Source of the DNA: Naegleria gruberi
Lineage: Eukaryota
Direction: 5' to 3' (one strand)
DNA length: 64,000 nucleotides
NCBI GenBank assembly: GCA_000004985.1
Contig: GG738915.1
In this document: one piece after another, positions 1-64,000 of the stretch
Numbering within the stretch: position 1 is the first letter of the stretch
Layout: each line of letters begins with the position of its first letter
The notes under the pieces: generated by a model
What the model saw: only the letters and a program-made list of their open reading frames with translations
Databases searched by the model: none
What the model was told of the DNA's origin: nothing
Translations under genes and position numbers: made by a program

Positions 1-191
1 GTAGCATGCTGAAGGTGGGAATACCAACCAATATACCTATTTAGCAGGGTGATGATGAAATCATGATGAGTAATTGTTGTTTGTTGTTTTTTTTTGTTGA
101 ATATTTAACGGTAAGAACAGACAACTTGCAGCGGTTATTGGTTGGCGCGAAATTACCGTGATGTAACATTTTTTAGCTCACCTCCCTCGGT

Positions 192-789
192 CTACTCAAT
201 GGCTAATCCATTCTGCAAAACAGCTTGCAACACAATTTCTCTATCTCTTCTCAAAGACTCATCTGCATATTTGAGAGCTAGACCATCCTGTTTAACAGCT
301 TCCAAAACAAATTCTCTATCCGTTCTTGACTTGATACCAGATTCCAATAAAAATCCTCCATCTTTCTGTAATGATTCATCTGCATATCCAATTGCCACTC
401 TATTCTGTTTAATAGCTTGCAACACAATTTCTCTATCTCGTTTCAATGATCTATCTGCAAAAACAAGTACGCTCTCATTATGTTTAACAACTTGTAATAT
501 AAACTCTCTGTCTCGTTTAAATGATTCATCGGTAAGTTCAATGGCACTCCCAATTTGTTTAACTGCTTCCAGTACTATTTCTCTGTCTTGTTTCAATGAT
601 TCATCTACGAATTTCAAGTGCCAGACCATTTTCCTTGACGGCTATCAATACTATTTCTCTGTCTTTCTTAAATTCATCGGGTATCGAACGTGGAAATTTT
701 CTGATTTTTTTGATAACAGCCTCTCTCTCACTCTTTTTTGCTGAAAGCATGGTTGGAATAATTTTGTTATTTCGTAATTGGTTATTCAA
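192..789 (-). CDS. DUF4116-type tandem-repeat protein (~36-aa repeats such as 'DREIVLEAVKQNGLALKYADESLKR'). The reading frame is broken by an apparent 1-nt indel near 605-612, so this may be a pseudogene or a sequencing error.
   Basis: Two minus-strand ORFs (601..789 and 192..629) in different frames. Both encode the same periodic repeat 'DREIVL.AVKQNG.AL.YADESL'. Removing one G in 'cttGaaattc' restores 'NGLALKFVDESLKQD'. The plus-strand ORF 142..744 is the Ser/Leu-rich antisense of these repeats. Confidence 0.55.
200..640. repeat. Tandem ~108-bp coding repeats (nucleotide-level periodicity of the DUF4116 repeats)
   Basis: Recurrent 'caacacaatttctctatctc...ttcaatgatc...tctgca' blocks. They coincide with the amino-acid repeat periodicity. 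Confidence 0.5.
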
Positions 790-905
790 AAATCCACACC
801 TAGATAAAGTTGTGAATTTTTTTCTTAAAGTAGAAAGCTGGTGAGCCCATAAAACCTTTTCTTGATGAAGAAAATCTTGATGTGATACAATAATTTTTAT
901 TGTAC

Positions 906-1204
906 TTATGGCAACATCCAGCTAGCCATGGCTTCTTTGAATTCATCCCATTGAAGTTGACCATCACTGTTGGCGTCGATTTCCTTCATGACTTCCTTAA
1001 CTTGGGACTCGTTTCCTTCTTCTCCTAAAGCTTGAAGAATAGTTTTTAATTCAACAATATCGATCATCTTGTCATTATCAGTATCACATTGTCTGAAAGC
1101 TGCACAGTGTTTAGAAATTAAAATTGATAAAACTAAAAAATTGATCACATACCCAGAGTGATTTGATCTTGTTGTTTGGAAGAGAGCTGTTCCCAATAAA
1201 CCAT
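906..1204 (-). CDS. Small two-EF-hand calcium-binding protein (~82 aa). Exons complement(join(906..1099,1153..1204)).
   Basis: EF loops 'DTDNDKMIDIVE' and 'DANSDGQLQWDE'. A genuine ATG lies at 1202-1204 in another frame. It joins through a 53-nt GTATGT...CAG intron (1100..1152) to give 'MVYWEQLSSKQQDQITLAFRQCDTDNDK', a canonical entering helix. The track ORF 906..1196 starts at TTG and reads through the intron. Confidence 0.65.
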
Positions 1205-1280
1205 TTTTTTAAAATTATGTCGTCAATGTGTTGACATGTTCTGGAAATGATCTCATACAGTGTGGTAATTAAAAAGAAAT

Positions 1281-1353
1281 CGCCCCACGTGGGGCTCGAA
1301 CCCACGACCGTTGGATTAAAAGTCCAACGCTCTACCGACTGAGCTAGCGGGGC
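1281..1353 (-). tRNA. tRNA-Lys (anticodon UUU)
   Basis: Reverse complement GCCCCGCTAGCTCAGTCGGTAGAGCGTTGGACTTTTAATCCAACGGTCGTGGGTTCGAGCCCCACGTGGGGCG. It folds as a cloverleaf with anticodon loop CTTTTAA and T-loop GGTTCGAGC. A T-run follows on the coding strand (terminator). Confidence 0.9.
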
Positions 1354-1618
1354 TGCTCGAGATCAATTTAAGCTAACTCAATATTTACAGGAATAGCCCT
1401 CTAACCTTGTCCTTTTATTATATATTTACTTTTTATTTAAAAAAATTAATTGCAAACATAATTTTATGTAGTGACTAAGGTGGTACTTTTAAAACTTAAG
1501 ATAAGTAAAAAAAACCGCTAAAAATATTTCCCTCCAAAATTTTTGTAATTCTTTCCCGCTTTTATTAAAATCGTTACATTCATTTGAAAAAATTTCACCA
1601 TCATCAGCGCCAAAAAAA

Positions 1619-4081
1619 ATGTATTCAACACGGTCTGCTACACCACAAACATCCTATCGCTTGCCTGGCTCGTCATCAACAACAACTTCATCAGGGACAA
1701 GCAATGCTGCTGCTCAAAAGCTTACAAGACCAGCTACTGCTTCTGGTGTTACAGCCACCAGAAGAACACCTACACCAACAGTTTCGCAAAACAAACTTCA
1801 ACCAACATCATCTACGCCCCGAATAATAATAGAGGAAAAGTATCATAAAAAGGTAGATAAAGACAGACAAGTGCTATATAGAAAGTATTATCAAGAAAGA
1901 TTTTTAGGTAAAGGTGGTTTTGCTCAGTGCTACTTGTTCAGACAAGTAGGTACAAATATTTTCCATGCTGCCAAGATTATTGACAAGAAAACTCTCGAGA
2001 AGGAAAATGTAAAGCAAAAACTCTTTTCTGAAATCAAAATCCACAGTTCTCTCTCCCATAGACATATTGTTAATTTTGTTAGATACTTTGAAGATATTAA
2101 TAATGTATACATTCTCTTAGAAGTCTGCAATTGTGGTTCAATGATGGATCTTTTAAAGAGCAGGACAAGATTAACAGAACAAGAAGCTAGGTTTTTCCTT
2201 CATCAAATTTTATTAGCTTGTCTGTATATGAACGAGAAGAAAGTTATCCATAGAGATTTGAAATTAGGTAATTTATTCCTTACAGATAAGATGGAGATCA
2301 AAATTGGAGACTTTGGACTTGCAACAGAAGTTGAATTCGATGGAGAACGAAAGAAGACAATCTGTGGTACTCCAAATTATATTGCACCTGAAATTCTTTA
2401 CAATAAGGGACACAGCTTTGAAGTTGATATTTGGTCTATTGGTGTAATATTGTACACCATGCTTGTTGGTACTCCTCCTTTTGAAACAAAGGATGTAAAG
2501 GAAACCTATAAGAAAATCAAACATAACGATTATAACTTCCCTCCAGATATTGAAATTAGTTCAAAAGCCAAGTCTCTTATTAGAAGTATTTTGAGACGTA
2601 ACCCAGACGATAGACCAGATATCAAGACAATCTTGAGTGATCCATTCTTTGCTGGACATTCAGTGGATGTTTGTCCAGTTACTCTTTTAGAATATGCCAG
2701 AACTCACGCTCTCAAGATTCCTGATGTTGAAGAAACAATGCCAGGATACAGTTTGAAACATCCTGAATTACAACAACAAATGCTCAAACTTAGACAAGAT
2801 CGTGGAGCACTTAGACAAATTGATAATAATACAATGCATCAAAGAGCTCAACCAACCGTGGAAACAGGACTTAAGAAACCACTCATGAGTGGTTTTCCAA
2901 CCTCAACAATGCGACCTCCACTTGCCACAGTGAATACCAATATTAATAATGAAAATTATAACCCTAATTCCCAACAAGTTGTAACCAAACAACCATTGTT
3001 TACTCCTTCTCATCCACCTCAACAACAAACTGAACAACCACAAAAACCTGTTCACCCAACTTTACAAACTCACTACACCTCAACAACTACAACCCAATCA
3101 GTTTCTACAACCAATTCCCCATCACACGTAACAGCTAGCTCTGTTACATCCTCCCCAAGTCTAGGCTCCCAACGTTCTGTACAAACAACTCAAACTACTT
3201 CACGTCTTCCAACCCCTAAGAGAAGATCTCCTAGTGAAGATGAAAGAAAATCTAAACCTCAAACACCAACTTCTGAATCATCTTTAGAAACTAGCAGATC
3301 AAAAGGACCACCAGTCAAGAAGGTTCGCAACACTGTTTCTTCTCCATATTCACCTTATGATGTATTAGATCCAATGACTGTTGACGAAGATGATACAACC
3401 AATGATAATGTTACTCATGATTTACCACCAATATGGATTACTCATTGGGCTGATTTTTCTGCAAAGTACGGTCTTACATATTTGATGAGCAATGGTTGTG
3501 TAGGTGCTGTTTATAATGATTCCTCAAAGATGACCTATATGCCTGCAACTGAACAAATTAATTACTACGAGAGAAAAGCTACTGGTGATAATATTTATGA
3601 AGAAAGGTCTACATTTACTGTATCTGATTTTCCTCCTCAAATGAATAAGAAGGTTACCCTTATCAAGTATTTTGCTGACGTTTTGAGCAAATTGAAGAGA
3701 AATGACCATAATTTGGTTTCTTCTCCTAATTCTGATACTGGCAGATGTAGTTATAGACCAAAGGATGATGTTTTCATTCAAAAGACTGGACTTGATGATG
3801 TATTTGTAAAGAGATGGTTGAGAACCTCACATGCAGTTATTTTCCGCCTCAGCAATAAGATAGTTCAAGTTTGTTTCCACGATCAAACTGAAATCATACT
3901 CACTGGAGATAGTAATCTTGTTTCATATACTGATCCTCAAGGTGTAAGAACTACCTATGCCTTGAATAAGGTTGTCAAGAGTCCAAGTCAAGAAATTGCC
4001 AAGAGACTCAAATACACTAAAGATGTCTTGTGCCAACTCATTAGTGGATCTGCTACCACTGATAAACACAGGAATCAATAA
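1619..4081 (+). CDS. PLK: Polo-like kinase (Ser/Thr kinase domain plus C-terminal polo boxes); single exon
   Basis: Kinase motifs HRDLKLGNLFL, DFGLA and GTPNYIAPE. Polo-box signature 'WITHWADFSAKYGLTYLMSNGCVGAVYND' and a second box 'HAVIFRLSNKIVQVCFHDQTEIIL'. The N-terminus is S/T-rich. Confidence 0.9.
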   Translation: MYSTRSATPQTSYRLPGSSSTTTSSGTSNAAAQKLTRPATASGVTATRRTPTPTVSQNKLQPTSSTPRIIIEEKYHKKVDKDRQVLYRKYYQERFLGKGGFAQCYLFRQVGTNIFHAAKIIDKKTLEKENVKQKLFSEIKIHSSLSHRHIVNFVRYFEDINNVYILLEVCNCGSMMDLLKSRTRLTEQEARFFLHQILLACLYMNEKKVIHRDLKLGNLFLTDKMEIKIGDFGLATEVEFDGERKKTICGTPNYIAPEILYNKGHSFEVDIWSIGVILYTMLVGTPPFETKDVKETYKKIKHNDYNFPPDIEISSKAKSLIRSILRRNPDDRPDIKTILSDPFFAGHSVDVCPVTLLEYARTHALKIPDVEETMPGYSLKHPELQQQMLKLRQDRGALRQIDNNTMHQRAQPTVETGLKKPLMSGFPTSTMRPPLATVNTNINNENYNPNSQQVVTKQPLFTPSHPPQQQTEQPQKPVHPTLQTHYTSTTTTQSVSTTNSPSHVTASSVTSSPSLGSQRSVQTTQTTSRLPTPKRRSPSEDERKSKPQTPTSESSLETSRSKGPPVKKVRNTVSSPYSPYDVLDPMTVDEDDTTNDNVTHDLPPIWITHWADFSAKYGLTYLMSNGCVGAVYNDSSKMTYMPATEQINYYERKATGDNIYEERSTFTVSDFPPQMNKKVTLIKYFADVLSKLKRNDHNLVSSPNSDTGRCSYRPKDDVFIQKTGLDDVFVKRWLRTSHAVIFRLSNKIVQVCFHDQTEIILTGDSNLVSYTDPQGVRTTYALNKVVKSPSQEIAKRLKYTKDVLCQLISGSATTDKHRNQ

Positions 4082-4204
4082 ATATATTTCGAAAAACAAT
4101 TGTATTAATAATATTTATAATAGTAACGAAATGATAAATGATAAACCAATTCTTTCCCGCCAATTTTGAAAAACTGTAGCAAGTTTTAAATAATAAAAAA
4201 TAGA

Positions 4205-5976
4205 ATGACATCAATGCCTGCTACCGATGGAGGGGAAGAAAACGAATTTCATGCAAAATATACCGTCATTAATGATCAGCTCATTCGTTCCTGTATTCAA
4301 TTAAAACAAATAGAGCATGATGACGGAACGGATCAGGAAAGTAAAACAATGAGGGCTTTGAAACTCAAGAGAGACACAATGGATTTTGCCCTTATCGAAC
4401 ACTTGAGTTTTTCATTTAAGAGTACGTACAGATGATGACTGTTTTTTGAATATCAAATTGAAAATAGACATTTTTAAAATATCAAACTTGGAGGGATTTG
4501 ATAAATTAATCATCTTACAATTGGATAATAACAATATTGTACAAATTGAAAAGATATCCCACTTGGTTTATCTAGAAAAATTGGATTTATCTTTCAATAA
4601 GATAACAAAAATTGAAGGATTGAAGGGATTGAAGAATTTGAAATACCTTTCTCTCTTTAGTAATGATATTGAAAAAATTGAAGGAATGGAAGATTTAATG
4701 GAATTGAAGAGTTTTTCAATTGCCAAAAACAAAATTAAGGAAAAATCAAGTGTAAGTACTTATCAAGTTAAACTTTTTCATAAATGATTTTATTAAAAGA
4801 TTCAATACCTAAGAATGTTCCCAAGACTAGGAATGGTGACTTTGTACGATAATCCAGTGTGTGAAGAAAGAGATTTCAGAAACATGGTTCTAGCCTTTTT
4901 GAGAAATTTAAAATTCTTGGACTATCGTTTAATTGAAGAGGAAGAAGTGCAAACTGCCAAAGAGAGATTCCACAATGAATTGCTGAAAGTTAGTGACAAT
5001 GAAGAACAATATGCACAAAATCAAGAAGAAGATGAAAAGAAACTGTTAGAAGAACAGTTGTTAGCTAAGGCCAACATCGCTGGTATCGATGATTTGTTCG
5101 ATGAAATGTTCGAATGTGAAGCAGACGAAACAATCAAAATATTCAACTATTGTACTGCGGATATCATTGAAAAGTATAGAACTAAATTTACAGACAAGAA
5201 GGATGAATTCAAGATGGAAATGATCAACTCCTCTAGAAACAAGGATAATGAGCTTGAAGAGCTTTATTCAACATTACAAAAAAGTCAATACGAAACAAAC
5301 TCCAGCTCAAAAACTCTCATTAAAGAATTCGAAAAGAAAAAGAAGGAAATTATTAGCAATGTAAAGGAAATGACTGCTGAGAGTGAAGAGGAAGATTTGC
5401 ATCAACTTGATTTGCTTGATAGAGAATTGGACATACTGGCAGAAAAACTCATTGAAGTTGAAGTCAACCAATCTGAAGCTTTCTGGGAAGTTATTGAAGA
5501 ATTCCTACCAAACTACAGAGAAATGGACTGTACAAGTAAGATTCAAAACTTTTTCAAAAAGTTGAAGAAAATTGAAGACAAATATAGTATTGAATTGAAA
5601 GATAGATTGATGGATCAAGTTACAACTATTGCTGAGGATACTAATGAGAAAGTTAAAGATGTAAGTTCCATTATTTTGAAGTTATTAACTCTATTCACAA
5701 TGTTGCCTACAGATTTTGGAGGATAAGGATCAGTTGTTCACTCTTGTTCAACGTTCCAAGGAAGCACACAAAGAGATTATTGGCCAAAAAGAACTCAAAC
5801 TCATCCAAAACGAAAAGGATAGAATGTTATTTACTGTTGAAAAAACAAAGAAGGATGAACATGAACGAAATAGATCTAGAATTTCAGAAATTTGGACCTT
5901 TGTTGAAAGAGTGAAGGAAGAAATTGAAGAAACAAGAAAGTTCATCATTTCGCCAGAAGAATACTACGAAGATTAA
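4205..5976 (+). CDS. DRC3: Dynein regulatory complex subunit 3 (DRC3/LRRC48-like axonemal LRR plus coiled-coil protein). Exons join(4205..4421,4468..4751,4800..5660,5713..5976).
   Basis: LRR block 'LQLDNNNIVQIEKISHLVYLEKLDLSFNKITKIEGLKGLKNLKYLSLFSNDIEKIEG' and the LRRcap 'MVLAFLRNLKFLDYRLI' match human DRC3 ('LRLDNNIIEKIEGLENLAHLVWLDLSFNNIE', 'FICAYLPDLMYLDYRRI'). Splice junctions (GTACGT/AG, GTAAGT/AG, GTAAGT/AG; introns 46-52 nt) give 'SFSFKNIFKISNL' and 'KIKEKSSIQYLRMFPRL', which align to the human 'SLHFQNIERIENL' and 'NIIYLRRFKCLRT'. A long C-terminal coiled coil follows. Confidence 0.75.
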
Positions 5977-6043
5977 TTCTTCTAGAAGTGTTTACAATAA
6001 ACGGAGCCAATATTATTAAAAATAATTATTCCAGAAATTTATA

Positions 6044-7561
6044 TTAACGAACCCATGTGTAATGCTGAAATAAATCTAATCTATTTTCTGAAATATCTAC
6101 CGTTTTGATTTTACTTTTCTGAAGTAGAATGACTTCTTGATCTGTTATTCCAGTAGACCTTAAATTGAGGAACTCTAATGTGCTGAAAGGTTCTGATAAC
6201 CATTCTATAAAATTAGAGGTGAGGGTATTGTAACTTAGGTCAATAGATTGTATAGAAGGAAGGGCTTCTGATCTTCGTATTGGAACGTTTTCAAAAACAT
6301 AATTACCTCTAATCCGCCCACTTGCCAGTAATGTTTTCAAGCTTGTAAGAGAGCCACAAAATAAACGTTCCAATTTTAGGCTGTTGCTACCAATATCTAA
6401 ATAAGTTAGCGTCGAATTGAAAGCAGAATTCACAATATGTTCACAAGCGGAATGATGCAAACCACAATTATTGAGAATCAGTGTTTCAATATGTTCCAAA
6501 TTTTTACTCTTACATAAATGTTCTACTCCTTTTCCAATTCTATTCTTTTCAAGATTGAGATATTTCAATTTGAAAGATAATATTTTTGATAGTTCCATAC
6601 AGGCCGATTCTTCAATTCCTTGACATCCCAATTCCAAATGTTCAATTGTTTCAGTTGGTGATTCAGCTATATATTTACATCCGTTCACACCAATATAGTT
6701 AGTATTGAGATTGACCTGTTTTAAACTATTCCACTTTTGTGAAAATATGAATTTCACTCCATCATCTCCAATTTTACAAAGACTCAAATCCAAATACGTC
6801 ATTGAAGAAAAATTATCACTATTAAAACTCTTGAAAGCTTCATCCAATCGTTTTTCAAATTTGTGGCACTCTTTAAGAATCAGACTAGTCAAATTTGGAA
6901 AACTTTGAGATTGAAATAATTGTTTCAGCCCAGCAACACCAAGCATATTTTTTCTCAAATCCAGAATCTTCAAATTGTTGAACTTTAGAGTGTCCAATTT
7001 TGAAATTCCCTCCTGTGTTATTCTCTGTGATATTTTAGTATTGTCTGCTGAGAGACAAAGCTCCTTCAAGTCCAGTAACTTTTTGTGTTTAATCAAATAG
7101 TCAACACCCTCATCACCAACTCCATTCAATTCCAAGCCAGACAATCCATCAAATAACGACAGTAAATGCACATGCTCAAAACTCAATTTTGTGAAACTCT
7201 TCATCACCTCAACTCCATAATTAAACCAGTAAGCAAGCACTCCTTGTTTTTTGTGGTGATGAAAATTGGTCAAATCTCTGGGAACCAACGATAGATGCAT
7301 TGCATCAATATCCAAACCAATAATTGCAACTCGGTCCAATCTTTTAAAAACACCACTCACTCCACTCTCCATAAACTGATCAATTCTCTCCCTATTCAAT
7401 GATCCTAAATTAATGGAAATGGAGAGAGGACTCGAGAGAATGGCCTCATTCCATTCCGAACAAACCAATCTGCCACAAGTAAATATCCACTTTGTATCAA
7501 AGTGTTCCATCATGATTGAAGAAACCAGAACATCACCCGAGAGACCACAACTTGGAATCAT
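6044..7561 (-). CDS. RNI-like leucine-rich-repeat protein with F-box-like N-terminus; single exon
   Basis: 505-aa ORF. It contains repeated 'L..L.L..N.IG..G...L' RNI-type LRRs (e.g. 'LKYLNLEKNRIGKGVEHLCKS'). The N-terminal 'WIFTCGRLVCSEWNEAIL' is F-box-like. Confidence 0.7.
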   Translation of the reverse strand: MIPSCGLSGDVLVSSIMMEHFDTKWIFTCGRLVCSEWNEAILSSPLSISINLGSLNRERIDQFMESGVSGVFKRLDRVAIIGLDIDAMHLSLVPRDLTNFHHHKKQGVLAYWFNYGVEVMKSFTKLSFEHVHLLSLFDGLSGLELNGVGDEGVDYLIKHKKLLDLKELCLSADNTKISQRITQEGISKLDTLKFNNLKILDLRKNMLGVAGLKQLFQSQSFPNLTSLILKECHKFEKRLDEAFKSFNSDNFSSMTYLDLSLCKIGDDGVKFIFSQKWNSLKQVNLNTNYIGVNGCKYIAESPTETIEHLELGCQGIEESACMELSKILSFKLKYLNLEKNRIGKGVEHLCKSKNLEHIETLILNNCGLHHSACEHIVNSAFNSTLTYLDIGSNSLKLERLFCGSLTSLKTLLASGRIRGNYVFENVPIRRSEALPSIQSIDLSYNTLTSNFIEWLSEPFSTLEFLNLRSTGITDQEVILLQKSKIKTVDISENRLDLFQHYTWVR

Positions 7562-8264
7562 TTTTTTTAGTGTGCTCTTTTGATTATTGTAAAGTTTCGA
7601 TTGTGTTGTGGGATAAAGAGGGTTGCATGTGTCTATGGGGAGTGAGTGGAATGGAGGGCGATCATTGAAATTAAAACGGAATGAATTGTCAGATTGTTGT
7701 AATGTCTTGAAGTTTAAAAAAATTACTGAACTTTCTTAATTGTATTCGTATGTTTTGGAAGCGCAAGATGTTGTCTTTTTCTCGGCTATCCGTTTATTAT
7801 CTTTATCAATTTTCTATTGTTAATATTGAAATAAGATTAAACTCCATTGTCCTAATAGCATCTAAGCATTACTTGTAAGCACTTAAGTTTAATATTAAGT
7901 CTTATCCACGTTCTTATCTTTTTTCATTCAAACTATTTTTTCGTTATCGAGGAGGAACTAGGCTTTATTTTTAGAACGCTTTCCTTCAAACAACAATTCA
8001 ATTTGTTGTCTTCATCACTCTAAAAAAAAACACAGTGCTTGGTTTTTTATTGCTTTCTTTCGATTGTTTTATTTGTTGTATTAAAGCTTTTCAAACACAT
8101 CAGTTTAAACAATATTAATAGTAGAATAGACGACAACTATTTAGAATCAACAAGTACTGATAACTAGTTATTGTTATAATATTAGGATTAAAATCTGATC
8201 AAGAAATTTAAATAGGATTTTTTGTTGTATATATCATCACCCGATTAATAATACTTAAATCAAA
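7562..8264. promoter_or_regulatory. Divergent (bidirectional) intergenic promoter region between the LRR gene (-) and RPN10 (+)
   Basis: 700-bp AT-rich spacer between two divergently oriented start codons. No ORFs. Confidence 0.3.
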
Positions 8265-9401
8265 ATGAAGGAACAATGTATGATCTGTATAGATAACTCT
8301 GAATGGATGAGAAACGGAGATTATGCACCAACAAGATTAGATGCTCAACTTGAAGCAGCCAATCTTATTTGCGGAAGTAAAACTCAAAGTAATCCAGAAA
8401 CAACAATAGGTGTACTCACAATGGGCGACTCAAATCCATCAGTTAAGGTTGCACCAACAACAGATTTGGGTAAACTTCTTTCCAGTCTTTCATCAGTTAG
8501 TGTGGGAGGAGACACTCACTTTTCTAAAGCACTCCAAATTGCTTATCTCGTTTTAAAGAATAGAGCCCCAGAGCAAGGTACACCAAATAGACGTCTTGTG
8601 ATTTTTGTTGGTAGCCCAATTGAAGAAAATAAGGATGATTTGGTTAAATTGGGTCTTCGTATGAAGAAGAATGGTGTTGCTTGTGATGTGATCAACTTTG
8701 GAGAAGTTCATGAAAATACAGCCAAGTTGGAAGCTTTCATCAGTTCTGTCAACAGAGATGATAATTCGAGAATGGAAACTATTCCACCTGGACCACATAT
8801 TCTTTCCGATATGTTACTTTCATCACCAATTGTTGGAATGGGAGGTGCTGGTGTATCTTCCTCACCAAGTGGTACTGGAGGTGCTGCCACAGGTGGTGAA
8901 GGTGGTGGTGATTTTGAATTTGGTGTTGATCCAAGTCTTGATCCTGAATTGGCTATGGCCATTCGTTTGTCTTTGGAAGAAGAAAAGAGAAGACAAGAAA
9001 GAGAAAAACAATCATCTGGAACCAGCTCAACTGAACAACAACCAGCTGCTGGATCATCTTCTACAACTGAATCCACTAGTGCTCTCCCAACTACTGCCGC
9101 TTCTGAACCAACTGATGATGACGACATAGAAATGGAAGATGATGAAGCTTTAGAAAAGGCTCTCCTTCTCTCAAAGCAAGAAGCTGGTATGGCTGACGAA
9201 GAAGAAGAAGAAATGGACGAAGATGCTGCTTTGGAAGCTGCCCTTAGAATGTCAATGGAAGAATCGAAAAAGAATGACGAAAATATTGATGATATTGTAG
9301 AAGATCAAGAATTCATGCAAGATCTTGTTGGCGGCTTAGGTAAGAATGTTAACTCTGATGAGGTTTTAAAGAAGGATAAGAAAGACGAAGAAAAGAAATA
9401 A
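8265..9401 (+). CDS. RPN10: 26S proteasome regulatory subunit Rpn10/PSMD4 (vWA domain plus three UIMs)
   Basis: N-terminal 'MICIDNSEWMRNGDYAPTRL' is the hallmark Rpn10 vWA start. UIMs: 'DPELAMAIRLSLEEE', 'EALEKALLLSKQEA' and 'DAALEAALRMSMEE'. Confidence 0.9.
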   Translation: MKEQCMICIDNSEWMRNGDYAPTRLDAQLEAANLICGSKTQSNPETTIGVLTMGDSNPSVKVAPTTDLGKLLSSLSSVSVGGDTHFSKALQIAYLVLKNRAPEQGTPNRRLVIFVGSPIEENKDDLVKLGLRMKKNGVACDVINFGEVHENTAKLEAFISSVNRDDNSRMETIPPGPHILSDMLLSSPIVGMGGAGVSSSPSGTGGAATGGEGGGDFEFGVDPSLDPELAMAIRLSLEEEKRRQEREKQSSGTSSTEQQPAAGSSSTTESTSALPTTAASEPTDDDDIEMEDDEALEKALLLSKQEAGMADEEEEEMDEDAALEAALRMSMEESKKNDENIDDIVEDQEFMQDLVGGLGKNVNSDEVLKKDKKDEEKK

Positions 9402-9494
9402 TTGTATTACCATACCACCTGTAAAATAAATTCTACTGCTCTATCTCACTAATCAAATTTTATGTACAATTAATTTCTAATATTACATGATATT

Positions 9495-10325
9495 TTACAA
9501 TAAATCTAGACCTGCATGTCTTCTACTAGCGAATGGATCAGTTCTGCGACCTAATCCCTTCTTTGCCTTTGCATTAAGTTCATAATGGAAATAGGTCCAC
9601 ATATTAAATAACATGTGTTTGATCTTGTCAGGATTCATGGCAATTTTCAGTAAAATTCTTTGAGTTGCAGCAGGTCCACCATTAGTATAAGATAAATAAT
9701 CACCTCTTCTCAATAAACTATTTACATCATTGGTTTGATATCTGACATCATCTTCAAAATAATCATCATCCTCATCATCCCAATATCCAGCCTCTGAAAA
9801 ACTCGATCCAATAAAAGCTCCATTCATCCAATCCTCTTTACCATTAGAAACTATAGTACTATTATTGTTGGAAGAACTCGAATTGCTAGTTGAAGCACCA
9901 CTTCCAACAATCAAATTTTGATTCGAACTAAATTGCAAAGTATCCTTTGAAGAAACTTGCACTAAACTCAATCTCACATTCCATCTCGCTAATTGCTGAA
10001 ATAAAAAATCTTTCCAGAAATTATTCTGAACCGTTTCACATTCAGACCATTCTCTATATTGCCGACTAATGGACGAAATTTCAATCATTTGTTTTATATA
10101 GTGTTGAACATTTTCAGGGTTGAGTTGAGGAATGCGTGGAATTAAAAAACTAGTTATCAAATAAATTGTATCCGGTGGAAGGTCATTGAGTGTATATTTT
10201 GGAGGATTGTTTTTCGAATAGACTTGCAATCCTGATGATGATGATGATTTGGAAGTGGCTGGTGACAAGGAAGACGACGATGACCGTACTCTCGAGAAGA
10301 AGGAGCTTCGAGATGGTGAGGACAT
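9495..10325 (-). CDS. Hypothetical Ser-rich protein (276 aa)
   Basis: Clean ATG-initiated ORF. There is a low-complexity S-run at the N-terminus and acidic 'WDDEDDDYFEDD'. No confident domain. Confidence 0.45.
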   Translation of the reverse strand: MSSPSRSSFFSRVRSSSSSLSPATSKSSSSSGLQVYSKNNPPKYTLNDLPPDTIYLITSFLIPRIPQLNPENVQHYIKQMIEISSISRQYREWSECETVQNNFWKDFLFQQLARWNVRLSLVQVSSKDTLQFSSNQNLIVGSGASTSNSSSSNNNSTIVSNGKEDWMNGAFIGSSFSEAGYWDDEDDDYFEDDVRYQTNDVNSLLRRGDYLSYTNGGPAATQRILLKIAMNPDKIKHMLFNMWTYFHYELNAKAKKGLGRRTDPFASRRHAGLDLL

Positions 10326-11087
10326 TTTTTTTCTATGTGTTCTTCTTGATGTGTGGTGACATGGTGCAATACAATTTTCAGAAGTGGATTTCTAGATCAG
10401 ATAAAGGCAAGTTCGCTCATTCAATTTAATGGTGTTATCATTTAAAATATGCTAACGTCTAATCAAGCCTGAATGTTTGATTTTGCAAAAAGTCATGATA
10501 ATGAAAATAAATGTATCAGAGGAGGAATTGTAAATCACCCATTGGAAAATTGTAACATGTTGCTGAAGTGTAATATATGAATAAATTCGATAAACTCAAC
10601 GCAAATAGTGCCTAAATGAGTGACATCCCCATTCAAAACTTCCATTTTTTTGATTACCTTCCATTATGATATGAAAATACTGGTAACCTCAGACATTTAC
10701 AACAACCATTCGAAACTGAACGAATCAAATTAAGACAAGTTTGGCCTCATTCCGTACTATTGGTCTTTTATGGGGATTTTGAAGAAGTCAATAAGCTAAG
10801 GGTGACTTCATTTGTTGAGCGTGAGCATGCAATAATTGTTACTCGAATGTTAAACTGTGAAGCACAAGTGGTGTTGCATCTCTCAAAAAAACAAACCTAA
10901 ATAGCTTCAATTCGCGAAACATCCATTCAGCATAGCTTTACAAGAAACACACAAGTTACTTCAACACATACTTTAGGATAGAGATTATATCGAATTGTAA
11001 ATTTCATAATTAGTAATTCCTGCAATCACAGACCATTAATCTCCAAACACACTGCCAATTACTCTCTCCATCTCCAACACCAAAAGA

Positions 11088-13700
11088 ATGTCATCAACAT
11101 TGCCCTCCAAAACAACAGCAACAACGACGAGCAATGCATCTTCTAAAAACAATAACAACAATAACAACCAAACAAACAAGAGAGTACTGAGTGTTTCAAC
11201 CACCTCAACGACACCAACCATAAACATTGAACAAAACAATAGATCGAAAAAGTTGCCCTCCTTACTAATCTCTCGATCTGAGAGAAGTACAGATGATGAG
11301 GATCAACCTCAGGATAATTTCTACTACTCATCAAATAACAAGAACAATACGAACAATCATCAGAATCATCAGAGAAATAATGATGTCGTTCACCCGTTCA
11401 ATAATAATCACCATTCAAAAAAGAGCAACAATAGGAACGAGAGAGTCTTCACCTCGGTTGTTCCATCGAGTCCTTCATCACCATTAGCCTTGCCGAATAC
11501 GACACAGGGAAAGAAAATGCATGCCTTTGAGAATGATTTCAATAAGAGACAACAACAACAACGAGATGGAAGTGTTTCTGTTAGTGATGATGACTCTTCA
11601 CAAAAATCGCTTATTCCAGTACAGTTACTTGGTTTGCGATCAAAGACAATGACTGCTCTGATTATTACCTTTCTATTGATTATTGCCTTGTGTGTTATTG
11701 GATTGTCCATTTCGTTTGATTCGTCTTTTAGGAGTGTGGAAGAGAGAGAGGCAACCGATTCAATTCTCAAACTATCAAAAGCTCTACAAGATGATTACAC
11801 AATTCTAGCCAATCGATTATATGAATATGCTGCTTGGGATGATGTTTATAATGTATTACAGGAAGAGAGTGCAACAAAAGCACAAGATCTTCTCAAGTCA
11901 TTCTTCGCCTGTGAATACATGGATAGGGTAAATTTGAATTTTGCCATGTATTACTTGCCAAATGGAAGCTTTCTTACTGGACTTGGATGTTATAATCAAG
12001 TTGAGTTATCGGTCTTCCCAACAGAACTCACCAATTTGGATCTATCCTTTTTTTCTCAAGTTTACACACCCACAACAAGGATGAGAACGTACATGATTCC
12101 AACAATGACTGTTGAGGATTTACTGGAACAGAGTGGACAAACCAGACCCTCCACATCATCAAGTACCAATATTTTGATGGTCACTGTACAACCAACTCAA
12201 ACAACTGATAATACAGTTTCTAATGGTTTGGCAATCTTTGCAAGTTATATTACAATGAAACTATTGGAGGAAGAATCAAAGAGAGTTAGATTGTGTGCAA
12301 CTTTTTACAATGTCAATAATACAGAGGATAGAAAATATTTGGAAAAGTACTTTTCTCCTGCAAGTGGACAAACTTTGGATCAATATATTTCCCTACAAGC
12401 ATCTTCAATGGTGAGTCCAAATGATACCTGGACATTTAATGGACCTTTCAAAATGTTGGCAGGCTCAGTGAAAGACACGTCCAAAAGAAAATGTGTTAGT
12501 GATGATGATGGAGGTAAGAGAATTTCCTCATTCAAAATTTTGTCAGATTCCAATGGAGTGGGAAGAGTTGTGATGAGAACAGATCTTCCAAGAGATATCT
12601 ATAATCTTGGTTGGTATTCATTCCTCTATACAATTATTGCATTCCTCGTGTTGATTATTATTTTGACATTTTCAATTTTACTATTTGTGGAATTTGTAGT
12701 CTTGAGGAGAGTAATCAAGATTGGATCATTTGTGAGAAATGTTACCACTGAGAGCGACACTTCAAAGAGAATTCAAAAGATGGGAAGAGACGAGCTTGGA
12801 AATTTGTCTCGTGACATTAACAAAATGTTGGAAGCATTGGAATTTTCACAGGAAAAGCTTGCTCGTGACAATAGCTTAATGGAGAAGATTCTTGAAAGAA
12901 CAGCCCTCGAAGAAGAAAAGAGTCGTTGTCTATTGAATTCAATTACGGATTTTATTGCCACTGTGGAGTGTTCTACTGGTTTGATTGTGAGCATCAACTC
13001 ATCATTTGAAAATAAGGTTTTAAAGAAGAAACAAGTAACCAGCGATGATAATAAGGAAGTATTCGATATTTTCGAATATCTCAAAGAATTTTCTGACAAC
13101 AAACAATTATTGGAAAAATTGGACAAATTGTCACATACAGAGGAGAATTTTGATACAATGGTAACAACAGGTTTAGGTAGCAAGTACCCAGTCTCTATCA
13201 ATGTAAATAAGACCAAGATGACACTCAGAGAGGGACAAGTTGGAGAAGCTTTCATTGTAGTGATGAAAAACCTCTCCGAACAAAAGGATTTCAGAAATCT
13301 AGTTCAACAAGAGAAACTTTCTCAAATCCAACAAATTACCAAATTTGAAAAGATGATGAATGATCAAGATATGAGAAAACGATTCAGAGCTTTTGCAGAA
13401 AAGGAACAAAGCGTTGAAAACTTCCTCTTCTTGGAAGATATTGAAGTTTACAAATCACTGCCAACCACAAAGGAAAGAGCCATTCTCCAAGAAGCAATTA
13501 CAAAGAAATATCTGCAAAATGATAGTGAATTCCCACTCAATGTTTCACAAAAAGTATTAGAAACAGAGTATAAGAAAATTTCAATAGGTTATGGACAACT
13601 TTCTCTCTTTGATAGACTAGAAACCATTGTAAAGGGTATGATTTTAGGTGATACATTCCAAAGATTTATTGATCATGAACAAAATGAGCTCAATAAATAA
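11088..13700 (+). CDS. Receptor-like signalling protein: N/Q-rich N-terminus, then TM1, a ~310-aa extracytoplasmic sensor-like domain and TM2, then HAMP, a PAS-like region and a C-terminal RGS domain
   Basis: TM segments 'ALIITFLLIIALCVIGLSI' and 'YTIIAFLVLIIILTFSILLFVEFVVL'. The HAMP-like region is 'VLRRVIKIGSFVRNV...MGRDELGNLSRDINKMLEAL'. The RGS domain is 'FRAFAEKEQSVENFLFLEDIEVYK...FDRLETIVKGMILGDTFQRFI'. Confidence 0.75.
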   Translation: MSSTLPSKTTATTTSNASSKNNNNNNNQTNKRVLSVSTTSTTPTINIEQNNRSKKLPSLLISRSERSTDDEDQPQDNFYYSSNNKNNTNNHQNHQRNNDVVHPFNNNHHSKKSNNRNERVFTSVVPSSPSSPLALPNTTQGKKMHAFENDFNKRQQQQRDGSVSVSDDDSSQKSLIPVQLLGLRSKTMTALIITFLLIIALCVIGLSISFDSSFRSVEEREATDSILKLSKALQDDYTILANRLYEYAAWDDVYNVLQEESATKAQDLLKSFFACEYMDRVNLNFAMYYLPNGSFLTGLGCYNQVELSVFPTELTNLDLSFFSQVYTPTTRMRTYMIPTMTVEDLLEQSGQTRPSTSSSTNILMVTVQPTQTTDNTVSNGLAIFASYITMKLLEEESKRVRLCATFYNVNNTEDRKYLEKYFSPASGQTLDQYISLQASSMVSPNDTWTFNGPFKMLAGSVKDTSKRKCVSDDDGGKRISSFKILSDSNGVGRVVMRTDLPRDIYNLGWYSFLYTIIAFLVLIIILTFSILLFVEFVVLRRVIKIGSFVRNVTTESDTSKRIQKMGRDELGNLSRDINKMLEALEFSQEKLARDNSLMEKILERTALEEEKSRCLLNSITDFIATVECSTGLIVSINSSFENKVLKKKQVTSDDNKEVFDIFEYLKEFSDNKQLLEKLDKLSHTEENFDTMVTTGLGSKYPVSINVNKTKMTLREGQVGEAFIVVMKNLSEQKDFRNLVQQEKLSQIQQITKFEKMMNDQDMRKRFRAFAEKEQSVENFLFLEDIEVYKSLPTTKERAILQEAITKKYLQNDSEFPLNVSQKVLETEYKKISIGYGQLSLFDRLETIVKGMILGDTFQRFIDHEQNELNK

Positions 13701-14632
13701 CTGTAGTTTCAAATTCTCAAAAAGACAATTGAAACTTAAAAGGAAAGAAATTGTTTAATTGTCCATGGGATTCTTTTAGTAGCTAGATGTGATATATCAT
13801 GTTGGTTCTTAGAAAGACCTTGCTTGAAAATGACTGCTATTGTCAAATGCATTTTCATTATTTAATAATTTACAACAATTCAACATTTTAAACTATTATT
13901 ATTCCACATTCTTTTCATGTATGCTGCTGAATTTGTTTCTAAGCATGATTTTTGTAAACCGGAGTTCGGTCATTTAATCGTTGGTCATGAAACTCTCAGT
14001 CTCAAACGATGAAATATTAATAACAATCCATTCGGTCTCCAATCTTCTTTTCCAATCTACATGTGACCCTAGAACAGAACATTCTTAGAACAAGCTAGCC
14101 AGCAATTCAATTTTGATTGCTCATCAATCTTTTTGAATAAATATAAAGTGTAAGGATTCAATAATTTCATATTGAGCACCCAATCTTACCTCTAACATTG
14201 ACAAACATCGAATTTTTCAATCATTTTCGTATCAATGAGCCAACCATTCATGTCTCTTTGATGTCTTTGGTTTTTTTGAGGCTTTCACCGAAAATGAACG
14301 AGACTCATCTCCTTCCTTTGTGTGACTCGAATTAAAATTTTCCCTCCAAAAAAAAAATCAAGAGACTGTGTTGTGCTACTAATCCGCTAGTCGACGACGT
14401 TTATTTGCACGAACAACAATAACAACTGCACGCTCTCTCTAATTTCTCTAGTAGTAGTGTAGTTTTTCATAGTAGTAAAAAAGACGATTATTTTTAATCA
14501 AAAATCCCATCAACAATAACAACTTCATCATCTTTAGAGTTGTTTTACTTCCATCACAGAGAAAAATTTTGTTATTTTATCTTGTCTACACCGCCCTTTT
14601 AAACACCCTTTAACAATATACAATAATATAAA

Positions 14633-15077
14633 ATGTCAAACCCAGAAGACCAACCAATTAATGAAGTCGATGCTGACGAAGAAGTCGAAATGACTGAGGA
14701 AGAAAAGAGAGAAATGGAAAAGAATCAAGAAGCCAAGCTGAAACAAATGCGCGGTGCTGAAGAATTGAAGGTTAGTTTACAAGCTCTTACTAGTATAATA
14801 ATAATATTATAATTAATTATAATAATGATTTTAATTGGCTGCAATTACGATTGGAATTTATACAAAATAATTATCTAAATTATTATAATAATAACAATAG
14901 AATACTAAACATTCATATCTTATTAAGAAGGATCGTAAGAAGTTTGACTCTGCTGACTATGTCATGAAGAAGAATAATGCTGAAAACAAGGGTGAAACAG
15001 TTCCAAATACCATCAAGAAGGGTGAAATCGCTCAAAGAAGATTCGGAAGCCACGTGACTGGAGATAAGAAAGAATAA
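14633..15077 (+). CDS. ENSA: Endosulfine/ARPP-19 family protein (Greatwall-kinase substrate, PP2A-B55 inhibitor). Exons join(14633..14770,14928..15077).
   Basis: Family signature 'KKFDSADYVMKK' (compare KYFDSGDYNMAK). Exon 1 'MSNPEDQPINEV...GAEELK' ends at a GTTAGT donor. The 157-nt AT-rich intron ends at 'ttaag'. The gene is absent from the ORF track because of the intron. Confidence 0.65.
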
Positions 15078-15417
15078 TTCACAAATTCCCACCTTTTTAA
15101 TACCACAAAACCTTAGCTTTCCCATGTATACTTTACACTTCCATCTTTCCCACTATTCAAATACATCTTGGATAGACTTTTCGTTCAACACCAATCCCGT
15201 TGTCTCCTTTTTCAATAATAATAAATTTTGAAATTTGTTAGATTTAACACACTTAATGGTACTTGAATCTTGCACCATACACACGAATCCTTCCAGATTT
15301 GGTTATGCACTAAAATTGTGTGTCAATGGACATTGAGCCAGCTCTGTGAAGTTATTGAGCAGTACATTAATATTAACGAATAGGTTGGGAAGGTTTAAAG
15401 AAAGTTTATTCAAAAAA

Positions 15418-15909
15418 ATGTTTTTCAATCTAATCGATAGTGATACATCAACCCCCTCTCTGCATCATAATACAACATCAAACAATAATGGATCGGATCA
15501 TGCAAATTCTATCAATTCCTTCATTGACAAAATACAAGATAAATTCGCAACGAATCAATTAGTGAGTGATTTGATCATCTTCCACAATTCCAAACTCTTG
15601 ACCAGCAAGAAGGAACAACAATACTCGATAGAGCCATCACTCTCTGATGCTCTCTTCCGTGATGATGGAGAAATGATGAACAATCATCAAACCTGCATTC
15701 AATTTAATAATACCAAATTTATCATCACTCAGAGACCTTCCTCAAATATGATTATTGCCACAACTGTGCATCAGAGAGAGGCCCTTTTATTGTCTCAGAT
15801 TTATTCAAATTGTTTTTTGGTTTTGAGATTTGAGAGGAGACAAGGTATTATCATGATGAAAACAATTCAGGATGCTATTTGTTATATTGAGAAATGTGTT
15901 GAATTGTAG
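15418..15909 (+). CDS. Small hypothetical protein, possibly roadblock/longin-like alpha-beta fold (163 aa)
   Basis: First in-frame ATG at 15418; the track ORF uses GTG at 15346. The C-terminal half 'TCIQFNNTKFIITQRPSSNMIIATTVHQ' resembles roadblock/LC7-type strands. Unassigned. Confidence 0.4.
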   Translation: MFFNLIDSDTSTPSLHHNTTSNNNGSDHANSINSFIDKIQDKFATNQLVSDLIIFHNSKLLTSKKEQQYSIEPSLSDALFRDDGEMMNNHQTCIQFNNTKFIITQRPSSNMIIATTVHQREALLLSQIYSNCFLVLRFERRQGIIMMKTIQDAICYIEKCVEL

Positions 15910-16119
15910 AGAATTTATTTCAATTCATATCCATTACTAATGAAATAATATTAGAATAGTCAATTAAGGTTTGAAATATATTAGAATCGTGCCACCAATC
16001 CATTTGATTATATGAATGTATTGTGATTATCTTTACCATAGTAATCATTTGCTTCTGAAGAACAAAATTTGACCACAGGTTTTCGATCACAAAATCTACT
16101 TTATAAAAAATCTTTTAAA

Positions 16120-16936
16120 ATGGTGGTATGTAAAATTGCTCTCCGCTTGAGGAGGAACGAGAATCTAATCATGATGTGCTGGTAAAACTACAAATATCAA
16201 ACAATATATATTAAAAATCTTTATGATCACGATTTGTGGAATTAAATTAATAATAATATTGGACCTATGAAAAACAATAATTTGTGAAATAATTATTCTT
16301 CATCAATCATCATCATATGAAAAACTTGTCATCATCAAAATGTGAATAACATCATCAATCGGATATTGAATATAATAGCTTGTTTTAGTTATTGGAGATC
16401 TCCACATTCCACACAGAGCCAACGATCTTCCAGAACAATTTAAAGCCTTGCTTGTTCCTGGTAAAATTCAACACATTCTCTGTACTGGTAACTTGTGTTC
16501 AAAGGAAACTTATGAATATTTGAAAACTATTGCTCCTGATGTTCATGTTGTTAAGGGAGAATTTGATGAAAAATTCAAAGGAATTTCACCACCAAAGGAA
16601 TCTGAAATTATAGAAATTGGACAAGTTAAAATTGGTCTCATTCATGGTCATCAAATCGTTCCATGGAATGATAAGGAATCACTTTCCATGTGGCAAAGAA
16701 AATTGGATGTTCACTTGTTAATTTCTGGACATACTCACGAACACAAAGCTTTTGATTATCAAGGAAAGTTTTACGTAAATCCAGGTAGTGCAACTGGAGC
16801 CTTTTCTCCATTAACAGAAAACGTTGTTCCAACATTTGTCTTGATGGATATTCAAGGAGGAACTATTGTGAATTACATTTACCAATTAGAAGATGGAGAA
16901 GTTAGAGTGAAAAAGAAGGAATTTCGTATTCAATAA
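16120..16936 (+). CDS. VPS29: Vps29 (retromer metallophosphoesterase-fold subunit). Exons join(16120..16125,16379..16936).
   Basis: '[48 protein letters not shown]' matches human [14 protein letters not shown]...[17 protein letters not shown]. An in-frame stop at 16376 forces a 5' micro-exon. 'ATGGTG|gtatgt' at 16120 gives a canonical donor. The intron is 253 nt and ends 'aatag'. Confidence 0.8.
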
Positions 16937-17038
16937 AAAAGTGTAATATTAAATATTTAAATAATCGAATTTAGTGGAATTGTAATTTAGCCAAAACCTA
17001 AAACTAGTCTCATGTTAGTCAAATCGGAAATTATGGGT

Positions 17039-17840
17039 TTATTCCAAAGCAACAACAGCACCCATTTCTTCAAGAGCCTTCTTGAGAGCTTCAGCTTCTT
17101 CCTTTGGAACGTCCTTTTGTATAACAACTGGTGCAGATTCAACCATTTCCTTAGCAGCCTTGAGGGTAAGGTTCTTATCAATCTTTCTAAGTTCCTTGAT
17201 GATTGAGATTTTACCCTTTTCGTCAATCTTTTCAATTTTAACGTTGAATGAAGATTTGACAACTTCTTCCTTCTTTTCTTCCTTAACTTCTTCCTTAACT
17301 TCAGCAGCAGCTGGGGCAGCTTGAGCGGCCATAGCTTGCATCATAGCTGGGTTCATGGCCATCATACCGCCACCACCCATTGGTCCGAAATCCAATCCCA
17401 AACCAACCTTGAGCATAGCTTCAGTTGGGTTAGGTATATCAATATCAATACCAACACTGTTCTATTAAAGTTATTGTTGTTGTTGTTGTTGTGTGTTATC
17501 ATTGTTATTATATTGTTAGAGAAATTTGTGTCATTTAAAGGCGCAAACAATATTCCGTGAAAAATTGCCGATAATTATTAATTAATTATTGATACTCTAT
17601 CATTCGTTTCGGTATGAATCTACTTACTCTCAAATATTGTTGAAGCATTATACTTTCCAAAACATTGAGAGACAAAACATCATCACCAATTTTCTTAACT
17701 TTTTCTGGAAGAACAACTTTACCCTTTGATGGGATTTCAACGAATTCTTCGCATCTACAAGCAGATGTATGATATGATTTAAAAGAAGAAACTCTTGAGA
17801 GTCTAAGTTTGCGGGAAGTGGAGGCAATTCTACTCAACAT
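17039..17840 (-). CDS. MRPL12: Mitochondrial ribosomal protein bL12 (L7/L12). Exons complement(join(17039..17461,17628..17840)).
   Basis: Presequence '[17 protein letters not shown]'. N-terminal domain '[19 protein letters not shown]'. Ala/Pro/Gly hinge. CTD '[66 protein letters not shown]'. The GTAAGT donor and 'taatag' acceptor define a 166-nt intron containing a (TTG)n microsatellite. Confidence 0.8.
17472..17497. repeat. (TTG)n microsatellite inside the bL12 intron
   Basis: 'ttattgttgttgttgttgttgtgtg'. Confidence 0.7.
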
Positions 17841-18246
17841 TTTTTTTTCGAGTTTATTTTTTTACAACTCTTCTTAAAATTACAACACCGAATAGAGCAC
17901 AATTTAGATTGGATTTTAGAAGAATTAATTATATAATATTGTATACTTGTTGTTCTAATAGTAATAGAAGAAGAATTGTGAGAAGTTTGTTGAAGGTTTT
18001 TATGGTTGTTTCATTGGAGTGTGATGAAAAAACCTCACATAAAATGTGAGCAAGAAAAAATCTTCGGGAGATGCAAATTACATCTAGAATAGTAGCCAGA
18101 ATATGATAGAACTTTTCTATTACTACTATGAGCCAATAACAACAAAGTTAACACCAACTAGTTAGACAGCAAACCAAGTAGTCAGAGCAGTGACGAACAT
18201 TACATGTTTGATGACGATGTAATCTAAAAATTATTATTATTAAAAA

Positions 18247-18807
18247 ATGGAAGCATTCATTCATCAGATCAAGGGACTCTTTATTTTGGACAAGGAGGGT
18301 AAACGATTGCTTAGCAAATACTACTCCAACGATCTGAAGAGTAACTTGTCCAAACAATTAAATTTGGAGGAAAGTGTTTCTAGTAAGACGATTAAATCTA
18401 AAATACAACCAACTGGTGATATTGATATCATCATGATTGAAAGTTATAATATTGTTTATCAAAATGTTCAAGATGTATACTTTTTTGTTGTTGGAGCTGG
18501 ATATGAAAATGAATTAGTATTATCGGAAGTGTTATCAGGATTTATTGATGGATTATTAATGTTATTTAGAAATCAATTAAATAAGAGAACATTCCTCGAA
18601 AATTTCGATTTGATCGTCTTATCCTTAGACGAAGTTTTAGAAGATGGTATAATCATAGAAATTGATGCTACAGCTATTGCTCAAAAAGTTGCTGCTGTTG
18701 AATCTGGAACAGACACAGCAGTTGAAGGAGCCGAAACCTTCACACAAGTTTTCAAATCGGCCAGAGACCAATTATCAGAATTGGCTGGATCTTTCTTCCA
18801 ATTCTAA
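18247..18807 (+). CDS. COPZ: Coatomer zeta subunit (zeta-COP)
   Basis: 'GLFILDKEGKRLLSKYY', 'YFFVVGAGYENELVLSEVL' and 'LDEVLEDGIIIE' match COPZ1 ('AILILDNDGDRLFAKYY', 'YFYVIGSSYENELMLMAVL', 'VDEIVDGGVILE'). Confidence 0.8.
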   Translation: MEAFIHQIKGLFILDKEGKRLLSKYYSNDLKSNLSKQLNLEESVSSKTIKSKIQPTGDIDIIMIESYNIVYQNVQDVYFFVVGAGYENELVLSEVLSGFIDGLLMLFRNQLNKRTFLENFDLIVLSLDEVLEDGIIIEIDATAIAQKVAAVESGTDTAVEGAETFTQVFKSARDQLSELAGSFFQF

Positions 18808-19300
18808 TTATTTATTTTGTAATAATAACAATCCCTAATACAACAACAAAACTCTTAAATACATTCATAACACACAACATTAAATTTTGATTTAAAATCT
18901 CTTCCAATCATAATCGCCACTTTACTGTAAACAATTACATTTCATTTGAACATTAATACTGTGTGTGGTGAAGAGCTGGTATACCACCTCAACTAAATAG
19001 TTAGCATCAACCACATTGGACCAACTTCATGATTTTGACTGAATGCTCTCGATAAAATTGTTCTTTTCATTGTGGCCAAAGAAGAGCTTGGCACTTTCAA
19101 TCAAAAAAATAGAGCAACAAGAGTTTGAGAAAAACTTTATACAGTTGCAAGCACCCTCACCAACTTAAAGGAAGTCTGTTTAAATTGTTCATCAAGCAAA
19201 TACAAGAAAAACAGCATCAATAACATTTCTAACTGAAGAATATCATCATTATAAATCACTTCCGACAAGACCTTTTCGAATTAATTGGATTTTAAACACA

Positions 19301-20365
19301 ATGAACAACAATAACAAAACAACCAATTCTACAGAAGTTCTCATAGATATTGAAGATACATCAACAACCATAACAGAATCGGATATCAAACATGAACCAC
19401 AACCATCTAAACAATCATCCTTCTTCTCAGCAAACAAGAATACTATTAATTTCCTTGCAGGAGGTATCTCGGGATCCATTGCTGCTGTTGCAACCCAACC
19501 ACTAGATGTGCTTAAAACAAGATTCCAAAGCTCAGCAGGAATTTACAATGAAACTACAGCCCAAAGTCGTTTTTTCCTCACTAAAATTATAGATTCCCTC
19601 AAAGTAACAGCTAGAAATGAAGGTATGCATGGTCTTTTTAGAGGATTAATACCAAATATTGTTGGTATTTTCCCATCTAGAGCTATTTACTTTGCCACAT
19701 ATTCAGCAGCTAAGGATTTTTTCAGCAAATATACCTCCTTATCTACAGAGAGTCCAATAGTTCACATTGCAAGTGCTGCTGCTTGTGGTGTTGTGGTCCC
19801 AGGTACAATGAATCCAATGTTTTTGGTCAAGACTAGAATTCAATTAGATCAACATTCCCGAAATCAAACTCCAGGTAGCAATACTCCTGGCTATAATGGA
19901 TATGCTGATTGTATTAAGAAAATTTATAAGAATGAAGGAATTGGAGGTTTTTATAAGGGTCTCACTGCATCCTTCTTGGGAATATTTGAAACAGCCATTT
20001 ACTTTGTTCTCTATGAGCAAGTTAAGGCCTTTGCACAGAAATCTTCAAATGGAGAGGACAAGAAATTCACACCTCTCACATACATTACACTTAGTGGAAG
20101 TTGCAAACTTATTGCTAGTGCACTGACCTATCCACACGAAGTTGTGAGAACAAGAATGAGAGAAATAGTTAATGGCAAATGTAGATATGATAAGGGTATG
20201 ATTAATGCCTTTAAAACTATCGCTGTAGAAGAAGGAACAAAGGGTCTCTATTCTGGAATGGGTGCTCACTTGGTTAGAGTTGTTCCAACAACTGCTATCA
20301 TGTTCTTATCATTTGAATTTATTGTTCACTTTATGGAAAAACATTATGGTGAAGCCAAACAATAA
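19301..20365 (+). CDS. Mitochondrial carrier family protein, Rim2/SLC25A33-36-like (pyrimidine nucleotide carrier type)
   Basis: Three Mito_carr repeats: 'PLDVLKTRFQ', 'PMFLVKTRIQ' and 'YPHEVVRTRMRE'. The last is the Rim2-type signature. Six TM helices. Confidence 0.75.
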   Translation: MNNNNKTTNSTEVLIDIEDTSTTITESDIKHEPQPSKQSSFFSANKNTINFLAGGISGSIAAVATQPLDVLKTRFQSSAGIYNETTAQSRFFLTKIIDSLKVTARNEGMHGLFRGLIPNIVGIFPSRAIYFATYSAAKDFFSKYTSLSTESPIVHIASAAACGVVVPGTMNPMFLVKTRIQLDQHSRNQTPGSNTPGYNGYADCIKKIYKNEGIGGFYKGLTASFLGIFETAIYFVLYEQVKAFAQKSSNGEDKKFTPLTYITLSGSCKLIASALTYPHEVVRTRMREIVNGKCRYDKGMINAFKTIAVEEGTKGLYSGMGAHLVRVVPTTAIMFLSFEFIVHFMEKHYGEAKQ

Positions 20366-20778
20366 TTTTCAAAGAATATTTGCTTAATAAGCCACAATTT
20401 TGAATAATATAACGAGAGAGGAATAGGTAAAGAAGATTGGCCCTATTTTAAGGTCATTGCTTTTTGATGATTGAGTGAACTCAACCATAAAAATCAACAA
20501 CCATTTCATATTTTTTTATTCGTTATTTACCTGTTGGTGACTGACTTGAAATGTTGACAAACTTACATGGTTTCAAACTCTTGGTTTCATAATTTGAAAG
20601 AATGATTTTTGAAATAAAGCATTTTGGACTTGAAGATCAGTCTTTAACACGTACTACTACCCAATGAATTCCTCTTCAATGACATTCTCCTTGGAAATTG
20701 GAACTACCTTCCTTACAAGAAACTATTTAAATATGAACAAGGACCAAACAATTCTTGCATTTTCAAAACAAAAAAATA

Positions 20779-21825
20779 ATGTCATTCAATATCACTAGTT
20801 TAGCTAAAGGTAAATGGATCAGAGCCAATCACTTGGAGGAGCCTGGTTATGATCAAGAATTGGTTGATTGGAGTGAAAAACTTGTCGACTTGGTTATTGT
20901 AATGGACAATACTTCATCAATGAGTGGCGAGATCAAAATTGCCAAAGATACAGTTCAATCGATCATTACAACATTGCACGACCACTTTCAATCAGATTTG
21001 AGATTTTCAGCAGTTAGTTACAGAGACCACACCGATGACTATGTTGTGAAGGAATATCCATTCACAAAGAATGTTGAAAAAGCAAAAGGTTATGTCAATG
21101 AAATGTTTGCTAAAGGGGGAGGAGACATGCCTGAGGCCTTGGCTTCGGCATTAAAGGTCGTCAATGAAATTCCATTCAATAAGAAGGGTAGAAAGATATG
21201 TATTTGGATTGCAGACGCTCCACCTCATGGAATGGGAGCAAGTGGAGATTACTTCCCAGATGGATGTAAGGATGAACAGGGAGAAATCATTGATTGGATC
21301 AAATTGGCTTCTCATTTGCAGGAAAAGAATGTCGTATTCTATTCCATTATTTGTGGAAGATCAAAGAATGATCAACAATTATCCTTATTCATGGATTATT
21401 TGGCTACCAAGACAGATGGAAAATGCATGTTATTAACTGAGGCCAATAAGATTCCAAATCTGATTATCAATGGATGTATTGAAGATGAACAAATGGATCG
21501 TCTTGTTGAGGAGAGGATTAAAGAGCTTGGAAAGGAGAATGCCAAGGCAATGAAAGAAGAAGAGTTGATTGCTCACGTTCATAAATTAACATTGGAAGCC
21601 AAGGTTCCACAAGTCCACAATTACAAAGTCTCCTCAAGCAGGACTGGAGCCCTACTGGCATGCTCATCAATGTCTTCAGTTGATAGAAATTGGTACTCAA
21701 CAGCTACCAATGCATTCCAAGCTGAAGGAGCATCTGACAACCCGTTCTCTGTTGGTTCGGTTTCAGTTGCACCTCCAACAACTGATCAATTAAAGAAGGC
21801 ATGTGCAAGAAACCTTAGAAAATAA
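20779..21825 (+). CDS. von Willebrand factor A (vWA) domain protein with MIDAS motif
   Basis: 'LVIVMDNTSSMSGEI' (DxSxS MIDAS), then 'ICIWIADAPPHG'. The first ATG is at 20779. Confidence 0.65.
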   Translation: MSFNITSLAKGKWIRANHLEEPGYDQELVDWSEKLVDLVIVMDNTSSMSGEIKIAKDTVQSIITTLHDHFQSDLRFSAVSYRDHTDDYVVKEYPFTKNVEKAKGYVNEMFAKGGGDMPEALASALKVVNEIPFNKKGRKICIWIADAPPHGMGASGDYFPDGCKDEQGEIIDWIKLASHLQEKNVVFYSIICGRSKNDQQLSLFMDYLATKTDGKCMLLTEANKIPNLIINGCIEDEQMDRLVEERIKELGKENAKAMKEEELIAHVHKLTLEAKVPQVHNYKVSSSRTGALLACSSMSSVDRNWYSTATNAFQAEGASDNPFSVGSVSVAPPTTDQLKKACARNLRK

Positions 21826-21880
21826 ACTCCAGTGTAAATAACAAAATCGATTATTTTTGTGTTGAAAACTAAAATTCATT

Positions 21881-21953
21881 CGCCCACCGTGGGGGTCGAA
21901 CCCACGACCACAAGGTTAAGAGCCTTGCGCTCTACCGACTGAGCTAGACGGGC
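21881..21953 (-). tRNA. tRNA-Lys (anticodon CUU)
   Basis: Reverse complement GCCCGTCTAGCTCAGTCGGTAGAGCGCAAGGCTCTTAACCTTGTGGTCGTGGGTTCGACCCCCACGGTGGGCG. Anticodon loop CTCTTAA. Terminator T-run downstream on the coding strand. Confidence 0.9.
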
Positions 21954-22123
21954 TACATTCAAACATTTGTATTCTATTGATATTCTTATAGATGTGTAAA
22001 ACAGTGTGGTTTCATTGTACTTGTGTGATATTTATCATTGCCTCTTTATGAAAAAACCACCACAAAACAATAAGTAATTGTATGAACAAATTGAATGGAT
22101 AATAAAATATCATTACAAAAAAA

Positions 22124-23572
22124 ATGCAAGACAATCCACCTTCAACAACCACACCGAAAGCGGAACCTGTTGAACAACAACAAGAGGAACAACCGGAGAC
22201 TGTTAGCATTGATGATAAAACAGTCTCAACATCAAATCAACAAGATATAACTAGGGATGAAGCTGCTTCATTGTATGATGATGTGTTATCATCGTCAAAT
22301 AATAATTCGAATGTTGAGAGTAATGTAACTGCAGAAGATGATTCGACAAATAATAATAATAATCAGGACAATGATCAAACAGGATCACTAGAAGGAGAAA
22401 AGGAACAACAAACAACACCTAGTACGAATAACTCTGTTGCGGATAGCAAGAATGAATCTAAAGAAAACACTAAGTCAAACAACACCACCGGCAAATATTA
22501 CAGCAATAATAATAATAACAGAGGCAACTTTAAAGGTGGAAGAGGATTCTATAATAATAACAACAATAGAGGATATTATAATAACAATAACAGAAATAAT
22601 TATAATAACAATAGCAGAGGAGGTTATAACAATAATAATAACAGAAATGGAGGTTATAACAACAATAGAGGAAACTACAATGATTACCAAGGCAATTCAT
22701 ACAACCAAGGCTCAAATGACCTCAAGAGAAATTATCAATCATACAACAATGGCAGTGGCAGTAGCAGTAGCAATAATAATAATAGAGGATATAACAATAA
22801 TAACAACTACAATGGTGAGCAATCGTACAATTATCAATCTTATGATAATAAGAGAAGAAGAGAAGATAACGCACCAGCTGCCACAAGTAGTACTACTGCG
22901 GATAACACTGAAAAACCATTGTCTGAAGTGAGAGGAGTAGCTGCTTTCTTATCAAAGGATTCACAAAATACTAGAAGTGGAGGAGATTTTAGAAACAACA
23001 ATTCAAAACAATATAATAATCAAGGAGGTTATCAAAATAAGCCATACAATAATAATCAAGGAAGTTATCAAAGTAATAACAATAATAGTACCAGCAATCA
23101 AGGATATAACAATAATCGTCCATACAATAATAATAATAATACCAACAACAACAAGACATATAACAACGATTATCAAAAGAACAGTGGCAACCAATTCCAA
23201 GATCGTTCAAACTGGGGAAATAGTGGAAATTCTTCTGATTTCCAACAAAGAAATTACCAATCACAATCATATGGTGGAGGATATAACAATACTAATAACA
23301 ATAATAGATATGAAAATGATTATAGAAAGGATGATGCTGATAGATCTAGAGGATATGATCAGCAGTATGGTGGCTATAAAAATGATTATAGAGTGGATTC
23401 AAATGTTCAAAGACAACAATACAACACACAACAATATCAAAATAATAATAATAATAATAATAATATTGAACCAGCTTTACCAAGTGGATGGAAGCAATAC
23501 TTTGATGATAAAACTGGTAAATATTATTATCATAATGAAAGAACGGACACAACACAATGGGAAAGACCATAA
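22124..23572 (+). CDS. Prion-like N/Y/G/R-rich low-complexity protein with C-terminal WW domain
   Basis: Long 'NNNNRGYYNNNNRNNYNNNSRGGYNN' tracts (RGG/YN repeats). C-terminal 'LPSGWKQYFDDKTGKYYYHNERTDTTQWERP' is a canonical WW domain. Confidence 0.7.
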   Translation: MQDNPPSTTTPKAEPVEQQQEEQPETVSIDDKTVSTSNQQDITRDEAASLYDDVLSSSNNNSNVESNVTAEDDSTNNNNNQDNDQTGSLEGEKEQQTTPSTNNSVADSKNESKENTKSNNTTGKYYSNNNNNRGNFKGGRGFYNNNNNRGYYNNNNRNNYNNNSRGGYNNNNNRNGGYNNNRGNYNDYQGNSYNQGSNDLKRNYQSYNNGSGSSSSNNNNRGYNNNNNYNGEQSYNYQSYDNKRRREDNAPAATSSTTADNTEKPLSEVRGVAAFLSKDSQNTRSGGDFRNNNSKQYNNQGGYQNKPYNNNQGSYQSNNNNSTSNQGYNNNRPYNNNNNTNNNKTYNNDYQKNSGNQFQDRSNWGNSGNSSDFQQRNYQSQSYGGGYNNTNNNNRYENDYRKDDADRSRGYDQQYGGYKNDYRVDSNVQRQQYNTQQYQNNNNNNNNIEPALPSGWKQYFDDKTGKYYYHNERTDTTQWERP

Positions 23573-23645
23573 ACTAATTTATTGGAAGAAGAAATTGTTA
23601 AATTATAAATATATTGACTAGTCTGAAAATGTACAATCAAGTGAA

Positions 23646-24551
23646 CTATTTATTGTTTTTACTGAAAACACTTTTCCACTGTGAAAACTGAATTGTGGAG
23701 TTGCCTGTTTTCATAACTGTGTAGGATTTCTTGTTATTAAATGGTTCTTCGTCAAAATCAATACGGTTTGGATGATTAATAATTGGAAATGAGGATGGTT
23801 GTTTGAAAAAGAAACTATCTTCAACCATTGGACTATCAACTACATTGTTATCTTGGAGATGATTCAGTAATACATCATCCAATTTTGTTGCTGGTATGCA
23901 CTGCTCATCCAGGCTGCCAAGTATTCTCTGGAGTTGCTGAGGAGTTTTGGATACAAGAGATAAGGAACCAGATTCAGATTGTAATCTTCTACTCTTACAG
24001 GAGGGTTGAAATCTACGCTTAGTATTCTCCTCATATTGTAATGTGCTTGCCCTCAATAAACCTGTTTGTTTCTTTGATAATCTGTTGTGTGTTTTGCAGA
24101 ATTGATCAAATCTTGAATCAATTTCATGCTCCTTCTCCATTCTCTCAAAATCGAATGGTTGTCTTTGTTCGATCATTGATGTAGGCTTTTGAATTCTGTC
24201 CACTTGCTTTTCATTCAGGTTTACAAATTCACCATCAACACGAGAGGGTTGGTGTACTCGCAACATCATCTTCATTTGATCAATTTCTCTTTGTCTCTGT
24301 TGTGCTCTCTGTTTGAAAGTTTCCCTAGGGGTAGACCTTGATGGAGGAGGCATTTCAACTTGATTAGTTTCCTTTCCGCTTTCCACATTCCTAGCCTTGT
24401 CTTCATTATTCACCTTAGGAGAATTTCTTTCCACCATCCTCTCATCATTATCATAAACAGAGGTAGGCTCCACAATACTCAACTTCTTCTTCCAAAGGCT
24501 AGCCTTTTCTAATTGACTATTCATGTTGCTGTCAGCAGTCTCTTGAGGCAT
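23646..24551 (-). CDS. Hypothetical protein (301 aa), low complexity, no recognised domain
   Basis: ATG-initiated ORF with protein-like composition. Orphan. Confidence 0.4.
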   Translation of the reverse strand: MPQETADSNMNSQLEKASLWKKKLSIVEPTSVYDNDERMVERNSPKVNNEDKARNVESGKETNQVEMPPPSRSTPRETFKQRAQQRQREIDQMKMMLRVHQPSRVDGEFVNLNEKQVDRIQKPTSMIEQRQPFDFERMEKEHEIDSRFDQFCKTHNRLSKKQTGLLRASTLQYEENTKRRFQPSCKSRRLQSESGSLSLVSKTPQQLQRILGSLDEQCIPATKLDDVLLNHLQDNNVVDSPMVEDSFFFKQPSSFPIINHPNRIDFDEEPFNNKKSYTVMKTGNSTIQFSQWKSVFSKNNK

Positions 24552-24679
24552 GTTGTTAAGATATTTTTTTTAAGGTATGATTGAGGACTACACAAGAACA
24601 CAACAATGTGTGGCGGGAAATGTCAACAATGCAACAAAACAAAATTCAAAATAATCTATTTTACAAGAAATATAACAAC

Positions 24680-27600
24680 TCAACAGTCGTTTAATAAACG
24701 TTCTTGATGTCTCTTGTTAAATTCAACATGGTCCAATAAGTGAGTGACAATATTTTGAGATTGTTGGGCTTCATAGTACAATGCTTCTTGGGGTGAGCTC
24801 TCTCTTTGAATATCTTGCTGTTCATCATGATCATCTGAGTATTCTTCGTCCATGAAAGATCTAGGGTGTGAAAAACTAAGACCTCTATTACTAAGTGTAT
24901 TATGTGAAATAGAGGAAGATCGACTATTGTAAAAGTCCTCCCTGGATGTGAATTTGGCAAGGACATTATTTTGGAAACGTTCAGCGTATGAAATTGGCTC
25001 CACACTACTGATACCATTTGGATCTTTTCTTAAAATCTTCGTTTTGATTAAAGTTTCCATCTTCTTATTCATGTCATAGAGCTGCAAAATATCAATTACA
25101 GAAGAGTACATGATGGCTGCTCTATTGTAAGGAGAATCCAAGTCTATAACTTGAATTCCTCCCTTATAAGTTTTGTGGAATGGCTCATAAAACTTAATCT
25201 CATTTGGTAAACTTTCCACACTAATAACAGCTGGGTCATCTTCAGCTAAACCTAGAAGGAGCGAATAATCCATAATCTTGAGAGATTTGAGAAAGTTGGA
25301 ATCAATAGTCAATTGTTGTTTGAATCTTTCATAAATTGCCTTATTTTCAAAAATTATTTTACGCTTTCTAGTAAAATCATTATCAAGTAATAACTTGTTT
25401 CTGTTTTGAACATGACTGGCATATGCATCCTCAGCATTGGATGTAGATTTGAATTTAAGAGTATTGGCATAACCATCAAAGGTAGGAAGGTTGTTTCTGT
25501 TAATCCAACTTCCTTTCAAGTCAAACTTGGTATAGACACTCATTGGATCATATTGTGCTCCACGATCCTTTGCTAATCTACAATTCAAAGCATTGTTAAT
25601 GACAATAAATTTGATTTTAAAGTTGGCTGTCATTTTCAATTCATAAATACCAAATATTTTCACAATAAATGTATCTCTAAATGTTGTGTAATGCTTGTAA
25701 AAGAATTGAATATTGTCCAATAGTAATTTCAATTCATCATCATTAATAGTCTTGATCATAAATTGAGAATCGTAAGTGAATAGGAAGAAACTACCTGACT
25801 TTCCTTCACTGAAATTATTTCTCACAGATTCCAACACTACAGAAGTTGGTTCAAAAGATCTCTTGTAAGATTCCATAATAGAATGAATATCTGCTGAACC
25901 AGTAAGATTATCAACAAAGTAGTAGCTTCTCAAGTGATGGAAAGCTGTTGGATAATACTCAGTGACACTAATCTTGTGTTTTGTAACAAGGTTGTAAAGT
26001 CCAGGATGTGTTTTGGATCTCAGAGATGGATGGAAGAGTTTCTTCATTAGTGGAGAACCGTACAGAGTATTTCTATGAGAGGTCAATTCAGATTCTGAAT
26101 AATTGAATTGTTTGATAATGTCTTCACATTCATGAGCTTGTTTCATACAGTGTTGAGTAGCCAACAAGACACAAAAAATCAAATCTCTTCTGACCATATA
26201 GTCAATGGCAACGTTTGAAAGAGAATCCTCAAAGAATTTTTGATCTTGTTGTGATAGATATTTCAAGAAACGTTCTTGGTCTGCTTCAGAACCCTCATCC
26301 ATAATACCTTCGAAGAGTAATCTTTGATGGTAAAGTGATTCCTTAGCTTTTTCAATGGCCATTCTTCTTCTAGAGAGAAGATCGAGTTCCTCATCCACAG
26401 CAACACCTTCCGCTAAAATGGAAGTATAGAGTGTTGAGCTTTTGATAACACCCTTCTTCTTGATTCTATCGAGAATATTTTGTCCCTCATCGTTTTCTGT
26501 AAGCATACAAAGAAAGTCCTTAAATTTCTTAATATGTCTCAAAATGATAGGATCTGAAAGTAAGATTAGTGACAAAATGAGACCTTCAATACTCGATACA
26601 ATAATTGAAATATTACGAGCAATAATTGTGAAAATAGTAATTCCAGCATCACTAAAGTCCTCCCCTTTTTGTTTCAATTCAGAAATCTTACCCTTCAAAA
26701 TAACACTTGAAAGTAAAGTTCCCAATAAAGAAATGCCAATAACACCACTGAAAATACATTGTCTAATAATGATACCATTTCTTAATTTTTGAGTACCTGG
26801 TAAACCTCTTCTCAAACTTGACCAAACATATAAACAAATACCAATACCTATAATGGCCATAATACCATTGATACCATAGATGGCATAACCAATATATAAT
26901 TCATCAGGAAGAATTGAACATGCCTGATTGTTTTGTGTTAGTGTACTCTCAACTACAGATCCTACAATTGCAAGAATGGTGAGTGTCCACATGCAAATAT
27001 GATACATGATGTGTTTTTTCTTATTTCCCTTGATGGGATTCGTAGCAACATTGAGTAAATCCAATACAATGCAAAATCCATAACAATATGAGCAAAAATT
27101 AAATCCATATTCGAATATAGCAACAACTATACACATGTTTGGTTCATAGATCGTCTCTGGAAAGTGTAAAATTAGCAATATGAGAAAGTGTTTCACGCAA
27201 CTGAGAGCTTCAGTGGCCAGAAAAGCCATAATGAGAGCAAAATTCTTTCTACCTCTCAATTCAGCAAGTCCAACAAAGGCCACCATCAATATGATACAAA
27301 AGCAAAAGCTTAATGCTGCAAACACCAATTCAAAATAGGAGCACACTCTTGCCAAGAGTGCTATCCTCATCATTAATAAATCCATGGTAGGATCAGTTGA
27401 ATTTGTTCCATTATTATTTGAAGAATTATCAAGTAATACCAAGTGTTCCATTGTTGTAAATTCATTTTTCCAAAATTCGTCAATTCCAATTTTAAAAGTT
27501 GCTGCACCTTTTCGAGAGTGAATGAATGAATCGTAATTATCATCATCCTGATGTTCCTCCTCCTCATGATCATCGTAATGAAAAGGCAGTGAATTAGAAG

Positions 27601-27964
27601 GGGTGGTAAATCGATCTCTAAACAGACTTGTCTTTAATTTGTTACTATACATTTGGTGAATAGAATTTTGATTTGATAAACTTGTATGATCCGGTGTTAA
27701 ATTATTGTTACTCGAAAGGCTAAGAGATGGTCGGATGATAACTACATGATGAAGAAATAATAAACATGAAAGGAGGAGAAGGAAAAGGACAATATACAAG
27801 GAGGTAGTCATGATTGTTGAAAAGGAACAGAATGATTTTGTTGATGAAGATGATGTACTAGTTATTCCGTCATTGCTATTCGCCTGTTGCTTTCCAGCAG
27901 CAACACTAACACAACAAGAAGAATCGGACTTGCTCGTTGTGAGTCTTGTTGGAGATGATGGCAT
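24680..27964 (-). CDS. GPCR-PIPK: 7TM receptor-like N-terminal region fused to a C-terminal phosphatidylinositol-phosphate kinase catalytic domain
   Basis: Multiple hydrophobic helices between residues ~200 and 480. The PIPK core is 'GKSGSFFLFTYDSQFMIKTI', 'IVKIFGIYELKM' and 'MDYSLLLGLAE'. Confidence 0.8.
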   Translation of the reverse strand: MPSSPTRLTTSKSDSSCCVSVAAGKQQANSNDGITSTSSSSTKSFCSFSTIMTTSLYIVLFLLLLSCLLFLHHVVIIRPSLSLSSNNNLTPDHTSLSNQNSIHQMYSNKLKTSLFRDRFTTPSNSLPFHYDDHEEEEHQDDDNYDSFIHSRKGAATFKIGIDEFWKNEFTTMEHLVLLDNSSNNNGTNSTDPTMDLLMMRIALLARVCSYFELVFAALSFCFCIILMVAFVGLAELRGRKNFALIMAFLATEALSCVKHFLILLILHFPETIYEPNMCIVVAIFEYGFNFCSYCYGFCIVLDLLNVATNPIKGNKKKHIMYHICMWTLTILAIVGSVVESTLTQNNQACSILPDELYIGYAIYGINGIMAIIGIGICLYVWSSLRRGLPGTQKLRNGIIIRQCIFSGVIGISLLGTLLSSVILKGKISELKQKGEDFSDAGITIFTIIARNISIIVSSIEGLILSLILLSDPIILRHIKKFKDFLCMLTENDEGQNILDRIKKKGVIKSSTLYTSILAEGVAVDEELDLLSRRRMAIEKAKESLYHQRLLFEGIMDEGSEADQERFLKYLSQQDQKFFEDSLSNVAIDYMVRRDLIFCVLLATQHCMKQAHECEDIIKQFNYSESELTSHRNTLYGSPLMKKLFHPSLRSKTHPGLYNLVTKHKISVTEYYPTAFHHLRSYYFVDNLTGSADIHSIMESYKRSFEPTSVVLESVRNNFSEGKSGSFFLFTYDSQFMIKTINDDELKLLLDNIQFFYKHYTTFRDTFIVKIFGIYELKMTANFKIKFIVINNALNCRLAKDRGAQYDPMSVYTKFDLKGSWINRNNLPTFDGYANTLKFKSTSNAEDAYASHVQNRNKLLLDNDFTRKRKIIFENKAIYERFKQQLTIDSNFLKSLKIMDYSLLLGLAEDDPAVISVESLPNEIKFYEPFHKTYKGGIQVIDLDSPYNRAAIMYSSVIDILQLYDMNKKMETLIKTKILRKDPNGISSVEPISYAERFQNNVLAKFTSREDFYNSRSSSISHNTLSNRGLSFSHPRSFMDEEYSDDHDEQQDIQRESSPQEALYYEAQQSQNIVTHLLDHVEFNKRHQERLLNDC

Positions 27965-28135
27965 TATTTTGTGATAGTGAGTGTTGTGTCTGCAAACGGA
28001 TAATAATTAGTGAAAAGGTAATCATGCGATAGATTTTTTATGAATTTAAAAAAAGACATCACACAATACTGACAATTCCTGTCTACAAGGAATTTACAAC
28101 ATTGGGATGTCTCATTCAACTAAGGCTAAAATCTT

Positions 28136-28695
28136 TTATTTGTATTCCAATAAATTACTAAAAACCCATCTAACAACAGATTTGGCCACCACGGGTTCAC
28201 AATTAATTTCTTTGACAGCATGTGCAGTCTTGGCTTCTTTATCACCATTAAAACTAATCAAAGCATCCACAACATTCTCCAAAACATATCCTTTCAGGGT
28301 TGTGTTGGGAATATCTTCTTTACTGATACCAATCCCTCCTTTATTCCTTGGAGTGAGTAATATTGTCTTGATTGATTCAACTGACCATGTTGTGCAATCA
28401 GTTTTATCATACTTGAATGAATCGATTTGAAAGGTATTAACAGCTCTTTGTAGGGTTGGAGTATGTTTGATTTGTTTTGGTGGTGATGTAACTTTTGGTT
28501 TGTTTTTATGGGCATCATGAACAATATAAGGATCGTTGATCTAGCTGCTGACACAATATTGTCTCCAATTGTTGGCCTTGTGTTAAATTGTCTTCTTATT
28601 TGGCACCTTACCGGAAATATTTTAGCGAAGGCTGTGAGTGTTCTTTTTGCATGTTGTTTTGGTGGTATGTCCACCTCCATTTCTATAGCCACCAT
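28136..28695 (-). CDS. Hypothetical two-exon gene (~162 aa). Exons complement(join(28136..28540,28612..28695)).
   Basis: Exon 1 'MVAIEMEVDIPPKQHAKRTLTAFAKIFP' ends at a GTAAGG donor. A 71-nt intron ends 'gctag'. Exon 2 is a 134-codon open frame 'INDPYIVHDAHKNKPKV...EDIPNTTLKGYVLENVVDALISF...SVVRWVFSNLLEYK*'. It lacks any start codon and is therefore invisible in the ORF track. Confidence 0.4.
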
Positions 28696-28850
28696 TTTTC
28701 TTTTAAAAGTATTTTCGAAAGAAATAGCCGCCAAAAATAGATACTGTCAGCAAGTTTTAAACTTAATTTCCAAAGTCACACAATAAAAAACTTTCTTCCT
28801 TAATATTCAACAACAACAATACTGCTACAGCATAAAATCAAAAGTTTATA

Positions 28851-28931
28851 CGCAGACTGCAGGATTCGAACCTACGAAGGTTTCCCCAACAGATTTCAAG
28901 TCTGTCGCCTTAACCACTCGGCCAAGTCTGC
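28851..28931 (-). tRNA. tRNA-Ser (anticodon UGA) with long variable arm
   Basis: Reverse complement GCAGACTTGGCCGAGTGGTTAAGGCGACAGACTTGAAATCTGTTGGGGAAACCTTCGTAGGTTCGAATCCTGCAGTCTGCG. Anticodon loop CTTGAAA. Variable arm 'TGGGGAAACCTTCGTA'. Confidence 0.9.
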
Positions 28932-29074
28932 TACATATATTTTCGCCATTTTTGCTTAAGGGCTCCACTACAATCACATGGATTAATTTTTTTGCTCATT
29001 TTGTTCTCTTTAGAATTTCCTTTTTCGGAGAGATATCATGAATACAACTGATAACTTTTTTGTTAACAATGTAT

Positions 29075-29147
29075 GCGCAAGTAGATCAGTGGTTAGATCG
29101 TCCGCCTCACACGCGGAAGGTCGCGGGTTCAAACCCCGCCTTGCGTA
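29075..29147 (+). tRNA. tRNA-Val (anticodon CAC)
   Basis: GCGCAAGTAGATCAGTGGTTAGATCGTCCGCCTCACACGCGGAAGGTCGCGGGTTCAAACCCCGCCTTGCGTA. Anticodon loop CTCACAC. Followed by 'aaaatttta' T-run. Confidence 0.9.
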
Positions 29148-29228
29148 AAATTTTATTGGGAAAAATCATTTTATTTTCAAGCATGTTTTTTGCTATTATT
29201 TTCCAATGCAAACAGTGTGAAAAGTTTA

Positions 29229-32200
29229 TTAGAGAACAAAGTTTAATGTGGAAACAACCAAAGCAATCATCAATACACCAACCATCTTCAAAGAATGAGA
29301 ATGTGAAATAATAGAAGCTCTTGGAACTTGTGGGCTTGAAAATCCACTCACTGAATTGGAGGCACCTGGCTGAACAGTAGTATCAGGTTCAACAGTTGGA
29401 TCTGCAGAAGGTCTTGTCTCTGTGGCAACATCAAAGAACAATGAGGAAACCTTAATTGGATCCTTGTCTGGACTTTCTGAAACACCACATGTAGAAACAG
29501 AGCCCCATTTCTTAATTTCACCTGATGTGATAAATCTGGAGGTTTCTTCTTGTCCCTGATCACCAATAAATCTTACATTATCCACAATCAAATCTCTGTA
29601 CGGACTTGTAGCAGTGATGGTACCAGAGAAATAGAAGGAAAATCTTTGGAATTGTTGAACTCCTGTAAAACTCAAGTCAGAGAGTGGAATTCTAACTCTT
29701 GTGAGACGAGTTTCATCAATCTTGTAGAATTGAGTATAGGTGCTGTTAGTTGTCAGAGTTTTGATTGTTGTAAATTGTTTGGTATTTGAATTGTAAGAAG
29801 CAAAGCTCATTGTCAATTCAAAAGAGCCACTGCTATTAGTTTCTCTCACAAAGAATTCGAAATACTTGTAAATGGAAGTATCAACAGCAAAAGAAGTGTA
29901 TCTGTACAATTGTAATCCACCTCTTCTGAAACTCATGTAGAATGATGAGCTTCCACATACTGGATTAATAGAGTAGGATGTATTCGAAACTACATAATCA
30001 CCACTACCTGAATTGGAATAGACTTGTGCAGTAAATCCAGTTGACTTGGAAGGATCTCCATCATTGTACAGATACAAGGCCTCTGACTCATTCTTTACAA
30101 CACAAGGTGAAGTAGTAATAACAAATGGTGGTAAATTACAAGTTCCACTACAATACAATTGGGCTCTCAAATGTCCCTTTGGATTTTCAGAACTTGAAAC
30201 CTTTACAAAAATTCTTCCTTTCAACAAGTCAACCCATTCACCATGAGATAATTGTAAACCAAATCTACTTTGAGAATATGGAGATGGAACATAGGAATAT
30301 GAAATAATTCTTTCAACAGAACCAACGGATCCAACACCCACTTCAACAAGAGTTGCCTTGTCATTCATATTATGATGCAGAATCAAATCTAACATCTTGT
30401 CATTGTAATTGAGAAAACCAAAAACTGTACCAACTGCACTACTCGATCCAGATGCTAGTGGAGTAATGGAATTTTGTTGACACATTTCCAATCGACCAAC
30501 AAATCTATCTTCCTTCAAGAAAACTCTGTAGGTTTCTCTTGGATTTTCTGGAAGACTTGGATTGGCAGTTCCACAATAATTATTTGGACAAGTGGCAGTG
30601 ATAACAATATCTTTAGAGTTACTCCATGAACCATAATCAACAAATCCATACCATTCCTTCTTATTATTTTTGGAATAGGTATTTTCAAATTTGATATACA
30701 AGTGACCAGTAGTAGAATTGAATATTATATTATGATAATATTCAGTTGGATAATTGACAACGTCTTGGAATGAATTGGACAATTTCAAAGTCTTTGGATC
30801 TGATGTAGAGGTTATAGAGAATTTAGAACCTTTTGGATATTGAATGACCATGACAACCCAATCGCCAGAAGCTGAAGATTGCATTTGTAAACTCATTGGG
30901 TTTGGAGGAGGAAGATCAAAAGCATATTTCATGGCATAGAAACCACGTGATGGAACATTGGATTGCATATAGAAAGTTCCACCAGAAGACATTCCACCAG
31001 CAGTACTTGTTTGGATGTTTCTAGTGAGGTCTGTAAGGTACATTCTTGGAATTCTTGTATTGTAGGAAATATATTCTGGATGGGAAATACCATATGGATC
31101 GATGATTACAGAACTAGTAATATTGTAATTCAAAGCTCTAAATTGAACGTAGGATTCACCAATAAATGGACAAACAGAGGCGTTGTTCCACTCTGATCTA
31201 ATTTCACAACCTTCAAAGTTTTGAATTGCATCATTACCACTAATCCATGCACCAGCAGCAACACCAGTGATCGATCCATCTATATCCATGAAAACAGCAC
31301 CCTTTCACAATATCTATTTCTGGTATGGAGCTTGAAATAATTGTCAAGATAGGACAATGCACCAGCTCTTCTATATTGATCAGTGACAAAGTTTCTAAAA
31401 GTCACATTTCTCAACAATTCAGCACCGCCGTTATCATAAGTTTCATAACCCTTAATGACCACAGTTGTTGAGGCATATAAATTTGGTCTTGTTCTATTTC
31501 CCTTATCAACATTTGGTCTCAAAGTATAGTCTCCAATATTATCCGATTCTCCAATCATGATTGAATCGGTAATGTATGAAGTACCAGGTGGAGAATTCAT
31601 CTGTCTCATATTATCAGTCAAGTACAAGTTTTTGAAAACGATATTTCCACAACGAGCCCAAATTCCATAATTTCTCAACTTGTAAGCTGTGAAATTATCA
31701 ATGAGAGCCTCAATAGATGGATAGTAACCAGCTTGTTCAGTTGTGCCATCAGCTTTTTCCATATCATCCATGAATAGTCCATTATGTCCACTGTGAGCTA
31801 CATTTCCTGAAAATGGTTTAGGTGGAGCAGTTCTTGGATTGATAGAACCTGGGGCGTACAATGAGGCACTGGCACCTGTTGGGAAAGTTGGCCTAAATAA
31901 GAATTAAAAACACTTAGGTGATCATGAATATTTTGTAAAAAACTTACATTCTAATAACAATTTGAAAATTAATCAAGTAATAAAGATGATAACTTACGTA
32001 AACCAATAGCAATGCTTTCCACCAACAGCATGATTATCAATGAATGAATTGTTTGGATTGGTAATCCAGAAAACAGCAACTTCACTATCAGATGGAATCA
32101 AACGATACGTCAAATCATAAACAGGTTTTGGACGAATTCCCAAATTATGCTTGAACACATTACCTAGTTCAGAACCATCCTCCAAAAAGTATTCATGACC

Positions 32201-33277
32201 AATAGCATTGAAACAGACATTATCTTCAAGAAGGAAATAATTAGTATCATGAACCACATAACATCTCTGGAATGAATCATGAACAGAACATCCCCTAATA
32301 TAGTATTGAGTGCCAAATGTTGAGTTTTGTGCAGTATTTTCCAGGAGGTGAAGATGGAATGAATATCTTCCCATCAAGCCATATTGACCAAACTTTCTAA
32401 TTTCAATTCCTTCAACTTGAAATTGAGTAACCAAACGAACCATGAAATGACCACCGAATTGTGAAACATCAGATGAGTTGTCACCTTGGAAGATAATTCT
32501 TCTGGAGAGTAAACCAACTTCAGGTCTAATTTCAGCACCATTGCTGTAGTGAGTATAATTGAGTGGAGAATCTAATACAATGGTTTTACCACCGTCTAAA
32601 ACTTGAGTAATGACACGTTCTTCGTTTTGATCAGGGAAGTAATTACCAATTTTCCAATTGACCAATGATGAGCTAACTAATCTATAATCATAAACTTCAC
32701 CATAATCTGATGAGGCAATAACAATAGAGTCGCCAACTCTCCATGATACGCTTTCCCTCAACTTGATTTGATTAGAACCTTTCTTTGCAGTTACAGCAAG
32801 ATCAGTAAAAGTTGGTGAGTCAACTTGACCAAAGATTTGAACCTTGGATCCAGATAAGAAACCAATACCCTTTGAACCCATGTTAACGTTATCAAAAGGA
32901 TCGATACCAATTTCACTTTCTGTAGTGCGAGAACCATAGAATGTCAAAATAATCTTGTTAGTAATTGGACATGTGGCACTTCCCATGATCCAGCTAGCAC
33001 CACTTTCAACTCGAATGTAATCTACATGCAAAGTTAAATTGGCATTATCGAAAATGAGAGAACCACCAGATAGTACAGTAATACTGCGAAGTTTGTAAGG
33101 AGGAGATTTATCAACCTTGACAGCTTTGTTAATAGTAATTTGACTGTTGGCAACTGAAAAACCAGACAAAGAACTGAACAAAGTAAGACCGCTTTCAGCA
33201 TGTGGACAATTGGTTTGACAACATGCTAAACATGCAAGTGCAAGAATAGTAACAACTAGTGTCAGTAATCTTGACAT
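29229..33277 (-). CDS. CEMIP/TMEM2-like secreted or type-I membrane protein (signal peptide, G8 domain, parallel beta-helix PbH1 repeats, GG-type domain, Ser/Thr-rich stalk, C-terminal TM anchor). Exons about complement(join(29229..31289,31290..31892,31998..33277)) with an unresolved frame change near 31290.
   Basis: Signal peptide 'MSRLLTLVVTILALACLACC'. Matches to human CEMIP/TMEM2: 'GDSIVIASSDYGEVYDY', 'EIRPEVGLLSRRIIFQG', 'NAIGHEYFLEDGSELGNVFKHN', 'VFWITNPNNSFIDN', 'FTAYKLRNYGIWARCGNI', 'FMDIDGSIT...CEIRSEWNNASVC'. The 105-nt intron 31893..31997 (GTAAGT/AG) joins 'KHCYWFT|PTFPTG'. The C-terminal 'MVGVLMIALVVSTLNFVL' is a TM or GPI-like tail. Confidence 0.75.
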
Positions 33278-34121
33278 TTTTTTTTTGATGTGTTAAAAAA
33301 CAATGCATCGATAGCTCCTTAAAAACAAACTCTTAGAGTAACGCAATATTGATTGATGATACAAGGTCTTATGAGAAGTTACCTGTCAAATGCTACTTTT
33401 TCATTAAATGGTCGTTAAGGAATTAAAGAAAGAGATGAATTTCTTAATATTGTACTTGGTCATCCATTAATGATAACTCTGTATTCCAATAAATCGTTGT
33501 ATTGAAGAGATTGTAACAATGAGTGTTGTTTCGTTTTTTTGTGGTGATTGATTGGCTATTAACATGTCCCTAATTTGGTGTTACTCCTTGAAATTGTAAC
33601 ACATTCGAAAAAATGAAGAATACTTGTTAGTTTCATTGGTAACACACAATGTACAGCGGTATGTTGACGTGTTGATTGAAAGACTGTACAGAAACAAACT
33701 ATCCCTTCTTGTTTCTCAAGGGAAAATAAAGTGGCTGATGAACTGAATTGAGTGTTGTATAAGTTTTCAATTCCAAATTGAAACAGTTCTTCTGGAATGA
33801 GAGAATAAAAACCGTAAATAAGAGGATATTTGGTAAATGATTTTATGGTCCAACAAATGAAGATACTGAGATTTTGAAAAAAACATCTGCATGCTGTTTC
33901 TTCTAAGGAGTTTAATTATTTTCATCAGTACTACAAATAATGGTACACAGAAGGACTTTGAGAATGGTTAATTGGATTTAAACGTGCTTTAGTTTTAATG
34001 TTAAATGTAATGAAACTTAAAAAAGAAGTTTATGAACAATCAAAAACTTAAATTAAGATATTAAAGTGATTTCTAATAATAAATAATATCAAGAATAAAT
34101 TCTGATAAAAATCTTAAAAAA
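33278..34121. promoter_or_regulatory. Divergent intergenic promoter region (CEMIP-like gene on the minus strand, lipoyl-like gene on the plus strand)
   Basis: 840-bp ORF-free spacer between two divergent start codons. Confidence 0.3.
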
Positions 34122-34568
34122 ATGCTAAGACTAAAGCCCGTTATTCGAAACTACACTGTTATCGGAAATTCAAGAGGATTTCACACTGCAATAACCCTCA
34201 ACACTGAAATTGTTATCAAAATGCCAAATATCTCTTTTGGTTTTGGTGGAAGCTGTGTTGAAAAGATAGACATTGATTATTGTGTGAAAGAGGGCCAACA
34301 TTGTAAAGCAAACGAAGAACTGTTTTATTTTACAGGATATCCATCTAATATTCATGGTGGTGTTAGAGCCTTACAATCAGGAGTTGTGAAAAAGCTGTTG
34401 GCAGATCCAAACATTCAAGCTCAAGAAGGAGCACGTCAGGAAATGTTGATTTTTGACACTGACGAAACTCCAGTAGAGGAATACTTGCCAGAGAAAAAAG
34501 AACCAATTGAAAAGAAAAAGAAGGTTAAAGAAATTGGAGATGGATTTTATAATATTTCTATTTTTTAA
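34122..34568 (+). CDS. Small mitochondrial-presequence protein with a lipoyl/biotinyl-attachment-like 'hybrid motif' domain that lacks the modifiable lysine
   Basis: 'IVIKMPNISFGFGGSCVEKI.DYCVKEGQHCKANEELFYFTGYPSNIHGGVRALQSGVVKKLLADPNIQAQEG' parallels a lipoyl domain (IKMPSLS..EG.IVKW..KEGD.V..GD.LCEIETDKA...SGVVKEILV.EG). 'FTGYPSN' replaces ETDKA. Confidence 0.5.
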   Translation: MLRLKPVIRNYTVIGNSRGFHTAITLNTEIVIKMPNISFGFGGSCVEKIDIDYCVKEGQHCKANEELFYFTGYPSNIHGGVRALQSGVVKKLLADPNIQAQEGARQEMLIFDTDETPVEEYLPEKKEPIEKKKKVKEIGDGFYNISIF

Positions 34569-34645
34569 AGAATAATTATTTCAACAATCTTTTTAATTTT
34601 TATTGTAAATTGGAATTAAACAAAACCACCATATATATAGACAGT

Positions 34646-36607
34646 TCAATTACCAAAATCCAATGGATAGTAACCAACATGATATAGTGGTTCTCTTAGT
34701 GTTGTGTCCTCTAATTTAAATTTCAAATGTTTCTCTGTGCAGTTCAGTAAATGTTCTTCCACTTCTTTGGTTGGATATTCTTCCTTACAACAAGGACAAA
34801 CAGAAAGAGTTCTCAACTGATTGGTATTTTTCTTGCACAGATCAGGTAGATTGTGACAAGTTGCCAAATGTCCAGTTATTAACCGTCTTGGAAAAACCTT
34901 TAAACATCCAGGGCAAGAAATCTCTGCTTCTTGCAGAGCTTGTTTAAATTCCTTTCTCTGTTCTATAATAATGTCGATATCTTGGTCGTAATCAATTTGA
35001 GCCAATGCAGAATTATCATTTGAAATTCTTGGTTTAGTACGAAAAACAAGTTTTGGAATTCTCTCCAGTTGAAGAATTGTTTCATTGTATAGATTAGGTA
35101 ATTTCTTCAATGAGACCCAGCACATTCTCAATGGTTCATCAAGTGTTGTCTTGAGCAAGCTTTCATTTTCAAGAAATTCCATGTATGGGAATGTGAATAA
35201 CAATTTTGAAAGGTTTTTGTAATTTCTTGAAAGAGCAGAAATCAACTCGAAATATTTCACCTCATCATCAGAACCTTGATGTTCATAAAAAGATATTCTA
35301 AAGGTTTCCAGATGAATCATTCCTGAAATGGATTCTCTTACAAGATGACAATCCTTCGACTTGACATCTTCCAATACCAAATGTTTCACATTAACAAATC
35401 CAGAAACGAAAGAACCCAATCTAATTTTCGAAAAAGTATCTCCAATAATCCTTATATACAATTCCTCAATCATTCCTCCAACGCCTCCATAATCAAATGG
35501 AATATTTTGCATTAAGTTTGATTTGAAAAATTCCAATCCCAATGTTAATCTTCTCAATTGTGGATTATTGGCAAGATTTTTACAAAGCTTTTCGAGCGCA
35601 TTTCGAATATCCTGTTCCGTAAGATGTCTTTCAAGGAATTCAGTTGTTATATTATAATCTACCACCCTACTCTTCTCATTGAACACTTCTTTAGCTAATA
35701 ACCCAAAATCTCTTCTATTACTTTTACAAACCAGTAAATTATTACGTGATTCATTATATTCAAACTCTTGCTTGTCATAAAAGTAGAAATTCTCTGAAAA
35801 GTACAAATATTCGAAATGTCCAGAACCGTACCGAGGCAATCTAGTATTGTCAATGACTGCAATTTTTGATTTCATCAAAATATCTCTCAATAAATCCCCA
35901 CTAGAATCCCCAATTACATTTGAAAGTGAAACAAGCTCAGTATCTTTACAAATTTTAACCAACTCTCCCATGGTTTCAACATCCATACTTTCCCATAACT
36001 GTTCTCCATATGGAGATGTTCCATTATTAAACAAGTTAAGTGTAAATCTTCGAAGAGCTGGCTCAGTTAAACTATTTGGAATGTAACCACCTTTCAAACT
36101 CTGCAGTCTTGTGAAAAATTCAATTGATTCTCTCTGTGCTCTATTTGGAATGAAAACTTTCTCATTCCTTGCCAGTGGATTCAAGTTTCCGAATAGACGA
36201 AACTGTTTTCTGCAAATAATATCTTCAATTTGACCATTGATGAATAAATATTTGATTGTCATTCGATTCGATTGGACAAACTTGATCGTGTATCGAACAA
36301 ATGGCAATAGATTTGTTTGAACATTAGTTTCTGTCATGACATTTGGTTGTTCTTCTTCAGATAGGAGCTGGACATTCGGATAGAAATGTAGAGTTTCTAA
36401 TTTTTCAATGACTAATCTTCGCCATGATGAACAAACATGTGGAATAACTTTGATCAACAGGTGAAAATCAAGGTATGGAAATAATCGATAGAAAGCAACT
36501 TCTTCTGGTACCTGTTGATGAAAATACATTTTTTTTAATTGTGTCATATGAACCTTTCGAATATTGTAATAAACGAATCTAAGAAATAATTCAATGGCAT
36601 TGAACAT
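34646..36607 (-). CDS. F-box protein with C-terminal TRAF-like/C2HC zinc-finger region
   Basis: F-box 'VPEEVAFYRLFPYLDFHLLIKVIPHVCSSWRRLV'. C-terminal 'CPGCLKVF...HLATCHNLPDLC...CPCCKEEYPTKEVEEHLLNC'. Confidence 0.55.
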   Translation of the reverse strand: MFNAIELFLRFVYYNIRKVHMTQLKKMYFHQQVPEEVAFYRLFPYLDFHLLIKVIPHVCSSWRRLVIEKLETLHFYPNVQLLSEEEQPNVMTETNVQTNLLPFVRYTIKFVQSNRMTIKYLFINGQIEDIICRKQFRLFGNLNPLARNEKVFIPNRAQRESIEFFTRLQSLKGGYIPNSLTEPALRRFTLNLFNNGTSPYGEQLWESMDVETMGELVKICKDTELVSLSNVIGDSSGDLLRDILMKSKIAVIDNTRLPRYGSGHFEYLYFSENFYFYDKQEFEYNESRNNLLVCKSNRRDFGLLAKEVFNEKSRVVDYNITTEFLERHLTEQDIRNALEKLCKNLANNPQLRRLTLGLEFFKSNLMQNIPFDYGGVGGMIEELYIRIIGDTFSKIRLGSFVSGFVNVKHLVLEDVKSKDCHLVRESISGMIHLETFRISFYEHQGSDDEVKYFELISALSRNYKNLSKLLFTFPYMEFLENESLLKTTLDEPLRMCWVSLKKLPNLYNETILQLERIPKLVFRTKPRISNDNSALAQIDYDQDIDIIIEQRKEFKQALQEAEISCPGCLKVFPRRLITGHLATCHNLPDLCKKNTNQLRTLSVCPCCKEEYPTKEVEEHLLNCTEKHLKFKLEDTTLREPLYHVGYYPLDFGN

Positions 36608-36714
36608 CTAAAGTTTATTTCCAATATTTCTCGATCAAAAATTCCAATCCTTTACACAATTTGTATATTCATGTAAAAAGTCTTACTAAATTGACCAAAA
36701 TAATGTAATATAAT

Positions 36715-36936
36715 TTATCTTTTTCTTCCATCATATCTCCAATCATAAAAATCCAGACATTCAATCTCATTAACCGAATCCATATCAATAAAACCAAACT
36801 TCTTCTGACCCTTATTCTTCTTGAGAGATTTACAAGGATTACCAGTATGGCACATATGACAATGAACAACGCGACATTTACCTCTCTGTCTGGTCTTATT
36901 AGTGTGTTTTCCACTCAATTTACCTTCCCTCTTCAT
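36715..36936 (-). CDS. ELF1: Transcription elongation factor 1 (ELF1)-like small zinc-ribbon protein (73 aa)
   Basis: Basic N-terminus, then 'HCHMCHTGNPC' (compare ELF1 'CLFCNHEKSVSC') and 'KSLKKNKGQ' (compare 'TLDKKNSIG'). C-terminal 'IECLDFYDWRYDG' (compare 'VDVYSDWFDAVEE'). The second CxxC pair is replaced. Confidence 0.45.
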   Translation of the reverse strand: MKREGKLSGKHTNKTRQRGKCRVVHCHMCHTGNPCKSLKKNKGQKKFGFIDMDSVNEIECLDFYDWRYDGRKR

Positions 36937-37140
36937 GGTGAAATGTTTTGAAAGTGTTCTGATTGAAACGTGTGTTTTGTAGGTGTGTTGTTTTTTCTAA
37001 AGTGATATTTTTAAAAATAGATTTATTGGCGGAAATTAAAAGAAATTAAGATGTTGAAGTGTAAAGTTCGGAGAAAGGAAAACAACGATTTTCATTAGAT
37101 GTTACAATAAATAAATAAATATTTTACAATGGAACTTCGT

Positions 37141-40100
37141 TTAATGCATAGCTTGGCTGTGGATCATGTTGGACACGGAATGGACATTGAAAAGGTTGTA
37201 AATCAGCTCAATGTTTGCTGTTCGAATGGTGTTGAAAGATTCCAAATCTTTGAGCCATTTCTGTAGAGTTTCAATAATGGTATGCTCATCGTCTGGTTTA
37301 TACAATCCAACAGATATGCCAATCTTGAACTTGTTGATAAAGTTTTCCAGTGTTGTGTCTGGTTGATGATGCAGGGCAATGATTGCATTCTGTGTGGCCA
37401 TTGATTGAAATACAATTGGTGGAATGGAAACTTGTGAAGTGCTTTGGACACCACACGAGTCACTAAATAGATTCACATGAGAATAGGGAGAGAAGAGTCG
37501 AAGGTACTTTTTGAGAGTTCTACTACTTGCCTTCTTTCCTGGCTTGACAAAGAGGATTCTATCAGGATGTTTGGAAGTGAGCTCTTCAATCATTGAGAAT
37601 AGTTTGATGGTGTTATGAGTTTTAGATTCCTTTTCATTTCTGTCCTCAGGGAAAATGTCAAGATTGTAAGATAATTTCTTATCGGTGAGAAGAAGGAATT
37701 TCACTCTTTCAAGATGTTCGCTCTCCAAAATATATTTGATGATTTTAAAGACATCAGAATCACATCTACTCTTGTCCTCATCTGAAATCCAATAACTGAT
37801 TATCAAATCCTTTGAATTCTCGTCGAAATTCAGAATATCTTTCGAACCAATAAGAGTAAAGTCTTCTTCGTTAACATTCACCAAATAGTCGAGCTTCTTA
37901 TCAGATGGCTTGACACGGAACTCTGCCAAATTGACCAATGAAGGATACAGAACACTAGTCTTCTCAGATTTGATTTCAATAAGACTTGATAACTGAGTCA
38001 AGTCTGGAGAAGAGAGGAAGGTCTTGTAAACGAGATCATTATGTTTTACACTCTCAGTTATGTACTTGTTGGTGTTTGATGTGTAAATATAATCCAAAAC
38101 TCTAGTAAACTCCATCAATTGAGGAGGTAATAAAGATAATGACTTGTAACCAAGAATGCTTTCCATTATGAAAATATTATGAATATGTCTTGTAGAAATG
38201 ACATATTGAATTAGTAGGGAGAGTACATGTTCATCTGGAGGCAAAGTTTTGTCAACAAAATGATTCAGATGGAAAATATCTGTCGAATATCTTTCCAATT
38301 CTGCACGATAGGCATGATTTGATTCTTCTGTGTCAGTAGTTATTACAACCACGTGCCAGTCGTACTCAAATATAAATGATTCCATGAGTTTAACTATGAA
38401 TTCTCTTCTTCTTGGGTCATTTAAATTTTCTGAGACCAGAATGATTGATCTATCTTTACCCTTGTGGAATTTGTGACGATCATGAGCCAGTCTCCTCAGA
38501 ATTGTCTTTGAGTTTGGAATTTTAACTTTGGTAGTGAGGTATCCTCTGCTTTGCAGCTCTTTTGCTGCCTTCTCCTCAAACATGGTCTTGTATCTCTTTT
38601 TCAGATGTGTGCTGATAAATTTCTTTTCCTCTGACTTTTCAGTGGTTACTCTATCAGAATCCTTTTCCTTCCCTTGAATATTGTGCCAAAGCAAAACTTC
38701 TGGAATGGTCCATGAACGATAGCCTTTTTGGATATATTTCACCCAAAAATCCCAAATAACTAATGAGTATTCCATAGGATTAGAATTAAATCCTCCTAAT
38801 TTTTCAAAAACTTGTTTCTCAATCATAAAGGTGGAATGGAACAAGTTCTTTTGTGTTAACATTTGGGCAGACTCCTGTACTCGATACAGATTGAAGAATT
38901 TCATCTTATCAAATTCTAGTGTCATTGTATTCACCATAGTAATAGGTGTGGATGTGGAGAGTGTTTGGAATTCCAAGAAGAGAAATAATTTCTCAAGCAA
39001 AGAAGGTTCAATCATGCCCCCTGACTCTACAAATGTTAAATACCTCGATTCTTTTGCTAAATATTTACATGCTACAATTTTGAGCATTCCTTGTGATTGC
39101 TTCTCATTTGAAAAGATGAGAGAAATCTTGTTTGTTTTGTACATTTTTCCAATATCTATTGGTGTTTCTTTTTCCACTGTTGGATTGATAGAGAGCCACC
39201 TTAATATCTTATCATGAGGCTCGCCTTGGTTTACAATGATAATCCACTCAAAATATCTAAATGTTTGTCTCAATATTGAGTCTCGTGTGTTCTTGAAGGA
39301 ATCTTCATTTGAAAAAGTAGTAATTACAGAAACTAGAGGAGTATCCTTTCCTAAATGATTATTATTGAATTTGTGAACACTAATTTTCTCTTTGGAATAG
39401 ATTCTATAGTTGGATATTGGAGTATTTTGAAATAAAAATTCATCATATGGCATGACTGGCAGTATCGAGTCCATTTGTTCGAAATATGAAGTATGATTTT
39501 TAGAGTTGACATGTTTAGAAATTATTGAATGGTGTTTTGATTTGACAGTCTTTTTTGAATTTCCTTGTTGATGCTTGCCTCTCAAAATATGTCCATGTGA
39601 ATGAACAGTATCTTTTTGTTGAGTAGCAACTTCCTTATGAATAGGTAGACCCTTGTCATCTTTTGAAATTACAGTCTCTGTTCTATATATTGAAATAAAT
39701 CCTGAAATGAGTAGAAACATCAAAATGATTACAAGTAAGAAGGCAGTAAGTGTGCATTCCACTTTTTCAGGTCTTTCTTTCAGCATTTTAGTTTCATCAA
39801 TTGTATTTCTCTTTCCTCTCTTACTCTTTTTTGCTGGTTTTGAATTAAACCTCTTCATGACGCTCCTATTTCTGTTTGTTGAAGAGTATGAGAAGGAAGT
39901 TCCTCTTTCCACATCGTAATCGTCATCATCATCGTCATCACCATCTAAAGTAATAAAACTTCCTCTTCCTCTAGGTAGATAATCATCACCATCCGAATCA
40001 TCAAACTCCTCCTCTCCACTCGAATTTGTATAATTTTGATAATCTTGATCATCCATGATATTAATTCCCAAATCAACTTCTCTCATTTCTTCGTCATCAT

Positions 40101-40230
40101 CGGAATCATCCACTCCATCATCCCTCCTCTTTTTAAATAACTGTTTATGAATATCAACCTTCCTTTGAGTTGTCGAAGAAGCAGAAGAACCTCCACGAAC
40201 AAACGAAGGAGGACCAAAACCTTGAAACAT
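37141..40230 (-). CDS. Type II membrane glycosyltransferase (acidic N-terminal tail, one TM, GT2-like catalytic module and a second GT-like C-terminal module)
   Basis: TM 'LTAFLLVIILMFLLISGFISIY'. GT2-like 'VSVITTFSNEDSFKNTRDSILRQTFRYFEWIIIVNQGE'. Large 1029-aa single exon. Confidence 0.55.
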   Translation of the reverse strand: MFQGFGPPSFVRGGSSASSTTQRKVDIHKQLFKKRRDDGVDDSDDDEEMREVDLGINIMDDQDYQNYTNSSGEEEFDDSDGDDYLPRGRGSFITLDGDDDDDDDYDVERGTSFSYSSTNRNRSVMKRFNSKPAKKSKRGKRNTIDETKMLKERPEKVECTLTAFLLVIILMFLLISGFISIYRTETVISKDDKGLPIHKEVATQQKDTVHSHGHILRGKHQQGNSKKTVKSKHHSIISKHVNSKNHTSYFEQMDSILPVMPYDEFLFQNTPISNYRIYSKEKISVHKFNNNHLGKDTPLVSVITTFSNEDSFKNTRDSILRQTFRYFEWIIIVNQGEPHDKILRWLSINPTVEKETPIDIGKMYKTNKISLIFSNEKQSQGMLKIVACKYLAKESRYLTFVESGGMIEPSLLEKLFLFLEFQTLSTSTPITMVNTMTLEFDKMKFFNLYRVQESAQMLTQKNLFHSTFMIEKQVFEKLGGFNSNPMEYSLVIWDFWVKYIQKGYRSWTIPEVLLWHNIQGKEKDSDRVTTEKSEEKKFISTHLKKRYKTMFEEKAAKELQSRGYLTTKVKIPNSKTILRRLAHDRHKFHKGKDRSIILVSENLNDPRRREFIVKLMESFIFEYDWHVVVITTDTEESNHAYRAELERYSTDIFHLNHFVDKTLPPDEHVLSLLIQYVISTRHIHNIFIMESILGYKSLSLLPPQLMEFTRVLDYIYTSNTNKYITESVKHNDLVYKTFLSSPDLTQLSSLIEIKSEKTSVLYPSLVNLAEFRVKPSDKKLDYLVNVNEEDFTLIGSKDILNFDENSKDLIISYWISDEDKSRCDSDVFKIIKYILESEHLERVKFLLLTDKKLSYNLDIFPEDRNEKESKTHNTIKLFSMIEELTSKHPDRILFVKPGKKASSRTLKKYLRLFSPYSHVNLFSDSCGVQSTSQVSIPPIVFQSMATQNAIIALHHQPDTTLENFINKFKIGISVGLYKPDDEHTIIETLQKWLKDLESFNTIRTANIELIYNLFNVHSVSNMIHSQAMH

Positions 40231-40321
40231 TTTTTTAATATTATTAGATTTTTATTTTCGAGATATTTGATGAATCATCTAGTTTACAAAAGCAGATCTC
40301 ATTATCCAATGGAACGACCTT

Positions 40322-41257
40322 TTAAAAGATGGATAATGTTGGGAAGAGTAAGATCCAAAAGCTTATCAATCCAAAAACGTAAAAAGTGGCAATAATTGGC
40401 TTACTCATGTTAAAACTTGGTAAACCCATTTGATTGCAGTAGGCATGTAAAAGGATGGCAGCAAGAATGCAACTAGTTTTTGCATAAATGTATCCACAAT
40501 AGAACCCAAATACTGATGTGTAGGTGAATTGCACTATAACATTAATAAGTGCAGAGGTAATTGACATTTGTCCATGTACAACATGTTCAATAATATGATG
40601 GCAATGGCAAACTCCAAATAAGAGGCATGCAATCAGTAATGAGCTCAACAATGAAATTCCTCCATAATAATACAATAAATAATGTAAACAAGTTCTAAAT
40701 ACAATTTCCTCAGTCAATGGACCCATTACAATAGCTCTGAATGAGAAGAGTCCTTGTTCATCCTGAATAACTTTCTGCTCATCTAAAAGGAAAGCAGTGA
40801 ACAATTTCGACATTTCCAACAAGTTTGTACACAATTCCACAAATGATTTGCACACCCACTCAATTTTCCTCTTAATATAATCCATATTCAATTTGGAAAC
40901 TTCATCTACTTCCAATTCCTCAGCAATAGGACCCAAAAACAAGCAAGTATTCAAAAAGATTGCAATAATTATTGCCAAAATTTGGTAATGTATCTGGGCA
41001 AAATTAAATCCCATAGAGGAGAGTAATCCCATTTCCTGATGACTTTCATGATTTCCGAAGAATAAATAAACAAGACAGGAATAAATTATCGAGACCAATG
41101 ATGACAAGAGAACAGAGATACTTCTACGGCGAACTTGTGATGGTTCATTCCTAGATTTTGCTAAACTTCCATCCCACATATACAACGATCCGACATACAA
41201 TGCCGAGAGTACAATGGCGTGAATGACGGCAAGGATTTCTCTACTATTTTCAAGCAT
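40322..41257 (-). CDS. RCE1: CAAX prenyl protease 2 (Rce1, CPBP-family intramembrane protease)
   Basis: Motifs 'LTEEIVFRTCLH' (EExxxR), 'FGVCHCHH' (FxxxH) and 'HAYCNQM' (HxxxN) within a polytopic membrane protein. The first ATG is at 41257. Confidence 0.7.
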   Translation of the reverse strand: MLENSREILAVIHAIVLSALYVGSLYMWDGSLAKSRNEPSQVRRRSISVLLSSLVSIIYSCLVYLFFGNHESHQEMGLLSSMGFNFAQIHYQILAIIIAIFLNTCLFLGPIAEELEVDEVSKLNMDYIKRKIEWVCKSFVELCTNLLEMSKLFTAFLLDEQKVIQDEQGLFSFRAIVMGPLTEEIVFRTCLHYLLYYYGGISLLSSLLIACLLFGVCHCHHIIEHVVHGQMSITSALINVIVQFTYTSVFGFYCGYIYAKTSCILAAILLHAYCNQMGLPSFNMSKPIIATFYVFGLISFWILLFPTLSIF

Positions 41258-41323
41258 TTTTTTCAAGTTGACTTTATTTATTTAATTATTGTTTAATTTA
41301 AATTAATTTATTATTTACAATGT

Positions 41324-42033
41324 TTACGATATTAATTTTACAAGACCTTGTTGAATGAGATATTCTGCATCACCTAATTGAATGAATAAATGTGAACCTT
41401 GAACCAAGTTATAGGTCTTGCCACTTTCTAGCAATCTACTGCCACTTGTTTTGAGAACTTCAACTTCCACACAATCTCCTTTAGGTGGATTGGCATGTTT
41501 ATATAAATCAAAACCAATTTCCTCTCCATAACTATCAATTAATTGTCTGTATTCTGTTGCAAATCGTTGTTCATTGTCACTCAAATCTTTCCAAATTGGT
41601 GTATTTTCAATACTTTCATGATGCATGGTGCTGATAGATTTCACTCTATCAAATCTTGTATGAAGATAGGCCAATAATATTCTCTTATATCTTTCATAAA
41701 TTGTGAAAATTAAAGCAGATGACATTCTCAGTTTTTCCGTATCCTCTTCACTCAGTTCCTCTTCTTGTGTATTTTGTGTCATGATATCAATAATTTGGTC
41801 CGAAAGAATATTGACTTCTCTGATTACAGAAGATACAAGCTCACTCTGTGATTATTTCATTCCGATCATTTCATCATCAAGCATGTTATATTAATTATTA
41901 AATTATTTAAATAATTATTAGTAATTTGTGATTACTATTGTGTGCAATTATTTAGAAAACCTACGTTGAATGGAGGCAGTGTATTGTCTCTGGTTTGGTT
42001 TAGTTCGTGAAGCAGCTGTAACGATTTCTCCAT
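41324..42033 (-). CDS. GINS1: GINS complex subunit Psf1 (GINS1). Exons complement(join(41324..41845,41965..42033)).
   Basis: 'ERYKRILLAYLHTRFDRV' (compare RNRRCTVAYLYDRLLRI). C-terminal B-domain 'PPKGDCVEVEVLKTSG...HLFIQLGDAEYLIQQGLVKLIS'. The upstream exon 'MEKSLQLLHELNQTRDNTLPPFN' joins through a GTAGGT...cacag intron (119 nt) to 'SELVSSVIREV', matching human 'LPAFNEDGLRQVLEEM'. Confidence 0.75.
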
Positions 42034-42098
42034 TTTTTTATTTTTGAAAATTTGAAATGAATCTTGGCGGGAAATAATATTTGAGAAGAATTATTGAT

Positions 42099-43539
42099 TT
42101 AGATAAATCTTCTTTCCTTTGGGATGTAATTTCTTTGGGAGAGTTCATACTTGTAGGCTTCATCCAATTTGAATAATAATCTTGTTGGATATTCATCGAG
42201 TGGGAATTCTGAAAGGAAAGATCTTTCAATAAATGTTCTTGCATCTAAACCCATAACTGTACGGTCCTTAATTTTGTACACTCCAATATAATCCTCGCAG
42301 TAAACATCTTCGTATTGCTTGATTGATTCTCTTGTAAATATTTTACATGGCAATTTGAGAGATGTGAAATAATCAAAATGGTTAAATTGAGCTGCCATAA
42401 AGTCGATGAATAATTCCTCTTGGTTGGCTGTGTTGTCCACTTCTTCCAAAATTAATCTTGACCATATGTGCTTGTCAAAATCTCTGACTACAACATCACC
42501 CTTGTGAATAGCATACCAATTGACAGATTTGCATCTCACATTACCAAATTGCAATCCGAAATTTGATAATCTATACAATTTCCACTCTCCACTAGATTTA
42601 GAAGGGAGCATTATGAAAATCTCCTTATTATTAGCTTTCAATCTGAAAAGAGATCTAATCCAAGCAAGATTAGCAAATCCATTTGGTTTCTTTTCTCCAT
42701 GTGAAAATTTGTAGTAATATTGATGAGATATTGGGAATTCAGTATCGGTAGCAATTTTTGGAATGGTACAATAAACATTACTATAATCCAATATTGGTTG
42801 GAGTGTTCCCTTATTTTTCTTAGCAAGTTCCTCAAAGTATGTCACCTCCTGTTGAATACTTTCTTGGTGAGCAATGAATTTTTCAGGTGGACAAGGAATA
42901 TCAAAACATTTTCCTTCACTCTTTGGATCAAAGTAATCCTCAACTTGCCAAGTATCATGGTATGGTTTGTGTAAAATTGATCTCAATTGTTTCACAGAGA
43001 AAATATACTTGTTTGTCTGTTCGCATCCCAAGCCAATCAATGTTGTCAAATTAATATAATCTGGAAATAATGCTTTTTGAAGATCCACCAATTTTTGATT
43101 GGTTGGCAATCGGAGCATGGCATCCAAAAGAACTGCACAAATTTAAATCAAAACAAATTAAATTGCCAATACAAACCTTTGTATGCCATCACATTGTTAT
43201 TTGGTGCAATACTTTGAATCAATCTAATAATTGCTTTTTCATTCAATGGATCAAGGTTTAACACTTGATTACAATCGAAAATAGCTTGTTCATACTCTTT
43301 CTATAAACATATTAACAACAGTCAACCAACCACAAAATCCAAAAACCTACCAAAGACAAACAAGCTTGTGCTCTATTATTAAAAACTCTCACATATTGTT
43401 GCTTTACTTCCTCCGATGACTGATCGCCAACCATCGATAACAATCGGATGGCTTCCGAATACACTTCCTTGGCTTGAGCAAACTTTTTTTCTCTCACAAA
43501 ATTATTTCCCTGACCAATCACGTTCTCAATTTGTTCCAT
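42099..43539 (-). CDS. TPR-repeat protein with ~340-aa uncharacterised C-terminal domain. Exons complement(join(42099..43132,43177..43300,43351..43539)).
   Basis: TPR helices 'AQAKEVYSEAIRL...NNRAQACLSL|KEYEQAIFDCNQVLNLDPLNEKAIIR'. Introns are 50 nt (GTAGGT..tatag) and 44 nt (GTTTGT..tgcag). Confidence 0.55.
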
Positions 43540-43851
43540 TTTTTTGATGGTTTTAATAATAGTCACTCAATTTTTATAAGGAACGTTAAGGTATGAAGTA
43601 AGAAATAATTTTTGATTTCAGGGAACAAGACCAGATGAGAAGAATGAATAATTGTTTTGCTAATTTCCAATTATTTGGGCTTCTAATTGGAAGTTTTAGA
43701 AAGTTTGGAAACAGCAAAAATCTAAAATCAAAAAAATCAAAAGTTTTTGGTGTTTTATTCTCTGCACGTCTTTGTAAATATATATATTAGCAAAATCAAC
43801 AACAAGAACCAACAAACAACAATAGCCTATTTATTTTGATAGAAGTTAACA

Positions 43852-45693
43852 ATGGAATCCTACTGGCTCGGACCTAATAATGAAGTCTCTCAAGTGCCTA
43901 CAAATAATGATTCATCCTCTCCTGTGAATGATGATGAGGATTTTAATAGTAATACAAGAAGTGAAGAAGTAACCTCTTCGGTGGCTACAAGTACAATCCT
44001 GATGGATAGACAACAAAACCAACAACATCATCATCATCATCAATCGAATAATCATCATAATCATGATTCACCTCAGAGTAATAATAATAACAATGATCAA
44101 AGAGAGGATATGATTTCGGAATCACCTACAAAATTTAATAGCTACTTGGATAATGTATTAAAATCGAGTTTCATGACCAATTTAATTGTGTCGTATTGGG
44201 ACAATAATATGGGTCCTCGACCTTTGAAAATTTGGAATGGAACAGTACCAAGAAGTGAAATTCTAACAGATGATACCCTCTTGTTTATTTCTAGATTTTC
44301 AATGATGGATGATATGCCAAGATATGAAGAAATTGGACCAAATATTGAAATTAAATTTAATATCATGTCGGATTTGAATGTAATGGTACTAACAGCTGTA
44401 TTTTGCAGTAAAAATTGGGAAAAGGGAACATCAAGGTCGTTCTTTAGGAGAAAGGTTGATCCTCCACCAACTTTATTTACAATCAGTATTGTAATGAATA
44501 GAGAAAATCTCTCCAAATTTATGGTCATTAATTTTATCATGAAGGAAAAACTCATTACACTTGCCAAGATTATGAAACACTTTGCTGATCAATATACCAA
44601 TTCGAATCAGAATGAAGTTATTTCAAATTTCGAGAACCATTTACATGAATTTGTACAATTATACGATTCTCTGAGTAGAATTGTTTATAGCCCGCCATCA
44701 ATGAATTTGTATACTACTTTATTCAGTGAAGAAATTTCACTGAAAAGACTCTATGAAAGTGAAGAGGAATCAATATTTCTCCAACGAGCAATATCATCAC
44801 ATTTAGAAACACATGGTTATAGTGTAGTGGTTGGCTTACCTAATCAATTGAGGGAAATCAATGTTTGGGTGAATACATTGGCCATGTTCCTTTCACAACA
44901 CGAGAAACAATTAATCAAACATGCCAAAAAGATTGAAGCTACAAAACTACCAACAGAAATTCAAACAGTTGTAAAAACTAGTTTCTTCAAGAGAGCCTCA
45001 GCACCAGTTAAAATGTTGGATCCTGAAAATCTATTCAAACCTGAAATATTTGTACAAGGTCTTGTAGTTACACCTGATGTTTCGCATTGGAAAGACTTGA
45101 TACCTACAAAATCACTACTATCTGGTAGATATCCAATATCAGTTATAGATTTAAAAGATAGAAAAGTATATTCCTTTAAAAAGTATCAGTATTTCCAAGC
45201 TTTTAAGCAGGAATTCTTTGAAGAATCCGAGTCAAAGAATATTCTCAATGATTTTGGAATTCAAAACACTGGTAACGACAAACAATTTAGAGATCACTAT
45301 GAAGAGGCTAGAAGAATTTGCACAAGTGTTCAAGAGCTGTTCTATGTCATTCTCAAAGTTATGCCCCTAACAATATATCCCTCTATGAGATATTCCCTCA
45401 TTTCTGAGTTTGTTCGGCTTCTTAATAGAAAGGCGTTGGCACTTGCAAAATACGTTCATTCAATGAGGAATGTGGAAATGATAGCGCCTGCCAAAATTCA
45501 AAAGGTTCTAGTGAAACATGTTATGATTAATAATAGTGTTCAGAAATACAGACCTGATGATTTGACTTCTGAATTAATGGCCATTACTGCTACAGCAGAG
45601 AAATTACAACACGGAGTTTATACAATAGTAACAGGAGATCCAAGACAAGAGGCAGAAGATGTTGTTAACTTTTTGGGGTCGACAAATTTCTAA
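43852..45693 (+). CDS. C9orf72: C9orf72 orthologue (DENN-like longin-domain GEF-complex subunit)
   Basis: 'LIVSYWDNNMGPRPLKIWNG' (human 'ATFAYWDNILGPRVRHIWAP'). 'LQRAISSHLETHGYSVVVGLPNQ' (human 'LLNAISSHLQTCGCSVVVGSSAE'). 'FVQGLVVTPD' (human 'FVQGLLKDST'). The N-terminus is low-complexity and His-rich. Confidence 0.7.
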   Translation: MESYWLGPNNEVSQVPTNNDSSSPVNDDEDFNSNTRSEEVTSSVATSTILMDRQQNQQHHHHHQSNNHHNHDSPQSNNNNNDQREDMISESPTKFNSYLDNVLKSSFMTNLIVSYWDNNMGPRPLKIWNGTVPRSEILTDDTLLFISRFSMMDDMPRYEEIGPNIEIKFNIMSDLNVMVLTAVFCSKNWEKGTSRSFFRRKVDPPPTLFTISIVMNRENLSKFMVINFIMKEKLITLAKIMKHFADQYTNSNQNEVISNFENHLHEFVQLYDSLSRIVYSPPSMNLYTTLFSEEISLKRLYESEEESIFLQRAISSHLETHGYSVVVGLPNQLREINVWVNTLAMFLSQHEKQLIKHAKKIEATKLPTEIQTVVKTSFFKRASAPVKMLDPENLFKPEIFVQGLVVTPDVSHWKDLIPTKSLLSGRYPISVIDLKDRKVYSFKKYQYFQAFKQEFFEESESKNILNDFGIQNTGNDKQFRDHYEEARRICTSVQELFYVILKVMPLTIYPSMRYSLISEFVRLLNRKALALAKYVHSMRNVEMIAPAKIQKVLVKHVMINNSVQKYRPDDLTSELMAITATAEKLQHGVYTIVTGDPRQEAEDVVNFLGSTNF

Positions 45694-45842
45694 TAGTTCC
45701 TTAATAAAAATACACGATTCTTCAAATAGCCTTTAACAGTGGAGAACCTTCTCATTTGTGAACAAAAGGACGATTGAGAAAAGATGGCAACCCACCATAC
45801 ACTAATATTCTATATTTCGTTCAATAAATATTTATTCAAAAT

Positions 45843-47055
45843 TTAGTTAAGCTTAACAATGTTAGCCTTCAAAGACTTGATGACATTCTTTGGTTCAGCA
45901 CTTGGACAGGCATGAACGAACTTACAGATCTTGGTTGGGGTAACAGCAAGAAGGAGTTTTTGAACAAGGACAGGTGTATAGGTATCAACCAAATTTTCAC
46001 AGGCTGGTCCGAAGGTGGATGGCAATTTAGCACAGACCTTGTCCAATTTGTCTTCAACAAACTTGTCAATTGATTGTTGATTGATTTCTCTTTGGACGAG
46101 TTCCATAGCCATAATACAAGCTGGACAGATGGCCAACTTCTTGATTTCAGAGGTCATGACTGGAGCAGCGAATTGCTTAGCAATGAAAGCTTGCTTGGAT
46201 GAACACAAGTGCAAACCAGAACAGATTTGAGATGGGGAGTTGTGATCTTCGAGCTTCTTGATAATGTATGGAACCATTCTAGCAATAGACAAACAAGTTT
46301 GAGTAAAGACAGATGGAATGTTTGAGCACAATTGGTTCAACTTCTTTTGGATTTCTTGTTGAGAGTGATTAGAGTTGATGAAGTTTTCAATTTGACCAAC
46401 AGCATACTTGCAGATTTCACATTCAGCATCACCAGCCTTAGCTTCAGCCTTTGGAGCTTCAACAACAGGGGTAGCAACTGGAGCTTCAACAGTAGAGTTC
46501 TTTGGGCAGAGTGGCAATTGATCAGTACAGACTCTGACTGGAGTTTCATAGGTAATCAAAGCATTCAACAATTCATGACCATAGACGAGAACAACAGTGT
46601 TACAGATCTTTCCGAATTGGTTATCACCCAATTGAGAACAGACACCGAGGAGGGCCTTTTCAATAGCTGTAATAACAACAACAAGATAATGATGATGAAT
46701 ATTTAACATTTAGAGTGTTAATAAATAACATACCTGGTTCTTCCTTGAGGGCAAGGGCTTCAACAGTTTGGACAGCATATTCACAGACGCTACAGAATTG
46801 GCTTGGAGCAGCAGTAGTGAATGAGAGGGAGGCTATAGTACCATAATATAACATATTTCATCAATGTCCACAAAAATTATTAAATAACGATCATCCAACA
46901 TCATTTCATCATATTCAAAAATAATAATCATCGTCATTATCGCATCATGATATGTATATTTAATAATATTAATATTCCCTTCTATTGATGATGATTAAAT
47001 ACTACATACCAACAATAGCCAACAAGACGGCAACAATAATGGTGGAGGTCTTCAT
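45843..47055 (-). CDS. Multi-saposin-domain precursor (signal peptide plus three SapB domains; prosaposin/naegleriapore-precursor-like). Exons complement(join(45843..46666,46734..46832,47010..47055)).
   Basis: Signal 'MKTSTIIVAVLLAIVG'. The three 6-Cys SapB units are 'CSVCEYAVQTVEAL...VCTDQLPLC', 'CEICKYAVGQIENF...ICSGLHLC' and 'CPACIMAMELVQRE...ICKFVHAC'. Introns are 177 nt and 67 nt (GTATGT donors). Confidence 0.8.
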
Positions 47056-47855
47056 TTTTTTTTAACGATTGTTTTTAAATCTTGTGATGAGGAGGGTACT
47101 TACTCTCGGAGTTAAAGAGTTTGAGGTCCTAAAGAATTATTAAGAGATGATTGGTGAATGATTTGAGAAGCTTCGATACTGCAGGACCTAACTGACATTT
47201 TGTAATCATCGTTGTAATGTGGTATTAATTGGTTGAATCCATAAGATTGATATGGATCATTAATTTGGTAGATTAAAAGGGAGTTTATCTTGAAATTAGT
47301 GAATTTGTCTGAATCCATAAGATTGATACTAATCATGAATGATCATTAGTATTAAAAAAAAGAGGAGCTTTGTAACACAATGATGATTTCTCACCTTATT
47401 AATATTTATTGACCATTTTACCACAACAAATCCATTAATATTTAGTGATTTTTTTAGAGGATCCTCACCTAACCAGAAGACAAACATGATCTCAAATATG
47501 TTTTTCCTCAATCCAATATTTTCTTATTTCCTTTTTGAATATCCTAATCCAAATAATTCTTTCTTTGTTTCCTACAATTCAAAGAATGTTTCATTTCTAG
47601 CTAGAAACCTTCCTGTTGGTATGATTAGAGTGGCTCTTTATAAGAAGGAATAATTTGTTTGTCTCGATTTTTTCATTCTCCTGTTTGTATTTATCGCCTC
47701 AAACCGGTGAAAGGTTGTTGGTTTATTTCTTTTGATGATTTTTGTGAAGTTTGTGAATTCCAACAATGAAATTTTTATTTTTAGAACTCACGAATGATTT
47801 AAGCAAACAATTAACTCTTGTTTGAATTAACCAAACATAAAAAAACAGCAACACA

Positions 47856-48908
47856 ATGTCCCTCACAGCTACTTCTCATTATCAATTTGCCCACAATGAA
47901 TTTGTTGGCATGTCTCATTATCAAAAACTGTTGTACATTCAAAGCAGGAAGGTTGAGGCAAATCCACTCTTCTGCACCACTTGTCGAACTCAAGAATATG
48001 TCGTTGAGGATTATTCTCAAGGATGTATGGTTTGTAGGGGATGTGGTGTGGTTGTACAGAATCAGTTAATCAGTACAGATGAAGGTAAGTTGTAACATTA
48101 GTAACATTAATACGAAACATGATGTAAAGAACAAAGAAATTTCCAGAATGATGATGGTGTTGAAGACAAATCACGTACTTCAAAAGCCAATAGCAATGAG
48201 TTATTGGATGGGGATTTGGAGACATCTATTGCTAGAGTTCCTGGTCAATCAGGGCAACTTGTTAGAACACAAATGAAAATTAACGAAACAACAGAGAAAT
48301 CCGAATCAACTCTCAAAACAGCTTTTAGTGAAATTAGCAGATTTGTAGAATTAGTGGGAGCAACACCTAAAAGTGCATTCACAATTCAACAAATCTTCAA
48401 AGCACTTTACACATTTAAAAAGGTCAACTCTAAAAATTTGAAATCTTCAATCGGTGCATGTTTATACAAGGGATTGAAGATTGAAGGAAGTGCAATCACC
48501 ATTAAGGAAGTCTGCGTCCATGTCAAGGTTTCCGAAAAGAAATTGAATAGAATGGTAATGCAATTGGGTAAAATTGATTCTCTCAAAGAATTACTAGCTC
48601 AGGATACTCACTCTCCAAAATCATTCATTGAAACAATTGCTCAAAAGTTGAGTTTGCCAACCAAGATTCTCTCATTTGCTCTGGATATTTGTGAGAGAGC
48701 TCTTTCTAGTGGTGTCGATGCAGGAAAGAGTCCTTCAACTGTTGCAGCTGCTTGCATTGTGTTTGCTTCTCAAAATCACAAAGATCAGCAACATGTGAAA
48801 AGTGAGAAGGACGTCGAGGCCATTTCTGGAATAACTAGAGAAACAATCAGAAAGGCAGTCAAGGATTTTAACATGCACAAACAATCCCTATTGAAAATCA
48901 ATAAATAG
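47856..48908 (+). CDS. TFIIB: General transcription factor TFIIB (zinc ribbon plus two cyclin-like repeats). Exons join(47856..48084,48130..48908).
   Basis: Zn-ribbon 'CTTCRTQEYVVEDYSQGCMVCRGCGVVV'. A 45-nt intron (GTAAGT...taaag) gives 'STDEEQRNFQNDDG' (human 'GSEWRTFSNDKA'), then 'LLDGDLETSIARVPG' (human 'LLSDGDLSTMIGKGTG') and cyclin folds. The N-terminal extent upstream of the ribbon is uncertain. Confidence 0.8.
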
Positions 48909-49013
48909 CAACACTAACCTTATCATTATTCAATTGTTTTTGGCTTTCCAAAAATCTGTGTTTTCAATCCAAAACTTGGCGGGAAATTCCAAATAAGTAA
49001 TTATTAAAAAAAA

Positions 49014-51023
49014 ATGTTGAAAAGGACAAGGAACCTCGTTGCTGCCTCAAAGCAAGGACAACAATTACTATTGGCCACTCATAATTTATATGGATTTAAA
49101 AAGCCAACAACAACAACAACATGTTCATCGTCATCAGCACTTGTTGGTAATTTTAGTACAAATCGCTCTGCATTGTTTATTCATCCCGATGAATTAATTC
49201 CAACTAAAAAGCCAGTCAATAGATTTTCGAGAAAGTTTGTTCCATTCACTAGAAAATCAGCCAGTGAATATGAAGAAGACCAAACAATTGAAAGTCAGAA
49301 AGTATTAATTGAAGGAGGGTATATTAAACAAATTTCTTCGGGTGTCTATACATTCCTTCCACTGGGTACAAAAGTATTGGAAAGATTAACATTCATCATT
49401 GATAAATCATTACAGAAAATTGGATGCGAAAAGATTGTCATGCCATCATTAATTCAATCAGAGTTGTGGGAAGAAACAGGAAGATGGCAAACTGCTGGAA
49501 AGGAATTATTTAGATTATCGGATAGAAAGGACCATCAATTCTGTCTTGCTCCAACTCATGAGGAATGTGTTACAGATGTTGTTCGTTCTCTTGCATCAAG
49601 TTACAAACAAACTCCACTTAGACTCTATCAAATTGGTGTCAAGTTCAGAGATGAATTGAGACCAAGATATGGTTTGATGAGAGCAAAGGAATTTATTATG
49701 AAGGATTTATACTCTTTTGATATTGATAGAGAAAGAGCTTATCAATCCTATGACGAAGTTGTTGGAGCTTATAAGCAAATTTTCGATTTACTTGGACTTG
49801 ACTATGCCATGGTTGAGGCTGATACAGGAAATATTGGTGGTGACAAATCACATGAATTCCAAGTCTTGTCTGAGGTTGGTGAGGATTTTGTTTGTAGATG
49901 TAGTTGTGGAAAGAAATATTCTGCCAATATTGAAAAGGGTGAAGGTGTAGCTCCAGAAGTTTTTTCAAATGTTAATAATCGCGAATATTTCAAGGAAACT
50001 AAACCACTCTCGACCAATATTGATACATTGACATCATTGCTCGATGAATTAGCTCCAAATTATGATATTCACTTTGCTACATCAGAACCTGTAAAACACT
50101 TGCAAAGATCTAGAGTTGGCTACACTAGAACCATTATTGTTACTCAAAAGGGAGACACTGTAAATGAAATTAAGGTTAAGGATGCTGTTAAGAGTTTGGA
50201 AAAGACAGAAATTTCACTTGGACAAATTGTTCGTTATGCATCTGTTAAGGATACAATCAAACACAAGACAAGTGCTAGAGTCTTGATATTAATGGATTCT
50301 TCTGTTGAATCTTCAATTGTTGATAAATTGACAACAGGAGGTGATATTGAAGGTCAAAAGACATTCTTGAGATCTGTAAACCAAAATGATATTTGTATTA
50401 ATAATTCTTCAGAATGTAAGAACACTCCAATGATCATTAAGAAGGGTATTGAAATTGGTCACGTTTTCTACTTGGGTAAGAAATATAGTGAACCAATGAA
50501 GGTTTTCTTCTCTAGTGAACAAGGCAAGAGAGATGTTGCTGAGATGGGTTGTTATGGTATTGGTGTTTCTAGATTGCTCCAATCAGTCGCTGAAACACAC
50601 AAGACTGAGAAGGGTATCTGTTGGCCAATGTGTATTGCTCCAATTAGAGCTTACATGACTCCAATGGTACCAACTGCCAAGATGTTGCCAGATTTGACAC
50701 CTGAAGAATTTGAAAAGAAGAGACAACAAATTATTGAGGCTTCTGAGGAATTCTATCACAAATTGAATGCTGTCAGTGCTTTCAGAGGTGAAGTCCTTTT
50801 TGATGATAGATTGAAGGAAAGACCACCAGTCAAGCTCTATGATGGTGTCAAGTTTGGTTCTCCATACATTATTGTCATTGGCAAGGATTATTTGGAAAAT
50901 AGAACATTTGAAATTCAAGATAGAGCCAACAATGTAACGTTACACATGACTGAATCAGAAGCATTGGAATTCTTTGAAAAGGTCTCACAAGATTTTGAAA
51001 AGCAAATGTCTGTTCTCTATTAA
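49014..51023 (+). CDS. PARS2: Prolyl-tRNA synthetase, bacterial-type with INS editing domain and N-terminal organellar presequence (mitochondrial ProRS)
   Basis: Class II motif 2 'FRDELRPRYGLMRAKEFIMKD', an insertion domain between motifs 2 and 3, and the C-terminal anticodon-binding domain. The presequence is 'MLKRTRNLVAASKQ'. Confidence 0.85.
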   Translation: MLKRTRNLVAASKQGQQLLLATHNLYGFKKPTTTTTCSSSSALVGNFSTNRSALFIHPDELIPTKKPVNRFSRKFVPFTRKSASEYEEDQTIESQKVLIEGGYIKQISSGVYTFLPLGTKVLERLTFIIDKSLQKIGCEKIVMPSLIQSELWEETGRWQTAGKELFRLSDRKDHQFCLAPTHEECVTDVVRSLASSYKQTPLRLYQIGVKFRDELRPRYGLMRAKEFIMKDLYSFDIDRERAYQSYDEVVGAYKQIFDLLGLDYAMVEADTGNIGGDKSHEFQVLSEVGEDFVCRCSCGKKYSANIEKGEGVAPEVFSNVNNREYFKETKPLSTNIDTLTSLLDELAPNYDIHFATSEPVKHLQRSRVGYTRTIIVTQKGDTVNEIKVKDAVKSLEKTEISLGQIVRYASVKDTIKHKTSARVLILMDSSVESSIVDKLTTGGDIEGQKTFLRSVNQNDICINNSSECKNTPMIIKKGIEIGHVFYLGKKYSEPMKVFFSSEQGKRDVAEMGCYGIGVSRLLQSVAETHKTEKGICWPMCIAPIRAYMTPMVPTAKMLPDLTPEEFEKKRQQIIEASEEFYHKLNAVSAFRGEVLFDDRLKERPPVKLYDGVKFGSPYIIVIGKDYLENRTFEIQDRANNVTLHMTESEALEFFEKVSQDFEKQMSVLY

Positions 51024-51051
51024 AAATTCCTTACAAAATCATCAATAAAAA

Positions 51052-51417
51052 ATGAGTAAACAACAAACAACTACAAACACCTTACCAACAACATCAACTT
51101 CGGAGGATGATAACATTCGGGAACCTTTTTATATTTATCTTCAAAATAGCGAGTTGAATACCAATTTGCAAAAATACATTTCTGCCTTTGTGCAACATAT
51201 TGCTAGTATTTTGGAACAGGATGCTCCTAATATTCGAAGAATAGTTTCTTTTTTACCAGAAAGAAATGGTATTCTGTTATTTGGATTTAGAAGATCAACG
51301 ATCAAGGTTTTATATTCATTTCTAAAAAGTTTGGATAAAAAGAAGAATAATATTAATTTTGAAATTAATCTAGTTTTGGTAGAATCTCACAAGATGACAA
51401 ATAATTTCAATTTTTAA
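51052..51417 (+). CDS. Hypothetical small protein (121 aa)
   Basis: ATG ORF in a tight gap between the ProRS gene and the CAX gene 3' end. No recognised domain. Confidence 0.35.
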   Translation: MSKQQTTTNTLPTTSTSEDDNIREPFYIYLQNSELNTNLQKYISAFVQHIASILEQDAPNIRRIVSFLPERNGILLFGFRRSTIKVLYSFLKSLDKKKNNINFEINLVLVESHKMTNNFNF

Positions 51418-51422
51418 TTTAT

Positions 51423-53988
51423 TTAGAAATAGGCAAAGAAGAATGATATCACAATAATCAGATAGACTACTAACAAGCTGAAACCATGGAAATAATTGGA
51501 TTTACCATCAATGGTAACATAATTAAGAATGATTACAGCAAAGAAAATAGCTACCAAGTCCAATCTTGGGAATGTAAGAGAAAATACCTTTGTAATGTCT
51601 TCTTGGAAAATAATAGTACTGAAAATAACAAGAGCTGGAATTTGGATTAAAGCTGTTTGAATACCAGCAACATTACCAATTTCCAAAGATAATGTAACAT
51701 TATTTTGTAATGCAAACTATAAAATTTGTGGTGAGAATTACAACAGTATTGTTAAATTATACAAACCTTAATAGCACTGACAATTTCTGAAATATTTGGA
51801 ACGAGAGCGAAAATCGTAAGACCAGCAAACTCTAATGGAATACCCAGAGGTTCAAATGCTGGCTCTAGAGATTTTGTCATGGCTTCAGCGACAAAAGCAA
51901 ATGCTATTGTTGCAATGAGAAGAATGAGTACACAAACCCAACGAGGCCATTCAGCAGCACCGTGACCACCTGGAGTCTTTCCTGTACCATCATTATCTTC
52001 TTCATCAACCTTTGGAGCTCTGAGATAATACTTGTTGTGAGTCTTGAGTGAGAAAATCAAACCAACAAGATAGGCAAGTGGTAGAATTGCAGCTGTAGTT
52101 AAGGCTAATGGTTTTGCCTTATGTTGATAAATTGGATCTTTAGTAAAGTCCTTCTCTACATAGATGCAATTTTGACAGGCAAGATGGTATGGAACTGTTG
52201 TACCGTTTCCAGTATTATTTTGACCACCTGGGTAAGGGAGTGAAGCAGTGCCATTTGCAGTGTTATTGAAAAAGATAGCCAAATCTACACAACTGAGACA
52301 GGTTAATTCATAATCTGAATATATGTGTTAATAAAATGTTAAATTACTGGTCAACTTACTGCCATAAATTGTGTAGAATAATGAAGGAACAAAACAACCA
52401 ACGGTAGCGACAAGCAATAAAAGAGATGAGGTACCTGCAGCATGTTTGTTAAAATATTGAACTCTATGTTTGAAACCTCCAAATATCATACTAAGTCCAG
52501 GAATCAACAAAGTATCACCCAAAAATGATCCTGTAACGGCTTGCATGACAATCGCACTCATACCCTTGTAAAGAGTGGCAAAGTAAAGAATAATTTCAAC
52601 AACTGAACCGAAAGAAGCATTAAGGAAAGCACCCACAACATAGTTACTCTGTGCTGAAATAGAACTGACAGCCTTACTAATGTAATAACTCAATGGAATG
52701 ACAGCTAAAATACAAGTAACAAAAATTCCAACACCATATTCCTCAACAAATTCATCACTGAAAGCAAACCCTAAAACAATACTAAGTGGTACGAAAGGAA
52801 GCATGTTGAACAATAAAACATTAGCACCAAACAAGGAATACTTGTAATAGTAAAGATTGAAAGCTTGGTATGTACAGACCATGATATCACTTTCAACATT
52901 TGGTGGAAACTCGTCACTAACATGGAGCTCTAAAAAGCTCTTATATAAAAGCTTTAAACCATGGAACTGGACTTTGGTAGTGGGTATACCAAATACAGTA
53001 AGCCAAGAAAGTACACAGCATACGCAGTGCACAATAAATAAAATTGGAGCAGGGAAAATGCACCAAATCACCATACCAACAATTCTTAAAAACTTTTTAC
53101 CACCTGATTCTCTTGCATTCTCATCATAGTACACTTCTTCTGACTCATTTGGCATCAGTGAACTATTTTCAGAATTAACAGCATGGTTGTGAGGAACAAT
53201 TCGCTCAATATATTTACCAAATGGCCAGAAATAATAAAAAGCCATAGATAAACACTTATTTCCATATGGAATGCAAAATATTGTCAAATAACACAATAAG
53301 GCAACAAAGATATAACTCAAAAATAACCACCATCCCCAAAGTAATGAGTAAACAATATTTCCGAATGAAATCATTCTATTCTTTTCAGGTTTTTTCACTT
53401 GTTCTGGTTTAAGATCACCCACTTGTTCATACAAGGTTTTAACCTTTTCACTTCTTTCATTAATGTCTCTTACAGTTACGTGACCTATTCCGAGTGTCAC
53501 AAATAATAATGAATTTTTAACATACCTGCAAAAGGCATAATACCAAACATGGTATTCATAATGGATTTTTTAACTTCAATTTCATTTTCTCCATCAACAG
53601 TAATATCATCTTCGTTTTCATCTTGATCCTCAAATCTCAAAGAATATCTTTTTCTTCTCTTTAGTGAAGAAGATGAATTCAAAGCATGTTGAAAATCCTC
53701 ATGATATTCACTACTACTGTCCTTTCTATCAAATGATCGAATAATATCCCTCGATGAATCTCCATACGGCCCATAATCACCTTCCGATTCAATAGGTTCT
53801 TCCAAGGGTATATATCCCCGAGTGGTACTATTATTATTATTACTACTATTAACATCGCCTTGTTGTTGATATGAAGAGTGTTGTTGTTGTATGTGGTCAT
53901 CACCTCCATCACCACTAACAATATTCGGATGATTGCCTGCACCACTACTGTTACGTCGCCCTCCAGCACTCTCTTGATTTTGCCGCAT
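51423..53988 (-). CDS. CAX: CaCA-family Ca2+/H+ exchanger (CAX-like) with an N-terminal YccF/DUF307-like membrane segment and a long S/N/acidic cytosolic N-terminus. Exons complement(join(51423..51716,51767..52314,52360..53484,53526..53988)).
   Basis: Alpha-1 repeat 'GAFLNASFGSVVEIILYFATLYKG...VTGSFLGDTLLIPGLSMIFGG'. Alpha-2 repeat 'GLTIFALVPNISEIVSAIKFA'. Introns of 41, 45 and 50 nt (GTATGT, GTAAGT and GTTTGT donors) restore a continuous 809-aa frame. 'NIVYSLLWGWWLFLSYIFVALLCYLTIFCIPYG' is YccF-like. Confidence 0.75.
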
Positions 53989-54360
53989 TTTTTTTGATGA
54001 AGAAATTTGAAAATTCGTAAAGTATCTTCTTTGCTGATGATTCTTGTTCGCTCTTGTTGAATAATCATCAAATAGCAAGTGATAGGATGTGAATTGATGA
54101 ACACGAATTCAAGGTTGGTTTTGGATATGTTGAAGGTTAGAGGAAAATTGCATTTTGTATAGAAGGAGTACAATGTTAATACTCCGAGGGCAGGTAGATT
54201 TTTTGTGTCGAATCGTTTTGGGTATTGTAAGTTCTGTCAGGTAACTTTGCAAATATTTTGTCATACATTTATAATCTTAATGATCACAGTTGAGCTGTTT
54301 TACAATCTTGTTGTAAATTGTAAAGTTTTGGATTTATCAATTCAAATCAGACTGAAAAAA

Positions 54361-55528
54361 ATGGGACAATCACAACCATCGTATCCTGCCTCTACTCCAC
54401 CATGCAATTGTGATGATAAACACAACGTGAGAGAGAGTGTCATTAAAAAGATTGGAAATGTCAGAATGGTTCCGATTGATATTTTCCAAACATTGTTGGA
54501 ACAAGAGGAGAAGAATGATGAGAATTTAATTGATTTATTTAATGAGGAAAATTGTTCGATTTATGAGAAGGAATTACCTCATGAATTATTTATTCATATT
54601 TTAGGATATCTTACAGGGAGTGAAATTGTAAAACTGGGACGAACTTGTAAAAATTTTCAGTTTTATTGGATTAGAAATAGGACCTTGTGGAAAGGGATAT
54701 TGCAAAAGGAAGAACGTGATGATTTTGTTCCTTTCATGTATTTTAGACCAATTTTTGATTCATCAATGATTCAATCTATAATTTATTATCATACATATTT
54801 TATTCCACTTATTAGGAACTCATTCAAACGTAGTGATGAAAAGCAGATAAAAGCTTTTACCAAGACTGTACTGTTAGGACCTGAAGGAAGTGGAAAATCT
54901 GAAATTGTAGCAAGAATTGTCGGTAAAGACTTTGATCCTACTTATACTCCTACAATTGGTATGTTTTTTAATAATATTTTCAGACATTTATAAAGATTTA
55001 TTAGGTGTTGAGTTTGCAATGGTACCATATCAATTAAGCACTGGAATTAATGTTAAAATGCAGTACTGGGATGCTTCAGGCAAACCTACTTTCAACTCAC
55101 TTTCGAGAGCCTACACGAGAGGTGTACATGTAATCGGTTTCTGTTTTGATTTAAACAATGAAGAGTCATTTTCAGAAATGAAGAACAGAGTTGAGATTTA
55201 TAGAAATGAGAATTTTTCAAATTTAAAGTGGAATGCAAACCTGAAGGAGGAAAACGCTCACCTTTTAATTCTCGGAATGAAAAGAGATTTGGAGAGAAAG
55301 GTATCGATACAGCAAGTAAAAGAATACATTTCCGAACTAATTCAAGTAAAAAAGGAAGGAATATTACTGAAAGATTTGAGAATTCAATATTTTGAATTGA
55401 GTAACAAGACAGACACGATAGAAATGATAGAATTTCCGTTTATGTATGGTGTCCTCCAAGTAGAAGATAAGCTGGCAGTCGAAAGTCCACCACAACCTGT
55501 ACATGGTAATCTTCCTGCCAAGAAATAA
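54361..55528 (+). CDS. F-box domain fused to a divergent Ras-superfamily small GTPase. Exons join(54361..54958,55005..55528).
   Basis: F-box 'LPHELFIHILGYLTGSEIVKLGRTCKNFQ'. P-loop 'LLGPEGSGKSE'. Switch region 'PTIG|VEFAM' spans a 46-nt GTATGT...ttag intron. G3 'WDASG'. G4-like 'LGMKRD'. Confidence 0.65.
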
Positions 55529-55682
55529 CATCATTTCACAATTCCTATCAAACAACGATTTTTTGTAAAGTTTAGCGAAATTGGAACATACAAATCACCG
55601 CCATAAACACTACAAAAAAAAATAGCAAAATCAAGATTTCTGGATTTCTTCGGATTGATTTTGTATGCCAATACTTTGAAAA

Positions 55683-57404
55683 ATGATAACACCAACAATA
55701 TTCAATAGTGATGTGCGGGGGATGGTTGATGATGAAGATGATTGTCAAATGGTGATTTCACCAATGGAAAGATATTCGGATCATTCATTAGTCAATTTAC
55801 CTTCCGAGATTATTCATTTAATTTGTCAATATTTGCAATCACATGATTTGTTTTATTCATTGTTTGCTTTGAGTAGACATTGGTATGAATCATTGGCAAT
55901 GTATCCAACAATATTTCTGAGAAGATGTAAAAATGCAGAAGGTGCCATACAAGTATTGAGAAATAGATTTAAAGACTTGAGATTTCTTAATTTGAGTGGT
56001 TTGCAATTGTATGACGAAAATGGTTGCAAAACTGATTCATCGAATACTATTCTTAAGGTTTTGAGAGATTCAATGAGAGAGGGATGTACTAAATTGAACT
56101 ATTTCAGAATGGCTAATTGCTTAACTAGTCCAAAACAGGTCAAAGTCGATGAACCACAAAAAACTGAGGAGTTAACGCTCGATGAATATGACATGGTTGG
56201 TGATGGTAATAATTGGATTGCAGAGCCAGCTGGCAATGGCTATGGTGAAGAAGTTATCATTGAAGTTTCTCCGAAATTTATAGAAACAGTTGTGTTTGAA
56301 ATGATGGGACAAATTAAGAAAATTCAAGTAGAAGATATTATTGACCCATACGATGCTAATTGTAATGCCCAACCAAAGGAAGTATCGTTCTACATTTCCA
56401 GATGTAAAAATATTAGCACTGAGGCATTTGAATCGTTGGGTCGTAACCCAAGATTTTGTTCTTCAGTTACCAAAATGATGCTTGAATGGGATGTTGGAGT
56501 CAATAGCCAATCTATTTGCGTAATGTCTCAATATTTTACAAATATTACAAGTTTGAGTATCGCCAATTGTGTTAATATCGATTCTGCTGGTTTTGAGGCA
56601 ATAAGCAAAATGACTGGAATACATACTCTAACCCTAGTTGGTACTACAATTAGGGACGCTGATTTATTAACAATCTCTAAACTTCCAAACCTTAAAAGTA
56701 TCGACTTGACAGGATGTAAGAATACTGTCCAATCTGAGGAAACCATTGTGCAATTCTTGACAAACTGTCCTCAAATGGAAGAGCTATTCCTTGTTGATTG
56801 CAACTTGACTGATTGGACCTTGCATATTATTAAGGAAAAGCTCAAGAATTTGAAATTCTTGGACATTTCTTGGAATGTAGATTTCACAGATGAAGGAATG
56901 TTTAATATTCTTGGAGAATTACCAAACCTCGAAAGCTTTAACATTACCACTGGTGCAAAAATTGAATTAGCCATTCTACTAAAGGATGATAACTCGTTAT
57001 TGGCCTCGAGTGAGGATGTTGGAAAGGACCTCTATACCCCTCTCTTACCAAAGCTCACCAAATTGAACTTGAGCATGAGAAACTATCAGTGTAATGAAAG
57101 TATACAAGCTGTTTTAAGAAATACTCCTAATTTAGTATCCCTCCAACTATCTGGTTGTTCTCGCCTTACAGACGATTCCTTCTCTAACATTAATCCAAAA
57201 ATTTATCCTCTTCGTAAATTGAAAGAAGTTCACTTGATGCGTTGCTCTTGGTTGACTGACGAAAGTCTCAACAAGCTCATGCCACTTTGCATTTCAAGCC
57301 TAGAAAATCTATTCCTCCAAAGATCCAAATTCTCTAAACAAAAAATCGATGAATGGAAATATAAACTCGAGAATATCAAGAAAATTGGTTATCCAAAAAG
57401 GTAA
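55683..57404 (+). CDS. F-box/LRR-repeat protein (FBXL/Skp2-like)
   Basis: F-box 'LVNLPSEIIHLICQYLQSHDLFYSLFALSRHWYESL'. Then 10 or more cysteine-containing LRRs ('CPQMEELFLVDCNLTD', 'LKFLDISWNVDFTDEGM', ...). Confidence 0.7.
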   Translation: MITPTIFNSDVRGMVDDEDDCQMVISPMERYSDHSLVNLPSEIIHLICQYLQSHDLFYSLFALSRHWYESLAMYPTIFLRRCKNAEGAIQVLRNRFKDLRFLNLSGLQLYDENGCKTDSSNTILKVLRDSMREGCTKLNYFRMANCLTSPKQVKVDEPQKTEELTLDEYDMVGDGNNWIAEPAGNGYGEEVIIEVSPKFIETVVFEMMGQIKKIQVEDIIDPYDANCNAQPKEVSFYISRCKNISTEAFESLGRNPRFCSSVTKMMLEWDVGVNSQSICVMSQYFTNITSLSIANCVNIDSAGFEAISKMTGIHTLTLVGTTIRDADLLTISKLPNLKSIDLTGCKNTVQSEETIVQFLTNCPQMEELFLVDCNLTDWTLHIIKEKLKNLKFLDISWNVDFTDEGMFNILGELPNLESFNITTGAKIELAILLKDDNSLLASSEDVGKDLYTPLLPKLTKLNLSMRNYQCNESIQAVLRNTPNLVSLQLSGCSRLTDDSFSNINPKIYPLRKLKEVHLMRCSWLTDESLNKLMPLCISSLENLFLQRSKFSKQKIDEWKYKLENIKKIGYPKR

Positions 57405-57439
57405 ATAAAATATTAATAAAAATTTAAAATTAGAAAAAA

Positions 57440-58696
57440 ATGTCTAAACATTCTAGAGGAGGAATCCTTGATGGTCTTACTGATGAAGGATTCGTTGGAG
57501 AACAAGTTGAACATGTAGAGAAGAGGAGTGATGATCGGAGATCTTCATCTATGGTCAACTCGGAAGCAGAACCATCATCATCAAACAATACAGAAAATAC
57601 AAATCAGGAGGATGATGATTCCGGAAGAAAACAAATAGAGTGGATGTACAATAAAGATTATGATAAAGTGAATGAGGAAAGTTTGGAAGAATATTTAGTA
57701 GGAAAAAAGAGCATTGAAAAGTTGGTTCAGGGAGGAGATTTAGTGGATAATGATTATAAAATCATGCTGGAACAAAAGAAGGCTGGTGCATTGTTTTTAC
57801 ATAGCCACGAAAATAGACATCACTCTGGAGAAGCAATAATTGATGATCCGATGATTAAAATCAAACATGAATCACTTATGAGAATGAAAATGTATTTACA
57901 AAATCCAGAATTATTACAAAAAGAACTTGAAAAGAGAAAGAAGGAAAAGAAGGAAAAGAAAAAGAAGGAAAAAAAGGAAAAAAAGGAAAAGAAGAAGGAA
58001 AAGAAAGATAAGAAAGAGAAGAAGGAAAAAAAAGAAAAGAAAAAGGATAAAAAGAGAAAAGATTATTCAAGTGATAGTAGCTATACAAGTTATTCCAGCG
58101 ATGAACCAAAGGAAAAGAAGAAAAAGATAGAACCAAAAACTAAAGCTAGCTCTGAACCAAAAGAAACCCCTAAAACAAATCTATCAAATTCTGAAAAGGA
58201 ACCATCTAGCTCAACACACAAAGATGATAAATATAATAGAAACGATGATAAATATTATAGAGAAAGAGCGTATGACAGAAGAGATGATAGAAGAGACGAC
58301 AGAAGGTTCAATGACGATTATTATAGAGATGATAGAAATTATGATAGAGATTACAATAGAAGGGATTCATATCGTAACGAAAGATCTCGAGACAGATATT
58401 ATGATGACAGGAGGGATAGAAGTTATAATGAAAGAAAGTACAACGATAGAGATTATGAAAAAAGTAGAAAGAATGAAAATGTTTATGCCAAGGATGACTC
58501 ACAAAAGCAACTAGATCAAATGCTCAAAAATGGACAGCAAAGAGAACAGCAAAAACAAGAAAGCAAACTCAAATCACTTCAAGAAAAGGAAGAAATTCTC
58601 AATACTGCACCACAAGCCATCCACAATGAAAAGGCAACCTTTTTACAACAAACCAGAAAAGACACATACATGAATAAATCGTTCAACAAGCGGTAA
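57440..58696 (+). CDS. CWC25: CWC25-like pre-mRNA splicing factor (K/E- and RD-rich)
   Basis: 'RKQIEWMYNKDYDKVNEESLEEYLVGKKSIEK' (human CWC25 'KLDWMYQGPGGMVNRDEYLLGRPIDK'). 'DDPMIKIKHESLMRMKMYLQNPELLQKELEKRKKEKKEKKKK' (CWC25 'EDPLFIIRKKEEEKKREVLNNPVKMKKIKELL...KKEKKKK'). RD/RY-rich tail. Confidence 0.5.
   Translation: MSKHSRGGILDGLTDEGFVGEQVEHVEKRSDDRRSSSMVNSEAEPSSSNNTENTNQEDDDSGRKQIEWMYNKDYDKVNEESLEEYLVGKKSIEKLVQGGDLVDNDYKIMLEQKKAGALFLHSHENRHHSGEAIIDDPMIKIKHESLMRMKMYLQNPELLQKELEKRKKEKKEKKKKEKKEKKEKKKEKKDKKEKKEKKEKKKDKKRKDYSSDSSYTSYSSDEPKEKKKKIEPKTKASSEPKETPKTNLSNSEKEPSSSTHKDDKYNRNDDKYYRERAYDRRDDRRDDRRFNDDYYRDDRNYDRDYNRRDSYRNERSRDRYYDDRRDRSYNERKYNDRDYEKSRKNENVYAKDDSQKQLDQMLKNGQQREQQKQESKLKSLQEKEEILNTAPQAIHNEKATFLQQTRKDTYMNKSFNKR
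57925..58075. repeat. Imperfect (GAA/AAG)n purine-rich coding repeat encoding (KEKK)n
   Basis: 'aagaaggaaaagaaggaaaagaaaaagaaggaaaaaaaggaaaaaaagg...'. The antisense ORFs 57876..58136 and 57927..58130 are artefacts of this repeat. Confidence 0.6.
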
Positions 58697-60733
58697 TTAT
58701 TCCTGTAAAATCAAATCTGATGCAATTTCTGCAATCATTACAATTGGAGCTTGAGTATTTCCTCTGACAATAGATGGAAATACTGAACCATCTACAACTC
58801 TCAAATTTTCCACACCAAACACTCTCAACTTTTCATCGACTACTCCTAGTTCAGAATTTTCACTCATTCTACAAGTTCCAACAGGGTGATAAATCATATC
58901 TACATGTTTCACTACGTATTCAATAATGTGAGCCCTTTGTTCAGTTTCTGTTGGCGAGCTCTTGATAGTATCCATCAAGGCTTGCACTCTTGGATGAGGT
59001 TTGATAAATATATTTTGCTTCATGAGATGGTCGCCAACTTGAAGCAACACTCTAATAGCCTCAGCCATTGTTTCCTTATCGTGTTTGTGTCCTACAAAGT
59101 TACTGTCAATTATAGGAGCCACAAATGGATTATTTGATTTGAGCTTTAAACCACCTCTAGATTTTGGTTGGAGAAGCAGTGGAATAAATGTAAAACCATG
59201 TTGGTGTAAGTGTAATGTTTCACTGTTTTCCATGACTGTTGGCGTATTGTGAACTTGAATATCGTGGGAGTCACAGTGATGCTTGTTGTAACATTGTTGA
59301 TTTTTAACATCCCATAGTGAAGGAGGATACGAGTTCACTAACTCGTTTTTACAAACCTTTGTTTTGAGTAGACCATTCAAACCAATTCCATTAGTTCCTA
59401 AAACTCCAGATCCTTCAAATAATACTTTGTAAATTTCATTGGGCTTGAATAACACACTCAAAACACTATCATAATCCCAACTGATATAATAAGGAACATG
59501 AATAGCAAGATGATCGTGTAAATGTTTTCCAACATTCTTATTATCAACTATTGTTGTAATATTGTGCTTGGATAATTCTTTTGAATCTCCAATACCAGAA
59601 AGCATCAATAATTGAGGTGAGTTAATAGCACCACCTGAAAGAATAACTTCTTTTCTCACTCTTTTTTCAACGTAGGCCTTTTTTCTCCTATCAAAGTATC
59701 TGACACCAACAGCCTTATTTCCTTCGAATAAAATATTGGTGGCCAAGGCTTCAGTTCTTACAAATAGATTTGGTCTTTTGAGAACTGTATCATTCAGGAA
59801 GGCATCAGCAGTACTGAAACGTCTACCATGCAAACTGTGAATCTGTGTAGTTCCTACAGCACCATATTCTACAAAATCTGATTGACTGTTATCTTTTGAA
59901 TGAGTAATTTTTGGATTATTGAGATCTCTCACGATTGGAATTGAAAGCACTTGACTCATGGCCTTAACTACTGGCTCAATAATTGAGAAAGTTTCTCCTT
60001 GTTCCTTCACAATCCATTCTCCATTTCTTCCATGATACTCATCTGAGAATATTTCTGCTGGACCTTGTTGTGCTTCTGATTTCTTAAAGTACTTGAGAAC
60101 ATGTTCAAAATTCCAAATCTTACTCTTTCCTCCAAATTCACATTCATTCCATGTATCATAATCCTGTGGACTTCCTCTCATATAAATCATTGCATTCATT
60201 GATGAACTACCTCCCAATATCTTTCCTCTTGGCCAAAACATCTTTTTCAATAAATGTTTAGGATTAATCTCTGATTCCTCTCCAATAGTATAATATTGCC
60301 AATCATGAACACTCTTCAACATGAACAAGTATAATGGAGTAAACTTTGCTAGGGGTGTATTATCAGACTTTCCAGCCTCCAACAATAATACTGAATGATT
60401 AACATTTTGACTCAGCCTTTTTTCAAAGAGTTTCAAAAGTTATCATTGATCATCATCAACATATTCATTAATATATTAATATGTATTAATTGATAATAAT
60501 TAAAAAGAAACTATGCAAATAAAAACAAACCTATTGGCCAAGACCGATCCTGCACTTCCACTTCCCACAATTATAAAATCAAACTCTTTGGGATCTTGAT
60601 GATTTTGAAATCTTTCATGTTGTTCCGAGAGACGATCAGGAAACCAAACGTGCGAATAGAGAAAAGTAAAGATTAGAAATAGAGAGAAAAGAAGGAAGAG
60701 TGTTGTCCTGAATAGTGTACCAAGTATGGACAT
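58697..60733 (-). CDS. GMC-family FAD oxidoreductase (choline dehydrogenase-like) with N-terminal membrane anchor. Exons complement(join(58697..60416,60531..60733)).
   Basis: Rossmann 'FDFIIVGSGSAGSVLANR|LSQNVNHSVLLLEAGK' spans a 114-nt GTTTGT...aaaaag intron. C-terminal GMC signatures 'GGSSSMNAMIYMRG' and 'HPVGTCRMS'. N-terminal TM 'TLFLLFSLFLIFTFLY'. Confidence 0.8.
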
Positions 60734-60934
60734 TTTTTTTATTAAATATTTGAAATATTATTTAATATTATTATTATATTTATTAAAACTATTGTAACCA
60801 CTATCAAAGTGTTAATCAATAGGTTGTGGAAATGAATAATTGATTGTGATTTGCCAATTTAGTCCTGTATGGTTAGTGGTAGTTTGAGAGTTTTGATTAT
60901 TACAAAAAACATTTAAATTATTTAAATTGCTTAA

Positions 60935-62422
60935 TTATTTATTGTTAACTTGATGTTTACGACTCATGGATTGATCTTCAAAAAAATTATGCTTGTATTC
61001 GAGTAATTGCAAATTTGGAAAGTTTTGACTTTTTTGAATTATTTCAAAATCAAAAACATTGTCATTACCAGAAATATCCAATTCTGTAATTCTTGTGAAA
61101 TTGGTAGAATTAGCCAAAGTAGAGCAATTATCCTCTTCTAATTGAGTATTACATAAATTTAAGTATGTCAATCTTGTAATAAATTTACTAGTTGCCAAAT
61201 AAGTACAACCTTCAGATCCAATGGGATTTGATTTTAATTGTAATTCTTGTAATTTTGAAAGTGTTGGTGAATTAGTTAAATATTTCAAACATTCTGCTGT
61301 CAATTCACAATAACTCAAAGATAAATCAGTTAAATTTCCAAATACCTTTTCGTTTTCACTTAAAACTTTACAAGATTCTTCATTTAATTTAATATTATCT
61401 AATATTAATCTACATAATTTCAATGAACTTTTAGCTAGAAAATTAATTGAATTAAAGGAGCAAAAAGTTCTTCCTAAATTCAAACTTTGTAAATTTTTAA
61501 AAAGTTCATTATTTTCAGAAATGAATTGACAAACCATGTCAGAACTAGGTGTTCCAAATAAAACTAATTTCTTCAATTTTGGTAAATTCTCTAAAATTTT
61601 AATGAATATAGAATCATTACATTTGCTACAGCCAATATCTAATTCTGTTAATTGATCTAATTTGGCATTTTGTAAAGATAGATCATTAAAAAGAACATAT
61701 TCACCAGCTCTATGAAGATTCAATACCTTTAAATTACTTAATTTATCACCGATATTAATATAGTTCAATCTAATATTATTATTTAAATGTAATTCTGTTA
61801 AATTTGGTAATGGATTTTCTAGATCTAAAGAAACAATTCCACAATCATTAATTTTTAAAACTTTTAAATTCTTTACAATATTAGAAGTAAAAATAGTATC
61901 CAATCCATAATTATTCGACAAATCAAGACTAGTTAATTGATTGTTTAAATTTGGTAACAAAACTTGTTGAATACATTCACTAAACTCATATCTACAACCA
62001 ACACGTAGAGATTCTAAATTTTCCAATAATTCATCATCAATTCTTTCATTTTTAAATGGAATTCCTTCACCTAAACATAAACTTTTTAACTTTCCTGTTT
62101 TGAAATAGTGAATTTTACGTAATTCAGAAATTATCATTTCTCCACCTTTGAATCCACTCAAATTCAATCCAGTTAAATTAAAATTAATACCCATAGTACT
62201 GATTGTTTTAACATTCTTCTTTACATTACTAAATTGTGAATTACTTTTAAATTCAATAGACACTGGAATGGGAAGAGAAAATTCCCTCCACAATTTACAA
62301 ACTTTTAAACAGTTCAAAATAGATTGGCCATCACAATAGTATAAAATATATTTCAACTCATCGTGTGCAAGATCATCAATTGCAACGATTCCGACTTTAT
62401 CATGAGCTGCTTGAGTTGCCAT
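60935..62422 (-). CDS. RNI-like LRR protein with F-box-like N-terminus (similar architecture to 6044..7561)
   Basis: 'LKYILYYCDGQSILNCLKVCKLWREF', then about 14 'L..L.L..N.I' repeats. Confidence 0.7.
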   Translation of the reverse strand: MATQAAHDKVGIVAIDDLAHDELKYILYYCDGQSILNCLKVCKLWREFSLPIPVSIEFKSNSQFSNVKKNVKTISTMGINFNLTGLNLSGFKGGEMIISELRKIHYFKTGKLKSLCLGEGIPFKNERIDDELLENLESLRVGCRYEFSECIQQVLLPNLNNQLTSLDLSNNYGLDTIFTSNIVKNLKVLKINDCGIVSLDLENPLPNLTELHLNNNIRLNYINIGDKLSNLKVLNLHRAGEYVLFNDLSLQNAKLDQLTELDIGCSKCNDSIFIKILENLPKLKKLVLFGTPSSDMVCQFISENNELFKNLQSLNLGRTFCSFNSINFLAKSSLKLCRLILDNIKLNEESCKVLSENEKVFGNLTDLSLSYCELTAECLKYLTNSPTLSKLQELQLKSNPIGSEGCTYLATSKFITRLTYLNLCNTQLEEDNCSTLANSTNFTRITELDISGNDNVFDFEIIQKSQNFPNLQLLEYKHNFFEDQSMSRKHQVNNK

Positions 62423-62584
62423 TTTTTTTGATTACAGAAAAAGTTATAATAACTCATTCAACTGGTAGGTACCAATTAGAAGGTTACACTACAATCTAAT
62501 CGCTTTGACACATATATGGAACAAACCGTAGTGTGAGCTCAAAATCGAGGTGTATGTTTGGGTGGCAAACGAACTAACTCCAGT

Positions 62585-63688
62585 TTAATGGCTAGGAAAA
62601 ATTCTGTCCATTATTGAACATCCATACTCATTGTATTGTTCTTTGTGAACTCTATATGGCCTCATATGTCCCATTGAACTAACAATGGAAGCTCCAATCC
62701 AAGATGAATAATTTCTTTCTGGAGGTGAAATTATTCGAAACGAATGTCTTTGGTTGAGTTGGTCAAGTTCTTGTTTCAATTTGACATTGAAATCCTGTAT
62801 TAAACTTGTTCCTCCACTTAGAATAATATTAGAGTATAAATCTAATTTTGTATCAATTGGGCATTTACAAATTGAATTGTAAATTAATTCAGCAATTCCA
62901 AAATCTGAACTAATTCCCACTAAATTGGGATTAAATAAACATTCCACACATTCATATCTTTCCCTACTTGTTTCAATTAATGTACCATCTGGTAATTCAT
63001 ATTGTTGAACTAGATATTCCTCCCCTTTTGAACATGTCACAATTGACTCTTTCATTTCTCTCAAAATTTCCATTTCTGATGAAGATGTAAAATTAATTCC
63101 TTTGTATTCCAATAATTTGCCAAGATATTTATCAATTGATTTTCCACCAACATTTAATTTTCCACTCGCATGTGAAATAACGTAACCTTCATGAATGGGC
63201 AAAACTCTACAAGACGAATCTCCACAATCAGCAATCAATCCACTCGTTCGACCAGCACTATACATGGCCATCACTTGTGCATTTCCAAATCCCAAGCTTG
63301 CACTATTGAATGATTCGAAACAGAGTTGTGTTAATGAATTTCTATTCGATTTTAAATTACTGGAAGGTTCCACTAACATGATATTAGAATCTTGAAGTGG
63401 AATATTTAAATTATGAAATGTATATTCGAAAAATAATGCCAAAACATCCCAATTAATTATTTTACCATTATCGATTGGATGAAAGAGTGAAAGAATTCCT
63501 CGGAGTTTGTTTGCTTCCTCTCCAATATAGGATAGTTTCGAATAGGATGAAAGATAATTTAATGCAGTTGTTTGATACTTTGGAAAACCAATCATTGAAT
63601 AAAAGTTTAGAACAGGAGCATCCGATCCACTAAAACCAGCTCTAATACAATGGGAACCTAAATCTATAGTAAGAGTTTCGTCTTGCAT
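62585..63688 (-). CDS. Divergent actin-related protein (actin/Hsp70 ATPase fold), 367 aa
   Basis: 'LTIDLGSHCIRAGFSGSDAPVLNFYSMIGFP', 'IMLVEPSSN', 'SGLIADCGDSSCRVLPIHEGYV', 'NIILSGGTSLIQDF' and 'SWIGASIVSSM' follow actin subdomain order. Confidence 0.6.
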   Translation of the reverse strand: MQDETLTIDLGSHCIRAGFSGSDAPVLNFYSMIGFPKYQTTALNYLSSYSKLSYIGEEANKLRGILSLFHPIDNGKIINWDVLALFFEYTFHNLNIPLQDSNIMLVEPSSNLKSNRNSLTQLCFESFNSASLGFGNAQVMAMYSAGRTSGLIADCGDSSCRVLPIHEGYVISHASGKLNVGGKSIDKYLGKLLEYKGINFTSSSEMEILREMKESIVTCSKGEEYLVQQYELPDGTLIETSRERYECVECLFNPNLVGISSDFGIAELIYNSICKCPIDTKLDLYSNIILSGGTSLIQDFNVKLKQELDQLNQRHSFRIISPPERNYSSWIGASIVSSMGHMRPYRVHKEQYNEYGCSIMDRIFPSH

Positions 63689-64000
63689 TTTTTTCTAATA
63701 TTTTTAAAATGGTATAACCCAAGCTGCAAAGAAATGTATCTCAATAACTGTATTGACCTACGCCTATCTTTTCAATAAAACAATAGATAAATACTTTAAA
63801 ACAAGGAATCTTGCCATCTGGCTTGATTCAACATTGGGGTTGTGTCCTATCGTTTTATGTCATAATTATAATTTGGGCATAACTATTAATATGTCATTAT
63901 GTTTTGGCAGAAACCCACTTTCGAGATTATAATATGCCATGATATGTTTACCTTTTTGTTGGAGCTGTATTATTGAACTTTGCTCTTTGCAGATCATGAG

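What the first reader, a model, noticed from the sequence alone, without database searches (positions are those of the whole stretch)
24680..27964. GPCR-PIP kinase fusion gene
A 1094-aa single-exon protein combines a multi-helix receptor-like membrane domain with a complete PIPK catalytic core ('GKSGSFFLFTY', 'MDYSLLLGLAE'). GPCR-PIPKs are a rare, lineage-restricted architecture (Dictyostelium RpkA, oomycetes and a few other protists). They couple a receptor directly to PI(4,5)P2 synthesis. Its presence is lineage-informative.
Basis: partly seen in the sequence, partly recalled or inferred. Interest (0 to 1): 0.55.

Follow-up and report, generated by a model that had tools for sequence, protein, structure and literature searches.

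The report
Naegleria receptor–lipid kinase fusion gene

Summary
Window 24680..27964 (-) is one uninterrupted 1094-codon ORF. It encodes an N-terminal hydrophobic segment, a ~110-aa acidic ectodomain with N-glycosylation sequons, seven transmembrane helices plus helix 8, a ~220-aa linker and a complete PIPK domain (Pfam PF01504, E 1.6e-53).

All kinase motifs are intact. The activation loop carries the type-I glutamate (E970), which predicts PI4P to PI(4,5)P2.

The protein matches N. gruberi XP_002670481.1 / UniProt D2VZQ3 at 100% identity. That model starts at Met52 (1043 aa). Van den Hoogen et al. 2018 (mBio, Table S2b) list it as the one GPCR-PIPK of N. gruberi. The finding is therefore already known.

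Three nuances remain. The start codon is unsettled (M1 or M52), so a topology predictor may return 8 helices or signal peptide plus 7. The diagnostic LR(x)9GI motif is degenerate here (VRRDLIFCVLLAT). An ortholog also exists in Willaertia magna. Ligand, G-protein coupling and catalytic activity are untested for this protein.

The parts
24680..27964 (-). Maximal ORF, 1094 aa plus stop codon (stop at 24680-24682); intronless GPCR-PIPK gene
   Evidence: ORF; 100% identity to N. gruberi XP_002670481.1 over 95% of the ORF
27809..27811 (-). Met52, the start codon of the public gene model (1043 aa, D2VZQ3)
   Evidence: The MTT start is aligned in the N. fowleri-like protein (P0002) and in the unnamed metagenome ortholog P0004
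27725..27802 (-). N-terminal hydrophobic segment, residues 55-80 (SLYIVLFLLLLSCLLFLHHVVIIRPS). It is a signal peptide if translation starts at M52, or a signal anchor (eighth helix) if it starts at M1
   Evidence: Kyte-Doolittle 2.78
27392..27715 (-). Predicted extracellular/luminal N-terminal region, residues 84-191. It is acidic and poorly conserved, with three N-x-S/T sequons (NSS, NGT, NST) just before TM1
26558..27391 (-). Seven-transmembrane receptor domain, residues 192-469. Helices: TM1 192-232, TM2 242-273, TM3 275-308, TM4 315-343, TM5 358-383, TM6 392-432, TM7 440-469. The family-invariant cysteines are C278 (start of TM3) and C349 (ECL2)
26501..26551 (-). Amphipathic helix 8 after TM7, residues 472-488 (PIILRHIKKFKDFLCML)
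26156..26194 (-). Degenerate LR(x)9GI linker motif, residues 591-603 (VRRDLIFCVLLAT)
   Evidence: same position and R-x-[DE]-[LIV]-x-x-C core in the homologs; motif defined in PMC5784254
24965..25825 (-). PIPK catalytic domain, residues 714-1000. Motifs: G-loop GKSGSFF 721-727, K738, DLKGS 815-819, MDYSLL 898-903, IDIL with D958
24995..25075 (-). Activation loop, residues 964-990, with KK 967-968 and the type-I specificity glutamate E970
   Evidence: E970 is invariant in the four heterolobosean orthologs aligned
24683..24964 (-). Poorly conserved Ser/acid-rich C-terminal tail, residues 1001-1094

Best explanation
This is the Naegleria gruberi GPCR-PIPK gene (XP_002670481.1 / EFC37737.1 / UniProt D2VZQ3). 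It is the single heterolobosean counterpart of Dictyostelium RpkA and of the oomycete GPCR-PIPKs (type IV PIPKs). SHOWN: one polypeptide carries an N-terminal hydrophobic targeting segment, a short sequon-bearing ectodomain, a 7TM bundle with a GPCR fold and helix 8, a linker with the family's LR(x)9GI-type motif in degenerate form, and a PIPK domain with every catalytic motif intact. The loop charge pattern places the N-terminus outside (or in the lumen) and the kinase in the cytosol. INFERRED: the kinase phosphorylates PI4P at the 5-position to give PI(4,5)P2, because the activation loop has the Glu/KK signature of type I enzymes. This would happen in the very membrane where the receptor sits. 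A ligand-induced change in the 7TM bundle would be passed through helix 8 and the conserved linker to the kinase, either bypassing or complementing heterotrimeric G proteins. By analogy with RpkA, the site of action may be endosomes or phagosomes rather than the cell surface, with a role in phagocytosis. No ligand, G-protein partner or enzyme activity has been demonstrated for this protein or for any family member.
Against: Pfam's own GPCR models do not reach threshold on this protein (7tm_2: 12.8 bits against a 20.6 cut-off), so GPCR status rests on fold and on transitive homology. The strict LR(x)9GI motif is not met (V...AT instead of L...GI). My NJ tree of kinase domains has a weak backbone and does not by itself prove placement in a type IV clade. 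Reviews state that catalytic activity, ligand sensing and mode of action of GPCR-PIPKs remain untested (PMC6033456; PMC5784254). Substrate specificity is inferred from one residue by analogy with mammalian enzymes.
Confidence: 0.85

Rival explanations
1. The 7TM domain is not a ligand-gated receptor. It is only a membrane anchor or sorting module that places a constitutively active PIP kinase on a particular compartment such as phagosomes. There would be no ligand and no G-protein coupling.
For: RpkA is on endosomes and phagosomes, not the plasma membrane, and its PIPK domain binds the V-ATPase (PMC3206951). No ligand or G-protein partner is known for any GPCR-PIPK (PMC6033456). The ectodomain is short and poorly conserved even within Naegleria.
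Against: Loop and helix residues typical of a working receptor are conserved across distant lineages. These include the C278/C349 cysteine pair at the positions of the canonical TM3-ECL2 disulfide, P310/H322/W326, and the ICL3 R-x-G-L...R motif. The linker motif between receptor and kinase is also conserved. A mere anchor would not need this. The P. sojae GPCR-PIPK knock-down reduces chemotaxis to daidzein (PMC6033456).
Confidence: 0.2
2. The kinase domain has a specificity other than PI4P 5-kinase (type II-like PI5P 4-kinase or type III-like PI3P 5-kinase), or it is a pseudokinase that acts as a scaffold.
For: Type IV PIPKs form their own branch, separate from types I-III (PMC5784254). No enzyme assay exists. 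PDB sequence hits score slightly higher for type II than for type I enzymes.
Against: All ATP-, Mg- and lipid-binding motifs are intact and invariant among the four heterolobosean orthologs. The specificity position is Glu (E970), as in type I, not Ala as in PIP4K2A. The only type III hit is marginal (E 0.0024).
Confidence: 0.07
3. It is a gene-model or assembly artefact: two neighbouring genes (a GPCR and a PIPK) read as one ORF.
For: No transcript evidence was examined here. The linker is long (~220 aa), and its first AF2 model was of low confidence.
Against: There is no stop codon in 3285 nt of AT-rich DNA. The same collinear protein occurs in a N. fowleri-like sequence, N. lovaniensis, an unnamed metagenome relative and Willaertia, with a strongly conserved linker. 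The same fusion occurs in distant lineages.
Confidence: 0.01

Closest known systems
[quoted passage not shown] 2018 (PMC5784254, Table S2b)
   Same: Identical sequence over residues 52-1094. It is the same gene.
   Different: The public model starts at Met52 (1043 aa). The ORF in the window extends 51 codons further upstream to another ATG. The GenBank product name does not mention the receptor half.
Dictyostelium discoideum RpkA (DDB_G0283615), the founding GPCR-PIPK
   Same: Same order of parts: 7TM, LR(x)9GI linker, PIPK. The receptor domains are homologous (hhalign 97.9%, E 5.6e-13, 19% identity over 246 columns). The TM3/ECL2 cysteines and the N-P motif after TM3 are shared.
   Different: RpkA (828 aa) has no long N-terminal ectodomain or extra hydrophobic segment. 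Its motif is the canonical LRNNILTCSLRGI, against VRRDLIFCVLLAT here. RpkA function (phagocytosis, Legionella defence, cell-density sensing) was studied experimentally. Nothing has been tested for the Naegleria protein.
Oomycete GPCR-PIPKs (Phytophthora GK1-GK12; type IV PIPKs)
   Same: Same architecture and linker motif position.
   Different: Oomycetes have families of at least 9 paralogs; Naegleria has one. Canonical LR...GI is present in all 223 oomycete proteins.
Type I PIP5K (e.g. zebrafish/human PIP5K1A, PDB 4tz7) and type II PIP4K (PDB 6ux9, 1bo1)
   Same: Same catalytic fold and motifs. The activation-loop KK and Glu are as in type I.
   Different: Those are soluble peripheral enzymes without a membrane domain. 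Only ~25-30% identity.
Class B1 (secretin-type), Smoothened and class A GPCRs of animals
   Different: 9-17% identity. No Pfam GPCR model reaches threshold. The two structure methods disagree on the nearest class, so no class assignment is justified. A recent survey treats GPCR-PIPK 7TMs as a family of their own (bioRxiv 10.1101/2025.04.15.649019).

Membership tests
GPCR-PIPK (type IV PIPK, RpkA family) | N-terminal domain of seven transmembrane helices with a GPCR fold, N-terminus out and C-terminus in | tested here: met
GPCR-PIPK (type IV PIPK, RpkA family) | The 7TM domain is itself homologous to that of other GPCR-PIPKs | tested here: met
   A receptor-plus-linker profile of residues 195-700 (upstream of the Pfam kinase match) recovered distant proteins that carry C-terminal PIP5K domains. 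hhalign against RpkA plus 6 published members gave 97.9% and E 5.6e-13.
GPCR-PIPK (type IV PIPK, RpkA family) | C-terminal PIPK catalytic domain on the same polypeptide | tested here: met
   PF01504 E 1.6e-53, residues 714-1000, in one ORF.
GPCR-PIPK (type IV PIPK, RpkA family) | LR(x)9GI motif in the linker between the 7TM and PIPK domains | tested here: inconclusive
   A 13-residue motif lies at the expected place (591-603) with the conserved Arg, acidic residue and Cys. It reads VRRDLIFCVLLAT, so L is replaced by V and GI by AT. Other Naegleria have VR...GT and Willaertia has IR...AT. The 2018 catalogue does not flag the motif as absent in this protein, and it notes 9 of 60 non-oomycete members lack it.
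GPCR-PIPK (type IV PIPK, RpkA family) | Kinase domain groups with type IV rather than type I/II/III PIPKs in phylogeny | tested here: inconclusive
   NJ tree, 55 sequences, 100 bootstraps. The heterolobosean clade has 100% support. It lies among sequences with upstream TM or LRxGI features and outside a 74%-supported clade of proteins with no upstream TM segment or LRxGI motif, which includes the plant PIP5Ks. The backbone support is below 50%. The published ML tree used this sequence.
GPCR-PIPK (type IV PIPK, RpkA family) | Ligand sensing, G-protein coupling and regulated lipid kinase activity | not testable with these tools
   No experiment exists for any family member according to PMC6033456.
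Catalytically competent PIPK with type I (PI4P 5-kinase) specificity | G-loop, catalytic Lys, DLKGS, MDYSLL and IID Asp; activation-loop KK and specificity Glu (E362 of PIP5K1beta against A381 of PIP4K2beta; residue numbers from my own knowledge of Kunz et al.) | tested here: met
   GKSGSFF 721-727, K738, DLKGS 815-819, MDYSLL 898-903, D958, KK 967-968 and E970. PIP4K2A has Ala at the E970 column. The enzyme activity itself cannot be tested here.
Pfam 7tm_2 (secretin-family GPCR) | Score at or above the curated gathering threshold (20.6 bits) | tested here: not met
   12.8 bits, E 0.07. Not filed as a class B GPCR, although distant GPCR-PIPK relatives do pass it (P0007, 54.7 bits).

The most novel reading that the evidence does not exclude
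The heterolobosean GPCR-PIPKs may be a distinct structural variant of the family. The variant would have an obligatory extra N-terminal membrane segment (8 membrane passes, or a cleaved signal peptide), a glycosylated ectodomain and a re-written linker motif (V/I-R...A/G-T). It would act as a phagosome or food-cup receptor kinase. Because the family is absent from animals other than sponges, the N. fowleri ortholog would then be a selective drug target.
Probability: 0.2. Interest if true: 0.4.

Novelty: already known. Interest (0 to 1): 0.12.

Why it matters
GPCR-PIPKs join a receptor directly to phosphoinositide synthesis, and their presence in Discoba is one argument that the fusion dates back to the last eukaryotic common ancestor. 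That point, and this very gene, were published in 2018. This analysis adds independent confirmation: fold, receptor-domain homology, intact catalytic and specificity residues, and topology. It also adds small annotations (start-codon ambiguity, degenerate LR(x)9GI, a Willaertia ortholog). The open questions about the family (ligand, G-protein dependence, real substrate, location) are experimental, and this sequence alone does not make them easier to test.

Tried and rejected
(1) The search for homologous proteins with residues 195-700 returned nothing, not even the protein itself. This is apparently a limit of the word-candidate step on hydrophobic sequence. The full-length query returned only four Naegleria-type proteins, and the kinase-domain query listed only proteins shorter than ~545 aa.

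(2) The first AF2 run, with a 4-sequence alignment of residues 195-700, gave pLDDT 46. It was not used for fold search. A 14-sequence alignment of residues 185-500 solved this.

(3) A Biopython bootstrap tree of about 100 sequences timed out. I replaced it with a numpy-distance NJ tree of 55 sequences. Its backbone is weak, so I do not claim type IV placement from it.

(4) Foldseek against afdb50 was not available.

(6) The literal 'LRNGI' at residues 394-398 is not the LRxGI motif. It lies in intracellular loop 3, not in the linker.

(7) Sequence context of the two candidate start codons does not decide between M1 and M52, because both have A at -3.

(8) A literature search for a CHASE/RGS protein in Naegleria found nothing.

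Full report
OBSERVATION. The window holds one ORF at 24680..27964 on the minus strand. Pfam PIP5K (PF01504) matches residues 714-1000 at E 1.6e-53. The best GPCR model (7tm_2) reaches only 12.8 bits, below its 20.6-bit cut-off. Sequence search of the PDB finds PIP4K2A/B/C and PIP5K1A (E 3e-13 to 1e-9). Kyte-Doolittle analysis gives one strongly hydrophobic segment near the N-terminus (residues ~55-80) and seven more between 200 and 475.

SOURCE AND PRIOR KNOWLEDGE. The protein matches a Naegleria gruberi entry at 100% identity. [quoted passage not shown] Collinear orthologs, 54-63% identical over the aligned regions, exist in three places: a protein clustering with N. fowleri XP_044564374.1, N. 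lovaniensis, and an unnamed metagenome sequence (P0004). A more distant ortholog occurs in Willaertia magna (KAL9652835.1).

Van den Hoogen et al. 2018 (mBio, PMC5784254) searched eukaryotes for GPCR-PIPKs. They report one each in N. gruberi and N. fowleri (Table S1), and Table S2b lists D2VZQ3_NAEGR with this very sequence. The gene and its interpretation are therefore already published.

THE RECEPTOR HALF. Pfam alone does not establish a GPCR, so I tested this in three ways.

(i) Homology. I built a profile of residues 195-700 from the four heterolobosean sequences. This stretch lies upstream of the Pfam kinase match. I searched it against 1.84 billion representative proteins. Besides the orthologs it found 13 distant proteins (E 3e-8 to 1e-3), aligned over TM1-TM5. 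Six of those, seven counting Willaertia, are full-length and carry a C-terminal PIP5K domain. Most of the short ones match the 7tm_2, Dicty_CAR or Frizzled models above threshold. A profile-profile comparison with the N-terminal 400 residues of RpkA and six other published GPCR-PIPKs gave 97.9% probability and E 5.6e-13 over 246 columns, from TM1 to the end of TM7.

(iii) Topology. Lys plus Arg number 16 in the three predicted intracellular loops and the post-TM7 stretch, against 4 in the extracellular loops. Three N-x-S/T sequons sit just before TM1. Two cysteines invariant across the 14-sequence alignment (C278 at the start of TM3, C349 in ECL2) occupy the positions of the canonical GPCR disulfide. 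The kinase is therefore cytosolic.

THE EXTRA HELIX AND THE START CODON. The hydrophobic segment at residues 55-80 precedes a ~110-residue acidic, poorly conserved region. If translation starts at M52, as in the public model, this segment looks like a signal peptide. If it starts at M1, it is a signal anchor. In the N. fowleri-like protein (P0002) and in P0004 the corresponding hydrophobic segment lies about 60 residues inside the protein, so it is an anchor there. Either way the ectodomain faces out and the 7TM topology is unchanged. A topology predictor could, however, report 8 helices. The sequence context of the two ATGs does not decide between them.

THE LINKER. The family's diagnostic LR(x)9GI motif is present at the expected position, residues 591-603, but in degenerate form: VRRDLIFCVLLAT. 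Other Naegleria have VR...GT and Willaertia has IRRDLIFCILFAT. The distant homologs and RpkA have LR...G[IL]. The literal 'LRNGI' at 394-398 is in intracellular loop 3 and is unrelated to this motif.

THE KINASE HALF. Alignment with human PIP4K2A (PDB 6ux9), plant and apicomplexan PIP5Ks and other GPCR-PIPKs shows every functional motif intact. These are the G-loop GKSGSFF, K738 (IKT), DLKGS, MDYSLL, D958 (IDIL) and the activation-loop KK at 967-968. The position 12 residues after the IID aspartate is Glu (E970). It is invariant in the four heterolobosean orthologs aligned. It is Glu in the type-I-like sequences and Ala in PIP4K2A. From my own knowledge of the Kunz et al. activation-loop swap experiments, this residue sets PI4P against PI5P preference. 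The predicted product is therefore PI(4,5)P2.

An NJ tree of 55 kinase domains places the heterolobosean clade (100% support) among sequences with upstream TM or LRxGI features. It lies outside a 74%-supported clade of proteins with no upstream TM segment or LRxGI motif, which includes the plant PIP5Ks. The backbone is weak, however, so type IV placement rests on the published tree.

MECHANISM. Shown: the architecture, the fold, the topology and catalytic competence at sequence level. Inferred: the protein is a membrane-embedded PI4P 5-kinase whose activity is governed by the 7TM domain through helix 8 and the conserved linker.

In Dictyostelium, RpkA sits on endosomes and phagosomes and binds the V-ATPase through its PIPK part. 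Its loss reduces PIP and PIP2, impairs phagocytosis and allows more Legionella growth (PMC3206951). A phagocytic amoeba such as Naegleria may plausibly use its ortholog the same way. N. gruberi has over 30 G-alpha subunits and 229 RGS genes, so G-protein coupling is possible but untested. The field states that ligand, catalytic activity and mode of action are unknown for the whole family.

The main rival is that the 7TM part is only a sorting anchor. Conservation of the receptor-type residues and of the linker argues against this, but does not exclude it. An artefactual fusion and a dead kinase are both effectively excluded.

VERDICT. The feature is a known gene of a known family, so novelty is 'already known' and interest is low. 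The small additions are the unresolved start codon and extra membrane segment, the degenerate linker motif, and the Willaertia ortholog.

SURROUNDINGS. The window is ordinary gene-dense N. gruberi DNA. It holds a Polo-like kinase, LRR and F-box proteins, VWA proteins, a mitochondrial carrier, a WW-domain protein, a CEMIP/G8-like gene, a C9orf72-like protein, a class II aminoacyl-tRNA synthetase, a GMC oxidoreductase, actin and four tRNA genes. The one item worth a separate look is a TM-CHASE4-TM-HAMP-like-RGS protein at 11088..13700.

Noticed in passing
window 11088..13700 (+): An 870-aa ORF with a bacterial-style sensor layout fused to a eukaryotic RGS domain. The order is an N/S-rich N-terminus, TM (190-208), CHASE4 (PF05228, E 1e-8, residues 232-406), TM (516-534), a sub-threshold HAMP match (557-585, E 0.002) and RGS (PF00615, E 1e-13, residues 752-863). 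It looks like a receptor-type GAP for G-alpha. N. gruberi has 229 RGS genes (PMC3971589), but I found no paper describing a CHASE-RGS fusion.
   Followed up: partly
window 28851..28931 (-) and 29074..29148 (+); also 1281..1353 (-) and 21881..21953 (-): Four tRNA genes. tRNA-Ser(UGA) and tRNA-Val(CAC) lie divergently in the 1.26-kb spacer between the GPCR-PIPK gene and the next gene. tRNA-Lys(UUU) and tRNA-Lys(CUU) lie elsewhere. ARAGORN and Rfam agree.
   Followed up: yes
window 29229..33277 (-): Three consecutive minus-strand ORFs (31994..33277 with G8 plus CEMIP beta-helix, 31280..31861, and 29229..31289 with a weak CEMIP_X match and a C-terminal hydrophobic tail). They look like one CEMIP/TMEM2-like gene split by short introns or frame changes.
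   Followed up: no
window 23646..24551 (-): A 301-aa ORF with no Pfam match starts only 128 bp downstream of the GPCR-PIPK stop codon, on the same strand. It is not part of the public GPCR-PIPK model.
   Followed up: no
window 22124..23572 (+): A 482-aa protein that is almost entirely Asn/Gly/Tyr/Gln low-complexity sequence, ending in a single WW domain (E 2e-12) at its extreme C-terminus.
   Followed up: no
window 43852..45693 (+): A 613-aa ORF with a C9orf72-like domain (PF15019, E 5e-17). It is a homolog of the human ALS/FTD-linked DENN-type protein in a heterolobosean.
   Followed up: no
window 34646..36607 (-) and 37141..40230 (-): Two large ORFs (653 and 1029 aa) with no Pfam match at E <= 0.001.
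   Followed up: no
protein P0005 (Willaertia magna KAL9652835.1), found with the window's receptor profile: A full-length GPCR-PIPK ortholog (977 aa, E 3e-117, PIP5K domain at 605-891, motif IRRDLIFCILFAT). It extends the family within Heterolobosea beyond the two Naegleria species listed in 2018, and it is annotated only as 'hypothetical protein'.
   Followed up: partly

Follow-up and report, generated by a model that had tools for sequence, protein, structure and literature searches.

Among known relatives of the protein analyzed here, the metazoan CEMIP (KIAA1199/HYBID) and TMEM2 (CEMIP2; PDB 8c6i) share with it a parallel β-helix initiated by a G8 domain, a common set of invariant motifs, a small sandwich insert and, probably, a domain X. 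CEMIP and TMEM2 also carry two lectin-like domains, GG-1 and GG-2, and GG-1 holds all of the residues reported to be necessary for hyaluronan degradation by these proteins (R265, D273, D286 and His248/Ala303; PMC10206443; PMC12423501). Hyaluronan binding and depolymerization are disputed even for human TMEM2 (PMC10206443; PMC12423501), and in one study the purified TMEM2 ectodomain was inactive in vitro (PMC10206443). Bacterial G8/CEMIP_beta-hel proteins (T9SS-sorted Saprospiraceae proteins, Microscilla 'fibrocystin L', Thermaceae proteins and others) have the same core at 29–34% identity, but cover 30–60% of our query and continue into other C-terminal modules, including T9SS sorting, Ig-like and ricin domains. 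Naegleria G8/CEMIP-β-helix proteins are already present in public databases and Pfam models exist for both the helix and domain X; we found no literature that links Naegleria or protists to G8/CEMIP proteins.

The gene lies on the minus strand, as do all of the features described below, and fills exactly positions 33277..29229 of the 64,000-nt stretch of DNA that we analyzed (the window). The neighboring prolyl-tRNA synthetase (ProRS) ORF is 69% identical to that of Naegleria lovaniensis, in agreement with the protist origin proposed in the first-pass annotation. A tblastn search of the 64-kb window matched the gene itself and no paralogues elsewhere in it. By direct reading of the sequence, with a spliced translation that is colinear with the homologues, exon 1 (31998..33277) encodes aa 1–426 plus 2 nt and is followed by a 105-nt GT..AG intron (31893..31997; GTAAGT...TTTAG) whose removal restores the frame, giving WFT-PTFPTG here versus WFTMPTFPTG in the homologues. 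Exon 2 continues through the remainder of the CEMIP-type β-helix (31307..31892; aa 427–622) and contains residues P446, R447, N457, H460, D520 and N521, all of which are invariant in the family alignment columns. The first-pass annotation had correctly placed a gene here, but overlooked a frameshift at the end of this segment; the frame is not continuous, and the remaining 686 codons (ORF3) form a separate downstream frame that is conserved and has no stop.

The encoded protein has 15 N-glycosylation sequons, 21 Cys residues and only two hydrophobic segments, one at each end. The N-terminal segment is signal-peptide-like (33218..33277, including the start codon), reading MSRLLTLVVTILALACLACC followed by QTNCPH. 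It stands immediately before the G8 domain, as was first proposed, and aligns with the N-termini of the Naegleria homologues, all of which lead into a conserved Q-CPH motif. The G8 domain (32795..33148; aa 44–161) forms the opening rungs of the β-helix, matches Pfam PF10162 with an E-value of 3.4e-21 (75.9 bits against a cutoff of 22.9) and aligns to the G8 region of TMEM2. The CEMIP_beta-hel model (PF24606) covers aa 273–463, or window positions 32461..31784 across the intron, with an E-value of 2.7e-55 (187.9 bits). The similarity of the helix is therefore to a family-specific model and is not confined to generic PbH1 repeats.

Homology to the CEMIP/TMEM2 core of G8, β-helix and a domain X-like sandwich is supported by structure as well. 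The human TMEM2 ectodomain (8c6i) is the sole sequence match in the PDB (E = 4e-41) and the best fold match for both halves of the protein. An AF2 model of the N-terminal half has a pLDDT of 93.7 and is matched to 8c6i by Foldseek with an E-value of 1.4e-29 and a TMq of 0.78; after TMEM2, the fold matches are proteins that act on glycans, namely phage capsule depolymerases, polysaccharide lyases, GH87, GH110 and AlgG. In an alignment of 55 sequences from protists, bacteria and animals, the protein retains every invariant column and keeps the superfamily motifs FGGH, GRYxxHxH, QRCxxVH, GHxYFLEDGxE and NVAHS. The retained polar residues, each invariant or near-invariant, are H243, E253, H277, R304, H308, H310, R338, H343, H361, E366, D367, E370, N378, N415, N457 and H460.

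The GG-type domain named in the first-pass annotation is absent. There is no match to ILEI/GG (PF15711) at E ≤ 1 in the window protein and none among 23 family members searched with Pfam. Between the end of G8 and the start of the helix there are only 112 aa, as opposed to 239–286 aa in the GG-bearing relatives P0066 and P0069, and the short insert found there (32462..32794; aa 162–272) corresponds to the TMEM2 small sandwich without the GG-1 lectin domain. Consistent with this, hhalign pairs window residues 142–267 with residues 288–393 of P0066 and skips its ILEI/GG region (175–265), the GG core matches the family profile with a probability of 0.2%, and in the TMEM2 alignment query residues 151 to 173 span chain positions 153 to 339. 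Because both GG-1 and GG-2 are missing, the protein departs from the architecture of CEMIP and TMEM2, and because GG-1 is missing, the comparison of catalytic residues with TMEM2 that had been suggested is impossible.

Where CEMIP and TMEM2 have GG-2, this protein has two other C-terminal modules, one CHRD-like and the other a jelly-roll of the CBM8/11/30 type. The downstream frame begins with a domain X-like β-sandwich (30537..31088; ORF3 residues ∼68–251); the CEMIP_X model (PF24605) falls below the Pfam cutoff in this copy and matches 18 of the 23 family members. The CHRD-like domain (30156..30461; ORF3 residues 277–378) likewise scores under the cutoff for PF07452 in this copy (E = 0.004, 18.4 bits against 24.1), and CHRD is found at the homologous position in 16 of the 23 members (best E-value 5e-9; 27.1 bits for P0004). 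The jelly-roll (29562..30092; ORF3 residues ∼400–576) resembles solved CBMs in fold at 13–15% identity, a likeness that does not by itself prove sugar binding. As had been predicted, the protein then ends in a Ser/Thr/Pro-rich stalk (29289..29492; ORF3 residues ∼600–667) and a terminal hydrophobic segment that runs up to the stop codon (29229..29288; MVGVLMIALVVSTLNFVL). The 70 residues preceding the tail include 15 Ser, 6 Thr and 8 Pro, and residues 620–670 have pLDDT values below 50 and are predicted to be disordered. The tail comprises the last 18–19 residues, with no cytoplasmic segment after it. Homologues P0001, P0006 and P0007 share this layout and have small residues before the tail (SGA, GSGA); the corresponding stretch of the window protein (ISHSHSLK) does not form a textbook omega site. 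The layout looks most simply like a GPI-attachment signal, although a tail anchor would also fit. In either case the topology would differ from that of TMEM2, where the anchor is N-terminal and of type II (PMC10206443).

Heteroloboseans of the Naegleria clade have a multigene family of proteins that are secreted or anchored at the surface, and the locus is one of its paralogues. The closest named matches are 'G8 domain-containing' proteins, six from N. lovaniensis, three from N. gruberi and one from Willaertia, with several paralogues per genome. Members such as C9374_003197, NAEGRDRAFT_46431 and W. magna ABK040_007917 are colinear with the window protein over 93–99% of its length at 41–49% identity, and the Naegleria and Willaertia proteins share the order of signal peptide, G8, CEMIP β-helix, domain X, CHRD and C-terminal sandwich. 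The window copy differs from them in lacking 61 nt and in being frameshifted. Its closest relative is a metagenome protein (P0001; ENA ERZ929261, contig k127_434130) with 66% amino-acid identity, 82–84% nucleotide identity around the break and the same stalk and hydrophobic tail. P0001 keeps the 61 nt intact; its contig begins at exon 2 and does not cover the N-terminus. Bacterial and animal matches to the window protein score in the same range, which indicates that the family is ancient and that the window protein is not an orthologue of CEMIP/TMEM2.

The frame break (31280..31306) is a 61-nt deletion whose point lies between 31305 and 31304, in TGTGA/AAGGGT. The shift occurs at codon 623, from where the upstream frame continues as ERVLFSWI to a stop eight codons later (TAG, 31282..31280). 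All nine aligned homologues have ∼24 extra residues at this position, including a conserved LKFxNxN rung, and when the DNA is aligned to metagenome contig L001 the window has a clean gap of 61 nt between ungapped flanks that are 84% and 82% identical. Relative to L001, dN/dS is 0.11 upstream of the break and 0.27 downstream. These low values on both sides, together with the stop-free run of 686 downstream codons, indicate that the lesion is either young or artefactual, so that the window copy is a recent pseudogene or the product of an assembly deletion. If the sequence is correct, it would be a very recent pseudogene encoding a 630-residue product without domain X, the CHRD and CBM-like domains or the anchor.

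We considered whether the break could be bypassed. Among GT..AG pairs 20–400 nt apart with a length ≡ 2 mod 3, there is no canonical donor for a compensating intron, and every candidate that bridges the break would cut conserved coding sequence; the shortest, at 29 nt, loses the invariant DIDG motif. The additional segment in L001 begins with TT and ends with AC, unlike a GT..AG intron. Programmed −1 frameshifting has no X XXY YYZ slippery heptamer to act on in GAA AGG GTG CTG TTT TCA TGG ATA TAG (by inspection in the upstream frame), and it also could not bring back the ∼20 missing residues.

We judge it reasonably probable that the whole is best explained as a heterolobosean surface paralogue of the CEMIP core, inferred to act on glycans, that is broken here by the 61-nt deletion. 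This copy is then an ordinary family member that is probably inactive. The strongest competing explanation, which we regard as a serious but lesser possibility, is that the organism has an intact gene encoding a full-length protein of ∼1334 aa with a functional surface anchor, and that the gap arose through an error of assembly or consensus. A frame of 686 codons that has remained open in a 35% GC genome, purifying selection downstream relative to the nearest relative and the retention of all invariant downstream residues are what would be expected of an intact gene. On the other hand, a clean 61-nt loss between well-aligned flanks is unlike the homopolymer slips typical of sequencing errors, and in ProRS, the one further long coding region that was compared with a homologue, a single ORF accounts for 91% of the length. 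Our searches for an independent sequence of the same species, by a metagenome protein-pattern scan, by the exact 26-nt junction and by looking up the exact products of four ORFs in the window, gave no match.

The intact form would consist, from N- to C-terminus, of a signal peptide, a G8-initiated right-handed β-helix, domain X, a CHRD-like domain, a CBM8/11/30-like jelly-roll, a stalk of the O-glycosylation type and a C-terminal hydrophobic signal, and it would be displayed on the outside of the plasma membrane. There the CBM-like module, and perhaps also the CHRD module, could hold a polysaccharide that is cleaved or modified in a β-helix groove lined by the residues of the FGGH-to-NVAHS motifs, which are invariant from bacteria to animals. 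The substrate would not be hyaluronan; a prey or biofilm exopolysaccharide, or a cyst-wall or glycocalyx glycan of the amoeba itself, is likelier. This reading of the family as enzymes draws on fold and conservation, and no non-metazoan member has a demonstrated activity. The ancestral role is likely to have been that of a surface enzyme that cleaves or binds a polysaccharide other than hyaluronan. Only tentatively do we go further and propose that the heterolobosean CEMIP-core proteins are GPI-anchored glycanases in which the His/Glu/Asp groove of the helix is catalytic and a CBM8/11-like module, not a GG lectin, targets the substrate.

Alternatively, the family could be non-catalytic, with the β-helix acting as an adhesin or lectin for glycans of prey, substrate or cyst wall, which it would bind but not cleave. 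The surface location, the stalk, the CBM-like module and the inactivity of the TMEM2 ectodomain in vitro (PMC10206443) are compatible with such a role, which we nevertheless consider somewhat unlikely because from bacteria to animals invariant His, Glu, Asp and Asn residues form a column on successive helix rungs, a pattern that fits a catalytic or metal site better than a binding surface, and because the nearest folds outside the family are enzymes.

It is very improbable that the frameshift creates a soluble isoform, in which the truncated 630-aa product (signal peptide, G8 and β-helix) would be a functional secreted enzyme. The break does fall near the C-terminal end of the helix, but the deletion removes the conserved LKFxNxN rung, and truncation removes a DxDGS motif that is near-invariant in the family (at least 90% of 55 members, bacterial ones included). 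Least credible is a functional counterpart of CEMIP/TMEM2, that is, a protist cell-surface depolymerase of hyaluronan or another glycosaminoglycan, because, despite the common G8 and CEMIP β-helix, a probable domain X and the position of TMEM2 as best structural match, the protein lacks GG-1 with all of the residues reported to be necessary (PMC10206443; PMC12423501), has CHRD and CBM-like modules where GG-2 would be, is only ∼20% identical to TMEM2 and belongs to a family whose bacterial members score like the animal ones.

For the favored CEMIP-core paralogue, the immediate consequence is a corrected annotation, with CHRD and CBM-like modules in place of GG domains and a frameshift in this copy. 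The family-invariant helix residues persist in proteins without GG-1, which suggests the helix as the seat of the scaffold's conserved function, and this bears on where, and whether, CEMIP and TMEM2 are catalytic. If the heterolobosean proteins are indeed GPI-anchored glycanases, they would provide a simple system, free of GG domains, in which to locate the active site of the CEMIP/TMEM2 helix, and the animal hyaluronan-degrading proteins would represent an older microbial glycanase scaffold to which GG lectin domains were added.

As it stands, the locus itself matters little, the family being already catalogued. Only some Naegleria and Willaertia paralogues have the stalk and hydrophobic tail seen in the window, and the four closest Naegleria paralogues end in ...PDPDPLGIRKL with neither stalk nor anchor. 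This variability of the anchor, together with a freshly broken copy, suggests that a family of surface proteins in these amoebae undergoes birth-and-death turnover. The genomic neighbors of the best N. lovaniensis match are unrelated to those in the window, indicating that this match is a paralogue and not a syntenic orthologue.

The locus at 33277..29229 on the minus strand is a new, apparently broken member of a catalogued but uncharacterised family, and no second copy lies within the window. It consists of three collinear minus-strand ORFs, at 33277..31994, 31861..31280 and 31289..29229. At the first ORF junction, splicing out a canonical 105-nt intron (31997..31893, minus strand, GTAAGT...TTTAG) restores the frame, giving ...YWFT-PTFPTGASA..., in agreement with the aligned homologues. 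In the closest Naegleria lovaniensis paralogue (L002 10001..14337, PYSW02000017.1), the 5′ half is interrupted by several short introns (tblastn blocks break off at aa 78, 160 and ~500), as opposed to a single intron in the window gene; paralogues therefore do not share their intron positions.

For analysis we used a conceptual protein in which the exons are spliced and the two later frames are joined at the break between 31305 and 31304. In Pfam, G8 is matched at aa 44–161 (E 3.4e-21), and aa 273–463 fit CEMIP_beta-hel, a model specific to this family (E 2.7e-55). Among PDB entries, only one is related by sequence, 8c6i, the ectodomain of human TMEM2 (E 4e-41); residues 1–623, modelled confidently by AlphaFold2 (pLDDT 93.7), superpose on TMEM2 with a TM of 0.78. 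The CEMIP/TMEM2 likeness that the first-pass annotation had claimed for the G8 domain and beta-helix is therefore borne out. The next-best fold matches are all glycan-processing beta-helices: phage capsule depolymerases, a Klebsiella capsule lyase, GH87 and GH110 hydrolases and the alginate epimerase AlgG. In a 55-sequence alignment of protists, bacteria and animals, the invariant and near-invariant polar residues are all kept in the window protein, within the motifs FGGH277, GRY-x-x-H308-x-H310, QRC-x-x-V-H343, GH361-x-YFLE366D367G-x-E370, N378, N415 and N457-V-x-H460. Because these residues recur about every 30 positions, on successive rungs, they would line one face of the helix.

The protein is nevertheless not of CEMIP/TMEM2 architecture. 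CEMIP and TMEM2 each carry two GG domains: lectin-like GG-1, which interrupts the helix after its first turns, and GG-2 at the C-terminus. Every substitution reported to eliminate hyaluronan degradation (R265C, D273N and D286N, and His248/Ala303 in mouse/human chimeras) falls in GG-1 (PMC10206443; PMC12423501). The window protein has neither GG-1 nor GG-2, contrary to the GG-type domain proposed previously. PF15711 (ILEI/GG) has no match in it at E<=1 and none in the family (0/23 members), whereas the same search detects PF15711 in the more distant GG-bearing protein P0066 (E 1.8e-21) and is thus sensitive enough to reveal such a domain. The spacing from G8 to the helix is 112 aa, versus 239–286 aa in GG-bearing relatives, and the sequence alignment to TMEM2 skips from chain position 153 to 339. 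When the family profile is aligned to P0066 residues 161–400 with hhalign, only the small sandwich after GG-1 is matched, and the GG core alone against the whole 1313-column profile yields a probability of 0.2%. The POMGNT1-/FAM3-type (GG) fold is absent from both fold match lists.

In the AlphaFold2 model of the downstream ORF (pLDDT 79.8), three beta-sandwich units lead into a disordered stretch, and the chain ends in a helix. A CHRD-like domain sits between a domain X-like unit, the TMEM2-type sandwich after the helix, and a CBM-like unit; the window copy scores below the CHRD threshold (18.4 bits), whereas 16 of 23 relatives match (best E 5e-9). A hydropathy scan finds just two hydrophobic segments, at residues ~3–20 and in the last 18–19 residues. 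The first precedes a conserved Q-CPH motif, where the signal peptides of homologues also end, so the earlier suggestion of a signal peptide leading straight into G8 is right. The second extends to the stop codon with no residues beyond, and a terminal hydrophobic stretch without cytoplasmic residues is the classic layout of a GPI signal. The preceding stretch is predicted to be disordered and is rich in Ser, Thr and Pro (15 S, 6 T and 8 P over 70 residues); 15 sequons and 21 Cys are present in the protein. The Ser/Thr-rich stalk and hydrophobic tail claimed earlier thus stand as a layout, and a GPI signal is our preferred prediction for the tail, although the residues before it (ISHSHSLK) are less typical than the small-residue sites (SGA or GSGA) of P0001, P0006 and P0007, homologues with the same tail layout. 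Stalk and terminal segment are common to these three and the window copy. The four closest Naegleria paralogues (P0002–P0005) end at ...NPDPDPLGIRKL and have no stalk or hydrophobic tail, indicating that anchoring is variable within the family. Another homologue, P0013, carries a long, unrelated Cys-rich C-terminal extension. Overall, the first-pass observation is partly confirmed and its interpretation partly supported.

The upstream frame stops at TAG 31282..31280 and the downstream frame carries a TGA at 31307..31305, which confines the frame change to ~22 nt. An intron at this second junction was rejected because all GT..AG pairs bridging the break lack a plausible donor. Inspection of the frame overlap revealed no slippery heptamer. 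All nine aligned homologues have ~24 extra residues at exactly this point; the closest relative, P0001, reads NRYCD-LKFENSPQRVFLDTVTYENH-KGAALMDIDGS and the window copy NRYCE|KGAVFMDIDGS. DNA alignment to L001, the metagenome contig encoding P0001 (ENA ERZ929261 k127_434130), leaves the window with one clean gap of 61 nt at 31305/31304, flanked by ungapped sequence of 84% and 82% identity. A loss of 61 nt (3x20+1) puts the reading out of frame at codon 623, and the product ends after ERVLFSWI, at 630 aa. If the sequence is right, the window copy would be non-functional, because the loss takes out a conserved helix rung (LKFxNxN) and everything downstream. The downstream 686 codons are still open and conserved, and dN/dS against L001 is 0.11 upstream and 0.27 downstream of the break, so the lesion is either very recent in evolutionary terms or an artefact of assembly. 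No independent sequence of the same species was found in the collections searched.

The best named matches come from N. lovaniensis (six paralogues), N. gruberi (three) and Willaertia magna, at 38–49% identity over 89–99% of the length, and their annotation goes no further than hypothetical or 'G8 domain-containing protein'. More distant relatives occur in Planoprotostelium, Heterostelium, Closterium, chytrids and many bacteria, including T9SS-sorted Bacteroidota and Thermaceae. Animal CEMIP-like proteins score in the same range as bacterial members. The family is an old, widespread scaffold rather than a protist orthologue of the animal genes. We found no literature tying these protist proteins to any function.

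The protein is extracellular and heavily glycosylatable, and it comprises a beta-helix of the CEMIP type, a domain X-like sandwich, units resembling CHRD and CBM, a stalk and a terminal hydrophobic signal. It may be tethered to the outer leaflet, where the CBM-like module would dock on a polysaccharide that the helix, through its conserved His/acid groove, would cleave or modify. With the GG-1 determinants missing, hyaluronan is unlikely to be the substrate; prey or biofilm exopolysaccharides, or cyst-wall or glycocalyx glycans, are plausible ones. A purely adhesive role without cleavage is possible, especially as the purified TMEM2 ectodomain was itself reported to be inactive (PMC10206443). 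The locus is now of value chiefly in drawing attention to GG-free members, which might make it easier to localise the function of the conserved helix.

GC content is ~34%, and the best N. lovaniensis match is flanked by unrelated neighbour genes. Immediately downstream of the window gene, a single 1094-aa ORF (24680..27964, minus strand) has about seven hydrophobic segments in its first half followed by a PIP5K kinase domain (Pfam E 1.6e-53), a predicted GPCR-PIPK-type fusion like Dictyostelium RpkA and the oomycete GPCR-PIPKs. An 870-aa ORF (11088..13700, plus strand) pairs a CHASE4 sensor domain (E 1e-8) with an RGS domain at its C-terminus (E 1e-13); CHASE4 is typically bacterial, and this architecture is unusual for a eukaryote. 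A bacterial/mitochondrial-type prolyl-tRNA synthetase (49014..51023, plus strand) is 69% identical to its N. lovaniensis match and 45% to that of Willaertia, followed by Mortierellaceae fungi and Myxococcota at 34–38%; N. gruberi is not among the best 120 matches. The window comes from a heterolobosean of the Naegleria clade. A C9orf72-like (DENN-type) protein (43852..45693, plus strand, E 5e-17) and a Polo-like kinase with duplicated polo boxes (1619..4081, plus strand) are ordinary eukaryotic genes and confirm the nuclear protist context.

What the first reader, a model, noticed from the sequence alone, without database searches (positions are those of the whole stretch)
43852..45693. C9orf72 orthologue
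This is a clear orthologue of the ALS/FTD gene C9orf72. That gene encodes a DENN-like protein forming a GAP/GEF complex with SMCR8 and WDR41. It has a patchy distribution in microbial eukaryotes and is useful for lineage assignment and as a simple-model orthologue.
Basis: partly seen in the sequence, partly recalled or inferred. Interest (0 to 1): 0.5.

Follow-up and report, generated by a model that had tools for sequence, protein, structure and literature searches.

The report
Naegleria gruberi C9orf72 orthologue gene
This is a real, intact, single-exon gene for the amoeboflagellate Naegleria gruberi's counterpart of human C9orf72 (the ALS/FTD gene), but the protein is already in public databases and its presence in Naegleria was published in 2012, so it is an ordinary finding.

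Summary
The observation and the interpretation both hold. Window 43852-45693 (+) is one uninterrupted ATG-to-TAA ORF of 613 codons. Its product is 100% identical to Naegleria gruberi XP_002670445.1 / UniProt D2VZQ9, which the sources name only 'hypothetical protein'.

- **Sequence:** it matches only Pfam PF15019 (C9orf72-like; 62.9 bits, cutoff 27). In the PDB it matches only human C9orf72 (E 1.9e-17, colinear over nearly the whole human chain).
- **Reverse search:** human C9orf72 hits only this ORF in the window (E 1.4e-22). Human SMCR8 hits nothing there.
- **Motifs:** the residues essential in the human protein are present (W33-D34 and G38-P39 correspond to W116-D117 and G121-P122).
- **Selection:** an environmental allele differs by 12 synonymous and 2 non-synonymous changes.

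The likely function is inferred, not shown: the non-arginine-finger longin-DENN subunit of a C9orf72-SMCR8-WDR41-type GAP for Arf/Rab GTPases. I could not test whether N. gruberi has an SMCR8 or WDR41 partner; neither is encoded in the window. C9orf72 in Naegleria was reported by Zhang et al. 2012 and revisited in 2025. Novelty: already known. Interest is low.

The parts
43852..45693 (+). Complete single-exon CDS of the N. gruberi C9orf72 orthologue (613 aa plus TAA stop)
   Evidence: ORF. 613/613 identity to XP_002670445.1 / D2VZQ9. PF15019 at E 4.7e-17. Human C9orf72 is the only PDB sequence match.
43852..43896 (+). Conserved N-terminal peptide (residues 1-15, M-x-SYW-[LI]-GPNNEVS). It supports this ATG as the true start. 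Its function is unknown.
   Evidence: It is conserved in three Naegleria sequences although the following ~80 residues are not. An in-frame TAG lies at 43840-43842.
43852..44136 (+). N-terminal extension (residues 1-95), N/S/Q/D/H-rich and predicted disordered. It has no counterpart in human C9orf72.
   Evidence: pLDDT is below 50 for residues 1-84. The alignment to human C9orf72 starts at residue 112.
44026..44064 (+). CAT/AAT (His/Asn) trinucleotide microsatellite inside the disordered extension. Its length is polymorphic.
   Evidence: Tandem Repeats Finder reports period 3, 12 copies. There is a 6-bp in-frame indel relative to the environmental allele L001.
44140..44718 (+). Longin domain (about residues 97-289, equivalent to human residues ~20-200). 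Boundaries are approximate.
44197..44217 (+). WD...GP motif (W116 D117 N N M G121 P122), equivalent to human W33-D34 and G38-P39 in the GAP catalytic pocket
   Evidence: YWDNnmGPR aligns with human YWDNilGPR. Among 65 family members W is kept in 58, D in 52, G in 60 and P in 58. The residues are described as essential or conserved in PMC12290439.
44719..45684 (+). DENN module (central DENN plus helical d-DENN; about residues 290-611, equivalent to human ~200-467)
44914..45051 (+). Variable, low-confidence loop within the DENN domain (residues ~355-400). Willaertia has about 100 extra low-complexity residues here.
   Evidence: pLDDT drops to 53-72. The large N/S-rich insertion in P0004 falls in this stretch of the alignment.

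Best explanation
The ORF is the single-copy Naegleria gruberi orthologue of human C9orf72: a longin plus DENN protein carrying a lineage-specific disordered N-terminal extension.

Shown here:
- Identity to the catalogued N. gruberi protein.
- Exclusive, reciprocal and full-length sequence similarity to C9orf72.
- A confident predicted fold that matches C9orf72 about twice as well as any other longin-DENN protein.
- Retention of the WD and GP pocket motifs.
- Purifying selection.
- Conserved gene position within Naegleria.

Inferred from the human complex, not shown:
- The protein pairs through its longin domain with an SMCR8-like subunit that supplies the arginine finger.
- Together, possibly with a WDR41-like beta-propeller, they act as a GTPase-activating complex for Arf and, more weakly, Rab small GTPases on lysosomal or endosomal membranes, linked to nutrient status.
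For: - **Pfam:** PF15019 is the only family hit (62.9 bits, cutoff 27).
- **PDB sequence search:** only human C9orf72 chains match (6lt0_C, 6v4u, 7mge, 7o2w). E is 1.9e-17, with query 112-354 and 391-597 aligned to chain 29-262 and 268-467. No SMCR8, FLCN, FNIP or NPRL chain appears at E<=10.
- **Reverse tblastn:** human C9orf72 against the window gives one hit at 44191-45642, E 1.4e-22; the next best is E 2.2. BLASTP of human SMCR8 against the protein gives nothing better than E 0.41.
- **Family size and purity:** there are 96 representative relatives among 1.84 billion proteins. All 65 full-length ones are PF15019 and none belongs to another DENN family.
- **Motifs:** W116-D117 and G121-P122 are conserved and correspond to residues described as essential in PMC12290439.
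- **Selection:** 12 synonymous and 2 non-synonymous differences, plus one in-frame indel, separate it from an environmental allele.
- **Copy number and position:** one cluster was found per Naegleria species, and the saposin neighbour is conserved in N. fowleri.
- **Literature:** C9orf72 was reported in Naegleria by Zhang et al. 2012, as cited in PMC12290439. Percolozoa appear in a concatenated three-subunit CSW tree.
Against: - Identity to human C9orf72 is only 23.5%, so biochemical equivalence is an extrapolation.
- No SMCR8- or WDR41-like gene lies in the 64-kb window, and the rest of the genome could not be searched.
- The ~95-residue N-terminal extension and its conserved first 15 residues have no human counterpart.
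- There are no expression or functional data for Naegleria, and public records call the protein 'hypothetical'.
Confidence: 0.93

Rival explanations
1. The protein belongs to a different longin-DENN family (folliculin, SMCR8, FNIP/Lst4, NPRL2/3 or a classical DENN Rab-GEF) and only resembles C9orf72 superficially.
Confidence: 0.01
2. It is a true C9orf72-family protein, but in Naegleria it works differently from the human complex. It might act alone or with other partners, for example as a GTPase platform or GEF in phagocytosis or cytoskeleton-linked trafficking, with the conserved N-terminal peptide serving as a lineage-specific regulatory or docking element.
For: - No partner gene was demonstrated here.
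- SMCR8 is reported to be the most divergent and least universally retained part of the complex.
- The Naegleria-specific N-terminal motif SYW[LI]GPNNEVS is conserved amid a variable linker.
- Zhang et al. 2012 speculated on a cytoskeleton- or phagotrophy-linked ancestral role.
Against: The WD and GP pocket motifs, which matter only in the heterodimeric GAP pocket, are intact. The literature includes Percolozoa in a concatenated C9orf72-SMCR8-WDR41 tree, which implies that partners exist in this lineage.
Confidence: 0.06
3. It is a chance ORF or a decaying pseudogene with no function.
For: None, beyond the lack of experimental data and the 'hypothetical protein' label.
Against: - The probability of a 613-codon stop-free ORF at this composition is about 3e-21.
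- The protein is 65-67% identical, over its full length, to orthologues in N. fowleri and another Naegleria.
- Synonymous outnumber non-synonymous differences 12 to 2 against an environmental allele.
- The predicted fold is confident.
Confidence: 0.005

Closest known systems
Human C9orf72 (PDB 6LT0 chain C, 6V4U, 7MGE, 7O2W): subunit of the C9orf72-SMCR8-WDR41 Arf/Rab GAP complex
   Different: - Identity is only ~23.5%.
- The Naegleria protein has a ~95-residue disordered N/S/H-rich N-terminal extension with a conserved first 15 residues, plus a longer loop at residues 355-400.
- The gene is a single exon and has no GGGGCC repeat, so the human disease mechanism has no counterpart here.
- The partners and the GAP activity are unverified.
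Naegleria fowleri FDP41_001320 (P0002) and Willaertia magna ABK040_008765 (P0004): heterolobosean C9orf72-like proteins
   Same: They are 67% and ~54-65% identical, belong to the same Pfam family and are full length. The N. fowleri gene also sits tail-to-tail with a saposin-domain gene.
   Different: The upstream neighbours are rearranged between N. gruberi and N. fowleri. Willaertia lacks the N-terminal SYWLGPNNEVS peptide and carries about 100 extra low-complexity residues in the DENN loop.
FNIP2/Lst4, folliculin and SMCR8 (sister longin-DENN subunits of lysosomal GAP complexes)
   Different: There is no detectable sequence similarity. Like human C9orf72, this protein is the partner subunit; in the human complex the catalytic arginine finger is SMCR8 R147.

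Membership tests
C9orf72 family (Pfam PF15019) | Sequence match to the family profile above the curated threshold | tested here: met
   PF15019 scores 62.9 bits against a cutoff of 27, E 4.7e-17, and is the only family hit at E<=1.
C9orf72 family (Pfam PF15019) | Reciprocal best match to human C9orf72 rather than to folliculin, SMCR8, FNIP, NPRL or a classical DENN | tested here: met
   - Forward: only C9orf72 chains match in the PDB (E 1.9e-17).
- SMCR8 against this protein gives E >= 0.41.
- A reverse search against the whole N. gruberi proteome was not possible.
C9orf72 family (Pfam PF15019) | Full-length longin plus DENN (c-DENN and d-DENN) architecture with no partial homology | tested here: met
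C9orf72 family (Pfam PF15019) | WD motif (human W33-D34) and GP motif (G38-P39) of the longin catalytic pocket | tested here: met
   W116-D117 and G121-P122 lie in YWDNNMGPRP, aligned with human YWDNILGPRV. Their conservation across 65 relatives is given. The motif definitions come from PMC12290439.
C9orf72 family (Pfam PF15019) | Single-copy, vertically inherited orthologue (positional conservation within the genus) | tested here: met
   One protein cluster was found per Naegleria species. The adjacency of C9orf72 and a saposin gene is shared with N. fowleri and with an environmental N. gruberi-like contig.
C9orf72-SMCR8-WDR41 (CSW) GAP complex | An SMCR8 partner with an arginine finger in the same genome | not testable with these tools
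   - There is none in the window: tblastn with human SMCR8 gives a best E of 7.5, and Pfam scans of 38 ORFs found no folliculin/SMCR8 domain.
- A database search seeded with human SMCR8 listed only mammals.
- The rest of the genome is not available.
- The literature only implies that Percolozoa have CSW subunits.
C9orf72-SMCR8-WDR41 (CSW) GAP complex | A WDR41 beta-propeller partner and a PQLC2-type lysosomal receptor | not tested
   No ORF in the window gave a WD40 Pfam hit. No WDR41 query was run.
C9orf72-SMCR8-WDR41 (CSW) GAP complex | GAP activity toward Arf1/5/6 and, more weakly, Rab8/11 | not testable with these tools
   This is a biochemical property. It is inferred only from conservation of the pocket motifs.
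Folliculin / SMCR8 family (Pfam PF11704) | Sequence match to the family profile or to solved FLCN or SMCR8 chains | tested here: not met

The most novel reading that the evidence does not exclude
The Naegleria-specific N-terminal peptide (M-x-SYW-[LI]-GPNNEVS) is tethered by a variable, disordered acidic and His-rich linker. It echoes the longin pocket motif SYWDNNMGP. It could be a lineage-specific regulatory element, such as an intramolecular mimic or a docking motif that controls assembly or activity of the C9orf72 GAP pocket. Alternatively, the Naegleria protein may work without a canonical SMCR8-WDR41 pair.
Probability: 0.05. Interest if true: 0.35.

Novelty: already known. Interest (0 to 1): 0.12.

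Why it matters
It matters little beyond correct annotation. The public records (XP_002670445.1, D2VZQ9) still say 'hypothetical/uncharacterized protein', so the practical outcome is a confident functional name: C9orf72 homologue, the longin-DENN subunit of a putative CSW-type GAP complex. It is also one more data point that this lysosome- and nutrient-linked GAP module is retained in free-living heterotrophic discobids. [quoted passage not shown] It does not open a new question. The human disease mechanism (intronic GGGGCC expansion) has no counterpart here.

Tried and rejected
1. **SMCR8 partner in the window.** tblastn with human SMCR8 found nothing (best E 7.5). The SMCR8 query sequence was verified 937/937 against 6lt0_B. 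Pfam scans of 38 window ORFs found no folliculin/SMCR8 or WD40 domain.
2. **The two large ORFs with no Pfam match near the gene as possible SMCR8** (37141-40230, 1029 aa; 34646-36607, 653 aa). PDB sequence searches gave no SMCR8 match. The 1029-aa protein has a hydrophobic, membrane-anchor-like stretch and one non-significant PDB match (E 0.15) to a glycosyltransferase. I rejected both.
3. **Naegleria SMCR8 in the 5.8-billion-protein database, seeded with human SMCR8.** Only mammalian sequences appeared among the 120 listed, so this was a dead end.
4. **A profile search with the Naegleria/Willaertia alignment to reach distant relatives through the word index.** It returned the same 4 proteins. 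The index-free search was needed.
6. **The gene directly downstream of C9orf72 in Willaertia as a candidate partner.** It gave no Pfam or PDB match.
7. **A literature search by accession** (NAEGRDRAFT_81857, XP_002670445, D2VZQ9, EFC37701) found no papers. The supplementary tables of PMC12290439, which would list Naegleria's SMCR8 and WDR41 status, are not held.
8. **A GGGGCC repeat in the window.** None was found.

Full report
**Observation**

- The ATG at 43852 is preceded by an in-frame TAG at 43840-43842.
- The frame ends in TAA at 45691-45693, followed directly by TAG.
- At the window's composition (34% G+C, stop frequency 0.074 per codon) the chance of 613 stop-free codons is about 3e-21.

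The ORF is real and complete.

**Source organism and public status**

The closest database proteins are:
- an unnamed 611-aa metagenome protein at 99% identity;
- Naegleria fowleri FDP41_001320 at 67%;
- another unnamed Naegleria-like protein at 65%;
- Willaertia magna ABK040_008765.

All four carry a precomputed PF15019 hit. The 90% cluster of the first hit contains XP_002670445.1 / EFC37701.1 / NAEGRDRAFT_81857 / UniProt D2VZQ9 of Naegleria gruberi, named only 'hypothetical/uncharacterized protein'. The window ORF is 613/613 identical to it. The window is therefore N. gruberi nuclear DNA, and the public gene model is the same single exon.

The surrounding ORFs are ordinary eukaryotic genes: polo kinase, AP sigma subunit, mitochondrial carrier, PIP5K, Rce1-like protease, GINS Psf1, TFIIB-like, class II aminoacyl-tRNA synthetase and actin.

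**Is it C9orf72 rather than another DENN-like protein?**

Sequence evidence:
- Pfam returns a single family, PF15019 C9orf72-like (62.9 bits, cutoff 27).
- A phmmer search of all PDB chains returns only human C9orf72 (6lt0_C, 6v4u, 7mge, 7o2w; E 1.9e-17). Two colinear stretches cover query 112-354 and 391-597 against chain 29-262 and 268-467.
- The SMCR8, FLCN, FNIP2 and NPRL2/3 chains in that library do not appear even at E<=10.
- In the reverse direction I used human C9orf72 recalled from memory; the parts shown agree with the recalled sequence. It gives one tblastn hit in the 64-kb window, 44191-45642, E 1.4e-22; the next best is E 2.2.
- Human SMCR8 (recalled, then verified 937/937 against 6lt0_B) gives no significant match to the protein or to the window.
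- An index-free HMMER scan of 1.84 billion representative proteins finds only 96 relatives.
- All 65 full-length relatives are PF15019 and none belongs to another DENN family.

Structure evidence:
- An AlphaFold2 model built on these 65 sequences has mean pLDDT 82.4 and pTM 0.81. Residues 1-84 are disordered, and confidence is lower in loops at about 186-206 and 355-400.
- In Foldseek against the PDB, the four best hits are all C9orf72 chains (best E 6.8e-17, target-normalised TM 0.80). SMCR8 follows at E 5e-3.

**Functional motifs and selection**

PMC12290439 names W33-D34 of human C9orf72 as essential for GAP activity and G38-P39 as a family-wide pocket motif.
- In the window protein these are W116-D117 and G121-P122, in YWDNNMGPRP against human YWDNILGPRV.
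- Across the 65 relatives they are kept in 58, 52, 60 and 58 sequences respectively.
- Other family-wide blocks are also intact: AISSHLxTxGxSVVVG, FVQG and LLxRKA.
- An environmental N. gruberi-like allele (ENA contig, L001) differs in the CDS by 12 synonymous and 2 non-synonymous substitutions, plus a 6-bp in-frame indel in a CAT (His) microsatellite at 44026-44064. This shows purifying selection.
- The tail-to-tail saposin-domain neighbour is conserved in N. fowleri and in the environmental contig, which supports positional orthology within the genus.

**How it most likely works**

Shown:
- the family identity;
- the fold;
- the conserved pocket residues;
- selection.

Inferred from the human complex, as summarised in PMC12290439 and reflected in PDB entries 6LT0, 6V4U and 7MGE:
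- The longin domain of C9orf72 pairs with the longin domain of SMCR8, which contributes the arginine finger (R147).
- The heterodimer, with WDR41, acts as a GAP mainly for Arf1/5/6 and weakly for Rab8/11.
- The human complex is recruited to lysosomes through WDR41 and PQLC2 when cationic amino acids are scarce.

The same role is the best guess for Naegleria. I rate the identity at about 0.93-0.97 and the complex and GAP mechanism at roughly 0.6-0.7.

The partner question remains open:
- No SMCR8, folliculin or WD40 gene lies in the window.
- The two large ORFs near the gene that lack a Pfam match are not SMCR8.
- A database search seeded with human SMCR8 listed only mammals.
- The literature gives indirect support. 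Percolozoa are included in a concatenated three-subunit CSW tree. Zhang et al. reported FNIP, Npr2 and Npr3 in heteroloboseans.

**Differences from the human protein**

- A ~95-residue N/S/Q/D/H-rich disordered N-terminal extension.
- Its first ~15 residues (M-x-SYW-[LI]-GPNNEVS) are conserved among three Naegleria sequences, although the linker that follows is not.
- A longer variable loop within the DENN domain, which is much expanded in Willaertia.
- A single-exon gene without a GGGGCC repeat.
- Only 23.5% identity.

**Novelty**

- Zhang, Iyer, He and Aravind (2012, PMC3521125) identified C9orf72 homologues in protists. PMC12290439 states explicitly that these included Naegleria.
- Levine et al. 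(2013, PMC3570213) reported that most species possessing the gene have one copy of 400-750 aa.
- Novak Vanclova et al. (2025) mapped the whole complex across eukaryotes.
- The protein is in NCBI, UniProt and EukProt.

The finding is therefore correct but already known. Its only practical yield is a better name for a protein still labelled 'hypothetical'. No paper in the searchable library cites this accession.

**Verdict**

- Observation: confirmed.
- Interpretation: supported, with the partner and the biochemical activity untested.
- Novelty: already known.
- Interest: low (0.12).

Noticed in passing
window 45843-46709 (-): A 288-aa ORF with saposin-B domains (PF05184 matched in 2 stretches, PF03489 in 3), resembling a prosaposin or naegleriapore-type precursor. 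It lies tail-to-tail with the C9orf72 gene, 149 bp away. The adjacency is conserved in N. fowleri (L002 11902-13278) and in the environmental contig L001.
   Followed up: partly
L004 19615-21350 (Willaertia magna): A PQ-loop protein gene (PF04193, 516 aa) lies about 7.5 kb downstream of the Willaertia C9orf72 gene. PQLC2 is the lysosomal receptor of the human C9orf72 complex. This is probably coincidental, and no PQ-loop gene was seen near the Naegleria genes.
   Followed up: no
window 43852-43896 (+) compared with 44191-44217 (+): The N-terminal peptide ESYWLGPNNEV, conserved in three Naegleria sequences, echoes the longin pocket motif VSYWDNNMGP (both contain SYW, NN and GP). I could not tell whether this is chance, a tiny duplication or a regulatory mimic.
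   Followed up: partly
window 44026-44064 (+): A CAT/AAT (His/Asn) trinucleotide repeat in the coding region differs in length by 6 bp (two His codons) between the reference sequence and an environmental allele.
   Followed up: yes
window 54205-57404 (+): An F-box domain is followed by a Ras/Roc-type small GTPase domain, split over two overlapping ORFs (54205-54993 and 54917-55528; probably an intron or frame change). A leucine-rich-repeat ORF follows at 55683-57404. This could be an unusual F-box-GTPase-LRR architecture.
   Followed up: no
window 37141-40230 (-) and 34646-36607 (-): Two large ORFs (1029 and 653 aa) have no Pfam or PDB sequence match. The first has a hydrophobic, membrane-anchor-like stretch and a non-significant PDB match (E 0.15) to a glycosyltransferase. 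Genes of 1031 and 582 aa with no Pfam hit sit immediately upstream of C9orf72 in N. fowleri, so if they are counterparts the local gene order is rearranged between the species.
   Followed up: partly
window 11088-13700 (+): An 870-aa ORF combines a CHASE4 sensor domain, typically bacterial, with a C-terminal RGS domain. This is an uncommon pairing for a eukaryotic signalling protein.
   Followed up: no
window 43070-43566 (-): A small gene lies head-to-head with C9orf72, about 290-310 bp from its ATG. Its first exon (MEQIENVIGQGNNF...) appears to end at a GTAGGT donor site, so the gene is spliced, unlike its C9orf72 neighbour. N. fowleri has a 382-aa gene with weak or faint TPR hits (TPR_1, TPR_2) in the same neighbourhood.
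   Followed up: no

Follow-up and report, generated by a model that had tools for sequence, protein, structure and literature searches.

Gene structure and saposin-B domains

A gene for a secretory precursor with three saposin-B domains occupies positions 45843-47055 on the minus strand of the window, the 64-kb stretch of AT-rich Naegleria gruberi DNA (G+C about 34%) that was analysed here. The gene consists of three exons separated by two GT-AG introns, and the original prediction gave its two ends precisely, with the TAA stop codon at 45843-45845 and the start ATG at 47053-47055. Exon 1 (47010..47055) carries the start codon and the first 15 codons plus one nucleotide of the signal peptide. 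Exon 2 (46734..46832) completes the signal peptide and continues through the predicted cleavage site (TTA followed by APSQ) into saposin domain 1, of which it encodes the first half, while exon 3 (45843..46666) supplies the remainder of domain 1, both linkers, domains 2 and 3, the C-terminal tail and the TAA codon. Intron 1 (46833..47009, 177 nt, GTATGT...TATAG) and intron 2 (46667..46733, 67 nt, GTATGT...TTACAG), the latter within domain 1, are both in phase 1. These two introns were absent from the earlier description of the locus. The longest unspliced reading frame (288 aa, 45843-46709) begins inside an intron, and only with both introns removed are the signal peptide and the initial half of domain 1 recovered. 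Joining the exons (47055-47010, 46832-46734 and 46666-45843) yields an open reading frame of 969 nt that encodes 322 aa. An AATAAA hexamer (45831..45836, minus strand), read from the sequence 6 nt 3' of the stop codon, is a candidate polyadenylation signal.

The spliced product is identical, residue for residue, to the N. gruberi protein XP_002670487.1 (100% identity), also recorded as EFC37743.1, NAEGRDRAFT_82816 and UniProt D2VZR0, 'Uncharacterized protein AM17'. The name AM17 presumably refers to the 'amoeboid-motility-associated' phylogenetic-profile set. The gene is thus already annotated in the public N. gruberi genome, and its family is known. Neither a second saposin gene nor a tandem paralogue was found in the 64-kb window.

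In the protein, a signal peptide precedes three saposin-B domains of six cysteines each, and a short basic tail closes the chain, which confirmed the tandem arrangement proposed earlier. The N-terminus (MKTSTIIVAVLLAIVASLSFTTA, followed by APSQ) was examined by heuristic inspection. It has a hydrophobic core with a mean Kyte-Doolittle value of 2.71 and small residues at -3 and -1, as in a predicted signal peptide cleaved between TTA and AP. After this predicted site, the motif AAPS-x-FC is kept in the orthologues. Pfam recognised three SapB_1 stretches (E 8.7e-24, 83.6 bits against a gathering cut-off of 25.2) and three SapB_2 stretches (E 5.3e-20, 71.7 bits against a cut-off of 21). The 18 cysteines form three sets, spaced 3/26/12/25/7, 3/28/11/24/6 and 3/28/11/25/6, and all of them align with those of saposins A-D and amoebapore A. 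This arrangement is not due to chance. By its profile matches, its cysteines and its fold, the protein is a member of the SAPLIP superfamily.

Domain 1 (aa 29-102, from Cys1 to Cys6; 46506..46794, minus strand) is interrupted by intron 2 and is acidic, with a net charge of -5 and a pI of 4.5. Domain 2 (aa 131-203; 46203..46421, minus strand), delimited by Pfam and cysteine spacing, contains three histidines; its net charge is +1.2 at pH 7 and +4.3 at pH 5, and its pI is 7.8. Domain 3 (aa 229-302; 45906..46127, minus strand) ends in ...FVHAC and has a net charge of 0 at pH 7 and +1.7 at pH 5 (pI 6.7). For comparison, human saposins carry net charges of -4 to -8, and amoebapore A one of 0 at pH 7 and +1.6 at pH 5. 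The three domains share only 27-28% identity among themselves, which indicates that the triplication is old.

The domains are joined by two linkers, both with pLDDT below 50. Linker 1 (aa 103-130, PKNSTVEAPVATPVVEAPKAEAKAGDAE; 46422..46505, minus strand) is 28 residues long, rich in A, P, V, E and K, and predicted to be disordered. It includes the A/P/E-rich stretch quoted in the original prediction (VEAPVATPVVEAPKAEAKA, aa 108-126, between domains 1 and 2). It also contains, directly after domain 1, the sequon N105-S-T, and at its end, immediately before domain 2, a conserved AG-x-AE motif. Linker 2 (aa 204-228, SSKQAFIAKQFAAPVMTSEIKKLAI; 46128..46202, minus strand) has 25 poorly conserved residues. 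The C-terminal tail (aa 303-322, PSAEPKNVIKSLKANIVKLN; 45846..45905, minus strand) comprises 20 residues and is basic and predicted to be helical. It terminates in a conserved ...LKA..V.LN, in which K312, L314, K315, A316, V319, L321 and N322 are invariant in four species. Its helix (307-321) was placed by a low-confidence full-length model, and its hydrophobic moment of 0.45 was not significant against shuffled sequences.

An N-glycosylation sequon occurs in linker 1 (N105) and another in domain 2 (N148-H-S), and both are conserved in all the orthologues compared (four Naegleria-type sequences). N148 aligns with the glycosylated position of saposins A-D, and naegleriapores have been reported to be glycosylated. 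From these conserved sequons and the reported glycosylation, the mature glycopeptide would be either domain 2 or domain 1 with a C-terminal extension.

An AlphaFold2 model of domain 2 (pLDDT 92.7, five helices) superposed on closed human saposin A with a TM-score of 0.83-0.85 and an rmsd of 1.8 A, on saposin C with a TM-score of 0.74-0.78 and on NK-lysin with one of 0.64; the 15-sequence domain alignment used as input included mammalian saposins, which biases the model toward saposins. As modelled, domain 2 adopts the saposin fold, a compact bundle of four or five helices. The full-length model, built from a five-sequence alignment, was poor (pLDDT 52.6), yet it was helical in all three domains, and its low-confidence segments all lay in the signal peptide, linkers and loops. 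The proposed check for amphipathic helix patterns gave a weak and non-discriminating signal: only 3 of 14 helices (the first helix in domains 1 and 2 and the second in domain 2) had hydrophobic moments that beat those of shuffled sequences.

Orthology to the naegleriapore A precursor of N. fowleri

The top non-self match of the protein was an N. lovaniensis protein with 65% identity. The 90%-identity cluster of this match includes N. fowleri FDP41_001319 and UniProt Q9BKM2 / AAK21658.1, the record of which is entitled 'naegleriapore A pore-forming peptide precursor [Naegleria fowleri]'; reviews likewise assign this accession to naegleriapore A. The N. gruberi protein is 65-66% identical to Q9BKM2 and FDP41_001319 over its full length, with domains, linkers and tail colinear. 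In an alignment of five sequences, this colinearity extended from the region of signal peptide cleavage to the last residue, with zero gaps within the domains. The N. fowleri precursor is built to the same plan: behind a signal peptide come three SapB domains, whose cysteines are spaced exactly as in N. gruberi, along with two linkers and a basic tail that closes with LN. Both sequons are present in it as well.

Gene order and gene structure were then compared with the N. fowleri locus. On the 3' side, the N. gruberi gene is followed by a convergent C9orf72-like gene (613 aa, positions 43852-45693 of the window, Pfam E 4.7e-17). The same convergent arrangement is found on N. fowleri contig VFQX01000023, where the C9orf72-like protein is 67% identical. 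Three more neighbours are common to this contig, namely a TPR gene, an Rce1-like protease gene and a gene encoding 1,030 aa. Moreover, introns 1 and 2 of the two species are inserted into the same codons and agree in phase; those of N. fowleri measure 215 and 95 nt. Since both synteny and intron positions match N. fowleri, the N. gruberi gene is an orthologue and not a mere look-alike.

The two genes are not identical in every respect. Two further introns, in domain 2 and at the beginning of domain 3, are present in the N. fowleri gene only. At pH 7, domains 2 and 3 of N. gruberi are slightly more basic (+1.2 and 0) than their N. fowleri counterparts (-0.8 and -1.1), and the ...VHAC end of domain 3 has a histidine where N. 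fowleri has an aspartate. Linker 2 is nearly unrelated between the two species (23% identity).

The conservation of the precursor follows its domain boundaries. Identity to N. fowleri amounts to 73%, 77% and 70% in domains 1, 2 and 3, and to 59% in linker 1 and 53% in the tail. Nei-Gojobori dN/dS ratios against N. fowleri, which are rough as dS is near saturation, were 0.12, 0.26 and 0.16 for the three domains and about 0.45 for the linkers (about 0.46 for linker 2). These values show that all three domains are under purifying selection and that the linkers behave as spacers. They also bear on whether this non-pathogenic species might carry a copy of the gene that is decaying or unexpressed, a reading that is hardly credible with dN/dS far under 1 in every domain, an intact reading frame, canonical splice sites and 18 of 18 cysteines present. 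The open reading frame was also recovered, with one substitution, in an independent ENA assembly. Expression data for the N. gruberi gene, to which the idea of a silent copy might appeal, were not retrieved.

Taken together, these features make it very probable that the N. gruberi gene is the orthologue of the N. fowleri naegleriapore A precursor, encoding a secretory-pathway polyprotein of three saposin-fold (SAPLIP) domains. This is a stronger form of the original prediction, which had only likened the protein to amoebapore/naegleriapore precursors and had taken this architecture as a clue to the lineage; the source, N. gruberi, is indeed a heterolobosean. Naegleriapore genes have been published for N. 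gruberi and N. lovaniensis. The label 'naegleriapore A precursor orthologue' is nevertheless useful, as the public N. gruberi record reads only 'hypothetical protein / AM17'.

Relationship to saposins and to pore-forming peptides

When each domain was searched with phmmer against the PDB sequences, the top match within the saposin family was saposin C in all three cases (E 3e-5, 6e-11 and 2e-11 for domains 1, 2 and 3). Amoebapore A was not matched by domain 1 and only weakly by domains 2 (E 4e-3) and 3 (E 5e-2), and NK-lysin, granulysin and caenopore-5 gave E-values of 0.4 or worse. A closer alignment to lysosomal saposins than to pore-forming peptides had been proposed as grounds for rejecting the pore-former reading. 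The domains are indeed nearer to saposin C than to amoebapore A, but the genuine N. fowleri naegleriapore A precursor ranks alike (saposin C 1.4e-10, amoebapore A absent), and the best non-self saposin-fold match of amoebapore A is itself saposin C. For both reasons, this alignment test does not discriminate between the two.

An exhaustive search of representative sequences returned 1,805 relatives at E <= 1e-3, of which the nearest outside Naegleria were multi-saposin proteins with about 25-38% identity. The 20 best representatives were looked up by name. Those with names were animal prosaposins (mollusc, sea urchin) or protist proteins from Heterolobosea sp. BB2, Heterostelium, Mastigella, Anaeramoeba and Mantamonas, and the remainder were metagenome or assembly proteins. 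The naegleriapore B precursor (Q9BKM1) was not among these 20 best matches. The gene is named 'prosaposin' in N. fowleri genome papers and, by sequence, the naegleriapore A precursor is a prosaposin-like protein of Naegleria.

These matches raise the possibility that the protein is primarily the prosaposin of the amoeba. The released domains would then be lysosomal lipid-transfer or activator proteins that present the lipids of prey membranes to hydrolases, and pores would be an in vitro side activity. We regard this as rather unlikely, although a good deal can be said for it. The best named matches beyond Naegleria are animal prosaposins, including those annotated 'proactivator polypeptide', and multi-saposin proteins of diverse protists, with saposin C leading for every domain and the gene carrying the prosaposin name in N. 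fowleri. The N148-H-S sequon shares its alignment column with the glycosylation site of saposins A-D, and a similar (E/Q)(E/Q)EI motif comes after it. Furthermore, a proline before Cys5 is common to saposins and absent from amoebapore A, and domain 1 is as strongly acidic as a saposin. Domains 2 and 3 are non-acidic, however, unlike saposins, and no SapA domain (PF02199) was matched by Pfam in the N. gruberi precursor, although PF02199 is present in the prosaposin matches. The product of the N. fowleri orthologue has been purified as a pore-forming, cytotoxic and antibacterial peptide. The lipid-activator and pore-forming roles are also compatible and may coexist, the former particularly for domain 1.

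Comparison with vertebrate prosaposin points in both directions. Both proteins are multi-SapB polyproteins of the secretory/lysosomal route, and each N. gruberi domain is 30-38% identical to saposin C. On the other hand, vertebrate prosaposin has four SapB domains and the N. gruberi precursor three. The acidity typical of saposins (pI about 4.3-4.6) is seen only in domain 1 of the latter, and a sequon in the saposin column after helix 1 only in domain 2. The functions also differ, saposins being hydrolase activators and the product of the N. fowleri orthologue a membrane-permeabilising toxin. A prosaposin of the vertebrate type was excluded on the lack of SapA domains, the presence of three and not four SapB domains, and the two non-acidic domains.

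The resemblance to amoebapores lies in the individual domain. Amoebapore A of Entamoeba histolytica (PDB 1OF9) shares the saposin fold and the six cysteines with a near-identical spacing (3/27/11/25/6), and its near-neutral net charge becomes positive at pH 5, as in domains 2 and 3. A histidine two residues before the last cysteine is another feature shared with the N. gruberi precursor, but it is present in saposin C as well and is therefore not diagnostic. Global identity between amoebapore A and the N. gruberi domains is only 19-25%. The original prediction had regarded the multipeptide precursor architecture as typical of amoebozoan as well as heterolobosean peptides. It holds for the naegleriapore comparison and fails for amoebapores, which are described in the literature as single-domain precursors and contrasted with naegleriapores on this very point. 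With three domains and only weak similarity to amoebapore A, the N. gruberi precursor was excluded from membership of the amoebapores.

The Apl precursors of Dictyostelium discoideum (e.g. AplE and AplK) resemble the N. gruberi precursor in having a signal peptide and several linker-joined SapB domains, but they belong to another lineage and have two domains. Recombinant single Apl domains make pores, with a preference for acidic pH and anionic lipids. A dictyostelid multi-saposin protein, P0137, was among the remote relatives of the N. gruberi protein (34% identity over the matched stretches).

Proposed processing and role in N. gruberi

Several properties of naegleriapore A are known from N. 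fowleri, the brain-eating amoeba. The peptide is cytotoxic towards cells of both bacteria and mammals, granular vesicles are the storage site of naegleriapores, and the N. fowleri protein is included in the predicted secretome. Accession searches of the literature found no experiments on the N. gruberi protein. Domain 2 is most likely the counterpart of mature naegleriapore A.

The A/P/E-rich linker had been proposed as a processing site, which is plausible, and by analogy with N. fowleri the N. gruberi precursor would be cleaved proteolytically. The search for conserved processing motifs was unsuccessful: apart from the residues next to the domains, the linkers in the orthologue alignment contained nothing conserved that could be recognised as a protease site, dibasic or otherwise. 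It could therefore be argued that the precursor acts intact as a three-domain protein, or is only partly processed, and that the linkers are flexible spacers and not cleavage sites. The low conservation of linker 2 would suit such spacers, and among the naegleriapore precursors only that of B is documented as a source of several peptides, that of A being cited for naegleriapore A alone. We consider an intact or partly processed protein quite improbable. Mature naegleriapore A has been described as a small peptide derived from its precursor, and the predicted disorder of the linkers, together with their faster evolution relative to the domains, is what would be expected of excised or exposed spacers. 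Moreover, the immediate flanks of the domains (AAPS-x-FC, AG-x-AEC and E-x-K-x-L) are conserved.

For a cleaved precursor, the N. fowleri literature and general SAPLIP biology suggest the following course. The signal peptide would bring the precursor co-translationally into the ER, where three disulfides per domain would form and N105 and N148 would be glycosylated. The precursor would then be routed to acidic granules or phagolysosomes, where proteases could cut the disordered, exposed linkers to give peptides of roughly 80-100 residues. At the low pH there, histidines would be protonated and domain 2 would become cationic, as would domain 3 to a smaller extent. The cationic domain 2 (and possibly domain 3) would bind the anionic membranes of ingested bacteria and then permeabilise them. 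This last step accords with the behaviour of the Dictyostelium Apl domains and of the N. fowleri peptide. Given the orthology and the way in which the positive charge of domains 2 and 3 depends on pH, pore formation by the N. gruberi peptides may be expected.

The differences in charge among the three domains lead to the hypothesis of a division of labour within one saposin polyprotein. A single precursor might yield divergent products. The acidic, saposin-like domain 1 could be an activator or mobilise lipids, or else be a neutralising partner within the molecule, and the histidine-rich domain 2 and the neutral domain 3 could be acid-activated pore formers. The gene would then be the true prosaposin of Naegleria, a living intermediate between the lysosomal lipid-activator saposins and the antimicrobial pore-forming SAPLIPs. 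This proposal is speculative and, on balance, unlikely.

Beyond correct annotation, the significance of the gene is small, as it is an ordinary one for the genus Naegleria. It does show that the non-pathogenic N. gruberi has conserved, in a syntenic position and under purifying selection, what is a putative virulence factor in N. fowleri. Its conservation there agrees with the published opinion that mere possession of a naegleriapore A precursor gene does not decide pathogenicity. In N. gruberi, a non-pathogenic bacterivore, the role of the precursor would be the killing and digestion of prey and not virulence.

The 5' end of naegleriapore A and its environmental orthologue

The cDNA-derived UniProt record Q9BKM2, under which the naegleriapore A pore-forming peptide precursor of N. 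fowleri is deposited, opens with 'MITASLAV'. The last 10 nt of intron 1 in the genomic gene are the place to which the Q9BKM2 sequence ATGATAACAG maps (N. fowleri contig VFQX01000023, L001, 10243-10262). Since this segment falls within the end of intron 1, the 5' end with which the classical precursor record starts appears to be unspliced or partial, and the signal peptide in this record seems to be missing its true N-terminal half, MKVFILAVILAI.

The metagenome-derived sequences P0010 and P0003 represent a third Naegleria-type orthologue of the saposin protein (61-62% identical), which comes from ENA/JGI environmental assemblies only. The JGI call (354 aa) reads through intron 2. In this third orthologue, the domain 2 sequon is N-K-T, whereas the N. 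gruberi protein has N-H-S (N148).

Neighbours of the saposin gene

The saposin gene (45843-47055, minus strand) lies tail-to-tail with a C9orf72-like gene without introns, which encodes 613 aa (43852-45693, plus strand; PF15019, E 4.7e-17), the gap being about 150 nt. This gene pair is also kept in N. fowleri, with 67% identity between the C9orf72-like proteins. The adjacency of a lysosomal saposin gene and a gene for a DENN-type protein linked to lysosome/autophagy may be a coincidence. On the upstream side, the divergently transcribed neighbour in N. gruberi is a TFIIB-like gene (plus strand), which has a zinc-ribbon exon with CTTC...CRGCG (47856-48095) and, after it, a TFIIB-repeat exon (48204-48908, E 1.4e-22). 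In N. fowleri, a mitochondrial carrier gene occupies this side instead, and synteny of the saposin locus is therefore limited to the 3' side.

Other features of the window

Five further genes identified by Pfam are ordinary: a Polo-like kinase (1619-4081, plus), PIP5K (24680-27964, minus), a G8 and CEMIP beta-helix protein (31994-33277, minus), a class II aminoacyl-tRNA synthetase (49014-51023, plus) and a YccF and Na/Ca-exchanger membrane protein (52328-53500, minus). Imperfect coding tandem repeats are found within a WW-domain ORF (22124-23572; Asn/Gly-rich, 22550-22672 and 23013-23087) and within a CWC25-like ORF (Lys/Glu-rich AAG/GAA tract, 57929-58063). The window also bears four tRNA genes, namely Lys-TTT (1281-1353, minus), Lys-CTT (21881-21953, minus) and the divergent Ser-TGA (28851-28931, minus) and Val-CAC (29074-29148, plus), which are about 140 nt apart.

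An 870-aa ORF (11088-13700, plus) contains both CHASE4 (E 1e-8) and, at the C-terminus, an RGS domain (E 1e-13). The sensory CHASE4 domain is otherwise characteristic of prokaryotes, and this receptor-like architecture is unusual for a eukaryote.

Follow-up and report, generated by a model that had tools for sequence, protein, structure and literature searches.

An F-box–Rab-like protein of Naegleria gruberi: corrected gene model, heterolobosean family and a possible role as SCF substrate receptor

The window, i.e., the 64,000-nt stretch of Naegleria gruberi DNA analyzed here (contig GG738915.1), carries a gene for a 373-aa protein in which an F-box is followed by a Rab-like G domain (Table 1). 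The coding sequence runs from an ATG at 54361 to a TAA at 55526..55528 and contains one short intron. An in-frame ATG located 80 nt 5' of this start, at about 54281, would add 27 residues; it was considered and rejected in view of the MGQSQPSYP N-terminus found conserved in paralogues, and because paralogues keep this N-terminus 54361 is taken as the true start. The protein ends in HGNLPAKK, and the tail that follows the G domain is 23 residues long.

The intron begins with GTATGT (GTATGTTTTT), ends with TTATTAG and has a length that leaves a remainder of one when divided by three. If it is left unspliced, the reading frame (ORF 54205..54993) meets a TAA after 11 codons. Splicing creates the junction YTPTIG/VEFAM, which aligns without gaps to the switch-I strand of Sec4 (ITTIGIDFKI); Rab1 was also aligned. 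The published gene models of XP_002670446.1 use the same splice. An earlier reading of the DNA, made from the sequence alone, had proposed that removal of these 46 nt restores a Rab-like TIGVEF strand, and this holds in every respect: the GT..AG borders, the stop codon on read-through, the gapless Sec4 alignment and the agreement with the published corrected model.

Table 1. Position of the F-box–Rab-like gene and its features in the window
Feature	Position	Strand	Remarks
Whole gene, CDS with one intron, 373-aa F-box–Rab-like protein	54361..55528	+	N. gruberi XP_002670446.1, model corrected
Exon 1, 598 nt: N-terminal region, F-box, linker and start of G domain including P-loop	54361..54958	+	Continuous ORF
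N-terminus MGQSQPS, Gly2 a possible N-myristoylation site	54361..54381	+	MG start in 20/25 family members
F-box, aa 71-114, LPHELFIHILGYL...CKNFQFYW...LW	54571..54702	+	Pfam PF12937
In-frame stretch, 156 nt, with GT..AG ends, removed as intron by the JGI/RefSeq model; taken as coding (aa 101-152)	54660..54815	+	Conserved in paralogues; restored in published correction
Family-specific linker / N-terminal extension of G domain, aa 115-165	54703..54855	+	
Rab-like G domain, aa 166-350, interval including intron	54856..55456	+	
G1 / P-loop GPEGSGKS, aa 173-180	54877..54900	+	G173 and K179 invariant; G178 in 24/25 family members
Intron, 46 nt, GT..AG, phase 1, splits codon Gly200 in switch I	54959..55004	+	Stop on read-through; splice restores TIGVEF
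Exon 2, 524 nt including TAA stop: remaining G domain and C-terminal tail, no Cys	55005..55528	+	
G3 DASG (WDASG aa 221-225, D222 starts 55070), then Lys226 replacing catalytic Gln	55070..55084	+	Alignment to Sec4 WDTAGQE
G4 MKRD, aa 291-294, NKxD with Asn to Met	55277..55288	+	
G5 SNK (SAK equivalent) inside family signature QYFELSxK	55400..55408	+	

The closest protein match is an N. gruberi 'rab family small GTPase' (P0001, XP_002670446.1 / EFC37702.1), which is identical to the spliced protein except that aa 101-152 are absent. These residues are encoded by the 156-nt stretch listed in Table 1, which is taken to be coding because its residues are conserved in paralogues. Judged by this conservation the RefSeq model is wrong, i.e., 52 residues short, and the sole correction is found in the supplement of Herman et al. 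(2021; BMC Biol 19:142, PMC8296547). There, Table S8 lists XP_002670446.1, marked with an asterisk, as 'Rab' and 'F-box' together with a manually corrected sequence, which equals the spliced model presented here residue for residue. It is near certain that the locus holds the single N. gruberi gene XP_002670446.1 and that this gene belongs to the heterolobosean F-box–Rab-like expansion catalogued by Herman et al. (2021). The gene, its corrected exon model and the ubiquitination hypothesis are thus already in print. What is added here are members from Willaertia and Naegleria lovaniensis, the replacement of catalytic Gln and NKxD Asn across the family, and the conservation of Gly2, the latter two not being spelled out in the available portions of the text of Herman et al. 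(2021).

The F-box is detected by the Pfam F-box-like profile PF12937 (aa 71-114) with an E-value of 3.4e-7 and 30.4 bits vs. a curated cut-off of 24.3; PF00646 gives 19.6 bits on the 373-aa protein, slightly below its cut-off of 20.5. A canonical F-box at the N-terminus had been claimed before. The domain itself stands, being above the PF12937 cut-off, but it does not lie at the extreme N-terminus, as 70 residues precede it, two of them Cys. The distance from F-box to G domain had been put at about 70 residues and is shorter than that, measuring about 52 residues to the first strand of the G domain and 58 to the P-loop. The core residues of the F-box are kept in the family (L72 in 20/25 members, P73 in 21/25, E75 in 21/25, W103 in 23/25, and W110 in 19/25). 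It is predicted that the F-box has retained its binding function, because the LPxE...W...W residues stay conserved at a mean column identity of just 23%. The linker that follows is also subject to conservation, M126-x-F-x-P130 and NSF153-155 being invariant in five N. gruberi paralogues.

An AlphaFold2 model built from a 25-sequence alignment folds the protein into one compact body (mean pLDDT 85.2, pTM 0.83) with residues 27-358 ordered. The F-box is modeled as short helices (67-115) at a pLDDT of about 90. The linker is ordered as well, with strands at 128-131 and 155-157 and a helix at 136-153 (pLDDT 86-93), and a standard G domain comes next.

The earlier assignment of the C-terminal half to the Ras superfamily, made from a GPEGSGKS P-loop and a WDASG motif, is confirmed: both motifs are found where they had been placed, and the Pfam Ras family matches aa 168-336 with an E-value of 5.3e-22. 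The F-box and Ras matches are far beyond chance, the two Pfam families being matched by 23 and 24, respectively, of 25 family members. Within the superfamily Rab is the best match by sequence and by fold. All of the 60 best PDB sequence matches are Rab, Ypt, or Sec4 proteins, for the single sequence and for the family profile alike, and the top PDB matches are Sec4, Rab1, and Rab8. The protein keeps the P-loop, the switch-I threonine T198, the DxxG motif, the Lys and Asp of NKxD, and SxK. The degenerate NKxD motif that had been pointed out earlier (MKRD) is indeed present, and its Asn is replaced throughout the family. A change that had been overlooked affects the catalytic Gln, whose place is taken by Lys226 (codon 55082..55084). 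A C-terminal Cys prenylation motif of the CC, CxC, or CaaX type is absent from the 373-aa protein. Relatives with more than 25% full-length identity included no conserved eukaryotic Rab subfamily; all of them are F-box–Rab-like proteins from Heterolobosea or environmental contigs. On these features the protein is best described as Rab-like and as no true Rab: Rab is its best match, yet the protein lacks a prenylation site as well as the catalytic Gln and the Asn of NKxD.

The family was surveyed with HMMER, a profile made from the window protein and its nearest paralogue being run exhaustively against 1.84 billion representative proteins. There were 14 representatives with E ≤ 1e-30, and in about 23 the match extends over F-box, linker, and G domain. 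Their sources are N. gruberi, with at least 10 paralogues that are all listed in Table S8, as well as N. lovaniensis, Willaertia magna, and environmental contigs. The fusion thus recurs in related genomes, and since both N. lovaniensis and Willaertia magna have members the family must be older than the split between Naegleria and Willaertia. Divergence within the family is considerable, the closest relative of the window protein found in the HMMER search being at most 43% identical. Several HMMER matches of 365-750 aa with multiple matching stretches were considered as further F-box fusions and proved to be tandem Rab domains.

Conservation was counted by column in an alignment of 25 heterolobosean-type members. 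Pfam recognizes a Ras domain in 24 of the 25 and an F-box in 23 (PF00646 in 23/25, PF12937 in 22/25). The columns that form the nucleotide site are well kept: G173 and K179 occur in 25/25, Ser or Thr at position 180 in 23/25, the switch-I Thr in 21/25, the Asp and the Gly of DxxG in 21/25 each, the NKxD Lys in 22/25, Asp or Glu at the last position of NKxD in 24/25, and the Ser of SxK in 21/25. The catalytic Gln is retained in a single member, the remainder having D, N, S, E, K, H, G, I, or a gap, and the NKxD Asn is retained in none (L, M, T, or F in 24 aligned members, a gap in one). As far as the alignment tells, the degenerate NKxD is a trait of the family, and the loss of the Gln is the more informative of the two changes. 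The sequences NSF, FCFDL, LG[LM]K[RS]D, and QYFELSxK are signatures common to the members.

The ends of the proteins follow a similar pattern. Twenty of the 25 start with Met-Gly and 13 fit a PROSITE-type N-myristoylation pattern, while a Cys within the last five residues is found in three, never in the CaaX form. The N-terminus of the window protein, MGQSQPS, misses the pattern by virtue of the Pro at position 6, and its closest relatives (MGQSQP...) miss it too. The longer stretch MGQSQPSYP is common to the window protein and a paralogue with which it has 43% overall identity. Three long proteins of 765-954 aa (P0048, P0074, and P0119) start with MGQ; their N-terminal half is of low complexity and rich in Ser, Thr, and Asn, an F-box sits in the middle, and the Rab-like domain is at the C-terminus. 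Since they carry the FCFDL, G[LM]KSD, and YFELSS signatures, they probably form another subgroup of this heterolobosean family, with longer proteins.

The N. gruberi part of this family has been described before. Three expanded clades of F-box–Rab-like genes, divergent and specific to Naegleria, were reported in Supplementary Material 4 of Herman et al. (2021), with no discernible close relatives outside Naegleria and with a conserved N-terminal extension that is recognizable as an F-box in at least some members. The clades evolve by birth and death, and some members are disrupted. The same study found the F-box to be the commonest extra domain on Ras-superfamily GTPases of Naegleria (Rab, Rho, Ran, and Galpha), and reported that some Arf and Ras GTPases of these genomes are fused to BTB, a Cul3 adaptor. 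The sequence-only reading had called an F-box/GTPase chimera unusual, which is correct across eukaryotes but not within Naegleria, where these three clades exist (Herman et al., 2021). GTPase-dependent ubiquitination was proposed as a role, together with the statement that no specific functional prediction was possible (Herman et al., 2021).

Fusions that join a small GTPase to a cullin-ligase adaptor couple nucleotide switching to protein degradation, and the studied animal examples are Rab40-SOCS and RhoBTB. Rab40 keeps the canonical GTPase motifs and C-terminal prenylation. Like the window protein it joins a Rab-type G domain to an adaptor of a cullin-RING ligase, with the GTPase recruiting the targets of ubiquitination (PMC8129794, PMC10509765), and it is the best functional analogue; ubiquitination of EPLIN by Rab40b-Cul5 provides a precedent for a GTPase as substrate adaptor of a cullin ligase (PMC8129794). 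The arrangement differs in that Rab40 has a SOCS box (ElonginB/C-Cul5) C-terminal to the G domain, whereas the window protein has an F-box (Skp1-Cul1) N-terminal to it. This distinction, already drawn in the sequence-only reading, is upheld by a Pfam search at E-values up to 1, which gave no match to a SOCS box in the 373-aa protein. Similarly, RhoBTB combines an atypical GTPase with a cullin adaptor module and is also present in Naegleria (Herman et al., 2021), but its GTPase is of the Rho type, its adaptor is BTB, and its cullin is Cul3; the window protein gave no BTB match. By analogy, the window protein is inferred to work like Rab40 and RhoBTB while belonging to neither.

A further architectural parallel is found in the Euglenozoa, the sister lineage of Heterolobosea within Discoba. 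Compared by its description, the euglenozoan FRP (TbFRP, PMC3593210) resembles the window protein in having an F-box N-terminal to a Rab-related/Ras-like G domain, no CaaX motif, and an N-terminal membrane-binding element, and differs from it in having an N-terminal FYVE domain. No FYVE domain was matched by Pfam in the window protein, and none was found among the examined proteins from the best 150 HMMER matches. No FRP was recognized among the best 150 HMMER matches, and the authors of the FRP study found no N. gruberi orthologue (PMC3593210). Three further proteins, all from outside Heterolobosea, combine an F-box with Rab domains, and in all three the linker is short. One, from the transcriptome of the malawimonad Gefionella okellyi (P0056), has an N-terminal F-box and a canonical Rab that keeps the catalytic Gln, NKSD, and SAF. 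In a second (P0051), from a Paratrimastix-like organism, one F-box is followed by three Rab-like units, perhaps through the merging of a tandem array. The named protein closest to it is the third, from Paratrimastix pyriformis (P0156), in which a Rab-like G domain follows an F-box-like match of 21.7 bits that stays below threshold.

What the window protein does has to be considered against this background. F-boxes bind Skp1 and thereby recruit Cul1-Rbx1. The F-box of the window protein would accordingly dock on Skp1, and hence on the Cul1-Rbx1 core, and make the protein a substrate receptor of an SCF ligase. In such a receptor the usual WD40, LRR, or Kelch module would be replaced by the Rab-like G domain with its family-specific linker. 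The G domain is expected to bind Mg-guanine nucleotide through the P-loop, the switch-I Thr, DxxG, the Lys and Asp of NKxD, and SxK. When the residue equivalent to Ras Q61 or Rab Q67 is replaced, by Lys among others, intrinsic hydrolysis drops strongly; the Asp of NKxD sets guanine specificity, and changes of its Asn lower affinity and speed up exchange. As neither the catalytic Gln (here Lys226) nor the Asn of NKxD is left, poor GTP hydrolysis and perhaps quick nucleotide exchange are expected, so that a GTP-like state would prevail. The switch surfaces may then bind effector-like partners and offer these for ubiquitination, by the same logic as Rab40-SOCS-Cul5. With no prenylation site present, any attachment to membranes would have to occur via myristoylation of Gly2. 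In short, the protein is proposed to be a mostly GTP-loaded SCF substrate receptor, possibly tethered to membranes via Gly2, in which the Rab-like switch surface is the recognition module. This proposal, which agrees with the hypothesis put forward for Naegleria by Herman et al. (2021), is in our opinion about evenly poised between being right and being wrong. The functional ideas put forward in the sequence-only reading, i.e., targeting that depends on nucleotide state and a non-hydrolysing GTPase, are reasonable and would fit the Gln-to-Lys change.

Some observations may count against a receptor of this kind. TBC-type RabGAPs supply a Gln in trans, and loss of the Gln in cis need not abolish GAP-stimulated hydrolysis. 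The Pro at position 6 does not fit the myristoylation pattern. Finally, individual paralogues may be dispensable because the clades evolve by birth and death and include disrupted members (Herman et al., 2021).

Other roles for the F-box are conceivable. It could be a turnover handle: once bound to the SCF, the protein would itself be ubiquitinated and quickly degraded, and would be a short-lived signaling GTPase rather than a receptor for other substrates. F-box proteins are commonly autoubiquitinated within the SCF, which counts for such a handle. The same role has been proposed for the F-box of trypanosome FRP, a protein that undergoes rapid proteolysis and is difficult to overexpress (PMC3593210). 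We nevertheless regard this explanation as doubtful: it leaves unaccounted for the joint conservation of effector-type surfaces, linker, and F-box in about 25 diverged paralogues, and a turnover handle and a substrate receptor are not mutually exclusive. The F-box may also bind Skp1 outside the SCF, as yeast Rcy1-Skp1 does in endosome-Golgi recycling, and the protein would in that case regulate membrane traffic without ligase activity. Skp1–F-box complexes other than the SCF are known, and Rcy1 cooperates with the Rabs Ypt31/32; both this and the Rab-like nature of the G domain can be cited in support. Specific support is lacking in the data, however, and the BTB-Arf and BTB-Ras fusions of the same genomes point to cullin ligases as the common theme, so that a role outside the SCF appears improbable.

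It must also be considered that the gene has no function, or is losing it. The Gln-to-Lys and Asn-to-Met changes and the non-consensus N-terminus would then reflect relaxed constraint in a decaying paralogue. The disrupted members and birth-and-death dynamics of the clades (Herman et al., 2021) are in line with this, as are the lack of any relative above 43% identity in the search and the hypervariability of the catalytic position. On the other hand the ORF and splice sites are intact and the nucleotide-binding and F-box core residues are all kept. Moreover, Gln and Asn have been lost across the family and not as private lesions of this gene, and the MGQSQPSYP N-terminus also occurs in the 43%-identical paralogue, all of which makes decay very improbable. 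The least credible alternative, to which we give next to no weight, is that F-box and GTPase are two genes or transcripts that were wrongly joined. Nothing was found in its favor, the sole disagreement between gene models concerning the in-frame stretch in the N-terminal half. The sequence-only reading had named separate mRNAs for an F-box exon and a GTPase exon as a refutation, but this splice cannot bring them about: the intron lies inside the G domain, and F-box and P-loop are both encoded in the one uninterrupted ORF of exon 1. In addition, no fewer than 23 independent representatives, which come from four named species and environmental contigs, have the same architecture.

If the substrate receptor reading is correct, and the family members are true SCF receptors, they would represent a third, independently evolved wiring of small GTPases to cullin ligases, and one that is unusually large and fast-evolving; dozens of F-box versions are predicted from sequence in Naegleria. 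It is tempting to speculate that the F-box–Rab(-like) combination is an old module of several 'excavate' lineages, i.e., Heterolobosea including Willaertia, Euglenozoa with FRP, Gefionella, and Preaxostyla. Within Heterolobosea this module would have given rise, by diversification, to a large set of N-myristoylated SCF receptors that are locked in the GTP state, lacking Gln as well as Asn, and whose fast-evolving switch surfaces recognize changing targets, for instance at the interface between organism and environment. Taken as a whole this scenario is unlikely. Apart from such considerations, the value of the present analysis lies in biology that is still uncharacterized and in small additions to the family beyond those of Herman et al. 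(2021).

The genes on either side of the F-box–Rab-like gene are of different kinds. Downstream, at a distance of 155 nt and on the same strand (55683..57404), a 573-aa protein is encoded that gives a weak F-box-like match at aa 37-69 (16.3 bits, below cut-off) and an LRR_4 match with an E-value of 2e-11; from these matches it looks like an FBXL-type receptor. It was considered as a tandem duplicate of the F-box–Rab-like gene and rejected, the two F-box regions having no detectable similarity. The upstream neighbor is divergently oriented (52328..54078, minus strand) and has matches to YccF (E 2e-17) and Na_Ca_ex (E 1e-11) in ORF 52328..53500. A low-complexity ORF (53497..54078) adjoins the latter and may be its N-terminal exon.
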